Positions 1 to 64,000 are shown, numbered from the stretch's first letter. The stretch: DNA of 64,000 nucleotides from Phoronis australis (GCA_002633005.1 NMRA01000056.1:9165-73164), one strand, 5' to 3'. Made by a program: numbers and translations. The notes: generated by a model not told the origin, from the letters alone.

Positions 1-12
1 TATGAGGTATAA

Positions 13-178
13 ATAGGTTATTACATGTTCTGATGAGTAGTTATCCCCCTTATCTAGAGCCCTCATGGATTTTGTAGAATTATATCCCTCGAGGCTAACG
101 CCCCTCGGGCGATAATTCTCCAAAATCCACTCGGGCTCTATATAACGGGGATAACGACTTCGCCATGTAATAATCTAT
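13..178. mobile_element. Small palindromic (hairpin) MITE-like element
   Basis: The ends ATAGGTTATTACATG (13-27) and CATGTAATAATCTAT (164-178) are inverted. Internal arms also pair (TTATCCCC/GGGGATAA, TAGAGCCC/GGGCTCTA, TGGATTTTG/CAAAATCCA). Confidence 0.6.
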
Positions 179-564
179 ATTTATCAATATCTCTTTTCAA
201 TAATGCGCATACATATAATTATTATAATGTTAATAATAGTATACTTTATTTATTTCTCTTTTGTATAATGTACATACAGAATATAAACAGAGTTGGTCTT
301 ACCAGACACTTAAAAGTACAATAATCATCATTTTTAAGGATCTCACTATCAATCAATCGTAAATCTCTCACATTTTCTACTGGCATGAAGACGAAAACTT
401 TTCCACGCCATTGATCTATATAAATTTGGCACTTACTCGATTAAACAAATCTAATATAAGGTCAACATGAACTTCATCTTCGGCAACCCCACAAAAGCAG
501 TGGTTACAGTTATTGTTGTACTTACGTTCTTTCTTGCACTGTTTGTGTTCACAGATTAGACGTG

Positions 565-2545
565 TTAACCTAAATACACTGTGTAGTTTGAAACTGCGAA
601 CACATTTTCGTGCTCCACTTCAATTTTTTCTTTGGAAAACAAACTAAGACCCCGAATATAGACTACAAAGCTGGGACACCACTTCTCAATATGATCACAA
701 AGCTGCGTATTCGTAGAGATCATAAACGTTTTTCTTTTTCCAGATTGGCAAACAAGTTTCAGGAGAATAGCTTTGGCAACTTCAAAGTTGTCTGCGTACA
801 CTGGACCAATCCGATTAGCAATGCAATGAGTGGTATCAAGGCAACCATATCCAATAATTCTTCCGCCCTTCAGGGCGACAAACGTAACGATACCTTCAAT
901 AAAGCAGTTGGTCTGAACAAAACTGGTACTCCCACGAATGCACAGATTTCTATCATATTTATCTAAATTCCCCATGTCTACAGCTTTGACGTCAACAATT
1001 TTGACATCTTTACAGTCGGACATCAAGCAAGATTTATCCAATTTGCCCGTGAAGGTAATGTACTTTACACCAACAATGCCGAATCCCTTCTTTTTGTATG
1101 CTTGTCGTACGTCGTCGCTGTCGAGACACGTCAGAGCGAAGTTCCTCTCTCCCACGAACTCTTTCGCATATGTGAAAAGCTGTCGACCTGATAATAAAGA
1201 ATACAACGGGCGCAACTAGCAACTCAGGTAATGACGAAAAAGAACTGCCTCCTACATTTAGTACTATGTCAGCGCGCGGGTATATTATGTACATGTTAAT
1301 GTAATATACAATTGCAGCTAGACAGGATTCAGGTATGTCTTTCTATAATCACTATTTCTATAGGGAAGGAGTCCCAGTCTGTTATAAGCTGTAAGCAAAC
1401 AACTTACCCACACCGGAGCCTCTGAATTCTTTCGTGACTGTGTTTATTCCGCCAAAACACAAGTCTGGACCAAGAACATGGATAACCATGACACCTGGAG
1501 AGAAGAAAAGAGAATTAGTTTACAAACACATTCAACTAGAGAAAGATTGTTAAGACATTATTTTATTAACTGATACAAAACTGAATAGTTAAGGGACAAA
1601 AAAGCTTAGTTAATTCTGGCATGTGTTCGTTTAGAATATTGAGGCGGACATGAGGTGTTCATATATTGTCAATAGCCCCGCCCACACACAACCTATCCTG
1701 GACAATTTGCACTGATACAACTTACCCCACATTTAAGTGGAACGTCCACACACATATATCCGATAACTAGGGTAAGGCGGAAGTTGTCGCTCTTTGTATG
1801 ACCGTGGACAACTGATGCCAATGCAGCACGCAAAAGAAGAACACACTGTATGTTACCGCAACAGATAAAGACTTCCGCCTTGGAACAGGTTTGCGGCCAC
1901 TTGGCGATTAGAAGTGGCGCAAGTTACCCTAGAACAAGTTACCTTACCTCGATAATTTGGAGTAAGTTGCAGTGGCGGATTTAGAGGGAGGGCAAGGGGC
2001 CATGGCCTCCTAAAATTCTCCCAGATTCCATTTGTCAGTTCGAGGGTGCCTGCGAAGGTCTAACGGGCAAAGAGATCCTGGCTAATACCGTCTTTGCCCT
2101 GCCAAAACTCAAAATTATGAATCTACCCGAGTTGTATACAGCTTTGCACCTATCCGGTAAATACTGGAAAGGTCATTAAATAAACCTGAAATTAAAGGCC
2201 CGTCTAACCATTGGCTACACTAACGTTTCTTTTTCATAAAGCCGTTAGGCTGAACAAGTCAATCCCGGCAATTACTGCTAGTGATGCAAAAAGACTCGAG
2301 ATTGCATCCAATTTGTATCATTGTCCTGCACAGCGTGCAGAGTTAGACCCCTCACCTATGACTTTGCCATCGAGCTCTGCAACAACAAATCCGCCAGGAT
2401 TGTCTCGGGTTATCTTGAAGATGAGTGTGATAAAAGCCTTCGAGTACAATCTGTAGAAATCCTCCGTGTCGTCTTCTTGACATATTAAAGTAATTGTGGA
2501 CAAATCCTCCTCTTTTGCTGGCCGAAATTGAATACTGTCCAGCAT
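565..2545 (-). CDS. GNAT-family N-acetyltransferase with a C-terminal YitH/HolE-like second GNAT domain, paralog A (~299 aa)
   Basis: Exons 2545-2356, 1494-1408 and 1187-565 have GT-AG boundaries with consistent phases (900 nt). The protein starts IQFRPAKEEDL, contains FVVAELDGKVIG and the acetyl-CoA motif A EFRGSGVGRQLF, and has C-terminal IIGYG and RIGPVYADNFEVAKAIL. Confidence 0.85.
1970..2130. mobile_element. Degenerate hAT-type MITE remnant in intron 1 of paralog A
   Basis: Starts CAGTGGCGGATTTAGAGGGAGGGCAAGGGGCCATGGCC, a common hAT-MITE end. The right end is poorly conserved and no TSD was confirmed. Confidence 0.35.
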
Positions 2546-3562
2546 GATTAAAGAGCTTGAATCCCGTGGACTTAAAAGCGAATACAAGTCACCACTAAAG
2601 CAGTTTCAAACGTAGAGAAAATCTATGACTGCGCCGCTTCCGTTTTCACATTGCTCAGTTTACTACAAATGACCTTTGGACAGCGTGAAGTGTTATAAAA
2701 AAATGGATAACAAGGATTGTGGGATAGTAGCACTTCGCGCCGGCGTGTAGCGCCTATCGTTGGCCGTGTGCAGAAAAGTGTCGCCAGTAAATTACGCTGA
2801 GTAAATTACTCTCGTTTTTCACGATCGTAAAATAAGCAGCATAAACCATTCTTTTTGAAGTACATTAACATTGATCAGAACATTTAACAGGCTCTAAAGC
2901 CGAGCTCCGACGTTGCTGTTGAATATACCATTGGTGCTAAAAAGATGATTATACTGCCCTTATCAGCGTTTGGAATAATTTATGAAGAGCTTTATGTTGA
3001 TAAACGTATGTCTTGTGCTTTGGAATAATAACAACACTCGTAGTACTAGTAACAATAATGTACTTTATTAATATCTCTTTTAGATAATGTACAAACAGAT
3101 AATTACTATTAAAATAATAATAATGATAATAATATACTTTAGTTAGGTCCCTTTTGAATAATGTACATACAGGTTACAAACAGTTGGTCTTTCCGGACAC
3201 TTAAAATTACAATAATCACCATTATTATGGATTTCACTTTCATATCAATATCAAACGCTATGATCGCCCCCTTTCTCTAAAATCAACAAGCAGGTCCTGA
3301 CAATCAATCGTAAATCTCTCACATTGTCTACTGACATGAAGAAAACTTTATACGCCATTAAAATATATAAAGTTGCCACTGGGTCGATTAAACAAATCTC
3401 ATATAAGGTCAACATGAACTTCATCTTCGGCAACCCCACAAAAACATTGGTTACAGTTACAGTTACAGTTGTTCTTATATCATCAAGTGTAAAGTGTAAA
3501 AATAATGAACATAAAATTGCTATGTTCTTTCTTGCACTGTATGTGTTCACAGATTAGACGGG

Positions 3563-5681
3563 TTATCCTAAATACACTGTGTAGTTTGAAATTGCGAACA
3601 CGTTTTCGTGCTCCACTTCAATTTTTTCTTTGGAAAACAAACTAAGACCTCGAATATTGATTACAAAGCTGGGACTCCACCTTTCGATATGATCACAAAG
3701 CTGCCCATTCGTAGAAAGCATAAACGTTTTTCTTTCTCCAGATTGGCAAACAAGTTTCAGGAGAATAGCTTTGGCAACTTCAAAGTTGTCTGCGTACACT
3801 GGACCAATCCGATTAGCAATGCAATGAGTGGTATCAAGGCAACCGTATCCAATAATTTTTTCGCCCTTCAGGGCGACAAAAGTAACGATACCTTCAATAA
3901 AGCAGTTGGTCTGAACAAAGCTGGTACTCCCACGAATGCACAGATTTCTATCATATTTATCTAATTCCCCCATGTCAACAGCTTCGACGTCAACAATTTT
4001 GACATCTTTACAGTCAGACATCAAGCAAGATTTATCCAATTTGCCCGTGAAGTTATTGTACTTTACACCAACAATACCGAATCCCTTCTTTTCGTATGCT
4101 TGTCTAAGGTCGTCGGTGTCGACACTAACCACGGCAAAGTTCCTCTCTCCCACGAACGCTTTCGCTTGTCTGAAAAGCGCTCTACCTGTTGAAATATCAT
4201 AATAAAAAGGGCGCTACTAACAACTCAGGTAATGACGAAAAAGAACTGGGGCCTGTTCCAAGAAACTGACTTAAGTTCATTTTTTACTTAAGTTTAAGAT
4301 TTGTCTTAAATTCCAAACTTTGAAACTTCCACATTTGGTAAGTTAGTCAAAATTAAAACAAAACTTATGTCAAACACTTAAATCAAACTCAAAATCTCTA
4401 TTTTGAATTGGTTTTCAGACAACTTTAACTTATATTTTAAAATTTACTGAAATGTAAGATTTGTCTTAGCTAAGTCAGTTTTGTTGGAACGGGCCAAAAC
4501 ATGTCAGCACGTGATATATATTATGTACATGCTGATGTAATACACAATTGCAGCTAGACAGGCTTCGAGTATGTCTTTCTAGAGACAAGGATAACAGTCA
4601 CAGGCCACGAAAAACCGTAAGCAAATAGCTTACCCACACCGAAACCTCTAAATTCTTTCGTGACTGTGTTTATTCCGCCAAAACACAAGTCTGGACCAAG
4701 AACATGGACGATCATGACACCTGGCGAGAAGAAAAGAGAATTGGTTTGCAAACACATTCAACTAGAGAAATGGATTCGTAAGACATTTATTGATTGATAC
4801 AAAATATAATTAAGGCACAAAAAGTACAGTTAATTCTGGCGTGCGGTCCTTTTGATTACTTATTTGGAGATGAGGTAGTTCACGATACCTTCATAAACAG
4901 TGGTGTTCTTTTACCAGAAGTAAAAAATCCTTCGTCCCGGATTGACGCTGAATTAATTTCTGGCAATGCTCATCATACATTTTAGTGAATTAAGAATTAC
5001 GAGGAAATCGTGACTGTGTTGACACTAAAATGCACAGTGTTTGCGTCGATTTTCAAAACAAGATCAAGAATTTGTGATAAAAATGACGAGAACGGGCGCT
5101 TTTTAAGCAGTGGAGCACAGTTTTCAGAAAGTGTCTGTGTACAGAACATAACGTACTAGGTTTTTTGGCTTAAATTACAATAATAAAAATACATTTTTAA
5201 AAAAATCCATTGGACGTTTAACTGAAGAACTTAAGGGGGCTAAAATCCACGGTCTGTTTAAGAGGCGAACTTTTGCATCGTAGTGGCAATGTACTCAAAC
5301 CTCAGAGCGCTTCGGTTATGAATTCAACATTCATGGCTTAAAGGGGTCGAGACACATGCAGTTTCGAATTGCGCTGAGAACACCTCCCAATATGCGACAA
5401 TTCAAACTTCCTACAGGGCGATGAAACTTGCCTCGGTGTTTTGCCCAAGAGCGCATGGGCGGCTCAGCACTGAGAAATTGGGGGAATATTGCCCCATATC
5501 CCTCCTGTGGTGTACCGCTCATAGACCATCTGCGCCGGAGCACTGAATAAGTGGGGGGGAGCTATAGCCCCCCCCCCCCNTACAATCTGTAGAAATCCTC
5601 CGTGTCGTCTTCTTGACATATTAAAGTAATTGTGGACAAATCTTCCTCTTTTGCTGGCCGAAATTGAATACTGTCCAGCAT
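3563..5681 (-). CDS. GNAT/YitH-like acetyltransferase, apparent middle copy; incomplete and chimeric across the gap
   Basis: Exon 3 (4185-3563) and exon 2 (4720-4634) are intact and B-type. Only the first part of an A-type exon 1 (5681-5581) is present, cut by the 'n' at 5580. Confidence 0.6.
4249..4495. mobile_element. MITE with PIF/Harbinger-like termini in intron 2 of the middle GNAT copy
   Basis: TIRs GGGCCTGTTCCAAGAAACTGACTTA and TAAGTCAGTTTTGTTGGAACGGGCC. The element is absent at the homologous site (~7702-7725). Confidence 0.75.
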
Positions 5682-6334
5682 GATTAAAGAGCATGAATCC
5701 CGTGGACCTAAAAGCGAATATAAGTCATCACTAAAGCAGTTTCAAACGTAGAGAAAATCTATGACTGCGTCGCTTCCGTTTTCACATTGCTCAGTTTACG
5801 ACAAGTGACCTTTGGACAGCTTGAGGTGTTATAAAATAATGGATAACAAAGATTGTGGCATTGTAGCACTTCGCGCCGGCGTGTAGCACCTATCGTTGGT
5901 CGTGTGCAGGAAAGTGGCGCTAGTAAATTACGCTGAGTACATTACTCTCGTTTTTCACGACCGTACAATAAGCAGCGTAAACCTTGAAGTATATTAACAT
6001 TGATACATTTAACCTGCTCTAAACCCGAGTTCCCACGTTGCTATTGAATTTACCATTGGTGCTAAATAGATGATTATACTGCCCTTATCAGCGTTTGGAA
6101 AAGAGCTTTATGTTAATAAAGGTATGTCATGTGCTTTGGAATAATAACAACACTCGTAGTACTAGTAATAATAATATACTTTATTAATATCTCTTTTAGA
6201 TAATGTACATACAGATAATTATTATTAAAATAATAATAATAATAATAATAATAAAGCTAATGATAATAATATACTTTAGTTAGGTCCCTTTTGAATAATG
6301 TACATACAGATTACAATCAAATTATTATAATCCA

Positions 6335-6582
6335 TCTATTATATAAAATGAATCGTTTGCACAAACTTCGTCTCCCCCGCTCCACTACAGACCTTCGTTC
6401 GCCCGTTTCGGCACCGCCTTGGTCCCAGGTATTGCACCGGCCCCCTATTTGGATTCGAGATGTTCTTTTTTTTTCTCCAGGGCCGTTTTTTCGTGGACGC
6501 CAAGGGATCGAGGGTTGCCAGTTTCGTGCGGCGTTTCCCGCTAGCTAGCTGTTACCCATGCCAAAGTACGGGTAACTGCTGG
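6335..6582 (+). mobile_element. Non-autonomous mini-Helitron
   Basis: 5' end A|TCTATTATATAAAA; subterminal hairpin GTTACCC (6551-6557) / GGGTAAC (6570-6576); 3' end CTGG|T (CTRR). Inserted between A and T with no TSD, and absent from the homologous region near 3170. Confidence 0.75.
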
Positions 6583-7013
6583 TATTAATAATAATGTACT
6601 TTACTTAGGTCTCTTTCGTATAATGTACATACAGATCAGCTGCAAACAGAGTTGGTCTTTCCGGACACTTAAAAGAACAATAATCACCATTATTACGGAT
6701 TTCACTTTCATGTCAATATCAAATGCTATGAACGCCCCCTTTCGCTAAAACCAACAAGCAGGTCATCACAATCAATCGTAAATCTCTCGCATTGTCTACT
6801 GACATGAAGAAGGAAACTTTTTCACACCATTAAAATATATAAAGTTGCCACTGGGTCGATGAAACAAATCTCATATAAGGTCAACATGAACTTCATCTTC
6901 GGCAACCCCACAAAGACACTGGTTACAGTTACAGTTGTATTTATATCATCAAGTGTAAAGCGTAAAAACAATGAACATAAAATTGATATTCTTTCTTTCA
7001 CAGATTAGACGGG

Positions 7014-9327
7014 TTACCCTAAATACACTGTGTAGTTTGAAACTGCGAACACGTTTTCGTGCTCTACTTCAATTTTTTCTTTGGAAAACAAACTAAGACC
7101 TCGAATATTGATTACAAAGCTGGGACACCACTTCTCAATATGATCACAAAGCTGCCCATTCGTAGAAAGCATAAACGTTTTTCTTTCTCCAGATTGGCAA
7201 ACAAGTTTCAGGAGAATAGCTTTGGCAACTTCAAAGTCGTCTGCATACAATGGTCCAATCCGATTAGCAATGCAATGAGTGGTATCAAGGCAACCGTATC
7301 CAATAATTTTTTCGCCCTTCAGGGCGACAAAAGTAACGATACCTTCAATAAAGCAGTTGGTCTGAACAAAGCTGGCCCTCCCACGAATGCACAGATTTCT
7401 ATCATATTTATCTAATTCCCCCATGTCTACAGCTTTGACGTCAACAATTTTGACATCTTTACAGTGGGACACCAAGCAAGATTTATCCAATTTGCCCGTG
7501 AAGTTGTTGTAGTTTACACCAACAATGCCGAATCCCTTCTTTTCGTATGCTTGTCTAAGGTCGTCGGTGTCGACACTAACCACGGCAAAGTTCCTCTCTC
7601 CCACGAACGCTTTCGCTTGTCTGAAAAGCGCTCTACCTGTTGAAATATCATAATAAAAAGGGCGCTACTCAGTAACAACTCAGGTAATGACGAAAAAGAA
7701 CTGCTTCCTACATTTAGTATTTTAAAACATGTCAGCACGCGATATATATTATAAACATGTTGATGTAATATACAATTGCAGCTAGACAGGCTTCGAGTAT
7801 GTCGTTCTAGAGACAAGGATAACAGTCACAGGCCACGAAAAACCGTAAGCAAATAGCTTACCCACACCGGAACCTCTAAATTCTTTCGTGACTGTGTTTA
7901 TTCCGCCAAAACACAAGTCTGGACCAAGAACATGGACGATCATGACACCTGGCGAGAAGAAAAGAGAACTGATTTGCAAACACAATTCAACTAGAGAAAT
8001 GGATTAGTAAGACATTTATTGTGATAAAAATATAATTAAGGCACAAAAAGCATAGTTAATTCTGGCGTGCGGTCCTTTTGATTATTAATTTGGAGATGAG
8101 GTAGTTCGCGATACCTTCATAAACAGTTGTGTTGTTTTACCACAAGTAAAAAATCCTTCGTCCCGGATTGACGCCGAATTCATTTGTGGCAGTGCTCATC
8201 AAACATTTTAATGAATTAAGAATTACGAGGAAATCGTGACTGTGTTGACACTAAAATGCACAGTGTTTGCGTCGATTTTCAAAACAATATCAAGAATTTG
8301 TGATAAAAATGACGAGAACGGGCGCTTTTTAAGCAGTGGAGCACAGTTTTCAGAAAGTGCAGGTGTCCAGAACAGAACGTACTAGGTTTTTTGGCTTAAA
8401 TTACAATAATAAAAATACATTTTTAAAACAACCCATTGGACGCTTAACTGAAGAACTTAAGGGGGTTAAAATCCACGGTCTGTTTAAGAGGCGAACTTTT
8501 GCATCGTAGTGGCAATGTACTCAAACCTCAGAGCGCTTCGGTTATGAATTCAACATTCACGGCTTAAAAGGGTCGAGACGCATGCAGTTTCGAATTGCGC
8601 TGAGAACACCTCCCAATATGCGACAATTCAAACTTCCTACAGGGCGATGAAACTTGCCTCGGTGTTTTGCCCAAGAGCGCATGGGCTGCGCAGCACTGAG
8701 AAATTGGGGGAATATTGCCCCATAGCCCTCCTGTGGTGTACCGCTCATAGACCATTTGTGCCGGAGCACTGAATGAGTGGGGAGAGCTATAGCCCCCCAG
8801 CCCGCTATTGTGCGCCGCCCATGATAGGGAGCATCTTCTAGGATATATGACCAGGTCTAAATTCATATATGATAAATACTTATACAAAACCATCGTCGAA
8901 ATTAGGGATCGGTCTTATATTGAACAATATCAAATCGTATAAGCATCTGAACTATGTTAAATTCTGACACGTTGGCCAATGTTTTATCTTTCACAAAGCC
9001 GTTAGGCCTACAGAAGCCAACAGGTAAGCCCACAAATTATAGCGTTTCCAGTTGCAATTATTGCTAGTGATGCAAAAAGGCTGGTTGCATCCATTTTGTA
9101 TCATTGTCCGGTCAGCGTGCAGATTTAGACCCCTTACCTATGACTCTACCATCGAGCTCTGCAACAACAAACCCGCCAGGATGGTCTCGGGTTATCTTGA
9201 AGATGAGTGTGATAAAAGCCTTCGAGTACAATCTGTAGAAATCCTCCGTGTCGTCTTCTTGACATATTAAAGTAATTGTGGACAGGTCCTCCTCTTTTGC
9301 TGGCCGAAACTGTATCCTGTCCAGCAT
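7014..9327 (-). CDS. GNAT/YitH-like N-acetyltransferase, paralog B (~299 aa)
   Basis: Exons 9327-9138, 7948-7862 and 7636-7014 have the same lengths (190/87/623) and phases as paralog A, GT-AG boundaries and an intact frame. Motif A reads EFRGSGVGRALF. Confidence 0.85.
8680..8823. mobile_element. Short GC-rich hAT-like MITE (related copies at ~5454-5579 and 37930-38007)
   Basis: Inverted ends CATGGGC(T/G)GCG...GCGCCGCCCATG with an internal GGGGAGAGCTATAGCCCCCC palindrome. The same ends recur at 37930-38007. No TSD confirmed. Confidence 0.5.
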
Positions 9328-11032
9328 GATTAAAGAGCATGAATCCTGTGGACCCAGATGCGAATACAACATTAAAACAGTTTCAAATGTGGTGCAAATA
9401 ATTGTGTCGTTTCAGTTTTCACTGCCCCTGTTACGGCACTTGACTTTTGAACAGCGTGCAGCTTGAGGAGTCATAAAAAGTGGACATCATGGGTTGCGAG
9501 ATATTAGCACGGCGGGTAGAATCTATCGTTGGCCGTGAGCATTGAGGAAACTGTCGCTAGTACATTACGCTGAGTTAATTACTCTCGTTTTTCACGACCC
9601 CAAAAATAACGAGCGTAAACCATTCTTTTTGAAGCACAGTAACATTGAAAAGAACATTTAACCGGCAGTAAACTCGAGTTCCCACGTTGCTATTGAATAA
9701 ACCATTGGTGCTAAAAAATATTTCACTGCCCTTTTCAGCATTTAGAAAAAGAAGAGCTTGATGTTGATAAACGATAAGCAATCTATGGATAAACATGGGA
9801 GCTCCGAGTTTGTTGCCGAAGAGTTGGACACCACCTGCTTTGTCATTGTTGATGATTTTAATGCTGGTGTTATCGCCAGATCTTTGTTCTCCAAACACTT
9901 GCTTAATTTTTGTAATGACGGTAAACTTATGTTTTCTCGTTTCTCAATCGCTGAATAGATTCCTTGTGATAGCTATGTATTCCTTAATCTTTATGAGCCA
10001 CTTCATTTTCGTGACTTGATCATTTTTGTTCTTGTTCAGACTTTCAGGATATTTCAGTTTGCTATGATGAGGATGATCCCTAGTGTTCAGTTTTCTTACA
10101 TTTCACAAAAATCCTTAGCTGTCTGTTTATTCAAATTATAATTCTCGTGGTCCTCGTTTGAAATGGGAGACCGTTGTCCAAGGATGATTGCTCTCTATTT
10201 TGTAATCTTACTGATTCTGTTTAATTAGGCTAATGTTAGTGTTTTCGGATTTTGTTTTGTCAACGGGCACTGTGTAAACAGCATGACCACGTGACAACCA
10301 CTCAACAAGCTTACCGTAACACCTTACCATCTGTGTGAACCATTTCTCTATTCTAAAGTTTAGAGTGCACTAGTTTATTCTGCACTATTTATCACTTTCA
10401 ATGTTGTAAAGCTTCTCTTCCTAACATTATTTTTCGTCTTTTTGCCGAGTTTCCATTTGTGCTAACCCATTGGTTGTTGCTATACGTGATTCTGATTTGG
10501 TCTTTCAATCGCAGATTCGACTGAGACAAAATCTTTGTATATTTCCTGGTATAACCTGTAGCTAGTCTTAAATTTTTTAGCTGTTTTGACCATACATATG
10601 TCTTATGTGGACTGTTGTATATTTATATGGCATTTATGCAATGAAACATATTCATTCTATAAAACATATTCAAGAAGCAAACTTTTGTTTTTAAGGCCCT
10701 AAAAAGCATGGAATTAGTCAACAAATTCGAAAGTTATTTTGGTCATTCTATATACGCACCGACCTTTGGCCTTGGCTTAATCCCGGGAATAGTAGACTTA
10801 GATATCTTTTCATCTCCAGTCTTAGAACCCCTGTCTACAACCTATCATACTACATGCTAGGAGTTTTCCAACAAGACATTTTGGGTGTTAAAATCATTTT
10901 ACTGCATTTTACGTAAAGCTATTCTTTGGTTTCTAAGTGTTTGTTCTGCAATTATATATAAAAAGTTTAGGCCCCCAGAACCAGAATATGTGTGTTTAGG
11001 TAATTTTTGAAAAATACTCGTATTTGCGTAAC

Positions 11033-11121
<89 letters not shown>

Positions 11122-11133
11122 GCGTGTGTGTGC
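11033..11133. repeat. (TG)n microsatellite
   Basis: About 100 bp of near-perfect TG dinucleotide repeat. Confidence 0.97.
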
Positions 11134-12189
11134 GTATTGCGCAATTGCATCACATGTGTATGCATAAGTTACGTATTACTGTTTTCAATAGTTTCTACAA
11201 TAATTCATTCTTGCAACCTGTTGCCAGCAACGTTGTAGTTAATTCCATTTCGGTGCAGTGAATTTAATTTTTAGTAATTACCTATGCCCGTAAAATAAGA
11301 TTAAAAAATGAAGTTTACCTCGTAAAAGAATCCAATCCAATACTTTGTGTTGTTGATAGCGCACACTGTACTTGCCACATAATCAAATTGTCCGGGTTTT
11401 GACACACGCCAAAATTGCCATTATATCGTGGCAATTTTCCTCGCCACATATCCCTATTTTTCTGTTCGACTAAAAAGAAAAAACGAGACGTTTCAAGGGT
11501 TTTCGATGCACCCGCAATTTCCTATTCGACTTAGGAAAAAACAACAAACGCCGTCGTCCGCTTTTGGTGTTACGTTTCCTGTTCAACAAAAAACGCTGCC
11601 GAGACGCTTTGTGTATTGTGACGATTATTTCAGCTTTGCGTTTTGGCATAGACCCATATGTCTCGCTTTTTATCCGGAAGGTCCGCTTTTCAATCCAGTT
11701 ATTCCATTTTTTCAGAGTCGAAAGTTGACAACTACGAAAGAAGTGTTCAATATAACTCTGTCATACACACACTGCGTGAATCAGAACCAGTAATTCCTAC
11801 TTTAAAAAGAAATGAGTTTTTATGAACTACTATGGAATGTTCTACAATACAAACTTGATCTACCTTGGCCCAAAGATGACATCGCGCGTTTCTTTTTTAA
11901 TTATCTCAGGATCTCGAGATCCCTACTTATTTTTTCGGGATCTCGATTCTATAAACATAGTCTGTTTTCAAATGCCCACCGGTATCGACTAATAAAATCG
12001 TGGTTTTCACAACGAACAATCGAAATGGTTTGGATAAAAACTCTTTGCAAACCAAATTGAATGCATGGTCAGGGAAGTCAAGGGGGATTGAACAGGGTGG
12101 CCCACAACCCCACGGCCCGTGTCAGTTAAAACGGACCGTAGGTGAATGAAAAAAAAAAACACTCATGTATTTGGGTGAATAGATCGTGT

Positions 12190-12292
12190 TTTCTGAGTCC
12201 GTTCCCGTGTTTGTGAGTCAGTGGACGGTGTTTGCAGGTCCGTGAGTCGTGTTCATGCATCCGTGACCGTGTTTATGAGTCCGTTAACCGTG
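12190..12292. repeat. Degenerate ~20 bp minisatellite
   Basis: About five recurring units resembling GAGTCCGT..CCGTGTTT. Confidence 0.45.
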
Positions 12293-12939
12293 TAGTTTAC
12301 TGAGGTACCTTGATATAAAGACGTTTGAGTGAATGCCTGTCTAAATTCTTCACAGCAACTGTGAGAGATCCATATTCTGTAACCTTTGTCATGATAGGGT
12401 AGAAATCTTTTGAACCCTTGAAATCTTTTCCCTTAATGCTGGCTTACTACTCATTTTTATAACCTCTCTGGTTCATTTCCTTTTTATGTTACTCATATCT
12501 ACACTAGTACACCCTTTGAATTTCTGTAACACTCTTGGTTTTTGGAATTAAACATGACAGCGTTTTCCCGTTCAGTGACTTTACCAGACGAAGGGGGTTG
12601 TGAGCGTGTGATAACATCTAGCTTCTTTGTTAACTGCCAAGCACAGTCTTTTATCTGTTATGACAACAGACACGCCAATTGTCTACCAGGCTTATTACAG
12701 ACCACGTGTGAACACCGTCAAACCCAGGGTGAATTGGTGTATTCGGAAAGAATAGATTATCGTAACTTCGGTTGCAGTTGAGCGATTTTGGTGATTCAAA
12801 AATAAAACATGATTACCATTTGACGAGGATTTCAGAAATGCTATTGGTTTATGTTCAAATCTGTTATAATTTAATTTTTATTTTTAACAGCACAGCCCAG
12901 TCAGGCTAGATACGACCTTATTAAAGATTAGAGCAATTA

Positions 12940-13095
12940 CAGTGCTGTAGTGGAGCTTAAGCGCACGTAGGCGCAGCCAACCACCTTTTGGCATTTGAAC
13001 GAAGCGCCTACGCACCGTAAATTACGTTCAGTGCTCAAGGTGATGCGGTGGGCTTTGGGCGCCTACTTACCTCTTATTTTACCAGTACAGCACTG
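12940..13095. mobile_element. hAT-type MITE
   Basis: TIRs CAGTGCTGTAGTGG and CCAGTACAGCACTG, with 8 bp flanks AGCAATTA / AGCAATCA (a TSD with one mismatch). Confidence 0.8.
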
Positions 13096-13301
13096 AGCAA
13101 TCATCGAACAAAAGAGAGCTGGCCCTCCAACCATGAATGCCAAATTGGAGTTAATCAGTCGTGTAAGATATTGGCTACAGGGTAAACTTCCCAATTACGT
13201 AGTATAGGCCTACCTTTGTGTCATCGATTGGTATGCAGCTCCGTGAAGTCACGCGGCCTCACGCAAAACTACGTTTAACCTCTTTCACCGTCCTAAACTA
13301 C

Positions 13302-16300
13302 TAGTCCGTTGGCCAAATGCTGTTTATTTACTTAACCTGGATTTGTCGGATAAAGTTTTTAGTTGCTGTTTCATGTGGGCCTAGGCATAGTTAATCTTGA
13401 TTTAAAGGGGTGGCCGTTCGCAACTTTTGAGCATTTTTTAAAGTATGCAAATTAAGGTCGCAATTATACAAAATTCTATTTTTGCTTCTAATTTCCTTAC
13501 TAAGCACTGCAGCCAGATGGTTTTGACGTTTTTACCCATGTTTTCATGGTCAACGAATTTATTAGAGCAATTTTTTTGGTGAATACATTGTAAATTTGAA
13601 TAATTTATGCAAATTAAGGCCGTCATTATGCAAATTCTATTTTTGCTTATAATTTCCTTACCAAGCACTGCAGGCAGGTTATTCTGATGCTTTAACCCTT
13701 GTTTCCATGGTCAACGAATTTAACAGTAAAAGCTTTTGGGTGGATACATCGTCAATTTGCATACTTTATGCAAATCAAATCCACCATTTTTAAAAATTTT
13801 ACTTGTTCTAACAGCTATGGTACCAATCATCAGAGGTTTATAATCATGATATTTGCACCTATGTTTCTATGATCAATTAGTTTAATGAAGTCAGTTTGCA
13901 TGTTGTTGCATGATAATTTGCATAATTAATGCAAATTAAGGCCACCATTATTCAAAATTATATTTTGTTTAAAACGTCCTTACCAAGCACTTCAAACAGG
14001 TTACTTTAAAGTTTTCACCAATGCTTCCATGGTCAGTGAATTTAATGGACCCCGTTTGCTGCTGGATACGTCGTGAATTTGCATAATATATGCAAATTAA
14101 GGCCGCCATTATTCAAAATTCTACTTTTGCTTGTAGCTGAAGTACCAGCCACCCCAAGTAAACTATTTTAACGTCTTTACCCATGTTTCTGTGAAATCAG
14201 TTTGCAAGTTGTTGCATGATGAATTTTCATAATTTATACAAATGAAGGACACCAGTGTTCCAAATACTGTTTCTGCTCATAATTTCCTTACGGGTGTTAT
14301 GTACATTATTTTTGAATTTATCTCATGTTTTATGGTCATCATGAATTTGCATAACTGATAATTTACAGAAATTACAGCTGCCATATTCAAAATTCTACTT
14401 TTGCTTATAACTGCTGCATCAGACACTAGAGGTTAGTTATAAATATTTGCACCCATGTTTCAGTGGTCAATGAATTTAATGAAATTTGTTTGCAGGTTGT
14501 AGCATGATAAATTTGCAGAATCTCCTTTTTGATGATGAAGTAAGAAAATATTTTGAATAGTGTGTGTTCTGCAGATTGAGACCTTAAATTCCAAAAAAGA
14601 TATTGCCTATTGCCCTGCGCTCCTACAGACCATAGAAAAAACGCAGAATTATTTTAACGACTTGGGTGAATGCTGGAATGGTGCTCGGAGCAATCAGTTT
14701 ATTGGGACCACATTCGTGAGGTACGAATACAGTAGTGAGGGAATAGCAGGGAATTGTCCTCAAAGAAGAGACTCTTAAGGTTTGGGTACTAGTTGCCGTT
14801 TGTCCTACAAGACTGAAACAGAACTTGGAGAGATATAGAGAGCGGAAACATTATATCTTGTATTAAAACTTATCACACGGAAGAAAGTAAAGCACGTATT
14901 GATGCACATGCTCAGGATATTGCACGAATCTGTCAAAAGTAGATACCAGCATCGATCTACTGGATCCCAAGGTCCATCCCAAAGACGCAGTGGTGAACAT
15001 TAGCAGTGACAGGATTGTCACTCCAACAGTTAATGTACTTGAAACAATAAGCATTGGACAGGCAATGTTATCAGACTTCGAGAATGACTAGCAGTACGTT
15101 AGACAATCACTGATGAAGATCCTTGTAAAAGGACATTGGAGACATCCCACGAGGAAGCTACATTATTGTGTAACAGGACGTGAAATGTGTAAGTGAACTT
15201 AACAAATTTTAGGTTGTTTCGGATGACAAAAATGGTATTTGTCCTTCTTGTGCATTACTAAGACAAAGAACAGCTTCAAATACCACAACTATGAATCACC
15301 TATTAGTAAGCGTAGAACAGTCGTAGACATAAAGTTAATAGTGGAAACATGTAGCGATATTAAAAGGTTTCCTCCCTGCCCATGCGCAGTAAGGGTTTAA
15401 CACGGTGGCATGCTACTATACGGTATTGGAAAGGGATTCATCGTTAAAATATTGAAGGCTGGATATGACCTGTCTGCCATTTGCACTTTAAATGCACATT
15501 TTCTAATGTCTTGTGAAACAGGCAACTAAATGTATGTGTGCCTCTTATGGAATGAAGAGAATCAGGAAGATGTCAGGAATCAGACTACTGGTATTGGGAA
15601 GAGAAATGGTTAGAAATATATGTCCGCCCCCAAACTGTCACCGACAACGGTGGCATTCACAGAGAATGTGACTCGTAGGTTATTGCCCTCGGTTTATGCA
15701 ATTAAACAAATTGGTCATCTACTACATATACCCTGGGTATCAGACAAAACTAGAATTGGTAATGTTGTGTAATAAATTACAGATTATTTATATTTATGAT
15801 GTAATGACAGATTACATTAAATCCATCAGTAAAGATACCAAAATAATTTACATATTATAGTGCCACCCGTAAGACAGTTACGAGCAGAAACAGAATTTTT
15901 AATAATGGCCAAAAGACCTTTATTTGCATAAATCATGATAATTTATCACATGATCTACTTGCAAAAAGATTTCATTAACCTAATTAACCGTAGGAACATA
16001 TGTTCAATTATCATGAGAGTTAACCTGTGGTGCTTGGTACCGAAGCTATATGCACAAGTAAAATTTTGAATACTGAATGGCGCCCTTCATTAGTTATACA
16101 AATTTGCATTTGATTATGCAAATTTATCATGCAAAAACAGTGCAAAGCGATTTCATTAAACTAATTGACCTAAAGAATATAGGTGCAAATATCATGATAG
16201 TTCTTCTGTGGTGTCTGGTACAGTAGCTAGAATTTTGAATAATGGCGGCCTTGCATAAATTATGTAAATTGGAAATGTATTCACCAAAACACTTGCACTA

Positions 16301-16556
16301 TTAAATTCGTTGACCATGGAAACATGGGTAAAAACGTCAAAATTATCTGGCTGCAGTGCTTGGTAAGGAAATTATAAGCAAAAATAGAATTTTGCATAAT
16401 GGCGACCTAGTTTTAACATATTTTGCATATTTAAAAAATGCTCAAAGGTTGCGAACTGTCACCCCCCTAAATCATGGTTAATTATCCATAGGCTACATGA
16501 AACAGCAAAAAACTTTATCCGGCAAATTCAAGTTCAGCCCCCTGGCTCCCGGACTA
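13302..16556 (+). mobile_element. Decayed, internally deleted Academ-like DNA transposon with long TIRs
   Basis: Termini TAGTCC...GGACTA. Inverted arms of several hundred bp (13330-13620 vs 16250-16535) and ~161 bp subterminal repeats. Flanks CTAC/TTAC may be a 4 bp TSD. The interior carries transposase-like peptide remnants. Confidence 0.8.
14650..15680 (+). pseudogene. Transposase pseudogene fragments (Academ-like, including an XPG/PIN-like segment)
   Basis: Frameshifted and stop-interrupted peptides in order: WNGARSNQFIGTTFVRY, LLDPKVHPKDAVVNISSDRIVTPTVNV, TSHEEA, LPAHA..G.NTVACY/YGIGKG, PKLSPTTVAFTENVTR. They resemble Academ transposase motifs as recalled, not as searched. Confidence 0.7.
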
Positions 16557-16637
16557 TTACACGGTTAACGAACCAGAGGGTAGGGTGCGTGCCCTCGGGC
16601 ATTCATTTCCTGATAACAGAGGGCACTGCAAAAAAAC

Positions 16638-19600
16638 ATGGCGGCCCCCTGCGAAAATAATGAACATCCTTCAAAGAAAGCCAAAACCCAAACATTAGAG
16701 GCTATCAGATATTGCAACGGGGAGTTAGAAATACTTGATCAGTTACTCCTACCCTTGGAGTCCAAGTATATCAAGGTTTTAAATACAGAGGATGGCTGGC
16801 AAGTAATAAAGAAAATGCAAGTAAGTCTGAAAATTCTACTCATGTCACGGAACCATAGACAGTGACCACTGACACTGTCTTCTACTTCTAGCTGCCCCCA
16901 GTTGAGACGGTGAAGCAATTATAAGAGGTACATACACTGGAAGATTTTCGGCAAATTTTCCTCACACTGATTAAAAGATCATAGTCACTTTGTTATAAGT
17001 ACCTTTTTGCATAGAGGGATACCTTGGCTTAGGAGGCCGTCAGAGTCTTTAATTCCATCGAACTCCAAAAAGTACATTTGTCATCAAATTTTTTCTTCGA
17101 GTAGTACTTCGTGCCCAGTTGTCCAAATAGGCATTTTTAACACTGCGAATTTTGTTGGCGGATGCGATAAAAATAGGAGCGCGCGCAGTGTAAAAATGGC
17201 TTGTTGCCAGTTTGGGCGACAGAACGAAGGACTGCTTGAAGAAAAAGTTTGATTACGAGAGTATTTGTTTGAGTTGGAAGGAATTAAAGACATTCACGGC
17301 CATATAAGGTGTTCCTCTATGCGCAAAAGGTACTTATAGCAACGTGGCGAAGATGAGATGTTTTAATCATTGTGAGGCATAATTCGCCGAAAAGCTTCTG
17401 ACATATGAAGCTCCTATATGAGCTGCACCGTCTCTACTGGGGCCAGTTAGAGACGGTGGTCACTGTCTAGGGAACCAGACAGTACCACTGCTGGACTTGG
17501 AACTCTGCTTAATCTCAAGACTGTATGCATGAACTTGAAATATTCATTTGAGAAATCCTTTGAATTTTTTTGTTCAGTATTAAAGAATCATTGGCCTCAT
17601 GATCACCCATTTTCTCCTTTACCGTAACTTGTGTCAAAGAATCGGGATTTTGAGATTAAGCAAGATTCCAAGTTCTCGTACAGCACCACCGTATCAACTG
17701 GCTCCACTAAACGGTGGTCATCCTGTAGGCCCTCCATATGCCCGAAGCTTTTCGACAAATTGTGGCTCCTATTTACTTAAGTTATTAAACCATCAAAGTC
17801 ATGATGCTATAAGTACCTTTTACACATAGAAGGGCATCTTTTAGTAGGCTGTTGTTATCTTTAACTCTTCACAGCTTGAACAAATACTCCCGCAATCAAA
17901 CTTTTTTGGACAGTCCTTTGTTCACTATGAGTTGCCCTTATCGACAATTGGCCATTTTTATACTGCTCGCTCCAAGGGATATGACATCAAAATGAACACA
18001 AAATGTTTGGTTACTAGAGGCGCTGGCAATGAGGGGTAGAGATCAGAATGCACTCATGCATCTTTCCCCAGTCTGTGGCTGTGTTGGTAAAAGTGGTCTT
18101 TACCCGCTCTTATATGGGCAACGCACACCCTAAGAAGGCCAGTTACCTGGATTAAGCGATTGATGCTAAATGAAAAATTGCAGGCTGTCTGATACCTGAA
18201 TAGCATTGGGCATGCATAGACCACATAAGTCAGGCCAGTGACACAAAACACCCGAGTTAAAATTCACAAGAACCCTCTTGTGTCTTGTCCAGAGAGAAAT
18301 AGCAGAAGTCCATACTAGTACCCAAGTAGGCCAAATTCATCTGCTATGGATGCTAAGTATTTTAACCAAGTTACTGCCCACAGATAGTGTCCACAACCAC
18401 CACTTTTTCCACTTGTCTGGTATTTCCGCTTTTCTGGTCATTTCACTTAACCTTCTACCCAGAAGGATCAGTGATTCTCCAAAGCAAGTCTGGTCAGCTC
18501 ACGTTCATCTCTGACTAAGCATGGTAGGGTCCAGTGATTCCTCAGAACAAATGTCCACAGCAGCAGGATCCCCCTAAGGCATGACAACAAACTTCTAACA
18601 TGTTGTTCTTTATTGCTTAGAATACACGGATTGTGGGTTTTCCATTGCAAATTTTTGTTTATACCCAATCTCACCTCCCCTTTATGGCATCCTAGGTCTG
18701 CCACTGGCACACTGTGAAGACACCGATTACTTTTGTATTTCATTTTTCCAGGTTCGGGGTGCTCCTGCTATTGCAATTGTTGGTTGCCTCAGCCTAGCTG
18801 CTGATCTGCATCAGTCTAAATTCAACTCCAAGGAAGACCTGAATGCTTTTGTGAAACAAAAATTGGAATACCTGGTAACTGCCAGACCCACAGCTGTCAA
18901 TATGGCTGATGCTACGCGCAAACTGAGTGGAATGAGTGATGCGCTATGTGCTGACAGTGGCTACACTGTAAAACAGATGCAGGAGAAGTGAGGAGGCGTG
19001 CATTTGTTGTTCTTTAATTGTTTTTTGTTTAGCCTGGGTAACCACATTTGGGTCAGTTGACTGAGATTGATGCAGCTGTAGTAAAAAACTCCTTGACCTG
19101 TGGTCTAATCTTTGAAATTGAACTCAAAATTGTTTTTGACATTTTCTATTCTAGCTCAATACTTGTGTGCCAACTCAAGATAAGAGTCTGTTATTCTGTG
19201 CTTGAGTACATGATCATAGCTTGAGTGGACGTATCTGTCTAAGCATTGTTTGCACTTGATGACCCAAGAATTAAGGCTTAAAGTTTCTGTGCGAACTGGA
19301 AATTTTGAGTTTTTACTCAAATTCTTGAGTTTTAACTCGAGTTTGCCGCTTGTATCTGAAAGTGCGAACTTGGACTAGAAGCTCACATGACATGCATAAC
19401 GATAATGTGTTCGAACACAGACTTATAGAAACTTATCTTGAGTTTGCGCAAAGCTAGAATGAAAAATTCAAAAAATAATTTTGAGTTCAATTTCTTTTAA
19501 AATTATTAGACCGCTGGTGCTGGTCCATGGCTTTAGACCATATTGAGAATTTCTATAACTGTGCCATGGAAAAATCGAGGAAAATGAAAGCCATTGAAGC

Positions 19601-22600
19601 TCAAGGTGCTTTTCCTGGAAATGAAAATAATTCCCTAAAAGTGAACACCTGTATTCCTCTGAAAGGTCTCTCCTAAACACGAAAATCTCCCCAGAAGCAA
19701 ATTTATAGTCCGGTTTGGCTGCACATTTACTTTAGGTTATCGGTAAGATGAATTTAACCCAAAATTCAGATGTGGGCAACGCCATTTAAACTTGGCTTTT
19801 TGGATCCCTCTTTTAAAAGATGAATGCTAACCTTGCAAACCTTTGCTGCATTTTCACGTAGCCTGCTTACTGATTGTCAGTTGAAAAGAAAAATTTTTCT
19901 TGGTGACGAAAATCTGTCAGTTTGAATTACATTATTGTCTGGCAATTATATTTGAGTTTGAATGGCAAGACGCAAGGCTTTCCAAGCTTGGAATTCAATA
20001 TTCAAAAAGGTTAGTACTTGCTCAACAAGCTTATTCAAGGTTTTTGACTACTTTGACTTACTTTCTCATCTGTATTTTTTGAGGGGAAAATTGATAAAAG
20101 TAAATTCTGTCCATGATATGGTGGGCTGAATAGATGAAGACTTCCTGTAAACAAAGCAAGATAGAAACATTCCCATGGTGGTAGTGGTGATGATGGTGGT
20201 AGTGGTGATGATGGTGGTAGTGGTGATGATGGTGGTAGTGGTGATGATGGTGGTAGTGGTGATGATGGTGGTAGTGGTGATGATGGTGGTAGTGGTGATG
20301 ATGGTGGGGTGATGATGGTGGTAGTGGTGATGGCATTTGATGTTACCATTTTTCGTGCAGGATAATGAGTGTCATGGAAGCTATGCTAGTTGAAGATGTG
20401 GCAGCCAATAAAAATATTGGGCGACACGGCGGGTCGCACATCATTGAGCACTGCAAGGGGTCACCTGTGCGCATTCTAACTCACTGTAACACTGGCTCAC
20501 TGGCAACTGCTGGATATGGGACTGCTTTAGGTGAGAGTTCAGTCAAGGGTAAAGATATTTTTATCCGTTCGTCTTCAGATGGGCGGTATTATGATATAGC
20601 CTCCCGCATCCATCATCGCGATCGTAAAAGAGGGGGCAGTTTCGAGCAGGAGAAATTCTGTATGTAGTCAGACAAAAACAAACTTAAATATTAGTGGTGA
20701 AAATGCTGGTGCTTATGTTTTCAACTGTATCAAAGTAGAGTGCGGCTAGCTTATGCAATAAATCTTATGCATTATGGTAGACATTGTCTATCACACGCAG
20801 ATGTTCTACAGTTTTGTATGCATGCCACGGGGAAGTAACGCGTTTCTTCAAAATAGTGCAAAGCCTTTGAAAACGTCGTTCAACCGGATCGTGATTTCTT
20901 TTTTCAATTCAGCCTCTAGGCTTTGCATCTTCGATAAAATCTGTGTTCCCGGCTTTTGTTTAAATAAAATCTGAAACGTATGAGTTTGAGACTTCTATTC
21001 TGTACTTCAGGTCAATGTCCACACCATTTGTTTCAGGCATGGTGTTATTTATGCAAAATGGCTTTTGCGTCAAGATTGGATGATAATGTTGCAGTCAAGC
21101 GCAATGGTTTGCATTGCTCTCGTTAGTTTTTAAAGTTGCGTAATAATTGTCTTTTTACCATTTTGGTTTTGAGTTGTTGGAAAGACAAGATTTTATGAGT
21201 TTTTACAAAGTTCTGAGGTCATTGGTATTTGATTGCCAATGATTTCAAATTTCCTCGAGGACATGGATTTAACTTTTCCACGGTTATTGTTAAAGAATGC
21301 ATGGAGATGCGGCTTTGGCGATTTTTTGTACCGGGGTCAAAGATCACGATTCGTTTCAATGTATAACATGCAAATAATTTGATTCAATTTTAATTTCTTA
21401 GGACCGTCTTATTCCCCATTCCAGCGACTTGAAGACTGTTGTACCTTAGATTCAAATTTGAAGGCACCATAATCTACACTCAGTTACTGTGCTCAGTCAG
21501 TGCACTAGCAGATTTGTAACTTTGTTTATGCTTTCAATTAATATTGGTTGAATAATTACGTTTATTTGTTTAATTTATTTTATTTGGAGGAGTAGCGTGG
21601 TAGAGCGAGAGAATTTGAGTTTTATTGTGTATCAAGCACATTTAGCTTATTCTAGCCTGTGCACTTAGCCTTCAAGTAAATCAGATTTTGCCGTACTCAC
21701 ATAAAATCTCTTGGTTTGATAGCATCTGACTTTTGCGAGTTTTGTTGTAAATATGTCTTTCAAACAGTTTTTGTACACTTGATAAAAATTTGTTGTTGCA
21801 GAGTGGCAATCATATTTAGCAGATGCTTTTTGCAAAATAGACTATGAATGTTTACAAGGAATGAAACTTGAAACACTTTGGTATCACGTGTTGTTATTTC
21901 CAGGTGTTGTTCGGAATGTTCATGAGCTAGGAAAACTGGACCACATTTACTGCACAGAGACCAGGCCATACAACCAGGGTGCACGCTTGACGGCTTATGA
22001 GCTTGTCCACGACGGAATGCCTGCAACACTAGTCTGCGACAGCATGTGCTCTATGCTGATGAAGGATAAGGGTATATCGGCAGTTGTCGTTGGTGCTGAC
22101 CGTATTGTTGCTAATGGTGACACTGCCAACAAAATTGGAACATACCAGCTGGCAGTCGTCGCCAAATATCACGGTGTTCCGTTCTACGTGGCGGCCCCGA
22201 CTACGTCCATAGACATGACGAGGAAGTGTGGCTCCGCGATAGTCATAGAGGAGAGACCGCATCAGGAGATGACGTCCATCAAAGGCTTGCAAATTGCCGC
22301 ACCAGGTGTCGCTTCATTTTTGCTTTGATTTTCATGCGCCTGCATATACAATTATGTGATTGCATGTTGTCATCATCTTTATCTGACTTCCAGACCTGTA
22401 TCTGATATTGAAACTCTTACAAAGTGTTTGTTAAATTTGACTGGTGTGTTCCTGGGAATGTGACTACGGATAAGAACAAATTTCAGACAAATTTGGCTAC
22501 TGGTGTACCAAGTAATTGCAATTTTATAGTTTGGGATTTGTTTTTAAATTTTACCAAAAGCTTAATGCAAACTATATTATGTTGTATCAGGATGGTATTG

Positions 22601-23489
22601 TTGCCCACCAACTTTCAGATGACTCCGATGTGTTCTGCTGCCCCTAGAGACAGTTTTCATTGTAATGCATCAGCATTTTATTACCAACTGGAGAATGAGT
22701 TGCCTTCAATATTTCACGGATGTGTCAAGCCATCCTGGAAGTGGTATCAGAAATTTTCATTCCCGTGCCCAACTATTTTGAAGGGTGGGGTTCAGTTTTG
22801 AGATAAGTTGCCATTTCAGTTTCCCCCTTGTCTATTAGAATGTGTCATGTTCATTCAAGATGAAATATTTGTAAGATTTTGAACTGTTGTTTGGACCATC
22901 TGAATTTTATGTTTAGAGCTTTTGGACGTTTCGCTCTGACCTTTGAGGTAAATTTAATGAAATCCTCAATACCTGTTGATGACTTTTTGTGTTTTCTTTA
23001 TGAATATGAGTATTTCTGCTTATTGTATCCAAATAAGTCGAGAAAGCTGCTGTCGTCCGTTTTGTCTTAAACTTTTGTCTACAACATGAACGATATATGT
23101 TTGGGTCAACGCTTAGAGCATTTAAATTATGAATCTGACAAATCAGGTGACTGCTGTGGCAAAAACAATAGAACATTGGCATTTAAGTACTTGAAAATTC
23201 AGGGTTGTGCAATGGCTGAATGTTAGTGGTATACTGCATGATTTTATCCTCTTTGTCGTACTTATTTCAGAATTGAGGGCTCTGAGTACACATTTATGAT
23301 AAGTTTTGCATGGCAAGTCCGACAGTTATTCAACTTGAGCGTCATTCTCTTTCAGGGATTGGTTGCTGGAATCCTGCATTTGATGTCACACCAGCAGAAC
23401 TCATAACAGGGGGCATTGTGACCGAGTTTGGAGTTGTCTCCCCTTCACACCTTGAAAGCAAGATGATGGAATGGCTTGGAGCCAATTAA
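16638..23489 (+). CDS. MRI1: Methylthioribose-1-phosphate isomerase (methionine salvage)
   Basis: Exons 16638-16820, 18752-18987, 20361-20530, 21904-22305 and 23356-23489, all GT-AG with consistent phases. Hallmark motifs: [82 protein letters not shown]. Confidence 0.97.
16853..17472. mobile_element. Long-armed palindromic MITE in MRI1 intron 1
   Basis: TIRs CCATAGACAGTGACCAC and GTGGTCACTGTCTAGGG, with arms inverted over ~280 bp and a possible 2 bp AA TSD. Partial relatives at ~17690-17960, ~61430-61660, ~61940-62105 and ~40110-40145. Confidence 0.75.
19100..19512. mobile_element. Palindromic MITE-like element in MRI1 intron 2
   Basis: Left arm GGTCTAAT..GAAATTGAACTCAAAATT..ATTCTAGC..AACTCAAGATAAG is inverted against right arm CTTATCTTGAGTT..GCTAGAAT..AATTTTGAGTTCAATTTC..ATTAGACC. 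Confidence 0.6.
20175..20332. repeat. 18 bp tandem repeat (TGGTGGTAGTGGTGATGA)n
   Basis: About eight near-perfect copies ending ~28 bp before the MRI1 exon 3 acceptor. This is the source of the spurious poly-His and poly-Pro ORFs. Confidence 0.95.
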
Positions 23490-24814
23490 ACATTTTGTGC
23501 ACTAGTCAAGATTTTTGCTTAGAGTTGGCAGTTGTTAAAAGGATACTGATGATTTCAACCGATCCTTGTTCTAATACTCCATTGGCGTCTCACTTGAGAG
23601 CAGGATTCAACTAAAAACAAGGGATACTATAATTCTTGGTGGGTGGTCTTTTCATGCAGTTTTCATGTGAATGACTTGAAGTGTTGGCCTTTCTTACTTG
23701 TTTAGCAGACTTTGTAAGTTTTCCAATTTTCCTTTATGCTTTTGAGGGTTGTCAAGGGTTACAGTCAGAGCATTATTTCGTTATAGATAACTGGATGGGA
23801 AAGTCGTCACGGTTAACATCTGTCAACAGGCCAAAACCGGGGCTGGCACCCTTTTAACTTTTAGCGCTCATTGAAAGCCTGCTAAACGGTGTTTCAAGAC
23901 ACAGCAGTGCCAAATGATTATTGACGAGGCTGTAGCATTTCAAATAGTTAAAAAATCACGTTCAAAAAAAATTTTTCGATCATTCCTGAACCACAGATTA
24001 TTTCCTGAAAAAGGAACAAATCGGAAAGGTGTCCGAGACTCCAAATACATTGATGAGGAAAATTATTAATCAAAACAATTCTGGAAGGTCACTGTTACAT
24101 TTCTCCAGACATTGTGATGCCCGTAACTGATAGGGCGATGCCATTTTTATGGGAATCGTCATCAAGCTCAAGTAGAAACTAGATGGTGCCACCGTTGAGA
24201 GAAATATTAGTGAGTTTCCAGATTTTTTTTAAATTTATAATTTGCGCATCGATTGCTTCGCGCAGATGAGTGATAATTTCATCATGTTTAATTCTACTAA
24301 TAGACATGCTCTCAACTTTTTTGCGCGTTAAATAATGGCCATTGTGATAGTTTGATTAAAGGTCGAACCACCATGCTACCCACTAAGATTTTGATTCAGT
24401 CATGAGTTACATCAAAATCACAAAATTGGCACAAAGACCCAAGTTTCATTTCATTGAAATTTCATTTTTTGATAGAAATTCCTATTGATAGTTGTTCCAG
24501 AAGAGAAGGCAAATTTATGTACCTAATAATTATTTTTAACAACAATAAACAAATAAACATGCTTGAGTATTTGAATTTATTTTACTTTTCAAATCTACGA
24601 CATGGTGAGACAGGTTGCGGTCATCTTAACAATTACAATCAAGTCACATCAGTAACAAGACATCACATCAGTAATTCCCACTGCCACTGAATATCTTACA
24701 CACTCCTAACTTCATTAAAGTGGCTTTGAATCTGCATTCTTTTAAAGAATTAAGTTTAAATTCAGATCCACATCACGTGTGACCTACTAAACGTAAGTCT
24801 GAAAGGATTGCTGC

Positions 24815-24880
24815 CTTTGACCGGGACTCGAACCCAGGGCCTTCTGCTGAACACACAGCCACTGAGCCATCTGAACCACC
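24815..24880 (-). mobile_element. tRNA-derived SINE head remnant
   Basis: The reverse strand reads GATGGCTCAGTGG (A-box-like) ... GGGTTCGAGTCCC (B box). It is too deleted to be a tRNA gene. Confidence 0.5.
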
Positions 24881-25853
24881 AGTTAAACACAGAAATCCAA
24901 TCGCCGGTTCAGGATTTACTTATTCAAATTCCTTACCTATCTAGCGCACAAAATTTGGCAGACGAGTGACGATAAATTTTGTCAAATTTCTCGATAAAAA
25001 TAATTCGTTAGTCTTAATTATGACTTTGATTTTCTTCATCAATGACCTACAAAAGATAATGTAGTTTCACTAGGCTTGAGGTTCATTGCTACTCCCTTAT
25101 TTAAATGTAGCTTATTAGTTTGCCGTAGAACAACATTTGGTAAAATATGCAGTGAATGAACACATGCATGCAAACAGCGAGGGAGTTTGACTGTCTCCCC
25201 TGAAGAATACAACCCTTGAATGCCACCCAGGACATGGTATAATCGTGAAACGCCAGAAGTGTTCCCTAGCTTTATTTCTGAACTAAAATTATAAAAAATG
25301 TTTTCTTCCAACAACCCACAAGACTTGTCACTCAGAAAAATTGAAACATAATAGTCCGTTGTGAGTCCAAATAGAATTCAACATTATTTTTGATATTTCA
25401 CGTTCTACTTTAATTCACAATCAAGATAAGTGTCTATTTTTCTATAATAGCATTTCATAGTTAATGCTGATGAGAGTCCAGTCCAATTTAGCACATGAAG
25501 ACCCCTAGATTCGAGCTACAGACAGTGACATTTCGACTTTAAACAAGAAATTTTGAGTTGAGACTTGAGTTGATAATGGCTCATTAAGTGCAAGCCCATA
25601 TTTAACAGTCATCTGCATCAACCACAGTGTACACCAGCACAGAATAGAAGACACTTATCTGGAATTTTTACAAAAATATAACGGAAAATGTCAAAAACAA
25701 TGATTTTGAATGCTAAGATAAGACTCTGGGCCCAGGTCCTGAACGTGCGAGCATAGGTTAAATATTCAACAAATCCTAGTCCACGATTTTGTCACAGCAC
25801 TAAATGAATGGTGTAACTAACACGAGACTGAACATATTGCATCATCATTATTT

Positions 25854-27138
25854 AACAAGATCAATAAAAGCATTGAAATGCACGCACGGCAAACAGTGTG
25901 CTTCTAGGGGTCTTTATTGATATCATGAAAATGGCCACTAGATGGTTCGTGATATGTCAAACTCTACTGAAAATGAGAAGGTGTCTTCATAGAAAAATAC
26001 GCCATATTTCATGAAAATGTGTCCAGGAAAACCAAAAACGCAGAACCAACTAAATTGCCACTAGGCAGCACTTTGGTAGTGGGATTTGTCTGAAAGATGT
26101 CATCTCGTCTCGAGTTCATAGAAGTAAACTTGCCAAATTTTAGGAACGTCACCCAGGGGCTTAGGAGATACAGCTAAAGTGTTGCAACAGGAGGTGCCAC
26201 GTGACAATAGTCAAACTAGTCTGAAAATCAACATCAGCTGAGCTCTTGTCAGTATATGGGATCACGTGATGATCCTCTGGCAGAAACAGAGGCAAACAAC
26301 AGACTCAAAAATAACAGAAATGGCCACCGAATTCATCCGAAAATTGAAGGATGATGTCTATTACTTGAACCTATTTCCAAACGTACGGAAGAAAAACGTA
26401 AAGGATCACTGAAAATACAGGGCAAACACTAAAAATTAAAATACCACCAGGAGGCACAGTGGTAGCCCAAACATCGTGGTTATTCGTTGTCAATCGATAG
26501 GAAAGCAGTTCACAAATATCACAGAGGCAAATCTAAAAAACTTGCAAGTAGGGGGCAGAGTTTTAGAACATTCATTTACTAGTTGTCACAGTCACAAGAA
26601 AACAAAAATTTCACAAAGCTATTGCAAATAGTTAAGAAGATATAAGTGCGCACACAAAAATAACAATAATGCCACTAGGGGGTGCTACCATCCAAAAATC
26701 GACATCAGCTGTGGTCTTCTCACTGAGAACACATAGATTAATTTTCATAATCCTTTGTGTGGTTTGGCAGATAGAAAGGCACACACCACAAAACGGACTT
26801 GAAAATACTAATTTAACAGGCGCAGAACACGTCGTATCCATCCGAAAATGACAAGGCATAGCTGTCTCCTTAATAAAAAGTTAACCTATTCACTGAATTT
26901 CACAAAAATCTGTCTAGGAACTCTAAAGATACAGAGGCAAATGTGAAAAGAAAAAATGGCCACTAGGTTATGATCAATCCGAAATTGGTGTTCACCCATC
27001 TTCAGTTTTACAGAAATACATCTGACAAATATCATTAAGATCCTATTAGGGGTTCAGGAGGTGCAGCAGAGGAAGCCCAGACAGAGACAACGGCAATATG
27101 TGCCCACACAATGTACATGTATTCTGGGAGCATAAAAA
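25854..27138. mobile_element. Old non-autonomous element with an internal ~125 bp degenerate tandem array (Helentron/HINE-like architecture)
   Basis: Begins AACAAG. Units carrying GCCAC(T/C)AG(A/G)(T/G)GG-like cores recur at ~25933, 26057, 26184, 26322, 26443, 26671 and 26958. Ends with a CAGA-rich tract, an imperfect palindrome and ATAAAAA. Confidence 0.45.
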
Positions 27139-30100
27139 TGACAGCCGATTATGAGACACATATCCTAAGACACCTGGTAATCTGATAAAAACCAACACAT
27201 ATTGTAAGCATTCATGTCAGAAAAAAAATCTGTCACAGAATTTCAAGATTCCAGTGTTTTGCTATGAAAGCAGATCTCGTTATTATTCTAATACGGTTCT
27301 TTTGACGAGGTCAACACAATACAATTCATTTCACGTTGAATACCCACCACCTCAAAACCAAATAGATAACTCTGAACAGTATATGAACAACTCGATGAGA
27401 AAACCTTCCCTTTTCATAATATACCATCAAAGGATTCAGTACTGTCAGTACACAGACAAAAATACCGTTTCCCGACATGACAACTAATTCTGTAAACAGA
27501 AAATTACCGGCAGTAACTATCAGGGAGGCAAAATTCAAATTACAGAATGGCTCAACCACCTGTTAGTTCTCCCTTCATTGTCTGTCATCAGGGGAGACTA
27601 CTCTTGCAATGAATCCATCTGCTGCCCACTCGGGTATCATGACGGGTAACTCCACGTTAAATGATTTTGTTTGAATAATTTTGGCTTGTAATGTACTAAA
27701 TTTGTATGACTGATACACATGGATTGTAACACAAACCAAAAGACTAGGTGACACTCAAAGGAAATCAACATCCTGCCGTAAAATCTTTGTGAGGGACTAT
27801 CTCTTGTTCAACACACGGCACCTGCATTTTGTGAGAGAATAGAAGAAAGCCAAAAATCTTTGATTCAGTATAATACAATTATTCCTTTATAATAAAAGCA
27901 GTTATAATTAAAACCTACCGTCTGAAAAAATAAAATTTCATTTAGTACATTTATCGAAGCAAATCTGGTCTTAACCCATTCTCCCAGCCCCTCGCCTTAG
28001 TCACCAATGCAGTAGAAACTTCAAACACGACAGGAAGTAGCACGGATACATATGGCGATTCCCAGCATGCACCGGACTATTTCTGTTAAACGGTAGCTAT
28101 GTCCTTGGAGGGTGAATACTTGTACATCACACTGTTCTGTTGCATTGTTATACAGAGTCTTCACCTCTCACTAGATATCCTAAAATCAATAGAGAAGTAA
28201 ACAAACAGTTGCACCTGAGTACAATTTGCACCATTTTTATTACAAAACATTCCTGTGTAAAAATAGTCCGCTTTTCCTCCTTACTTCCAAAAACGGAAAT
28301 CAACTTAACTATATACAAAATAAACCTCCAACATTTTCATACCATGGCAGAAAATAATATCCTTCCAGAAACAGATTATTCACTGCCTAGCATGCAAGAA
28401 GAGTCAGTTTTGATATGGTACGTCAACCCTTCCAAAATTGATCTGCTTGCTCATGATAAGGTACTAGACAAAAGTCTTTCATTCAACACCAGGAATACAA
28501 TTCTCACATGAGAATGCGTACAAGAGATTTCCATTTATAAGCCTAGCCAAATACAACTCCAGTGGGTGTACACAAAAAATTTCTGAAATTATACCCAGGG
28601 AGTACATTTGACAAACAATGTGCATCGTAATTTGCCAGTGGTTCACAGGAAATTGACATTGTCTGAAACTTTACCAAGCTAAATTTTCAAACTACAACAG
28701 TAAAACTTTAGAAGAACATGCCTTAATTGGATTTTTGATTAACCTGGACAAAGTTCCATGTTACTGTTTGTTCCAGTGTGTTCACTTAGCCTTAGAAAGG
28801 ATTTAACCTTTACTTGGATAAAAACTCTTGGTTCTTAAACAAATGGTTCGCGTTATGGCATATTATAGCAGAGAATGTCTCTGTAATTTCCATAGAACCA
28901 GGTGTATAGTCAGCACTGCAAAGCTACCACCTTTACCAAAGAAGCTGAGCATATTCACAATGAAAACTGACAAGACTTGTCAGTAAAACAAGAAAGAACC
29001 AAGCTTGTAAACAAAAATTGCACTCGCACAAAAACATACCACTTCCATCAAACAAGATTACTTTTTCAATCATAGTAGAAAAAGCGTTAAATCCAGCTGC
29101 ATTATAATACCTGGCCCCAATCCCAACATGACATCAGCAACTAATACCAAAGTCAGACGATATACCTTATTGCGAAAGCACCACCCACAATAAGCACGTC
29201 CTGATATAGAACAGCACCACTCTCACTCGAAGGTATTCATCCACAATGCAACACTTCATGTGTCAATCTTTTGTAATACTGCTTCAAATGTAAATGTATA
29301 AGTCACTATCTCCTGCCCTGATTATCATGCAATTCATTATGTCGAGACATCGTTCTTCCCTTGTTAATTAATTAACGGTGGATGACATTTTGAAAAGGTC
29401 AGCCATGCAATACATTTTTTTACCTCAGTGAAAGAGCAGAGTTCAATCGAGGACGGGCCTATTCATTTCAACAGCACGTAGCTGAGAATGGTAGAGTACA
29501 GTAACCACAGTACAGACCAAAAGCATTCAGACAAAATGACCCGGAATCCATTGTCATGACTACAGGTCAAAGGTCATCATCAGAGTACAGTACTCTTCCC
29601 TTGTCAACAACAATGAAGGGAATTAAAAAGAAAGTTAGTAACGCGTATAAGTTATTCTGTTATTAGCATTTTGCAGCCTTAAAGTGGAACTTGCATGCTA
29701 ATTCCTTATATCTTTGATTGCTTGGTGAAATTAGTTAGAGACATAATTTATAACGACGAAGTAGGCTGAAAATTGCCTAATGTTTTTAAGAACGAGTTTT
29801 GTGTTGAAAATGATGCGCCGTAAATCACTCAACTGTATCCAGTAAGTATCATGACGTGGTGTTGGAGAATAGCACTGCATGATGTGGGCTATGTGAGCAT
29901 GCGAGGTACGTCATTAGTGCAAAGGTCACCTATTTGCAGAATTTGTTATTTCACATTTACAAGTTGTCAGTGAATACAACTGCACTTCGTTTAGCGTAGA
30001 TGACGTTCAAATAGCATTGTTGTTTATTTCCTGCTATACATTAGCATAGCTGGGAGCAAGCAAATACATCTTTAATGGTTATTACCAGTCATTTTTGCTA

Positions 30101-30599
30101 TTAACAGATTTTTAGTCACTATGAAGAGGAAAGGGTATTTTGTCCGATTACTTCTGCCATTGTAGTGACTGCAACATTTCATATATAACGTAGAGTGGCA
30201 ACTAATGACTAGAACTAGGACACTACAAGCAAAAGCAGTCAGCATTAATCATTAACCTCGAGGATCTCTTATCATCTCCAGGCAAAACCACCACTACTAC
30301 CACCACTATCTAACAAAAGGGGACATAAATGTAATTGCTTTTCACCCACTTGTCAACATACAATGCCAAAGTGGCCATTTTACAGGGAGTGAATTAAATC
30401 GTACCTTTTCGATGGAATATGGGTGAGAGGAATACACAGGTCACGTTTCATAAAATATCACATTTAGTTCTGATTTTTTTGTCATTTATACAGCAAATAG
30501 TGGTTTTGACAGCTGTGTCCCTATTTTTTTACAATTCCAGTGTGATGTCAAACTCTCAAGACCCTATGCCATTTGAAATCTGTGAGTAGTCAAAATTAA

Positions 30600-31127
30600 G
30601 GTTATGCAGAACCTTGTCGACAAATTTGCGTATTTAGTCAGATATCAACAAAACTACAGCTTTTAATTCAATAAAAGTACAAGTCATAATTATTTTCTGA
30701 AAGTTGAAAGCCTGTAAGATTTTTAACTTTTTATCAATCTGTCATTAATTGGGTCACGTGACCGATCGTGTCTCTTCAGTAAAATGTAGCATAAAGGAAG
30801 CTACATCAATAGCAAAACCGCGGTTTTAGCAACATGACCAATTTTTTAACACAAACATTCAAGATGAAATCTCAAAAACGCTGCAAAACTTTAATTTCTA
30901 AATTATCATAACTTGTTTTTGACCCATGAAACTTTTGATTTTTTGCAAAAAAAAATATAAAATTTTAATTAGCTTTTCGTACAAAAGTGGAACATTTTAA
31001 AAATTATTCCTTACTACAGGATTTGGGGAGTAATCATAAAGCATCTGTGAAAGTTTCCTAATTACAAATCCAATCACCAATCTCTGAGATGCAATGCTCC
31101 AAAGCTGCTCTCAGGTCCCACATCACC
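30600..31127. mobile_element. Non-autonomous DNA transposon with TTAA TSD (Kolobok-like), family copy 1
   Basis: TTAA|GGTTATGCAGAACCT ... AGGTCCCACATCACC|TTAA. The interior is homologous to 41450-41928. Confidence 0.75.
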
Positions 31128-31497
31128 TTAACCATTGGCTATCAAACACAAACGCCTGACATGGATTCAGAATAATGACAAAATGGACAAAAGGTGGCGC
31201 TTTTGAAATCGTGCATCACAGTAGTACAAAAGCGAGCGAACAGGTGGCGTGGAACCCTGAATGAGGGCCGACATTTCATCAAGTGTTACAATGGCAGATT
31301 CGGGCAACAGTCTGAGCCTAGTGCATTGATTTCACTGACTCAATGTGACTTGATAACTTGACCACCTGCACATATGACCGGTGTGATATTAAGAGAAGCT
31401 CAAAAGAACCTGAACATCATCGCATCAACAAATGCCAAGAGCTTATAGACCAAAAAGTTTCCATGGCAATACTGGGAACAAGAATGAGACAATTAAA

Positions 31498-31987
31498 GGT
31501 TATGGAGGACACAATAAAAATGTCCAAATCTGGCTAACTTCAAAACATATCATCTCAGGCTGATCGGAGTCGTATGAAACTTTTGGATGATATGCTTTAT
31601 GCACTGTTCCCCAAAACACAGGATGTGAATTTCTTTTAAAATGGTCCATTTTTGCATGAGGGGCTATGAGAAAAGGTCAAAAAAAAGTGAAACGATAATT
31701 AAGAAAACTGTAACGTCATTTTTAAGATTTCATCTCGAACATTCGTATCAACTGAAATTATGTCATATTATCGGTATGCTTGTTTTACTATCAGTGTACA
31801 TACTGTTTCGCTAAATTTCATTAAAAGACATGGTCACATAACGCAACTAATGACAGATTGTTAAAAAGTCAAAAATCAAATTCTACCAGTTCTCTACTCT
31901 CAGAAAATACTTTTACCGAGTTACAATCTATAGTTGTGTAGATACTTGGCTACACAAATAGACATGTCCACAAGGCCCTCCATAACC
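31498..31987. mobile_element. Kolobok-like TTAA element, copy 2 (inverted relative to copy 1)
   Basis: Ends GGTTATGGAGG and CCTCCATAACC. The interior is the reverse complement of copy 1 motifs (e.g. ATGACAGATTG vs CAATCTGTCAT). Confidence 0.65.
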
Positions 31988-32227
31988 TAAATGTTGAAAT
32001 TCTTTAAAAAAAACTTTCCTACCCAAGCGGGTTAAGTGTAAAGGTGAAAAGCAAAGCAAAGCAAACTGACATTCAGTTCACTTGTTTCCTGTATAAACCA
32101 CTAGCAAGCTTTTCCACTGCATGAGCGAGGCTTGTTTACAATGCCAACCACCAGTACCAGCAAGCTTTCCCTGTGAGCTGTGCTCCACGTGAAATGACAA
32201 ATAACCACGGAATCCATGTCCCAGAGG

Positions 32228-35200
32228 TCACACTAGCTGCATAGATCCCTTGTACCTGGCAAGATTATTTATGTCTTTGTAGCTGACATCATGGGTCTCT
32301 CCATTGGGCATGCTTAGGTGGAAGTGATTATGAAGATTAAAGTCTGAGCGAGTCCTCTGTAGTGGAGACAGGTGGAGCAGTCCATCACTGAGGTTGGATG
32401 TGCTTTTCACATAAGGTAAAATATTTCTTCTGTGCTTAGCCATGTTTTGATCGTACTTTGCCTGAAAAAATATCGTTTGAAGAGGCTACAAACCCATATT
32501 CCGTGCAAAAAGCAGCCTTTTGATTCAGAACACTTGCAACTAAATATCCTCTTTAACTTATTCTCTACTCGGAAAGGTGACTTCTGAATTTGCAAAGATC
32601 TGAGAGTTTGTCGTTCCTCACGACCATACTCGGTGCATTAAATGTCGTTCCTCACGACCGTACTCGGTGCATTAAATGACACGCTGTGACAAGCAAACTT
32701 GCAGAGCCTGGTCTCAAGTAGGAACAAACCTCTTTCCACGTTATCACCAAAAACCAGTGATTTAGATTGTTTTCGAGTTTTCCACTTGTTCTCGGATAAA
32801 AAGCGATTTCTGGTCTTGAGATGAACATTTGATTTTTGCTTGAAGACGTATTCGGCGCACAGAATGATGAGACAGATTGAGCCAACTAGGGCCTCAACTC
32901 AAGCAATTACAAACTATCACTTCATCCTGAACCCAAAAACAAACTTATGGTCAGGATAAGAGAGAGGTTAAGACCAAGTTTGTTAAGGTAAGGGCTCAAA
33001 ATCTTCAGTTTATCTTCATGAGAGAAAGCTGCGATAAAATCTCATCATCAGAGATAAAAATGAGAGAGAAATCATACTTTTTCATTTTCAAAGATTTCTA
33101 AACAATTTTTGTGAACGCCCACAACTTCTCGAAACATTGCCTAATAGTAGTTACCGTATAGAACTTGAAAATCATAAAGCATTTATTTGGTACAACTTAT
33201 TTTTTACACAAAGGCATGATGTAAGTAATGTAAGATGTAGACCATTCTGATGCTGCTGTAGTACGAAGGTTCAAAAAGCAGGACAGTTGGCTACTACACA
33301 AGTCACGAACGCGAGACTGCGAGCGCATTTGGAGGCCGAAGCGGCCCACTACTTAAAACTAATCTAATATTCATCAAAATAAACACATCTGAGATGGTTT
33401 AATGTTTCAATGATACCGTGTGGAAGTGGCATAATTATGGGGGAATTAAATCTTTATTTCATAACTCGACACTATTTCTTTTTTCAGCAATCGTAACACA
33501 ACAAGCTATTGAAACATATAAATGTCACAAAATAATAGCCAGGCTAGTTAGAAGCCCAGGATATGCACACCAAGTTCACATGGGCGCCAAACAACCTACC
33601 TTGTTATAACCGAGGACTCCTAAAACTGCGGTTAGCATACCGAGAACGTTCGTGACGGACACTGGATTTTTCAGCAGTATTAATGATGCGCAAATGACGA
33701 CGATACGCTTCGAAGCGTTGGCGACAGCGTAACTAAGGGGCGTGACCAGTGCTATGACGGTAAAGGCCACCACGTTTTGACCAAACATCGACAAGCCGTC
33801 TAGGGCTAACAAACAGACGGACCAGAATAGCTTATCAGGTTGTAACTGCAACAAAGTAGACAAGGACTTTCGATTAATCATTTGATATAAGACTGGACTA
33901 CTTAATATGAAGAATTACTAACAATAAAAACTGCTGTACTTGGGGAGAGCTTATCGAATTCACTAAATAACAGGCATCAAACTGGTTCTTAAAATGTGGG
34001 CACACTTCATCTGACTATTGCCAAAGTCACGGCACTGGAACTGTCATAAAAAGACAATTTTCACTTTTTAGTTGAAGACACGTGGTTTCTTCTTTATGAA
34101 AGCATTTTAATTGGGGCATAAAAAATTATCAATTGATTCCAAATCGAGCAGACCACTCCAACGTCAAATTTTTAGGACAATAATCAGTCGCTTCATGATC
34201 ACAGCTAGAAGTATTTCTTAACATTTATAAGCTACTATAATTGCAATTATAAACAATCACAAAAAAATCTGTTTGAATTTATATACCAACATCGACGTCA
34301 GCAATCTGAAATTTCAACTGTACATTGAGCCTGGGCTGAGTTTCGGAGACACAAGAATCTTGCAAGAAAAACTAATGAGATCATGTGCTTCGCTTGTAAT
34401 ACACAGAAATATCTCGCAAAGACTTGCGCGTGATCTAGCTTTTTTGCAAGAGTATTACATCTATGGAACAGGCACTGGCTTGAAAAGAAAATTATTTAAC
34501 AAAATTGAGCACATCACAACAGACATACCACTGAGTCATTCTGTAAAATTCGCCTCAGGTCAAAGATGAGCCAAAACGGGAAAAACATGACAGAAGATAT
34601 CCTCGCCAACAACAAGAGCAGACGTAAATGATGCATTCCCGTTTCCTTTAGGCACTGAAAACAAAAAATTTTAACATCAGAATAGAACGACAAAATGTGC
34701 TATGCACATAATTATTTGTTCACCTGTTGTTCAAATGCTTGTTTGAAATATACTAATGTCAATTTTAACTATGCGATAGTTTATTCACCTGTCCAGTGAA
34801 CTACAGAATATGGTGGTTTTCATTTTCAAAGACTTTGTCAATGTCCACAATTTTCCACATCTTTGGCTGATGTTACGGTAACGCTGCTTCATGTTAGCAC
34901 ACAATATGGCAGAACACTGAAATTTTATTTCGTCAAAATTTTCAACAAGAGTAAACCAGAAGATTTAATTTTATTTTATTATTTGAAAACTTTATACAGT
35001 ACACCTGTCATCAACAAACAGACAATAAAATTCTGAATATTTTGGCAACATAGTGAAAAATGAAAAAAAGACAATTTTGGCCATTCTTTTTGCTTGAATT
35101 TGAGGAAACTTTACTGTAGCTAAGTTATAGAATTTAAAAATAACAAAGCATTTGTTTGGTGCTATTCACCTTTTCTGAAAATATGAGAAATAATCGTGTC

Positions 35201-38200
35201 CTAAATTGCTGCTTGTTTCACACAAAAATAATTGGCTGCCAAGTCCTCATTTTTACATTTTTCATAGGCCGATTACTTTGTTACAAGCAATAGAAGCTTT
35301 ACCAAAAGTTGTTCTACGGCACCTAAACAGTAATGCTAGTAATAGACTAAATTTCGCTTTATCTTTGTTTTTGTGGAGATATTGACAAAATAGAATCTCA
35401 CAGTAAGTCCAAACTAAAGATTGAGATTGGGCGTCAAAACAAACATGAGCATAATTAGTGAAATATTTGAAAATTCAGGGGAGGACATTTAAACCTAGAC
35501 AGATACCTTAGTTTAGTAAAGCGTCAACTGACTACTACCTTAAACAAAAAAATGCGGAACTATTATTCCAATTCACAATCGCAAAATGGAAGGAGTTTGA
35601 AACTAACACAAAATCTAAAAAAGGTACACAAAACAACAGTCCAAGGCACTGTTGGCAAGGAATTGTTTAAGAAATACAATGGATACCTTTTTAGAAAATA
35701 TATTTAAAAATGCAAAGCCCATCGTAGCAGATAATGCGCTGATCATCCCAGTCATATCAAATGAGATTTCTGTAACCGTGGCAACGCCGACTCCAATGAC
35801 TATAGGCAGTAGGGATGTGTAAACCTATGAGAATAAAACACAAACAATTAGAAAATGAGACCACAATCTGAAGCACTTTGTGAGCAGAGTCAATGCTGGG
35901 ATACAATATGTATGATTAATAACACCAAGCGTAATTATGCTAGTCTTCAGTTTGGGATAGAGCACCGGCCCAATTCCCAGATTTTTGATCAGCCACAATC
36001 AATGTTGTAAGCACTATGGCACACACAAAAACGTCTCATTAGCGGCTATATTCAACAATTTTATGAACTGCTAAGGCTATTTCAGACTGTCGATACAAAT
36101 CACAGAGTTCCATATTTGAGAAATTTGATAAATGCCAAAATCGTCCATGACCCGGTCGTCAGGATGAAGAAAATTCAATTTCCACTCGAAATTCGGTGTC
36201 CAAAATTGTAGAGACAACCAAAATAGAGAACTTTTACTGTAGTATGTAACGTCATTTACAAATAGTTTCAGAAGAGTACAGACTTCCACTTTGAGAATGC
36301 TATTACACAAAATGTGGTTATGTGGCTAGCCTACAAGCTAAATCACTGAACTTGAACTAAAGTGCTTCTCACAAATGTTTGATTTTGGTGTTCCATAGTC
36401 ATGACTGGAAACCCACAAATCACGTCAATTTCTGAACTTGACTGATATTTGACCATTGCAAAACTCTTGTAAATTTTTTATCAAATAAAATGTTTAGTTT
36501 AGTTATATAAAATAAATACTGCCTATTAAAAATTTACTTCTTAGTCAATAGGACAGTCCTGGATAGAAATCTTTTGTCCTGGAGGTAGGAAAACGCACGT
36601 AGACGATAGACTCATTTTAGAAAAATCAGACTAATTCTAGGAATCATATCAGAAACTGTTGCATCCACAAATACTTAATTTTCTGCTGTGAGAGTTACAG
36701 CCCACAAAACAGTAGCAGAAGTTTGCTGGCATTAGCAGGTCAACTACAGTTAATAAGCTGCAGACAAAAGATGGAAAAAATTAGGCACCAACAAATAACA
36801 TGAGAAACTCCAATGGTACCAAAATGAAGCCAGGCAACTGCTTGACAGATGTTGCAGCTTCGTGGGCTCACATAGCCCGCTTCATGCAGTGTTATTCCCC
36901 AGCACCAATTAACGATATTAATTGGACACGGTTCAGTGATTTGTGGCGGATCAGTTTTGCTCCAAAACTCATTCTAAAAACATTTGGAAATTTTCAACCT
37001 ACTTTGTATTCACATTGTCTCTATATGTGTATTTCTAACTTATTGAGCAAAGTGCAGTAATTGATTTATTTTTTCATATTATTTACTCAACTGGATGACT
37101 CAAAATATTTATCATATTATTTAGCCAAGCAATCACAGAGATGAGGAATAAGCCTGCAAGTTCTACTTTAAGAAGATTTACCAATATTTTTTTCTGATTT
37201 ACATATTCATAAATATTTTAACTAATAATTACTTACAGCCCATGTCTGTTTTTCTCGTAATATTAATCTTGATAAAAATACCGTGAACAATGGCAGAGAG
37301 GCCTTGACTGAAATAAGAATACAATATAAAATGAAACTTAGCACTATGAATATTTCGTCACAATTGGTGTCTGGGATAAAAAATTTTCTTCACTTTTTGA
37401 ACAAATTTGTACGACATGCGGTGTACAAATTAATAAAATTCAACCGAAGACAAAAAATGTCATTTCCAGCACGATATTGATTTTTATAAATAAATTTATT
37501 GTTTTTGACTGCTGTGCTAGAATTTCATTCATTTGTTCAGGCAGAACACAATTTCTAATTCAAAGTTAAACGATACTCTCACAGTGCTGGACAAACTGGT
37601 TGCTTTTGATGAACTAGTCGTCTTCCTATGTGTTGACCGAAGAGAACGATGAAAAATGAACGCTACCATAAATCAGCTTATTTTCACAATTCTCCAATGG
37701 ATATTTATCATTACACGATCATGGATACTTCTGTCCGTCCTCTGACTGACTAAAGTCCAATGCGACGACTTCTATTATGAGCTGAAGTTGACTGGTATAA
37801 CCATGGAATACCCATTTAAACTACCCAGACAACAGGTTGCCAAATATTCATGAATTGGCCACTCAAGGCATTGTACAAACTACATTTAGTATACCAACAC
37901 TTGCCTATGGGCTTAGTGACAATTGTAAACATGGGCGGCACAGCATTGAAAAAAGTAGGGGGGGGGGGGGCTGAAGCTCCCCAGCCCCCAATGGTGCGCT
38001 GCCCATGATAAACCCCTGACCCATCTAGAACTCCTTGGATATTTTTGTAGTCTTAAATCATCCAGGCTTGGAAGTGTTTCATATAGATCTGCACATGTAT
38101 GTACTGCAAACATGTGAATTTCAACTGGAGAATGCCGTCTAATACGCCAAGACTCTGTGATAACAGGCTTAATAAATAGAGTTAACAGTTCATCATGAGA

Positions 38201-39208
38201 CAGACTAAGGGCTGAGAATGACGATGCCAATGATTTTTGAACCTGCTATACAGCTGAAGTCAGGATTTTGTTCTGTCTCTTGACCAACGTTCTTACCTGT
38301 TATGAATGGAGTATTGATCACACATGCGCAGATATAAAAAACCTCCAAGGGACAATTTGAGGCTATGAAATAAGGCATTCTGGATGGCCCAAGCCAAGTA
38401 AACCAAGAAATCAAACAAAGATTTAGCACATTGAATTAGGTAAGAACATGTTAAACAAATACACAACAATAACTCAAAGGAAAGAGTCACAGTTTTTGCA
38501 CAATAAAACAAATATCAACCAGTCTCTCAGACATATCAGGTCACAAGGTCATCAGGAGAAAAATGACCATCTGATCCGATATCACCCTCGAGATCGCTCC
38601 ATAGTGTTGTAGAAGACAATAAAAGTGCAGTCGGCGAGTAGCCGCACTCTTCAAGGGAGTAACATTTGCTCTCAAGCCATTCATTTGGTAGTTGTTATTG
38701 ATTTATACAACTTTCTTATACAGGTAGCTGGCTGGTCCAGGCTCCATTCCTGATGGTTGCCATTCACTGGAAGATTCAACTCGACAACCAATGTTGTAAA
38801 TGTAATTGATTGATAAATACTACAGTCTACACGCTCAGCCACAACAGCACGAGTCTGCCTGGACAAATAATTACCTGTGTGTGCATAGGACACTGGTACT
38901 TTCCATAGACTAACTTGTGCAGAGGCTGATGCAAATAGTTTACCGAAAGCCAGTGGTAACACCATAGTGAAATAATATTTGTTGGAGATGTCTTCCGATT
39001 TCCTGACTCGCCAACACTTCAATATGGGCGGTAAATAAATAGTCACAGAAACTAACTGAACCATTGCTACAGTTAGTGGGTATGGAAATTCACTCAATAG
39101 TGTCTTGACAATCACATTACCACCAGCGCTCAAAGTATACCAAACCAGGCACAGGAATAAAATCCGAAAAGCGTCTTTGTATGGATGACTGTCTTCATCA
39201 GCTGTCAT
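32228..39208 (-). CDS. SLC35E1: Solute carrier family 35 member E1-like (TPT / nucleotide-sugar transporter family), ~382 aa
   Basis: Exons 39208-38875, 37307-37237, 35824-35687, 34654-34529, 33845-33600 and 32461-32228, all GT-AG with consistent phases. Motifs: [84 protein letters not shown]. Confidence 0.93.
32609..32676. repeat. 34 bp tandem duplication
   Basis: TGTCGTTCCTCACGACC(A/G)TACTCGGTGCATTAAA occurs twice with one mismatch. Confidence 0.9.
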
Positions 39209-39325
39209 GTTGGCACATGCGGATCCGGAAATACAAAAGCGCTCAGGAAGTTTTCTCTGTTTGAAAACGAATTTAGACGTTGCCTGAAGCTGAATCAAGC
39301 TAGAATAGAAGACGTAAGAAAAGTA
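39209..39325. promoter_or_regulatory. Putative compact bidirectional promoter / 5' UTR region shared by SLC35E1 and CLP1
   Basis: 117 bp between divergent ATGs (39208 minus, 39326 plus). ETS-like cores CCGGAAAT (39225-39232) and CAGGAAGT (39244-39251); no TATA box seen. Confidence 0.65.
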
Positions 39326-42300
39326 ATGACAGAGGAAAGTAAATCGAATGATGTACGTTTTCAGCTTTTTTATCGTAACGCAATGGACGTTGTTGATGCG
39401 TTTTAGGGTGTTTCACACTCGTTTGGTTTGAGTATGATATTGTAATAGCCGGGAATCTAACTAGCGACCCCGATTTATTTTTAACCGGCGAGCGTGCTAA
39501 TCATTCAGCTGATACTAGGCAATTGCCCGTTAGCGAGTGGCTAACAGATGCTCATATATGATTCACCGGAAACACGTTTCTCAACATTCTCCCCTGTCCT
39601 ATGAACAAGCGCGCCACCTGGCAGGTGAACACAAGATTCTACTCCTGGAACATCACCTGACAAGATTCTATTCCTGTACTTACCTTACCAGCTGAGGATA
39701 GCCGCCTGACAGATAAACCTCAAGATTGTCTCGCATTAAAGTCCTCGACTCCTGGTCTAGGATCACCATCAAGCATGCTGTCTGAGGTCCGAGGGTCTGT
39801 GTAGTGCTTCATCGGTATATCATTCGTTTGCCGACTACGCCAATTGTCGTAACAGCCAGAAATCGAACAAGCGACCTCGTTTTAACCGATTGTTGTAATA
39901 GCCAGGAACCGAACCAGGAACTCCCGATTTAACCAGCAAGCGTGCTAACCTTTCAGCTAATAGGCAATTGCCCGTTAGTGAGTGGCTAACTGAGGCTCAT
40001 GTATGATTCCCTGGAATCACGTTTCACAACAATACTCAAACCAAACACAAAAAGACAGACACTGATCAATCAATCAGGTTTGGACTAGAGTCAGAACCTA
40101 GACATTTCCACCTTCTCAACTGGCCCCAGTAGAGGCGGTGGCCATCCCATAGGCCCTCCATTCTTTCAACAAATTAGGTATTTGTGTACAATATGGTGAC
40201 ATTGACCTGCGCACATGATTTTGGCTACTTGTTCAATTCCTCGCATCATATCAATTCAAATATACACGAAAATGTCTCATACCCCGTTCCTTAGTATTTT
40301 GTCATCAAATTTCTGTTAGATACTGCCATGTTGAATGGAAGGAGCCGTCTGGTGGCCAAAAACTGAACTTATCTACCGACACCCATATTCTTCAGAGTGT
40401 TGCTCTTCCAGACCTATAACGTCGACCCCGGGCCCGAGTCCCAAAGGTTCGAATTCCTATGATGGCCCTAATACGCGTCCACTAACAAGAATCTGGAAAA
40501 AAGGAGTTCTTTTTGAGCCCCAAATTCATGAAAAGGTGCTGGCAAACACCATTCAGATTTGATGATGCTGTTTCATTTATAAACAACAGGTGTTGCTGTA
40601 ATCTTGAGTTGAGCAAACATCGCGGTGTCAAGTGGGAAATAGTGTGACCAGAAATTTGATGATAAAATAGTGAGGAAATGCGGTAGGGGACACATTCACA
40701 TATTTTGGAATGAGAATGATAGGCAGAATCAAATGATACCAAAATCATGTGCATGCAGTGTACTTAAACAGTTACTATTTTTCTCTCAGGGTAGCGGTGA
40801 AACGACCTTTAACCTGCAACAAGGAACAGAGCTGCGGTTTGAGGTGGAAGCGGGTGCAACTGTTCAGATTGAGGTACAAGCTGATATGGTAGAAATGTTA
40901 TCTATTGTATTTGCCTATACTCTTGAAATAAATACAGGAATGATTACATATTTGCATTCTACATTCATCAAAAGCTACTTCACTTGATGGCAATAGAGTT
41001 TTTCAGTCTGTTCGTCCAGCTGCCCTTTAATTCGTATTGGATATGGATGGAGATTGAAAGCTGTGATAGGGCTTGACAGCACTTTTGAAATATGTATTCA
41101 TCATGCTGTCTAATTATGTTCAAATGACAAAAAGTCAATATGGTAAAAAGTTGAAAATTGATAAAAAAGGCAAAAGACATCCAGTTTCTCGACCAGTACC
41201 ATGGAGACCCATCTGCACTAATCTTGTAAATAAAACGCAGGCCCATGCGTTTATAGGTAAACGAAACACTTGAACCAAATTTTATTAAGGTATTACATTA
41301 GTTTGAATATGTCTTGTGCTGGAACCTTAATGCTTTGAAATAGCTAGACAAGGATTTGGTTATGTCTGTAGTCCCTATTGGAATTATTCACCATCTCTAT
41401 AGCCAGTCATGTTTATCGAATTTTTTTAAGTCACTTAAAAATTACTTAAGGTTATGTGGGACCTTGTCGACAAGTTCGCGTATTTAGTCAAATATCTACA
41501 AAACAATATTTAATTTTGTGAAAGTAGACAGCTTGTAGAATTTCATGTTTGACTTTTTACCAGTGTGTCATTAATTGGGTCACGTGACCATGTCTTTGTA
41601 GTAAAATTTGGCAAAAAGAAGGGTACCCTGATAGCAAAACAACGGTATCGATGATCAAAATGTTCCAGTTGAAATCTCAAAAAATGACATACAGTATTCT
41701 AAAATGTCATTTTGTTTGATGCAACTATCATAAATTGATAAATGTCCTGTTTTTGGAGCTCCTCGTGCAAAAGTGGAATGTTTTAAAAACAATCCCAGAC
41801 ATCCTTTTGGAAGACAATGCATAAAGCATAGTATCTGAAAATTTCGGATGAATCCGATCAGACATTTCTGGGATACAATGTTCTGAAGTTAGCCTAATTT
41901 GTACATTTTTTTAGGGTTCTACAAAACCTGAAGAAGTATGGTAACCTTTTGACAGTTCAGTTGTTTTTTCATAGTACAAAGCCTTTTAGCAATCTCTTCT
42001 TCTTTTTCTAGGTAACAAATGGAACTGCTGAAATCTTTGGAACAGAACTCGTTAAGGGCAAGACCTATACGTTCCCAACTGGCTCCAAGGTGGCCGTTTT
42101 CACCTGGCATGGATGCAAAATACTGATATCCTTTATGGTCTTTTTTACTTTCCCCTGACTTGTATAGACTTTTTGGGGTGCCTAAATGGTGGGGAAGGCT
42201 TCCACAAGAGGACACCAGTACTGTGGGTCTCGTGCATTTCGGTATGCAAATGCCACTCGAGGGCTGTGTTGCACGGACTCAAGAAACTCACGAAAATGCA

Positions 42301-45300
42301 AGATCGTGCATTCTGTGTGAGGTATATCCATGTTTTACAGGCACAGCTTTGAAACACACTTAGCTTTTTGGGAGATTTTTTGGGTCTACGGTATGCAAAC
42401 CAGGTCTTTTCCATATCACTTTTTGTCTTCCTATGCTTATTTTCTTGTCAGCTTTCCATTTCATTGTCACACTTGGAATAGTTGTCAGTACCTTTTCCGT
42501 TGATTAAACTATGCCTAAATTTTGGGTTTTTTGCTACACAACGTAAGAGCTGTATTTCAAGATTTTTGTAGCTTACTAATTTATTGAAATAATAAGAAAT
42601 ACATATTAACATTATGAAACTTCGCCCAGAAATGGCCACGAGCATTGTATCTGAGGCTTTAGACATACTGATAAACAATTTCGAGATATAAACTGGTAAC
42701 ACAACAAAAATTGGGTCAAATACTTTTCATGATACGTACTATTTAGACTTGGCTTCAATACAAAATGAAACTTTTATGCATAAGCAATGCAACGTACTGA
42801 GGCAATTCGATATTAATTTCATGGCTAAAGTTGCTGGAATCATTCCTAAGAGGATTGTATTTATCCAGTGAATTGTGCGATTCACTAAAACAGAATTAAT
42901 ATCAACTATTTTTTCAAGGATCTGTCATTCTTGATAATTAATTGGACAGTCAAACAAAGAATAAGGTTAAATTCAGGATGATGTTGTGCAGTTTGCAGAG
43001 TCTATTTTAGGAAAATTATGAAAGTCAACAAATAAATAACATCCTGTGTTTCAATCTGATCATCGAGGTCAGTTTGCCGAAATAACCTCTTAAACAGCAG
43101 TTTGGCAGCTCACCTAATCTCACTGTTAAATAATTAGCTTAATCTAAAAGAAGTCTTAGAACACTTTTTTCATATAAAGATCAGGTTCATATATCTGAAG
43201 CAAGTCTTAATCTAGCATTTTTCATATCTTATCAAAGCTGGGATGCCTATATAGAGGCCAATTCCTAAAACAGAAAGCACAAGTTGTTACGGTTTGCACT
43301 CTTTTGCCAGAAACTTGGCTGCAATTTTGTATCACGCATTGAATACTTTAGTTGGTGGCATGTTTGTGAGGGTACATTTCAGTAACCAGAAATGGTTCAG
43401 TTGTCATGGACACCACAATCTTGTTGCTATTAAAACGCCTTGACCCTGAGCACCTGACAGGTAAGGCTGAAGTTGCTTACGTTGCCAAGGAGACACCAAT
43501 GGTGCTGTATGTAAATACTCACGCCGCTTTGGAACAGATGAGACAGAAGGCGGTGGAGGAAGAAACGAGAGGCCCTAGGGTAGGTTGTGTGGGAGGCAAT
43601 CAGGGCCCGGGGTTTAACATAGGCCCTGGGGTAGATTTTGGGGGTAGAGGCCAGGGCATGGGGCCTAATCTTCGAACTCAAACTCCAAATTATTTTTAAC
43701 GTTTTTTGTTCTACAAGCTCAGTTTTCAGACACCTCAAATGATTTCCTTCATTTTGGCTATTGTTGTGAACCGATTGCTACCCTCCAACGTTTAGGGAAC
43801 TGATTAGTCTAATTTATGATCTGGTGATTTTTATTGTTCCTCACTGTTGGTGTTACAGATATTTAGCTTCTTCAAACTCTTAATATTTAATTGAATAATA
43901 TGTAGCTGTTGATTGTAAAGTGTAAATTTTAACTTTTAAGTCAGTTGATAGTATAAATCTATAAAAATGACAATTTTCAGGTAATGGTGGTTGGTCCGAC
44001 AGACGTCGGTAAGAGTACGCTGTGCCGTATGTTATTGAACTATGCTGTCAGGCTGGGACATGCTCCAATATCTGTGGACCTGGATGTAGGACAGGTAGTA
44101 GCAACACGCAATTTTATCGTCAGTTTAGTCCAAAAACGTTGCTCACAGTCCTTGGCTTTTCTCAAGTCAAGTTTGCTGATGAGTCCATCCTATCTACCTG
44201 TCTTCACAACAGTTGACTTGCTGTAGGGTTTTTCTGGAAAATGTGATCCTCCTAGTGTTGTCTGAACGTTTAACAACAAATGTTCCCTGGTGCATATAGG
44301 TACGTTAAAAGTTAGGTAGCAAGTGTTTGATCCAATCAAACCGAGGGATTTTATCCAGGTCGGGCGAAATCCAACTTATCTGAAGGACTGAGTACAAGGA
44401 CTAGTAGTCGAACAGTGGTATTGCAGGACTTTGTTGTTGTGAACATTGGTTTGATTTAGGCACATCCAAATAATGAGATTTTTTTCTTTATTTGGCAAAA
44501 GTGGAATGCAGCATAACATGACCCTGTCCTGCAGCACTTCAAAATGTATTTCCTGCAACCATATATATTGTAGATATTAAGCTAAGTTCGTAATTCTAAA
44601 TGAGTTAAAATGAATATTTCATGAAATGAGAACAGCAATTACAGACCTTGCTACACTAAGTCTAAGCTAGGCAAGGTGCTTTACCCCATGCTGCCTCTTA
44701 GGATATCAAAAGAATTCTGGTGACAGTAAGGTATGCTCCAGCCAAGCAGCAGGTCAAGTATATAGTTACACGAAGACATGATTGAGATAATTGAGCATGT
44801 GAATCTTTGTTAGGAAGTAACATGCCTGAAATTATTTCCATAAGATTAGGTATATTGCATTGAGAACACAAAGGTTATGGTAATGCACTGCCTGCAGGTG
44901 ATCAGGGGTGAGTGGGGTGTAATTTGTAAACGCAATTAATCAGACATGTAATTGGCGATTTTTTACATAATCTGAAAACTAAAATTACTTCTGTATCAAT
45001 ATTTTAATGAGTTTCTATTGCATGAATGTATGATTTTGAACTTTCTATTCACGACATGAACAGTTTTTATGCAAGTTTTATTTTGTATTACTCAGAGATT
45101 TAACTATACAAAACATAATATTTCCAGGGTAACATAACCATCCCGGGCACTGTTTCTGCCCTGATCGTGGAGCGACCTGCAGATGTGGAGGAGGGTTTCT
45201 CCCTGAATGCTCCTGTGGTATTTCATTTCGGTCACAAGTCCCCCGGTGACAATCTCCCGCTGTACAAACTCCTAGTATCCAGGCTGGCTGAAGTGGTCAA

Positions 45301-48300
45301 TATACGATGTGAATCAAATAAAAAAGGTGAAATGTACTGCTATGTTTTACCTTATCGGCTTATAGTAATAGCTGAAAACGTCATCTTTCTAAAGCTCACG
45401 TGTTTACAAAAACCTCACTTTATGTGCTAGTTGATATATCTGTACTACGAAAACTGCTTATAACAAGTAGAATTTCTTTTATTTTTGTTGATATTGACAA
45501 ATGAAGGTTAGCTGATCCGCCACGTCATATTATAGATGAAGCTTTAGTGTAATTTCTATCTCAAGAAGTTGTGCATGACCGCTGCGTTTTAAGATGTCAT
45601 TATTTGTTGGCAATTAACTGGCATAGTTGCAAACTACTGAATCAATGACGTTACCATTAATTGGAGCGAATATCTGTAAAGCTGTGTAGAAGACAGACAT
45701 GAGTATGGTCATGTTTCAAATCTGTCCAATTTAACAGAGTAATAAAAGTGTATACTGTGTTTACATGATGACTAAGACGCTAGCGTTTTCACAAGTGTTT
45801 TATCCAGTATCAAAAAGTTCAGTAATGTGAACTGTTCATGACAGAATTCACCATAATAGTAAATGACCTCTCATGACCCATCATGATGGTTATTAACTGC
45901 CATGATGGGGAAATAGTATTTTTCTGATTATTTGTAGTCAGACTGCTTACTGTGAACATGGGAAAGAGTACCTTTGTTCAGAAAATGAATTTGTTCCAGA
46001 GATTGAATGTGTTTCGACTATTGGCATAAATTTTTGTGTCTAGCTGAAATGATGGCATTTTCGCCACTGAAAAACTGTTACCGTTTTTGCTCCTTTTGTG
46101 CACCTAGTGTCACTATTTGGATGAAGAACTGTTTGATCTCTAATATACAATTCTAAAAATTTTGTTATAATGACTATTTGTCATTTAACCCCTATTGCAA
46201 GTGTTTGTTTTATACATCCATGTGAGGTGACACTGCTATTCTCTCAGTTCCATAGTTATTGGCGTCTTTTCAGCTCTGTACAGTGGTGTCGTAATCAACA
46301 CATGTGGCTGGGTAAGGGGTGGTGGATACGCCTCTATCGTGCATGCAGCCAGTACCTTTGAAGGTATAAATTAGATAGTTTATTTCAATCAGTAGGTTAG
46401 GTGACAGCTCTTGTTACAATACATTACTAACAAATTCAAAGTAGCATGAGAGTAAACTTATGTGGAAATTGAACACTGTATAGCTTTTGTCATGTCATTG
46501 CCTTGGCACATCAATGTAGTTATTGCTGTAACACACACAGGCTGTCGGTATGGGTTAACTAGTTTAATGCAAGTGAAAGATGTGTTGGTTTAGTAGGTAA
46601 TGAGATATTGGCAAATGAGGCATTTATTCGTTGCCAAATTTGAGCAATGTAACTACTGAGTGGCCACTCGTGGCAAGGGCATTCTATTGAGCATTCTTTT
46701 TCCTATCAACTCGAATTCTTTTATTGCAACCTGTATTTCTTTTCTTTGCTACTGCAGCTCTCTTTTCACGAACGCACAAACCACAGCTGTTTCTAGCAAT
46801 GTGCTTCTCTCACAAGCAGTCGTTATGCAAAACTGCAAAAAAATTGTTAAAATGCCAAGTGTTAATGCCCGTGCAGTTTTTGACAAACAAAGACTAGCTA
46901 TCCTGAATTGGATGCAAGAGAAAAGAAAATTTGCCGTAAAAATGCCTCCTTTTGCAAGTTGCACTCATTCTGGTTTTGTGGGAGGAACAAATTGACGTAT
47001 GTCATCTTCATAAGGTCTTAAGTTTGAAAGTAGGTGAAACATTGATGTGCTAACATTTACGCTTAAATTGAATGGCTTCTATTAATATTGCATTTTTCAG
47101 TTGATGTGATCATCGTCTTGGACCAAGAAAGATTATATAGTGAATTAAAAAGAGATATGCCTGATTTTGTCAAAGTCATCCTACAGCCCAAATCTGGAGG
47201 AGTGAGTCAACACATTCTTAAACTTTAATAAGCATTCTTTCACCGAATTATTTTCGTCAATTCCAATTCATCAGAAATTGTTTATTACTTTCATTTTCAC
47301 ATTTCCCATTACTCTCCTCTGTTTGTAAAGACTATTAGTGGTACTTATGTGCTTAGTATTAGGACTCTTAACTGTGTTGTTTTATTAAGTTCAAACCATT
47401 TGTTCGGCTTCAATTTCAATAGTGAAAGTGTAATTTCAGTATTATCACTAACAGCTGTGTATGTTCCCCAGTTGCTTGAAAAGAAGCTGGTGATCAGTGT
47501 TATCATGTTTGCAATTTGCCGTGCTGTTCTCATCCCATCTGGTATAGATCATTCACAGTTTCTAGTTGGGTTAATGGATTGTCATAAATATTAGATGTTT
47601 TCTAAACTTTGTATTTTTAATAAAAGATAATTGCAGGCGGTCTGGTATACGTTGTACCATATGTGTGCAGGCCCTCTGTATTGATCATCTGGAACCATTT
47701 TATATAGTTATAACCGAGCTGAAGAGCTAGGTACCTGACTCAAGGGTCTAGCAGTGTACTTGAGTGGGACTTGAACCCACGACCTTAAAGAAAGCGGACA
47801 CTTGTACCAATAGCCACACTGCCTCCTCCTAACATCGTATTTCATTACAAATTGTTTTTAAGTTGCACATCACAATTCTGGCAACAAATCATACTGCTTT
47901 TCAAAGCGACAATAAACACAGATTCCGTCAAACAAGCGAACTTTGCTTTGGACCACTTTCCGCTATAAAATTGTTCTCGAGTTCCTTGCAAAAGTCATTT
48001 CCAGGCTGACAATTTGTTATTCTTTGAGACCATCTCAGCATGTAAAGTGACCCACCATGACACAAACTAACTCGTAGGGCTTGATCTCCAGTATTATTGA
48101 GTGGTCATTTCTTTCAATTCCCTACAATCACATCTAACTAACTGAATTTGAGACCAATTTTTTAAATGTAAAGTGGTCTTACTCAAAAGCTGTTTTTTCT
48201 GATATGAACCAGGTTTACAGCTACTTTTAGTGGTATTGTTATTTCGATTTTGCATCATTTCATTTGGTACATTTTTAACTCCCACCAGGTGGTAGAGAGG

Positions 48301-50409
48301 AGTCGGGAAGCCAGGGCTGATGCGCGGAGTCTACGAATAAAGGACTACTTTTATGGTATCAAGAAGAATCTCTTTCCACACACATTCGACGTCAAGTTCT
48401 CAGACGTTCAAATAGTCAAGATCGGTGGTAAGCACTCATCAAATCTCACCAAAAAGTCTCTGCATGATTAGACTTCTCAGGTCTTATAACACAGCCACGG
48501 GTGTATTCTTAAAAACGTCAGTTTTTCGAAGGCCTTGGTGTTGACTTCTTTAGTGTAGGTGGCGTTGTATGTAGTACTATGCCATAAATGCGGAAAGGTT
48601 TGTGACCTTCATCCCGGTTCGTCGTACACTCGTCATTTCTGCTGCAGATAGATTCCATTATCTTCGTCTGATAAGTCATTTCCTTTTGCTAGAATTTTGG
48701 AGGTGTTAAACAAAATAATCATGCTATTCAAGGAAAACATTTTGATGCTCAGCACTTGCTAGTGGACAACTCAAGTATTGAAATGACAAGCTGCACTGTT
48801 TCATGAGGGTTTTTGTCTCTTTAATGTCATTAAGTTGTTTTTATAAAACTTATCAGACTTTACTGTAAACTGATGTTGCTCCTGACATGATCAAGGTGTG
48901 CTGTTTAGCGATTAGTTTCACCACTCCCTTGCTGGTCTTTCTAGCACCTGATTTGCCTGCCTCACTCATGCCATTGGGGTCAACAACCAGCGATAACAAG
49001 ACAAAGGTGGTTCCCATGGTTCCCAGTAAGTACAGTCATGCGACGGATGGATGAAATTGTTTGAAAATTTGATAAAACCTTCCTCTGCTTGCAAATTGGC
49101 AATTTATGAGGGGAAAGTTTTGGGAAAATTTCCACCAAACTGTCTATGAATTATCTAGTTTATGGCTTTTTTCAGTGTATTATGAAAACGTGTGAACAAA
49201 CTTTTAAGAGTTCTTGCTGCCAGACTTCAGGAAACTAAGAATACAGTCAGTAAAACTTGTGTAAGTCGAATCCCAGCAGACTGTGTGATTTCATCACAGT
49301 ATAGCGAACTTATTTGAAGGATCAGGAGTATTGTTGAACTTTGTCCAAGTTAAGAAAAAATCCAATTCATGTATGTCCGACTTATTCAAGTTCTACTGTG
49401 TAAAGTTTTTCAAAACTAGATTGTTTGGTAAATTGTTAACTTCAAAAAATAAGCTGAATTTTTTGTCCTAGGAATTAAGTGATTTTGCAAGAACCTCTGA
49501 ATTAGCCCCTTGTGGTATTGCTATTTGTAATACTCACCAAGGCATTTAATCCAGTCAACTTATTGGTCAAATATCAATTTCTTGTATACTAATAAAGTAT
49601 ATTACGTTGGAATGATGATGGGAACACCATATTTTGCAGGTGCATCTTTAACGCATCGAGTGTTCAGTGTCAGTATGGGCGACGTAGTTGACGATGATAT
49701 CATACACGAGAATATAGCAGGATTTGTTGTCATGTAAGTCAAGAGTATTTCTGTATTTGGTGGTGGTGATGGTGGTGTTGTTGTTGGTGGTGGTGCTGTT
49801 CTGGTGGTGATGGTGATGGTGGTGGTTATGGTGATGATGGTGGTGGTGGTGATGATGATGGTGGTGATGGTAACATACACAGAGCATAGTAACTGCTGTA
49901 GTGGCTCTTTCTGGCAAAACTCGTAACTTTCCCAAAATGTGATGGGATTTCGTCAATCTAACCTGAATTCATGCAAGTTTTGGTGAATGTTGCTACAGAA
50001 ATTTTTTAGTATGGAATTTTTCCTTACATGTCAACTTTCAACTTAATTTTTTTTTGTCCTTGGGATTTTTGGAGGCATTTTTAATATATTTTTACGCAAT
50101 ATTGTCTGATAAGGTTATCATCATTACAGAAGTTCTATGACCTTATGTGTGAGCTTTGAGATGACAGGCCTCCATTACCCTGCAAAGAATTGCTTTACTT
50201 GAAGCATCAAGATTTTGGACAGAAATTCAACAAAAATAGTGCCTTCAGTTTCTTTGCGTTTTGCAGTGCTATTCAATCAATTAAAACTATTTTTCAGAAC
50301 TAATGTGGATATGGAACGAAAGATGTTTACAGTATTATCACCATCGCCACGACCTCTGCCCAAGACAGTCCTACTGGCCATGGACATATCATTCATGGAG
50401 ATACACTGA
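39326..50409 (+). CDS. CLP1: Polyribonucleotide 5'-hydroxyl kinase Clp1 (mRNA cleavage factor II / tRNA splicing), ~426 aa
   Basis: Exons 39326-39352, 40790-40873, 42012-42125, 43454-43579, 43981-44094, 45128-45326, 46274-46363, 47101-47201, 48289-48427, 48945-49025, 49640-49733 and 50298-50409. Motifs: [26 protein letters not shown], Walker [40 protein letters not shown]. Intron 3 is AT-AC. The 27 nt first exon is the least certain. Confidence 0.96.
39438..40031 (-). mobile_element. Non-autonomous miniature LTR retrotransposon (TRIM) with tRNA-like LTRs
   Basis: Direct repeats at 39438-39586 and 39891-40031 with TGTTG...CAACA-type ends, plus an extra partial LTR end at 39845-39890. Minus-strand PBS TGGCGTAGTCGGCA (39842-39829) and PPT AGGGGAGAA (39595-39587) abutting the 3' LTR. 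A-box and B-box-like motifs lie inside the LTR. Confidence 0.85.
41450..41928. mobile_element. Kolobok-like TTAA element, copy 3 (CLP1 intron 2)
   Basis: Starts TTAA|GGTTATGTGGGACCTTGTCGACAA and is colinear with 30600-31127 (shared TTAATTGGGTCACGTGACC and CAAAAGTGGAA). Confidence 0.7.
42126..43453 (+). other. U12-type (minor spliceosome) AT-AC intron, CLP1 intron 3
   Basis: 5' splice site ATATCCTTT (42126-42134), branch site CCTTGAC (43438-43444) about 10 nt from the terminal AC (43452-43453), and no polypyrimidine tract. Splicing gives in-frame WHGCKIL|[16 protein letters not shown]. Confidence 0.9.
47690..47828 (-). mobile_element. tRNA-derived SINE, copy 1
   Basis: The reverse strand has GGAGGCAGTGTGGCTATTGG ... 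GGGTTCAAGTCCC (A and B boxes), then a core ACCCTTGAGTCAGGTACCTAGCTC shared with the copy at 54790-54960. Confidence 0.65.
49758..49871. repeat. Degenerate (TGG/TGA)n trinucleotide repeat
   Basis: TGG/TGA/TGT triplet run starting ~25 bp into CLP1 intron 11. Confidence 0.9.
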
Positions 50410-52817
50410 TGACCCTTAACCGCTATTCACTCAGGGATAGTCTCCACCTTTTTTGGTCACGGATACACGATTTACTGACAAAGAACAGAGTCTGTGACCA
50501 CAGGATTGTGAAAATTCGGTAGTTTGTGTTGTTATGTCATTCATGAATTATTACACCTATCTGATGAACTTTGACCCCAGGATTACAAATATCCCATTCA
50601 ACTTCATGATCTCTTTGATTTGTGAAGATCATCAAAAGGTGGAACTCGCTGTCAGGGTCAATATCGTGCTCAACCTAGTCACAACCTTGATTTGTAAATG
50701 TTGTCAAAAGATGGCACCACCTGCAAGCCAGGTCACTTGAACTTCCAAGAGACTGCAGTCATGTCGTGTGAGATTCCAGAAGGAAAGCACGTTAATTTTG
50801 CCATATTTGTATTTCCCTGTACTTCACTGTTGATGTACTGCAGCGTACCTATCTTGTGTCCAAAGTAAAGCAGTGTAAAGTGAATACACTTCTCAAGGTA
50901 CGAAATTCCTTGTTACTTTATTACCTGGTTCAGGTCGGGCATTTCATACGAGATCAGACATGTGATTAGGAGGCACTCAAAGGCACTTTCCCTGCTGTCT
51001 TACAAGTGAAAATGTTATTCTGGCCAATCGTGTGCGACCAACATGGACAAAGATAGCCTAACCACGAACCACATTATTGGAATGTGGGCTTATTGTAAAA
51101 AGGCAGACATGTCTGATTTAGGGTCAGACAATAAGAAAGCAGCCCAGACGTCTGACGAACATTCGCACGCAAGATTTCTTCAGGAGGTGGATCAAATGTC
51201 TGATCTTTTTTTGAATGCTGCATTAGCATTGAACTGTCAGAACACAAAGGAGAAAAGAAAATTAAATTAACTTGTTCTTCATTATTCAACACAATTTTAA
51301 TCGGTAAATAATGATTACAATAGACTAGTATATAGAGAAGCGCATAAACAGTCCCGGAATTTAATTTTGCTTTAAGCTTCACAACAGTCACAATATACTC
51401 ATTTAACAAACTGACCTGTTTCATTCTCAGCTTATCATAAACACCCACTAATATTGCTTGTGATACAAGATAGTTTAACGGCCAAAAGCTCCCAAACTAT
51501 TAAGAATAACATTTGTAATATGAATAATCATCACCAACTTTGTTAGTGCACATGCATAGAGTAGATAGCAATAGAGTCATACACTTCTCTTGAATGTTGG
51601 CCGTGGTGATAAACAGTCTTTGCTAATAACCACTTCTCTTCCCTGATTGGTCAAAGCGCTCTCTGCCTTCATCATTCTTCATGACAAAAATGACAAGACT
51701 ATTCAGTGTTAAAAGAATTTTCAAAAAAATAAATTTACACTGTAACAACTGAACATGACAAAAATTTCCATACAGCCATCGGAAGACAGTTTTCTCTCAT
51801 CAAGTACAAAAATTCAAGCTTCTTCATTAAGCCCGATCAACCAGACAGCCTATCACTTATGCATTTAGCTTTGGCCAAGAGGGAGAGATTGCGTTACCAA
51901 GTCGGGCGCCGTCACTCAAATCCAGGATGTTTTCTGTGCACACATGCATTGAAAGTCATGTATCGTCCTACTTGTTATTACCAGGTCACGTGACATGACC
52001 ATGTGCGACTGTAGAGGTATCTACTCGGCACATTAAGAACATGTCAGTGATATGGCACCTTAGAAAAAAAAATGATTTACAAAATACATGATTTTCCATA
52101 AAAATACACACAGTACAAGACAAAAGTAATCAATAGGCCATGTAAAGTGCAAGACAAAAGTAATCGGACAAAATACTGTTTTCCCGCCATGATGACTATT
52201 TTTGTTATTAACAGCAAAAATGACCTGGCCACCTTTACAAACTTTAATTTCTCGGTCATTAGAGGGAAGGGTACATTGATGATAAATTCAGCTTCCGCCA
52301 AGCCATCGTGACGAGGAGGTCCAGGTTATTTTGACAGAATAGTTTTGTCGTGTACTGTAGTTCTACCCAAGAACTTTACAGTGGGTACTCCATTTCTAAG
52401 TAACAAGAACTGTCTGTAAATCATATCCCCACAATTTGCCTTAATTAGAATGCAGGGAATTCAAACGAACGGAAAGAATACCCTATTCAAAAACATTCAT
52501 TTTACAACCCATATCACACAAAACAATTATGACACTTTGAACGCCCAAGGCACTATAGCGCTGCTTAATACACAATGTACAAGCTTTTTCAAAAAATTAA
52601 ACATTTTCAAAAAATGATAGGTTAGCTGCCAAATACTAGGCTACTCATGACATTAGTTACAATCGACCCCAACTTCGTACATTATGTCAATTCAAATTTG
52701 AACATTCCTAATGCACTATCAAGTAACTCATTCTTAAGCTGCCCTATGACTTAAAGGACCGACAATATTAGGAAGCTTTAGCTGTGTGCTTGTCCTTTGT
52801 TCCCAGCACATTAACAT

Positions 52818-55800
52818 TTACTTCAATACTCGAACCGCCTCGACTCTCAAATGTTTCGCCAAATGATTCTGAAAGAACACAAAGTATAGATGATTGAGAC
52901 TTATTGCACACAAGTCATGGTATTACAGAAAACTTCACAAGAGAACATACTAGTTAATTAAATTACTCTTGGTCCATATCGATGATCTCAGCACCTCCAT
53001 TTAAAGCCTTTTCAAGCCGTTTTCAATTTATTGCACTTTTTATGAAGAAATTAGCACAAATTGCCCAGAAGTGTTATCAAAGTCATGACAAAAATCATGA
53101 AGGAGTTTACGCACAGCAAAAATGGTGTAAGAGATCTGTTGCAAAGCTGAAGATTAAAAAAAATACGAATGGGCCGACTATCACCTTGAAGTAAATAGAA
53201 ATATGAGACATGGAAGCTCAATTCAGAGTACATCAGATATGAAATGCTTTCGTCAGAAATTTTTGCTCCACAGTCACCAGTTGTAATGAGACGATACTCT
53301 AACAATAGTTACTTGATACTCAGTACTCACAAGATGAGTGATCTGGTTCGGATGATACGGTATCCCACCCAACTTGTCGCACATCTCCATGTGCATCCTC
53401 TCGGGGTCGCCAGCCACCAGGACATTACCCCCGTCCTCCACCTGTGAACGGTAAGGATTAGCTGCCATTCTGATGGAGTTGCTTACTATGACGCCAACCT
53501 CTTAACCTGATACTTCACAAACATAAATCCCAGAATCGGAACCTCTATAAAGTCACCAGAATTTCACAAAACCGGGCTTTCATGGCCACTGTGAGTTTCG
53601 AAAAAATGGTTGTTTTGCACGAATTTTTCCTATGAACTTCTTCGATGAAGTCGCACGAATCTCCCAAAATTGAATCATTGTGGAAGCGTCCCTCCCAGTG
53701 GCCAGTTCAAACAATATACTGGAGATAAATTAGGAAATACTAAAGACTTCACTCTTTATCTGGGAGAATTCTGAAAAATACTGGAAACTCGCCTACTATC
53801 TTGGAGAGTTAGCATCTTTATAATCATGCTGCTTTCTATTGCTGAGCTCGCCACCACCGAAATATATCACAATCGTAACTAAATTCATTGCTCAAATGCA
53901 AAGTGATTAGATGTGCATTGCCTGCACATGAACATTTGACAGGCTTATCACAAATCTGTCGATGCGCAGTGAATCATTCCTGGCTTGTCTCACTTAGTTA
54001 AATGTTGATGTAAAAACTAGGTCAATCTTAAAAAATTCCTATATCTGAAAAAAAATTTGTTGAGCAGTTTAGTTATTTGTGTTCGTTCACAATAGTAACT
54101 TATTTTGATAACTAGATGCACTAAGTACTTGAGTCATCCAGCGCTGACAGTGGAATACTAAAATAATAAAAACTTTACACCAGACTTAGTCAATTTGACT
54201 GACAATGCAGGACTGGGTTACATGTAATGGTAATGCCAAGTATTATTTATATTTAGTCCGATAACCAACCTGCCATCAGTCAAACTTAGGAAGCTACCAA
54301 TTACATTTACTTCCACCAGGTGTCACTGACAACCCAGTCACCAGTCAGTGATACTTACATGAGGCAGGCCCCTGGCTGTGTTCATAAAGGTCTGCAGGCG
54401 TTCGCTAAAGCCTGGCGCGAAACCGGTGGGGTTGATGGCCATGAAACACTGACCCTGGGAAAAAATGTGTTAAAGTTCAGTCAGCAACTCTCTCACCCAC
54501 TGATCCAATATCTCATTTTCAAATGGAAAGTTTGCATTACAAATGCAGATACAGTAAAATTTCATGTTAGAATATAAACAAACCAAATATATCCAATTTC
54601 ATTATTCTAAAATTATTATGCTTTATCGTTGTATTACACTGTATCTAATGTTATACTATATTTTGAATACTAAAATCTGCCTTTCCAGCATAAAATCAGA
54701 GTTCCAAATTAAGCATAGACTCTAAATTCTCATTGGTTCGCAAAATAATAAAAACGTAATAGCAGTGGGCAGGCCGCGCATGTGGGTCCATTGCACTGAT
54801 CACTTGGAACCATTTTTTGTGCTTTATTAATAAATTCATAGAACCGAGCTGAGGAGCTAGAAACCTGACTCAAGGGTTTAGCAGTGTGGCCCAGTGGAAT
54901 TGGAACCCATGACCTAAGCACAGAAAGCGGGAACCAATCACAACAGTTCCCACTGCCTCCGCATTGGTTCGCAAACTCGACATCAACATTTGGAGTGTAT
55001 TTTTCTCCATTCAAAAAATCAACGTCAAGAAATCTAGTAGAGATTTGTAAAACCAGAAACCGGGTTGTATGTGTGTCTTTTTCTTCTTTGAAGACAGTAG
55101 GTGACATTGGCTGATCAAAATACGCAACTAATGTTTCACCAAATGTGTTAAATCCAACAGCCTCACGATCAACTTGAGTCAAGATACTGTTTTTTTCTTA
55201 GTCTATGACAGCCACATTGACGACAACCTATATTAACAGTGTATTTACTACTAAATACAATTTTCTGTGTGGTCGAAGGCAGAACAGTTACATGACTGCA
55301 GTTTCAAAGTTCGTTTTCCCAGTTTTCATGCACACCAACACTCTCCACCAACACACAGAAACAATTTTGTTTGATCATAATTAAACACAAGATTTATTGA
55401 TTTTTTATATGAACTCATATCATGGAAGGTTTATCATCAATCATGATTAAACTCCCGATTTATCACAGACTGAACAATAGTAAACGATCAAAAGAGGTTC
55501 TCCAAGAATGACGCCATGAATGATGGTCAGACTAACAATCAGTTATGATAAACCTGATACAACTTCATATCACCCAAAATGAATCCAACTTTGGGATATT
55601 TTTAGAAACCACCACCAATGAACAAACATGATTAGAGTGACTGAAAACATAGAAAGTATTACAGTAAAATCTCACCAATTTTGGACAAAAGTAATTGCCA
55701 ATATTGGTCTTTTTCATTTTTCAAACAATTCTAAAATTGTTTGGAATGTCCACAATTTCTCAAAAACATTGTCATAAGGTAGGTATGCCAACAGACCTTT

Positions 55801-58800
55801 ACAATGGTATAGCATTTATTTGGTACTACTGAATATCTTTTATTAAAAATGAGAAAATAAAATTTCACTAGTCGGCCATATTGTGTCCTAAATTGGTGAG
55901 ATTTTACCGTACACGGCCTACTCTATCTCCTCTCTACCCAACATCACATCTAACAGTGAACGTCTCTTCATGTTGTCCAATCAACAGGCTCAAAAATCCC
56001 TGTCATAAGATGACATGTTATAATGGCCAAAACAAAGTAGCCCAATACACACACCCAGTTTTGGCAAAACACAGTCTGTGAATGGACTGCTCTTGGTTTA
56101 CCAGCCTATTCATCACACCCAATCACCTAAAAACACTGAGGTTCAGCACTGTTTTAAATGGCGTAATCTTGTGTCCAATAACCAATTGAAACTGCGCATT
56201 TACCAGATTGGCAGGTCTATCCGTATCTTTCCACTTGCGAATATGAGGTCCGTAGGAAGAATCTCCGAGAATGCCGCACAATATCTCCACCATCATCGTC
56301 AGCCCATAGCCTTTGTAGCCAGCTACATGGTAATGGGATTTAAGCATATTACAAATCTAGTTTATTACAACGAAGACTTCACACCAATCTTATAAGGATT
56401 TTACCAGTGTTACGCTCAAAAAACGCATTTTTGGAATTACAATGATAGGATGGGATAGAGTTCTTGAAGTCAGTAGCAATGGTCAGAGCTACAAATTGTC
56501 AGTACTCGCTGTTGTCTGTCAAACATTTCTTGAAGTAAACGCCTATGATTTACTTCAATAAACACTTCAAATGCTCTCCTTTAACGAGTGGGACTTGACC
56601 CCCCTCCCCCTATCAGTGGATTTAATTCTGCAGTAAGGCTGATACCAGAAAATCACTTTTCTTACCTAGTATTTAAATGTCTTTTTAAGAAGGTAATCGT
56701 TGCAATTTCAAATCTGCCCATGATTTTTTGCACAACATGCAGTATTTTTGACAGAGAACTAATTGCAAGTTGTTGCTCCAGAGTTTTATTATTTTCTATC
56801 TCCAATTCATCGACAGTATCAACATACAACACAGCACCCACCTGTGTCCTCAGTTCCACCTAGAGGCATCAGTCCGCCCCCTTTCAACACCTCCTCCGGA
56901 TCAGTTGTACTCTACAAACATGACTTATTCACCTTACAACAAACAACTAGAGAAACCTCCAAAAATTCAATAATGGAATTCTTCACTATACGATGCTTCA
57001 ATCTCAATGCTTTGTAGGGACACACACAAACACAACATTTTACAAGCCAATTCTTCGAAATCCCCTTTAGGGGAAAAACAGAATCCACAACAATTTCTGT
57101 ACGCTCACCAAACAGATACTTTTTATGTCGGAGCTGAGTGGATTTTGACCTGGAAGAGGAAATGGAACCCTTCGTCAATGTCAACAATCTACAGAAGCAT
57201 TTCCATACCCAGTGGGAGGGCACCACTTGATAAATTGCCATTTGGTTCTGTATACTAAAACGCGAGCCAAGTTGACCTGATAAATTATCATGAATGTTGA
57301 TCTAAAAGTGGTTGGCATAACAGCTGTTTAGACATGCAATACCCTTGTCTACCTGAACACCTTAAACGTAAACATTGTCTTGATGCCAATGCATTTTCTT
57401 AGACACAGTATGTTGATTTTATATGCTTACTCCTGAGATTTTTAAAACTTGTCTAGTATCAAATCCTTGTGCATACAAGATGAGTTTTGATTGGATGTTA
57501 ACAACACCACAACAGTTCATGGCCAAAAATGGCAAATTCCAAGCCATTTCTTTATCAATTTGTGGCCATAATCGTAAAATTTGATGGATCTCATTGTAAA
57601 TTTTCAGTCATTAAAAACTAAAATTATTACAATTATCAATTATGATAATGACTGAATTTCATTCAAAACCTCTTGTGTGAAAGAAGTAGCATTCCGTAAA
57701 TTCCGTAAGTTTTCCATTATCATGAAAAATCAGAGCGCCTCTAAAGATGGGTCTACTAGACTGCAAAGCAGACCAAACACTGTATTTTTACCTGTCCATC
57801 CTTGTTGACACCCCATCCTACAGGCATTGGTGTTGCTTTCCTGTCACACATTTCAACCTGCAACAGGACACACTAAAACAGCAACTGAAAACCTTGGGAA
57901 AAAGAGGGTGGAGAAACGATCCAGTGACATGGAACACAAATATTCTGGCTAACCATCCACGAGTAGCACTGGGTGCCGGCACAGTGCCTGTAGTGTTTAT
58001 GGATTTACTGACACGGCCTGCATCTCATTAGTACTACAACCCCAGGATTTGACCTCTGTTTCTAACTTTTACAGAGTCTGGCCAATGCGTATAAATTCCG
58101 TGTTCATCCACCAAACTTTGTTCAATACTTTTAAATAGTTCCCAAGCTTTCGTTTCACAAATTAACAACTGGGCTTCATGAGAGACTACTGATATCACTA
58201 GTTGAGCTTCCCGGTTAAAGGGGCACTTCACCACTGTTAAGCTGCCAATGTTAAATTTTTAACCGAAGTCCCACACTAAATGGGACACATAAAAACAAAC
58301 TATCACACTCGTGAGCTGTCAATTTTTATGCAGACCAAAAGTAACCTTTTTGGCTATAGAATGCTGGAACGCGGTTTGAGCGAACTGGCAGAAATTGCAC
58401 CCCAATGTTGATTTTTACCACAGAAATAGATCTCATTAACGGCAATGTACTTTAGGGAAAGGGTACTTACTACCTTAACAAGAGGAAATATTGTTAAACA
58501 CACCTTGCCAACTGATGCAGTAGTTGTAGCCATATCCAAGACAAAGTTGTCTCCATTCACACCAGGGGCAGCCAAGCACAGTGGGTTGGTACCGACAAAC
58601 ACCTGTGACAAAAATGAAGAAATCAACATTAAATTTTGGCAAATGTTAAGATTTAGAAGGAAAACTGCAAAACAGACTGGTGGCTTAAGGTTATGCAGGA
58701 CCTTAGAAAAATGTCTAAATTTGGCAAACTTTTGAACATCATGTATCTCAGAGATTAACTGCCGTGATTGGATTCGTCTGAAAGCTTCCGATACTATGCT

Positions 58801-61800
58801 TCATGCCTTGTTTTCCATAACACTGTTTTTAAAATGTTCCACTTTTGCCAGAGGATTATAAAAATAGAAGAATTTTGATGTTTTCATCAAAAAAGATCTC
58901 AAGTCGCATAAAACGAAAACGGAACAATATTTTACAAAGCTGAAACAGCATTTTTAAGGTATCATCTTGAACATTCATATTACTTGAAATTTGGGGTGAT
59001 ACCATTGTTTTGCTACCAATTTATCTTTTTTGCTAAATTTTACTCGAAAGACATAATAGCGAGACTCAGTTGAAAGCAGACAGGAAAAAGTCGACAATCA
59101 AATTCTACAGGTTTCTTTCATAAAATCACATATTCTTACTGAGTTGAAATCTACAGATTTGTAGATCGATATGTCAATAAGGTCTTACATAACCTTAAGG
59201 CAAAAGGTAACGCTGAATGAAATCAAACCAGGAAAATTATTTTGTTTATCAACCTAGTTGTACTATCACACACACAACTTTGGCTAATAGTAAGTGAATA
59301 TTGCTGAAGATCTGGTCTTCAGTTGTGCTTTGTCAAATTTACACAAGTCTCCACAGTAACAAAAAGACAACATGACAGTACAGATGAATTAACGCATACC
59401 TGTTTACTTCTTGTAGGTACACTAAGCGGTGATGTGTTTGTAAATGACAGACCCTGAAAAGACAATAATTATACTACAGGCGTTTCATTCATATGATGTT
59501 CTAATAAAGCGTGAAGCTGTATTTTTTCTAAATATTAAGGTAATTCTTCAACTATTCCATAAAAAATATGTACCAAAATTCCCAGTGTTCAATATGCTAA
59601 AACCCAAATAATTGCCCATAAATAATAAAAAATTACAAAGACAGTTTTGTTTTAAGACAGTAGTGCAGTACGTACGAGTAATTGGTAATAAATATTCTAA
59701 CATTTTTGTGGAGAAATTTCATAAAAAAAATTCCTTAGTCTCTGCAATTTTCTGTTCTAAACAGGTGAAGAATTGCTAAGTATGTAGACATCAGGTGAAG
59801 TTGCGTGCATGTATTTGATGTGTTGTTTCTGTCACGGAATATTAATAGCACATATAGCGTGTTGAGTTGAAGGTTCAATCAAAATTCTTCACCTTACACC
59901 AAACTGTACAAAACAAGCATGCATTTCAGTTTAAAATGTATCTGCCGTCTGACAGAAAATTAACTTTATTTGTTATTGAACAGTTACCATAAAGCTTCTA
60001 ATAGAAGCCCAGGCATTCACCAGTTTCAGACATGATCCACACTTGACCTCTATTAGAGACCCAGCACTGACAAACAGAAAAAACAAATTTGCCAAATGTC
60101 TGCTATATGGTTGCTACACAGCACCCAAACAAAATGGCAGAAAAGGCCGATGTTGGAATCCCAGCTTCTATTGGAATCTGGCATTTATCAAGTTCAGCCC
60201 AACTGACGTTTGTCTTGATCATTTTCGACACAAAACTCGTGCTTATAAACATTTGGCAATTTTGTTTCTCACTAATTTGACCAAGCGATCACAGAGACAA
60301 CGAATTAGCGTGCAGGTTCCACACTAAATCAAAAATTATTTTTTGACAGAACGCTGGAGGATAGCAGCTTTAAAAGGATACTAAACCCAGTTTTGGCATA
60401 TTAAAAGATACTAAAAACAACATTCCCATCCATTTCTCTGAAACCTTCGACAACCCTCAAAAGTTCAGAGTAAAATTTGAAAACTTCTTTCAAAGTGCGC
60501 TAAATGGACAAATGTAACCTACGTTTTTGGTGAACTACACGGCAACTGTGGTAAAAGACCACCCACCAAGGACCATATCCAATCTGTGACATATGGAGCA
60601 TGAGGTTTTAATTGATTCCTGCATTCAACATGAACAGTTGACACCAATGACGCATTAGCTGGTGACAGAACAAGGATTGGTTGAAATCATCATAACAGGG
60701 TTTAGTATCCTTTTAAGTGAGGTGTGGCAGTGACCTTGACCTATGATGTTATCAGCCACTCCAAGAGATTCTTACCAGTAGTCCATATTGCAGAGCTTGC
60801 AAACTGTAATGACCAGCAATGCCATAGTGATTAGAGCGACGTGCGACCACCATGCCAATACCAGCATCAATTGCTTTGTCAATGGCAATTTGCATACACA
60901 TGTTACCAACAACGGGGCCCAGCAGGTTGTGGCCATCGACAAAAGCCGTGGCAACGGTCTCGTTGATGACAGCAGGCTCGCCTGATCCAGAACACACCCC
61001 ACTCTCGATATCATGAACGTACATGTCTGCAACAAATCAGCACTTGCTGAGAATTAAATGAATTTGACAATTGCATTAAATGATTGGAACGACCAATGGA
61101 TACTGTACTACATGGACTGTGGTCAGGTGTCAGTGTGTTAATACTGAGTACTGTTGAATACTTATAGCATCAAAAGTCCAGTGAATAAAAACATTCATTT
61201 TAAAGCACAGAGAGTTAGAACTTCAAGCCATTCCATGTCTGTTGTAGACAAGAAACACAGGCTTGCCTATCAACCAACCCAAGTAAGCAGGTGTACAACA
61301 GTAATGCCCACATGAACAGAAACAAAGCAAGACTCCACTCCCTAGTTTCCATTGGGGAATGGAGGAATGTAGTCAGTGTTGACGTTAGACAGGGCTCGCT
61401 CCTATTTTAATATTGTGCACGCCAGGAGCACGCGCAGTGTACAAATAACCAGTTGCCCATTTTGTGCAACTGAACGAAAGACTGTTTGAAAAAAAGTTTG
61501 ATTACGGGAGTATTTCTTCGAGTTGGAAGGATTAAAAACATCAATGGCCTCCTAAGGTGTCCCTCTGTGTGCAATATGTACTTATAGCATCGTGACTATG
61601 ATGCCTGTTTTGATCAGTGTTAGGCATAATTCGCTGAAAAGCTTCCGGCATATGAAGCAAATTTCACACATCCCGGGTAGTTCTGCTCATCACCTTGTCA
61701 TGAAACTAATATCAACATATAGAGCTAACGACTGGCCGGGGTGCATGCAAATCTGTGAGTTAACAGACATTCACCTTACCTATTGCAGCCATTTAAGTGA

Positions 61801-62755
61801 AAAACAATCTAATAAATGTCATTTTCTTTCATAATTCTCCACCTTTTGTCACAAAGAAAAGTCTGTCGTCCCTTTGAAAACAGTACGCTCGTGTCACGCG
61901 TCATTTCCTAATTTTTTTGCGACATCTCTCAAAAGATGAAGGTGCCCCTCTATGCGCAAAAGGAATTTATAGCAATGTGACTTTGATGCTTTAATCATAG
62001 TGAGGCATAATTCACTGAAAAGCTTCTGGGTGTATGTAGCTCCTATAGGAGCATCAATGTCCCTGGACTCCCTCCAGGGGCCAGTTGAGACTGTGGCACT
62101 GTCTGTGTTGACACCAGTGAAATGACACAACATGTCACGTGGTTTACCAGCATCCTCTGCACCCGGCCGTCAACAGGAGACGACATATTCTTGTTCAGCA
62201 TCCTGTTTGGTTGATAGGTGCACCTGATTTTCCCTGGACCTTAACTACAACAGCCTCAATGGTAGACGCAACACATGTAAGTTCAGGTTTTCCTGGATAA
62301 AATCCAAGAAGTAATCAGGTGATAACAATTTCTGCACAAAACTCGAAAGGCATGTACATAATACTCCTGCAAACATGTAAAGAGGAGCATTGCCAACACT
62401 GTACACGATGTATTAATCCTCTGCATTACCTCATTAACAAAATAACGCACCTATTTAAAAAAAAAAAACAAAATAAAAATGTCCTCATTAACAGATTACG
62501 GTTCGTTGACCTACCGAGCCTGTTTACACCATGGCTGAAATGACCCCTGTAATCAGCAGCAATCAAGGTGTCAGCCAAAGTTTCAGCATGTTCTATCTTA
62601 ATGTCGGTACTTAACATGCAGCGAATTGTGAATTCTCTGATATCCTCTCTTTTCACGACAATGCCTTCGCTGCTTGTCGAGTACAACTTGGAAAATTGAG
62701 CAAAGTGTCGAAGTTGGCATCGCAGCTTCGACACTTGTTTTGCTACACCGGCCAT
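52818..62755 (-). CDS. Ldh_2 family (type 2 malate/L-lactate dehydrogenase-like, YjmC/AllD-like) NAD(P)-dependent oxidoreductase, ~385 aa
   Basis: Exons 62755-62515, 61026-60776, 59453-59400, 58602-58504, 57857-57792, 56911-56842, 56322-56204, 54454-54359, 53441-53331 and 52868-52818, all GT-AG with consistent phases. Motifs: [63 protein letters not shown]. Confidence 0.93.
54790..54960 (-). mobile_element. tRNA-derived SINE, copy 2
   Basis: Shares AACCGAGCTGA.GAGCTAG..ACCTGACTCAAGGGT.TAGCAGTGT...GAACCCA.GACCT...AGAAAGCGG...CACTGCCTCC with 47690-47828. Confidence 0.65.
58689..59194. mobile_element. Kolobok-like TTAA element, copy 4
   Basis: TTAA|GGTTATGCAGGACCTTA ... TAAGGTCTTACATAACC|TTAA. 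The interior is inverted relative to copy 1. Confidence 0.75.
60374..60712. mobile_element. Second TTAA-flanked MITE family (Kolobok-like)
   Basis: Perfect 15 bp TIR AAGGATACTAAACCC / GGGTTTAGTATCCTT with TTAA on both sides. Confidence 0.8.
61430..62105. mobile_element. Two partial right-arm copies of the 16853-17472 MITE family
   Basis: 61480-61660 and 61940-62105 both align to 17230-17470 (AAAAAGTTTGATTACG.GAGTATTT, GAGGCATAATTC.C.GAAAAGCTTC, GGGGCCAGTT.GAGAC). Confidence 0.65.
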
Positions 62756-62766
62756 TTTAGAACTGT

Positions 62767-62781
62767 CAGCGCCATCTGGTG
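62767..62781 (-). promoter_or_regulatory. CTCF-like motif just upstream of the Ldh_2 start codon
   Basis: The reverse strand reads CACCAGATGGCGCTG, close to the CTCF core consensus. Motif match only. Confidence 0.35.
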
Positions 62782-64000
62782 CAAGGTCACACTTTAGGTG
62801 CCCAGTGAACTTGAAGTCCGTGCCCTCAGTGTGGCCCGCGGTTGGGAAACCTTAGGAGGGGGGGAGGGGAGTGAAAAAAAATGAAAAATTGACTGACCCT
62901 GAACAGAACCCGGCACTAGTCACTAAGTTGTCTCATCAGTCTGTCGGCCAATCGGGCCCTTATTAATTGACGCCGAGTGAAATATAGGTACACATTCTAT
63001 CGGAATGGGTATAGATGGAGCTCTTTTTTGTCCAAGACGGTTGAGTGCCGCACGCGTGTTTGTACCCGGATGACTGGGGCCTCATTCTGCAGCATCTGAT
63101 GGCAGCCTTCTTGGGGCGCAAGATTGTTTGTGAAAAATTCTGCCCTCTCCGTCGGGAGTCGCCGCGGCTTTTTGCCGGAGGATGCGTAGTCTACCAAGAA
63201 TTTTGGGTCGCCCCGGCCCCCGTCCGTTGCCGAGAATAGCTGTTACTGGCCCCCAGTAGCACTCAGACTCAGTGAACAGCTTCGGCATGCGGCCTGCCGT
63301 GTGCCAGTGGCGACGGGACGGACCTAGGATATAAGGGCCGGAGGGCAACATTTAGTGTCCCGGGCAGCCACGCATAGATGCGCGCACCCAGCCTAAAATG
63401 TAGGGGGGCTCGAATTACTGAGAATGTGAAGGAGATTCGCTAAAAAACAAACGAAGAACTACGAAAAAAAAAACGGAACACGGTTGCGCCGGCGGGGTGG
63501 CCCTCACATGCACACGCACGCGCAAACTGAGATTGCACACATCATTAAATCTTGTTTTAGCCACACAGTCATTACTGGGGTTACTTAAGAGAATAAGCTC
63601 AATGTTTCCTCACGCTCTTACTGCTTTATTTATTTTTTGCAGCCAGAGCCAATTCATGGGGGAGGGGGCTCCACGCCGATCCATGTCGCCTTGGAGTGCA
63701 GTAAAAAAGTCAAATGACTACAAATCTTACGGGCTCTACGGTGCCAGTGTCGGAAAGTAAAGAATGTCCACCGTTGTAAAACGGCTGACTGAATAGAGTA
63801 TCCAGGTAATTCACTGAATGACGAGCTCGTATGCTAGCATTCAAATACCGTCATGGAGTATGTTGTACAGGGGGGACATTGTCAATTACCACACAAGGTT
63901 GACCAAAATGGGTACGTAAACTATTAAAACAAGAGGCGTGCCCGCATGAAACGAGGGCTTATGCCTTGCACTGAAAAAATCCACACAACTTTGTCTTCGT

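What the first reader, a model, noticed from the sequence alone, without database searches (positions are those of the whole stretch)
39438..40031. Miniature LTR retroelement with tRNA-derived Pol III-type LTRs and a tRNA-Ser primer site
Seen on the minus strand: an LTR TGTTGTGAAAC...TATTACAACA (~140 bp) whose 3' half is tRNA-like (TAGCTGAAAGG A box, GGTTCGGTTCC B box). Then TGGCGTAGTCGGCA, ~240 bp of non-coding interior, AGGGGAGAA and a second LTR. Known: TGGCGTAGTCGGCA is complementary to the 3' end of eukaryotic tRNA-Ser (…TGCCGACTACGCCA). Small-RNA-derived TRIMs are rare: Cassandra with 5S rRNA and, from memory, a tRNA-bearing group named Ajax. Inference: a SINE/LTR hybrid probably transcribed by Pol III and mobilised by an LTR retrotransposon that uses tRNA-Ser; possibly an undescribed family. 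It lies 85 bp into CLP1 intron 1, next to the bidirectional promoter.
Basis: partly seen in the sequence, partly recalled or inferred. Interest (0 to 1): 0.75.

Follow-up and report, generated by a model that had tools for sequence, protein, structure and literature searches.

The report
Helenus-type miniature retrotransposon in an intron
This is a worn copy of a small, gene-less, multi-copy jumping element in an intron, with tRNA-like promoter boxes in its end repeats; it fits a class described in 2024 (Helenus), whose intact copies are likely read by RNA polymerase III and likely copied by a Gypsy retrotransposon's enzymes, so it is a new example of a known kind.

Summary
Real, but of a known kind. 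The minus strand of 39438-40031 holds two LTRs (141 and 149 nt; 120 of 140 aligned bases identical), a 14-nt tRNA-Ser primer site, a non-coding interior and a purine tract. It lies 85 bp into CLP1 intron 1. In DNA contigs the LTR core is about 3,200 times single-copy depth and the primer site about 240 times; other copies show LTR-primer and purine tract-LTR junctions. This copy's A and B boxes are degraded and Rfam/ARAGORN see no tRNA, but most other copies have canonical boxes. It is a new family: its primer site is absent from the published set. By eye, many animal Helenus LTRs keep that palindrome with changing centres, which may be an RNA dimer signal. No Pol III transcript or clean target duplication was shown. 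The scan noted Helenus-type elements before in other genomes (27 notes, 12 or more genomes).

The parts
40032..40046 (.). Flank arm 1 of a perfect 15-bp inverted repeat, directly against the 5' LTR start; host-site sequence, not part of the family
   Evidence: I2; no other place of 63,100 tested in the window exceeds 10 nt; no repeat depth in bin 40034-40089
39891..40031 (-). 5' LTR, 141 nt, TGT...ACA ends
39975..39989 (-). Short inverted pair (5-bp arms, 5-nt spacer) upstream of the palindrome; one mismatch here, perfect in the 3' LTR (39544-39530)
   Evidence: sequence; most other copies read like the 3' LTR at 39979
39963..39972 (-). Perfect 10-nt palindrome (12 nt with a G-U pair) ending 2-3 nt before the A box; identical copy at 39518-39527
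   Evidence: not significant alone (12% of shuffled LTRs have one)
39949..39959 (-). A box, one mismatch to TRGCNNARYGG in this copy; canonical in most other copies
   Evidence: place 39951: 201,905 of 202,596 depth in X1 carry the other letter
39905..39915 (-). B box, one mismatch in this copy; 44 nt from the A-box start
   Evidence: loose ends at 39931 in 4 of 4 runs hold a canonical B box
39845..39890 (-). 46-nt duplicate of the LTR 3' end with a second B-box-like word (39869-39859); private to this copy
   Evidence: (D2); depth 86 against single-copy 46 in bin 39866-39921
39829..39842 (-). Primer-binding site, 14 nt complementary to the 3' end of tRNA-Ser, 2 nt after the ACA end
   Evidence: human tRNA-Ser template in PMC3299991
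39596..39828 (-). Non-coding interior, 233 nt
   Evidence: longest ATG frame in the whole element 45 aa; depth 199-1,721 against 46
39587..39595 (-). Polypurine tract abutting the 3' LTR
   Evidence: other copies show purine tract-LTR junctions (joint 40031 to 39597, 2 contigs)
39438..39586 (-). 3' LTR, 149 nt; degraded A box 39511-39501 and B box 39462-39452; private 6-nt insertion; end reads ATA rather than ACA
   Evidence: table 4 (6 letters left out at 39474 in other copies)
39421..39435 (.). Flank arm 2 of the 15-bp inverted repeat, 2 nt from the 3' LTR end
   Evidence: single-copy depth 46.2 in bin 39362-39417
39326..39352 (+). Host: CLP1 coding exon 1 (9 codons); intron 1 is 39353-40789, exon 2 is 40790-40873
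   Evidence: stranded RNA depth on both exons; no splice joint row was among those shown
38873..39208 (-). Host: SLC35E1-like coding exon 1, head-to-head with CLP1 (start codons 118 bp apart)

Best explanation
This is a decayed copy of a multi-copy, non-coding LTR retrotransposon (TRIM) whose LTRs carry tRNA-type A and B boxes, a new family of the Helenus kind; intact family members are likely transcribed by RNA polymerase III from the 5' LTR and likely copied in trans by a Gypsy element primed with tRNA-Ser. Shown: the LTR-PBS-interior-PPT-LTR anatomy, high copy depth, LTR-PBS and PPT-LTR junctions in other copies, canonical boxes in most other copies. Inferred steps: (1) TFIIIC/Pol III starts about 14 nt upstream of the A box, near the palindrome, and reads through the interior into the 3' LTR (this copy has no T4 run on that strand); (2) the RNA is packaged by a Gypsy partner, primed at the PBS by tRNA-Ser, second strand primed at the PPT, and integrated with a 4-bp duplication; (3) this copy landed in a palindromic site in CLP1 intron 1, then aged: both box sets degraded, the 5' LTR end was duplicated (or two copies recombined), and the right junction lost a few bases. 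It is now likely a passenger that is spliced out with the intron.
For: Anatomy and statistics. Repeat depth in DNA run X1 at 80% likeness: single copy 46.2; LTR core bin 147,173; PBS bin 10,947; interior bins 199-1,721; same pattern in X1 and X2 at 90%. Other copies join a purine tract to the LTR start (2 contigs) and a single LTR end to the PBS side (joints 39857 to 39926 and 39843 to 39926). Loose ends past 40000 carry an LTR-type start in 4 of 4 runs. A box canonical in nearly all depth at 39951; B box canonical in loose ends. The commonest B-box loose end shares 22 identical bases with the Helenus-5_PeMa LTR (1 hit in the supplement). Sizes (LTR 141-149, PBS-to-PPT 256, total 594) lie within Helenus (311-1263 bp) and close to mussel Ser-primed families (LTR 141-156, interior 226-268). 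Animal Helenus share PBSs with Gypsy only.
Against: No tRNA call for this copy by ARAGORN or Rfam. No clean TSD. No second full-length copy was seen: no genome, none in the window, none among 43 of 43 metagenome word hits. RNA does not show a discrete Pol III unit: over the LTR core, element-sense depth is 49.6/47.9/49.5 against antisense 110.9/96.1/189.6, with no start/end pile-up; library selection is unspecified, so this is weak. Summed contig depth is not a copy number (tool caveat). LTR core depth is over ten times PBS depth, so much of the repeat may be solo LTRs or other families. The partner element was not found.
Confidence: 0.87

Rival explanations
1. An ordinary Pol II TRIM whose LTR carries a dead tRNA/SINE head that plays no part in transcription.
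For: This copy's boxes are all degraded. RNA shows both strands and no defined ends. Kojima states that Pol III function of Helenus is not validated experimentally.
Against: Most other copies carry canonical A and B boxes; box spacing is 44 nt; the same box-bearing layout is kept in published families of several phyla.
Confidence: 0.2
2. The high-copy repeat is mainly a tRNA-derived SINE, and this locus is a chance or rare composite of two SINE copies around a spacer.
For: LTR-core depth (147,173) far exceeds the depth at the LTR 5' ends (10,593 and 36,622) and in the interior. The window holds other tRNA-box repeats.
Against: PBS 2 nt after an ACA end and PPT flush with a TGT start; the same junctions in other contigs; the main loose ends run on to an LTR-type start about 70 nt upstream of the A box rather than into mixed flanks (only the best-supported loose ends are shown, 437 were not).
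Confidence: 0.06
3. This copy has been kept as a regulatory part of the CLP1/SLC35E1 bidirectional promoter, with the flanking 15-bp inverted repeat looping it out of the CLP1 pre-mRNA.
For: It ends 112 bp from the CLP1 start codon and 230 bp from the SLC35E1 start codon. The arms are perfect although the LTRs differ by K2P 0.16; arm duplex -20 kcal/mol. The junction contig has full single-copy depth and no empty-site joint was shown.
Against: Zero RNA depth between element and exon 1 in 3 of 3 RNA runs (exon depth only 6-10). The boxes are decayed. An insertion into a pre-existing palindrome explains the arms; perfect arms by chance at this divergence have a probability near 0.1 (own estimate). 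The intron holds two other repeats.
Confidence: 0.07

Closest known systems
Helenus (TRIMp3), animal families of pteriomorph bivalves, nemerteans, ostariophysan fish and coelacanth (Kojima 2024, PMC10886601; read main text parts 1-4 of 6 and passages, supplement parts 1, 5, 6, 7, 10, 11 of 11, and three searches over the whole supplement)
   Same: Two short LTRs with A and B boxes in the 3' half, PBS for a tRNA 3' end, PPT, no ORF, under 1.3 kb, LTRs outnumber interiors. Same hairpin-palindrome-A box module in the LTR (by eye). 22-nt identity around the B box between this family's commonest reads and Helenus-5_PeMa.
   Different: PBS is a different tRNA-Ser type: 0 hits in the supplement, where five bivalve families use two other Ser PBSs. 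No T-rich stretch after the B box in this copy. Duplicated 5' LTR end, no clean TSD, 15-bp flanking inverted repeat. Host could not be placed among the listed phyla.
Cassandra (plants) and Ajax (nemerteans) (PMC10886601; PMC7215508 passages)
   Same: TRIM with a Pol III-type small-RNA promoter inside each LTR; Cassandra's transcript starts and ends inside that unit, the model assumed here.
   Different: They carry 5S rRNA (type 1) boxes; this has tRNA (type 2) boxes and no 5S hit. Ajax uses tRNA-Leu and 5-bp TSDs.
biv-TRIM of bivalves (PMC6934838, passages)
   Same: Small animal TRIM with solo and tandem forms.
   Different: biv-TRIM has no canonical PBS, and 'box' has 0 hits in that paper; this element has a canonical PBS and A/B boxes.
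Ty1 PAL1/PAL2 dimerization palindromes (PMC6844567, abstract only)
   Same: Short self-complementary words near the 5' end of an LTR-retrotransposon RNA, shown there to be needed for dimers and mobility; a functional analogue for the LTR palindrome.
   Different: Ty1 is an autonomous Pol II Copia element; no sequence relation is claimed, and no dimer role has been tested for Helenus.

Membership tests
TRIM | Two direct terminal repeats with TG...CA ends | tested here: met
   141/149 nt, 120 of 140 identical; 3' LTR ends ATA in this copy
TRIM | PBS just after the 5' LTR and PPT just before the 3' LTR | tested here: met
   PBS 2 nt after the duplicated LTR end; PPT flush with the 3' LTR; same junctions in other contigs
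TRIM | Under 1 kb and non-coding | tested here: met
   594 bp; longest ATG frame 45 aa
TRIM | Interspersed multi-copy family | tested here: met
   Depth about 3,200x (LTR core), 240x (PBS), 4-37x (interior) of single copy in X1; a second full-length copy was not seen directly
Helenus | [quoted passage not shown] | tested here: met
   TAGCT and GGTTC present in the 5' LTR, YGG missed by one base here but canonical in most other copies; 44-nt spacing. No covariance-model tRNA hit for this copy
Helenus (animal) | 4-bp target-site duplication | tested here: inconclusive
   Junctions fit a 4-bp TSD only if the right junction lost 3 bases; 3 or 5 bp fit as well. No other copy with flanks was available
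Helenus (animal) | PBS complementary to a tRNA 3' end and shared with a host Gypsy element | tested here: inconclusive
   14-nt match to human tRNA-Ser; host tRNA and Gypsy partner not searchable. Ser-primed Gypsy elements exist in animals (PMC13524379 passages)
Helenus / TRIMp3 | Transcription by RNA polymerase III | not testable with these tools
   RNA-seq of unspecified selection shows both strands and no defined ends; not validated for published Helenus either
A published Helenus family | Sequence match to a listed consensus | tested here: not met
   0 hits for the PBS and three LTR words, 0 for two more; no match by eye among 51 bivalve, 18 vertebrate, 3 brachiopod, 3 nemertean and 1 ctenophore records. 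Word search and reading only, no alignment; Repbase/Dfam not searchable
Cassandra / Ajax | 5S rRNA-derived boxes in the LTR | tested here: not met
   No Rfam hit at E<=5 in 39000-40600; boxes are tRNA type
Retrozyme or twister-bearing TRIM | Self-cleaving ribozyme in the LTR | tested here: not met
   No Rfam ribozyme hit; a decayed or unmodelled ribozyme is not excluded

The most novel reading that the evidence does not exclude
The palindrome just before the A box is the RNA dimer-initiation signal of Pol III TRIMs, and it marks one old animal Helenus lineage rather than separate births. Read by eye in the published consensus set, 18 of 18 vertebrate, about 33 of 51 bivalve and 3 of 3 nemertean LTRs (0 of 3 brachiopod, 0 of 1 ctenophore) have an 8-13-nt self-complementary word ending just before the A box. 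Ten different palindromic centres occur (AATT, TTAA, ATAT, GTAC, GATC, TCGA, CATG, TGCA, ACGT, CCGG) and G-U pairs are tolerated. A protein site would keep its sequence and a plain hairpin would not need a self-complementary loop, so pairing between two RNA copies for packaging into the partner's particle is the natural reading. This element would extend that lineage to another invertebrate group.
Probability: 0.3. Interest if true: 0.6.

Novelty: new member of a known kind. Interest (0 to 1): 0.33.

Why it matters
As filed, it adds one more family, with a new primer type and an unplaced invertebrate host, to a class described in a single 2024 paper; that is useful for repeat and tRNA annotation but not surprising. 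The paper says it is not known how TRIMs keep their dependence on an autonomous partner. If the covarying LTR palindrome is a dimer or packaging signal, it would offer a short, testable cis element for that question, and would argue for a single deep origin of much of animal Helenus. The 15-bp flanking inverted repeat remains a local curiosity.

Tried and rejected
No whole genome is held, so copies with flanks, solo LTRs, TSDs and partner Gypsy elements could not be extracted. No second copy in the window. A 21-nt LTR word: 0 hits in metagenome and viral contigs. A 17-nt word gave 43 metagenome loci; none of 43 aligned beyond 28 nt, so all are chance. No RNA holder listed by the run index; raw RNA runs of the same species label were laid instead. 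tRNA and ribozyme models: nothing on the element. Whole-LTR folding: z -2.57 and -1.51, with different structures, no cloverleaf. The palindrome is not significant within this element alone: 12% of shuffles have one, and homodimer energy is reached by 8-10% of shuffles. Absence of T4 runs on the element strand has a chance of 0.095, and the commonest loose ends of other copies do show a T4 run between the boxes. Host placement: SLC35E1 exon 1 hits at 44-65% identity and MRI1 at most 64% over 352 columns; a tree of 41 rows (26 named and 14 unnamed of 120 listed hits, plus the window) put the host in no supported group. The flanking inverted repeat as transposon TIRs was rejected: no extension, no outer duplication, no repeat depth. 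Literature: 'Helenus' with 'LTR retrotransposon' from 2024 gave 4 listed papers, only one describing the class; 'TRIMp3' gave that paper alone as relevant; palindrom/inverted/hairpin had 0 hits in its main text; searches found no report of the LTR palindrome. Figures and supplement parts 2-4, 8 and 9 were not read, and Repbase/Dfam were not available; either could hold a match.

Full report
Observation. The minus strand of 39438-40031 reads: a 141-nt repeat starting TGT and ending ACA (40031-39891), a 46-nt second copy of that repeat's 3' end (39890-39845), two spacer bases, a 14-nt PBS (39842-39829), 233 nt of interior, a 9-nt purine tract (39595-39587) and a 149-nt second repeat (39586-39438). 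The two LTRs match at 120 of 140 aligned columns with 10 gap columns; K2P distance is 0.16, and the alignment score of 201 compares with a maximum of 79 in 2,000 shuffles. The PBS is unique in the window at up to 2 mismatches, against 0.11 expected. It equals the first 14 letters of a human tRNA-Ser template oligonucleotide, that is the complement of the tRNA's 3' end (PMC3299991, one passage); the host's own tRNA could not be checked. The longest ATG frame is 45 aa.

Setting. The element lies in intron 1 (39353-40789) of CLP1, 85 bp from the donor, antisense to the gene. SLC35E1 starts head-to-head, 118 bp from the CLP1 start codon. Stranded RNA covers the CLP1 exons and is zero at 39362-39417 in 3 of 3 RNA runs, at exon depths of only 6-10; no splice-joint row was among those shown. 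The host is an animal that I could not place: a 41-row MRI1 tree left it outside every supported group.

Family. No genome is held, so I used sequencing runs. In DNA run X1 at 80% likeness, single-copy flank depth is 46.2, the LTR core bin 147,173, the PBS bin 10,947, interior bins 199-1,721, and the 46-nt duplicate 86. The tool warns that summed contig depth is no copy number, but the orders of magnitude suggest thousands of LTRs, hundreds of Ser-PBS junctions and tens of copies of this interior; the duplicate is private to this locus. Other contigs join a purine tract to the LTR start (40031 to 39597, 2 contigs) and a single LTR end to the PBS side (39857 to 39926; 39843 to 39926), and the main loose ends past 40000 run into an LTR-type start in 4 of 4 runs. 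No second full-length copy was seen whole; searches of public contigs gave nothing real.

tRNA-like part. This copy is worn: the 5' LTR's A box and B box each miss the strict consensus by one base, the 3' LTR's by two (and sequence), and ARAGORN and Rfam call nothing. The family is not worn: at 39951, 201,905 of 202,596 depth in X1 carries the letter of a canonical A box, and the loose ends at 39931 hold a canonical B box in 4 of 4 runs. The boxes start 44 nt apart, as in a standard tRNA (own knowledge). The commonest B-box loose end shares 22 identical bases with the LTR of Helenus-5_PeMa.

Transcription. RNA reads on the stretch are mostly from other copies: 91-93% run on into unlike sequence and only 16 of 516, 8 of 461 and 12 of 494 are 99% alike or better. 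Over the LTR core, element-sense depth is 49.6, 47.9 and 49.5 against antisense 110.9, 96.1 and 189.6; at the PBS bin sense leads slightly (20.1/22.6/28.1 against 14.5/20.5/15.3); no place shows piled starts or ends. This looks like passive inclusion in host transcripts. It neither shows nor excludes a Pol III RNA, since library selection is unspecified.

Mechanism. Shown: the cis anatomy of an LTR retrotransposon without proteins, spread through the genome. Inferred, by analogy with Cassandra and Kojima's model: Pol III starts just upstream of the A box in the 5' LTR, reads through the interior and stops in or after the tRNA-like part of the 3' LTR; a Gypsy partner packages the RNA, primes with tRNA-Ser at the PBS and at the PPT, and integrates it. 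This copy has no T4 run on the transcribed strand (chance 0.095), while the commonest other copies have one between the boxes, which could be a leaky terminator. The duplicate 3' end and the 14% LTR difference point to ageing or to recombination between copies; the duplicate is about equally close to both LTR ends.

Comparison. Helenus is defined as a TRIM with tRNA-derived sequence in its LTRs; Ajax is the 5S group (PMC10886601). Size, boxes, PBS and PPT fit. The 4-bp TSD of animal Helenus is inconclusive here. No published family matches: the PBS and three LTR words had 0 hits in the supplement (positive control), and the five Ser-primed bivalve families use other Ser PBSs. Only that paper describes the class among those found. 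Earlier notes of this scan hold 27 Helenus-type findings in at least 12 other genomes and none like this sequence; they are unchecked and add no support. Their twister-ribozyme lead found no Rfam match here.

First, a perfect 15-bp inverted repeat hugs the element (39421-39435 and 40032-40046); no other place of 63,100 tested in the window exceeds 10 nt. The arms are not family sequence. The simplest reading is insertion into the middle of a 31-bp host palindrome, with a 4-bp duplication and later loss of three bases at the right junction; other TSD lengths fit too. Plant LTR elements show only a slight preference for short palindromes (PMC6911290, passages), so this stays unexplained. Second, both LTRs keep a short inverted pair followed by a perfect 10-nt palindrome ending 2-3 nt before the A box. 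Alone it is not significant (12% of shuffles). But reading the published consensus sequences by eye, the same module stands in 18 of 18 vertebrate, about 33 of 51 bivalve (6 with one unpaired central base, 1 borderline) and 3 of 3 nemertean LTRs (2 with an unpaired base), and in 0 of 3 brachiopod and 0 of 1 ctenophore; insect and fungal records were not scored. Five 9-mers spanning its 3' end and the A-box start occur 36 times in the supplement. Ten different palindromic centres occur. The paper's main text never mentions palindromes, inverted repeats or hairpins. Ty1 needs such words for RNA dimers (PMC6844567, abstract). No alignment or phylogenetic control was run on this, so it is a lead.

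Verdict. Observation confirmed; interpretation partly supported. A new family of a known, recently named kind, here as a decayed intronic copy. Interest 0.33; the dimer-signal and single-origin reading has probability about 0.3 and would merit about 0.6.

Noticed in passing
window 40211-40752: A roughly 540-bp repeat with long inverted arms (14 nt perfect at the ends; about 105 nt at 73%) in the same CLP1 intron; DNA depth up to 13,299 against 46, likely a MITE.
   Followed up: partly
window 40097-40161: A short high-depth repeat piece (4,658 in X1) related to the palindromic repeat at about 16887-17970 and 61385-62104.
   Followed up: no
RNA loose end at window 39967 (runs X5, X6): 23 and 19 reads with full agreement join a piece of the LTR to a sequence that opens with an ATG in good context; another locus may carry an LTR fragment in a 5' UTR.
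   Followed up: no
window 24869-24820 (minus); 47709-47826 and 54839-54960: Other tRNA-box-bearing stretches, probably SINE heads of different families; the last two are 75% alike.
   Followed up: partly
window 43575-43699: The CLP1 open frame at 43370-43699 runs past the conserved exon into a Gly/Pro-rich stretch not matched by Pfam CLP1_N; probably intron read-through, but RNA depth continues in bins 43526-44278.
   Followed up: no
window 170-9770: Three tandem paralogous units, each with a 216-aa minus-strand open frame, 80-95% alike at DNA level; the proteins were not identified.
   Followed up: no
window 16653-23474 (plus): A five-exon MRI1 (methylthioribose-1-phosphate isomerase) gene, used for the host tree.
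   Followed up: partly
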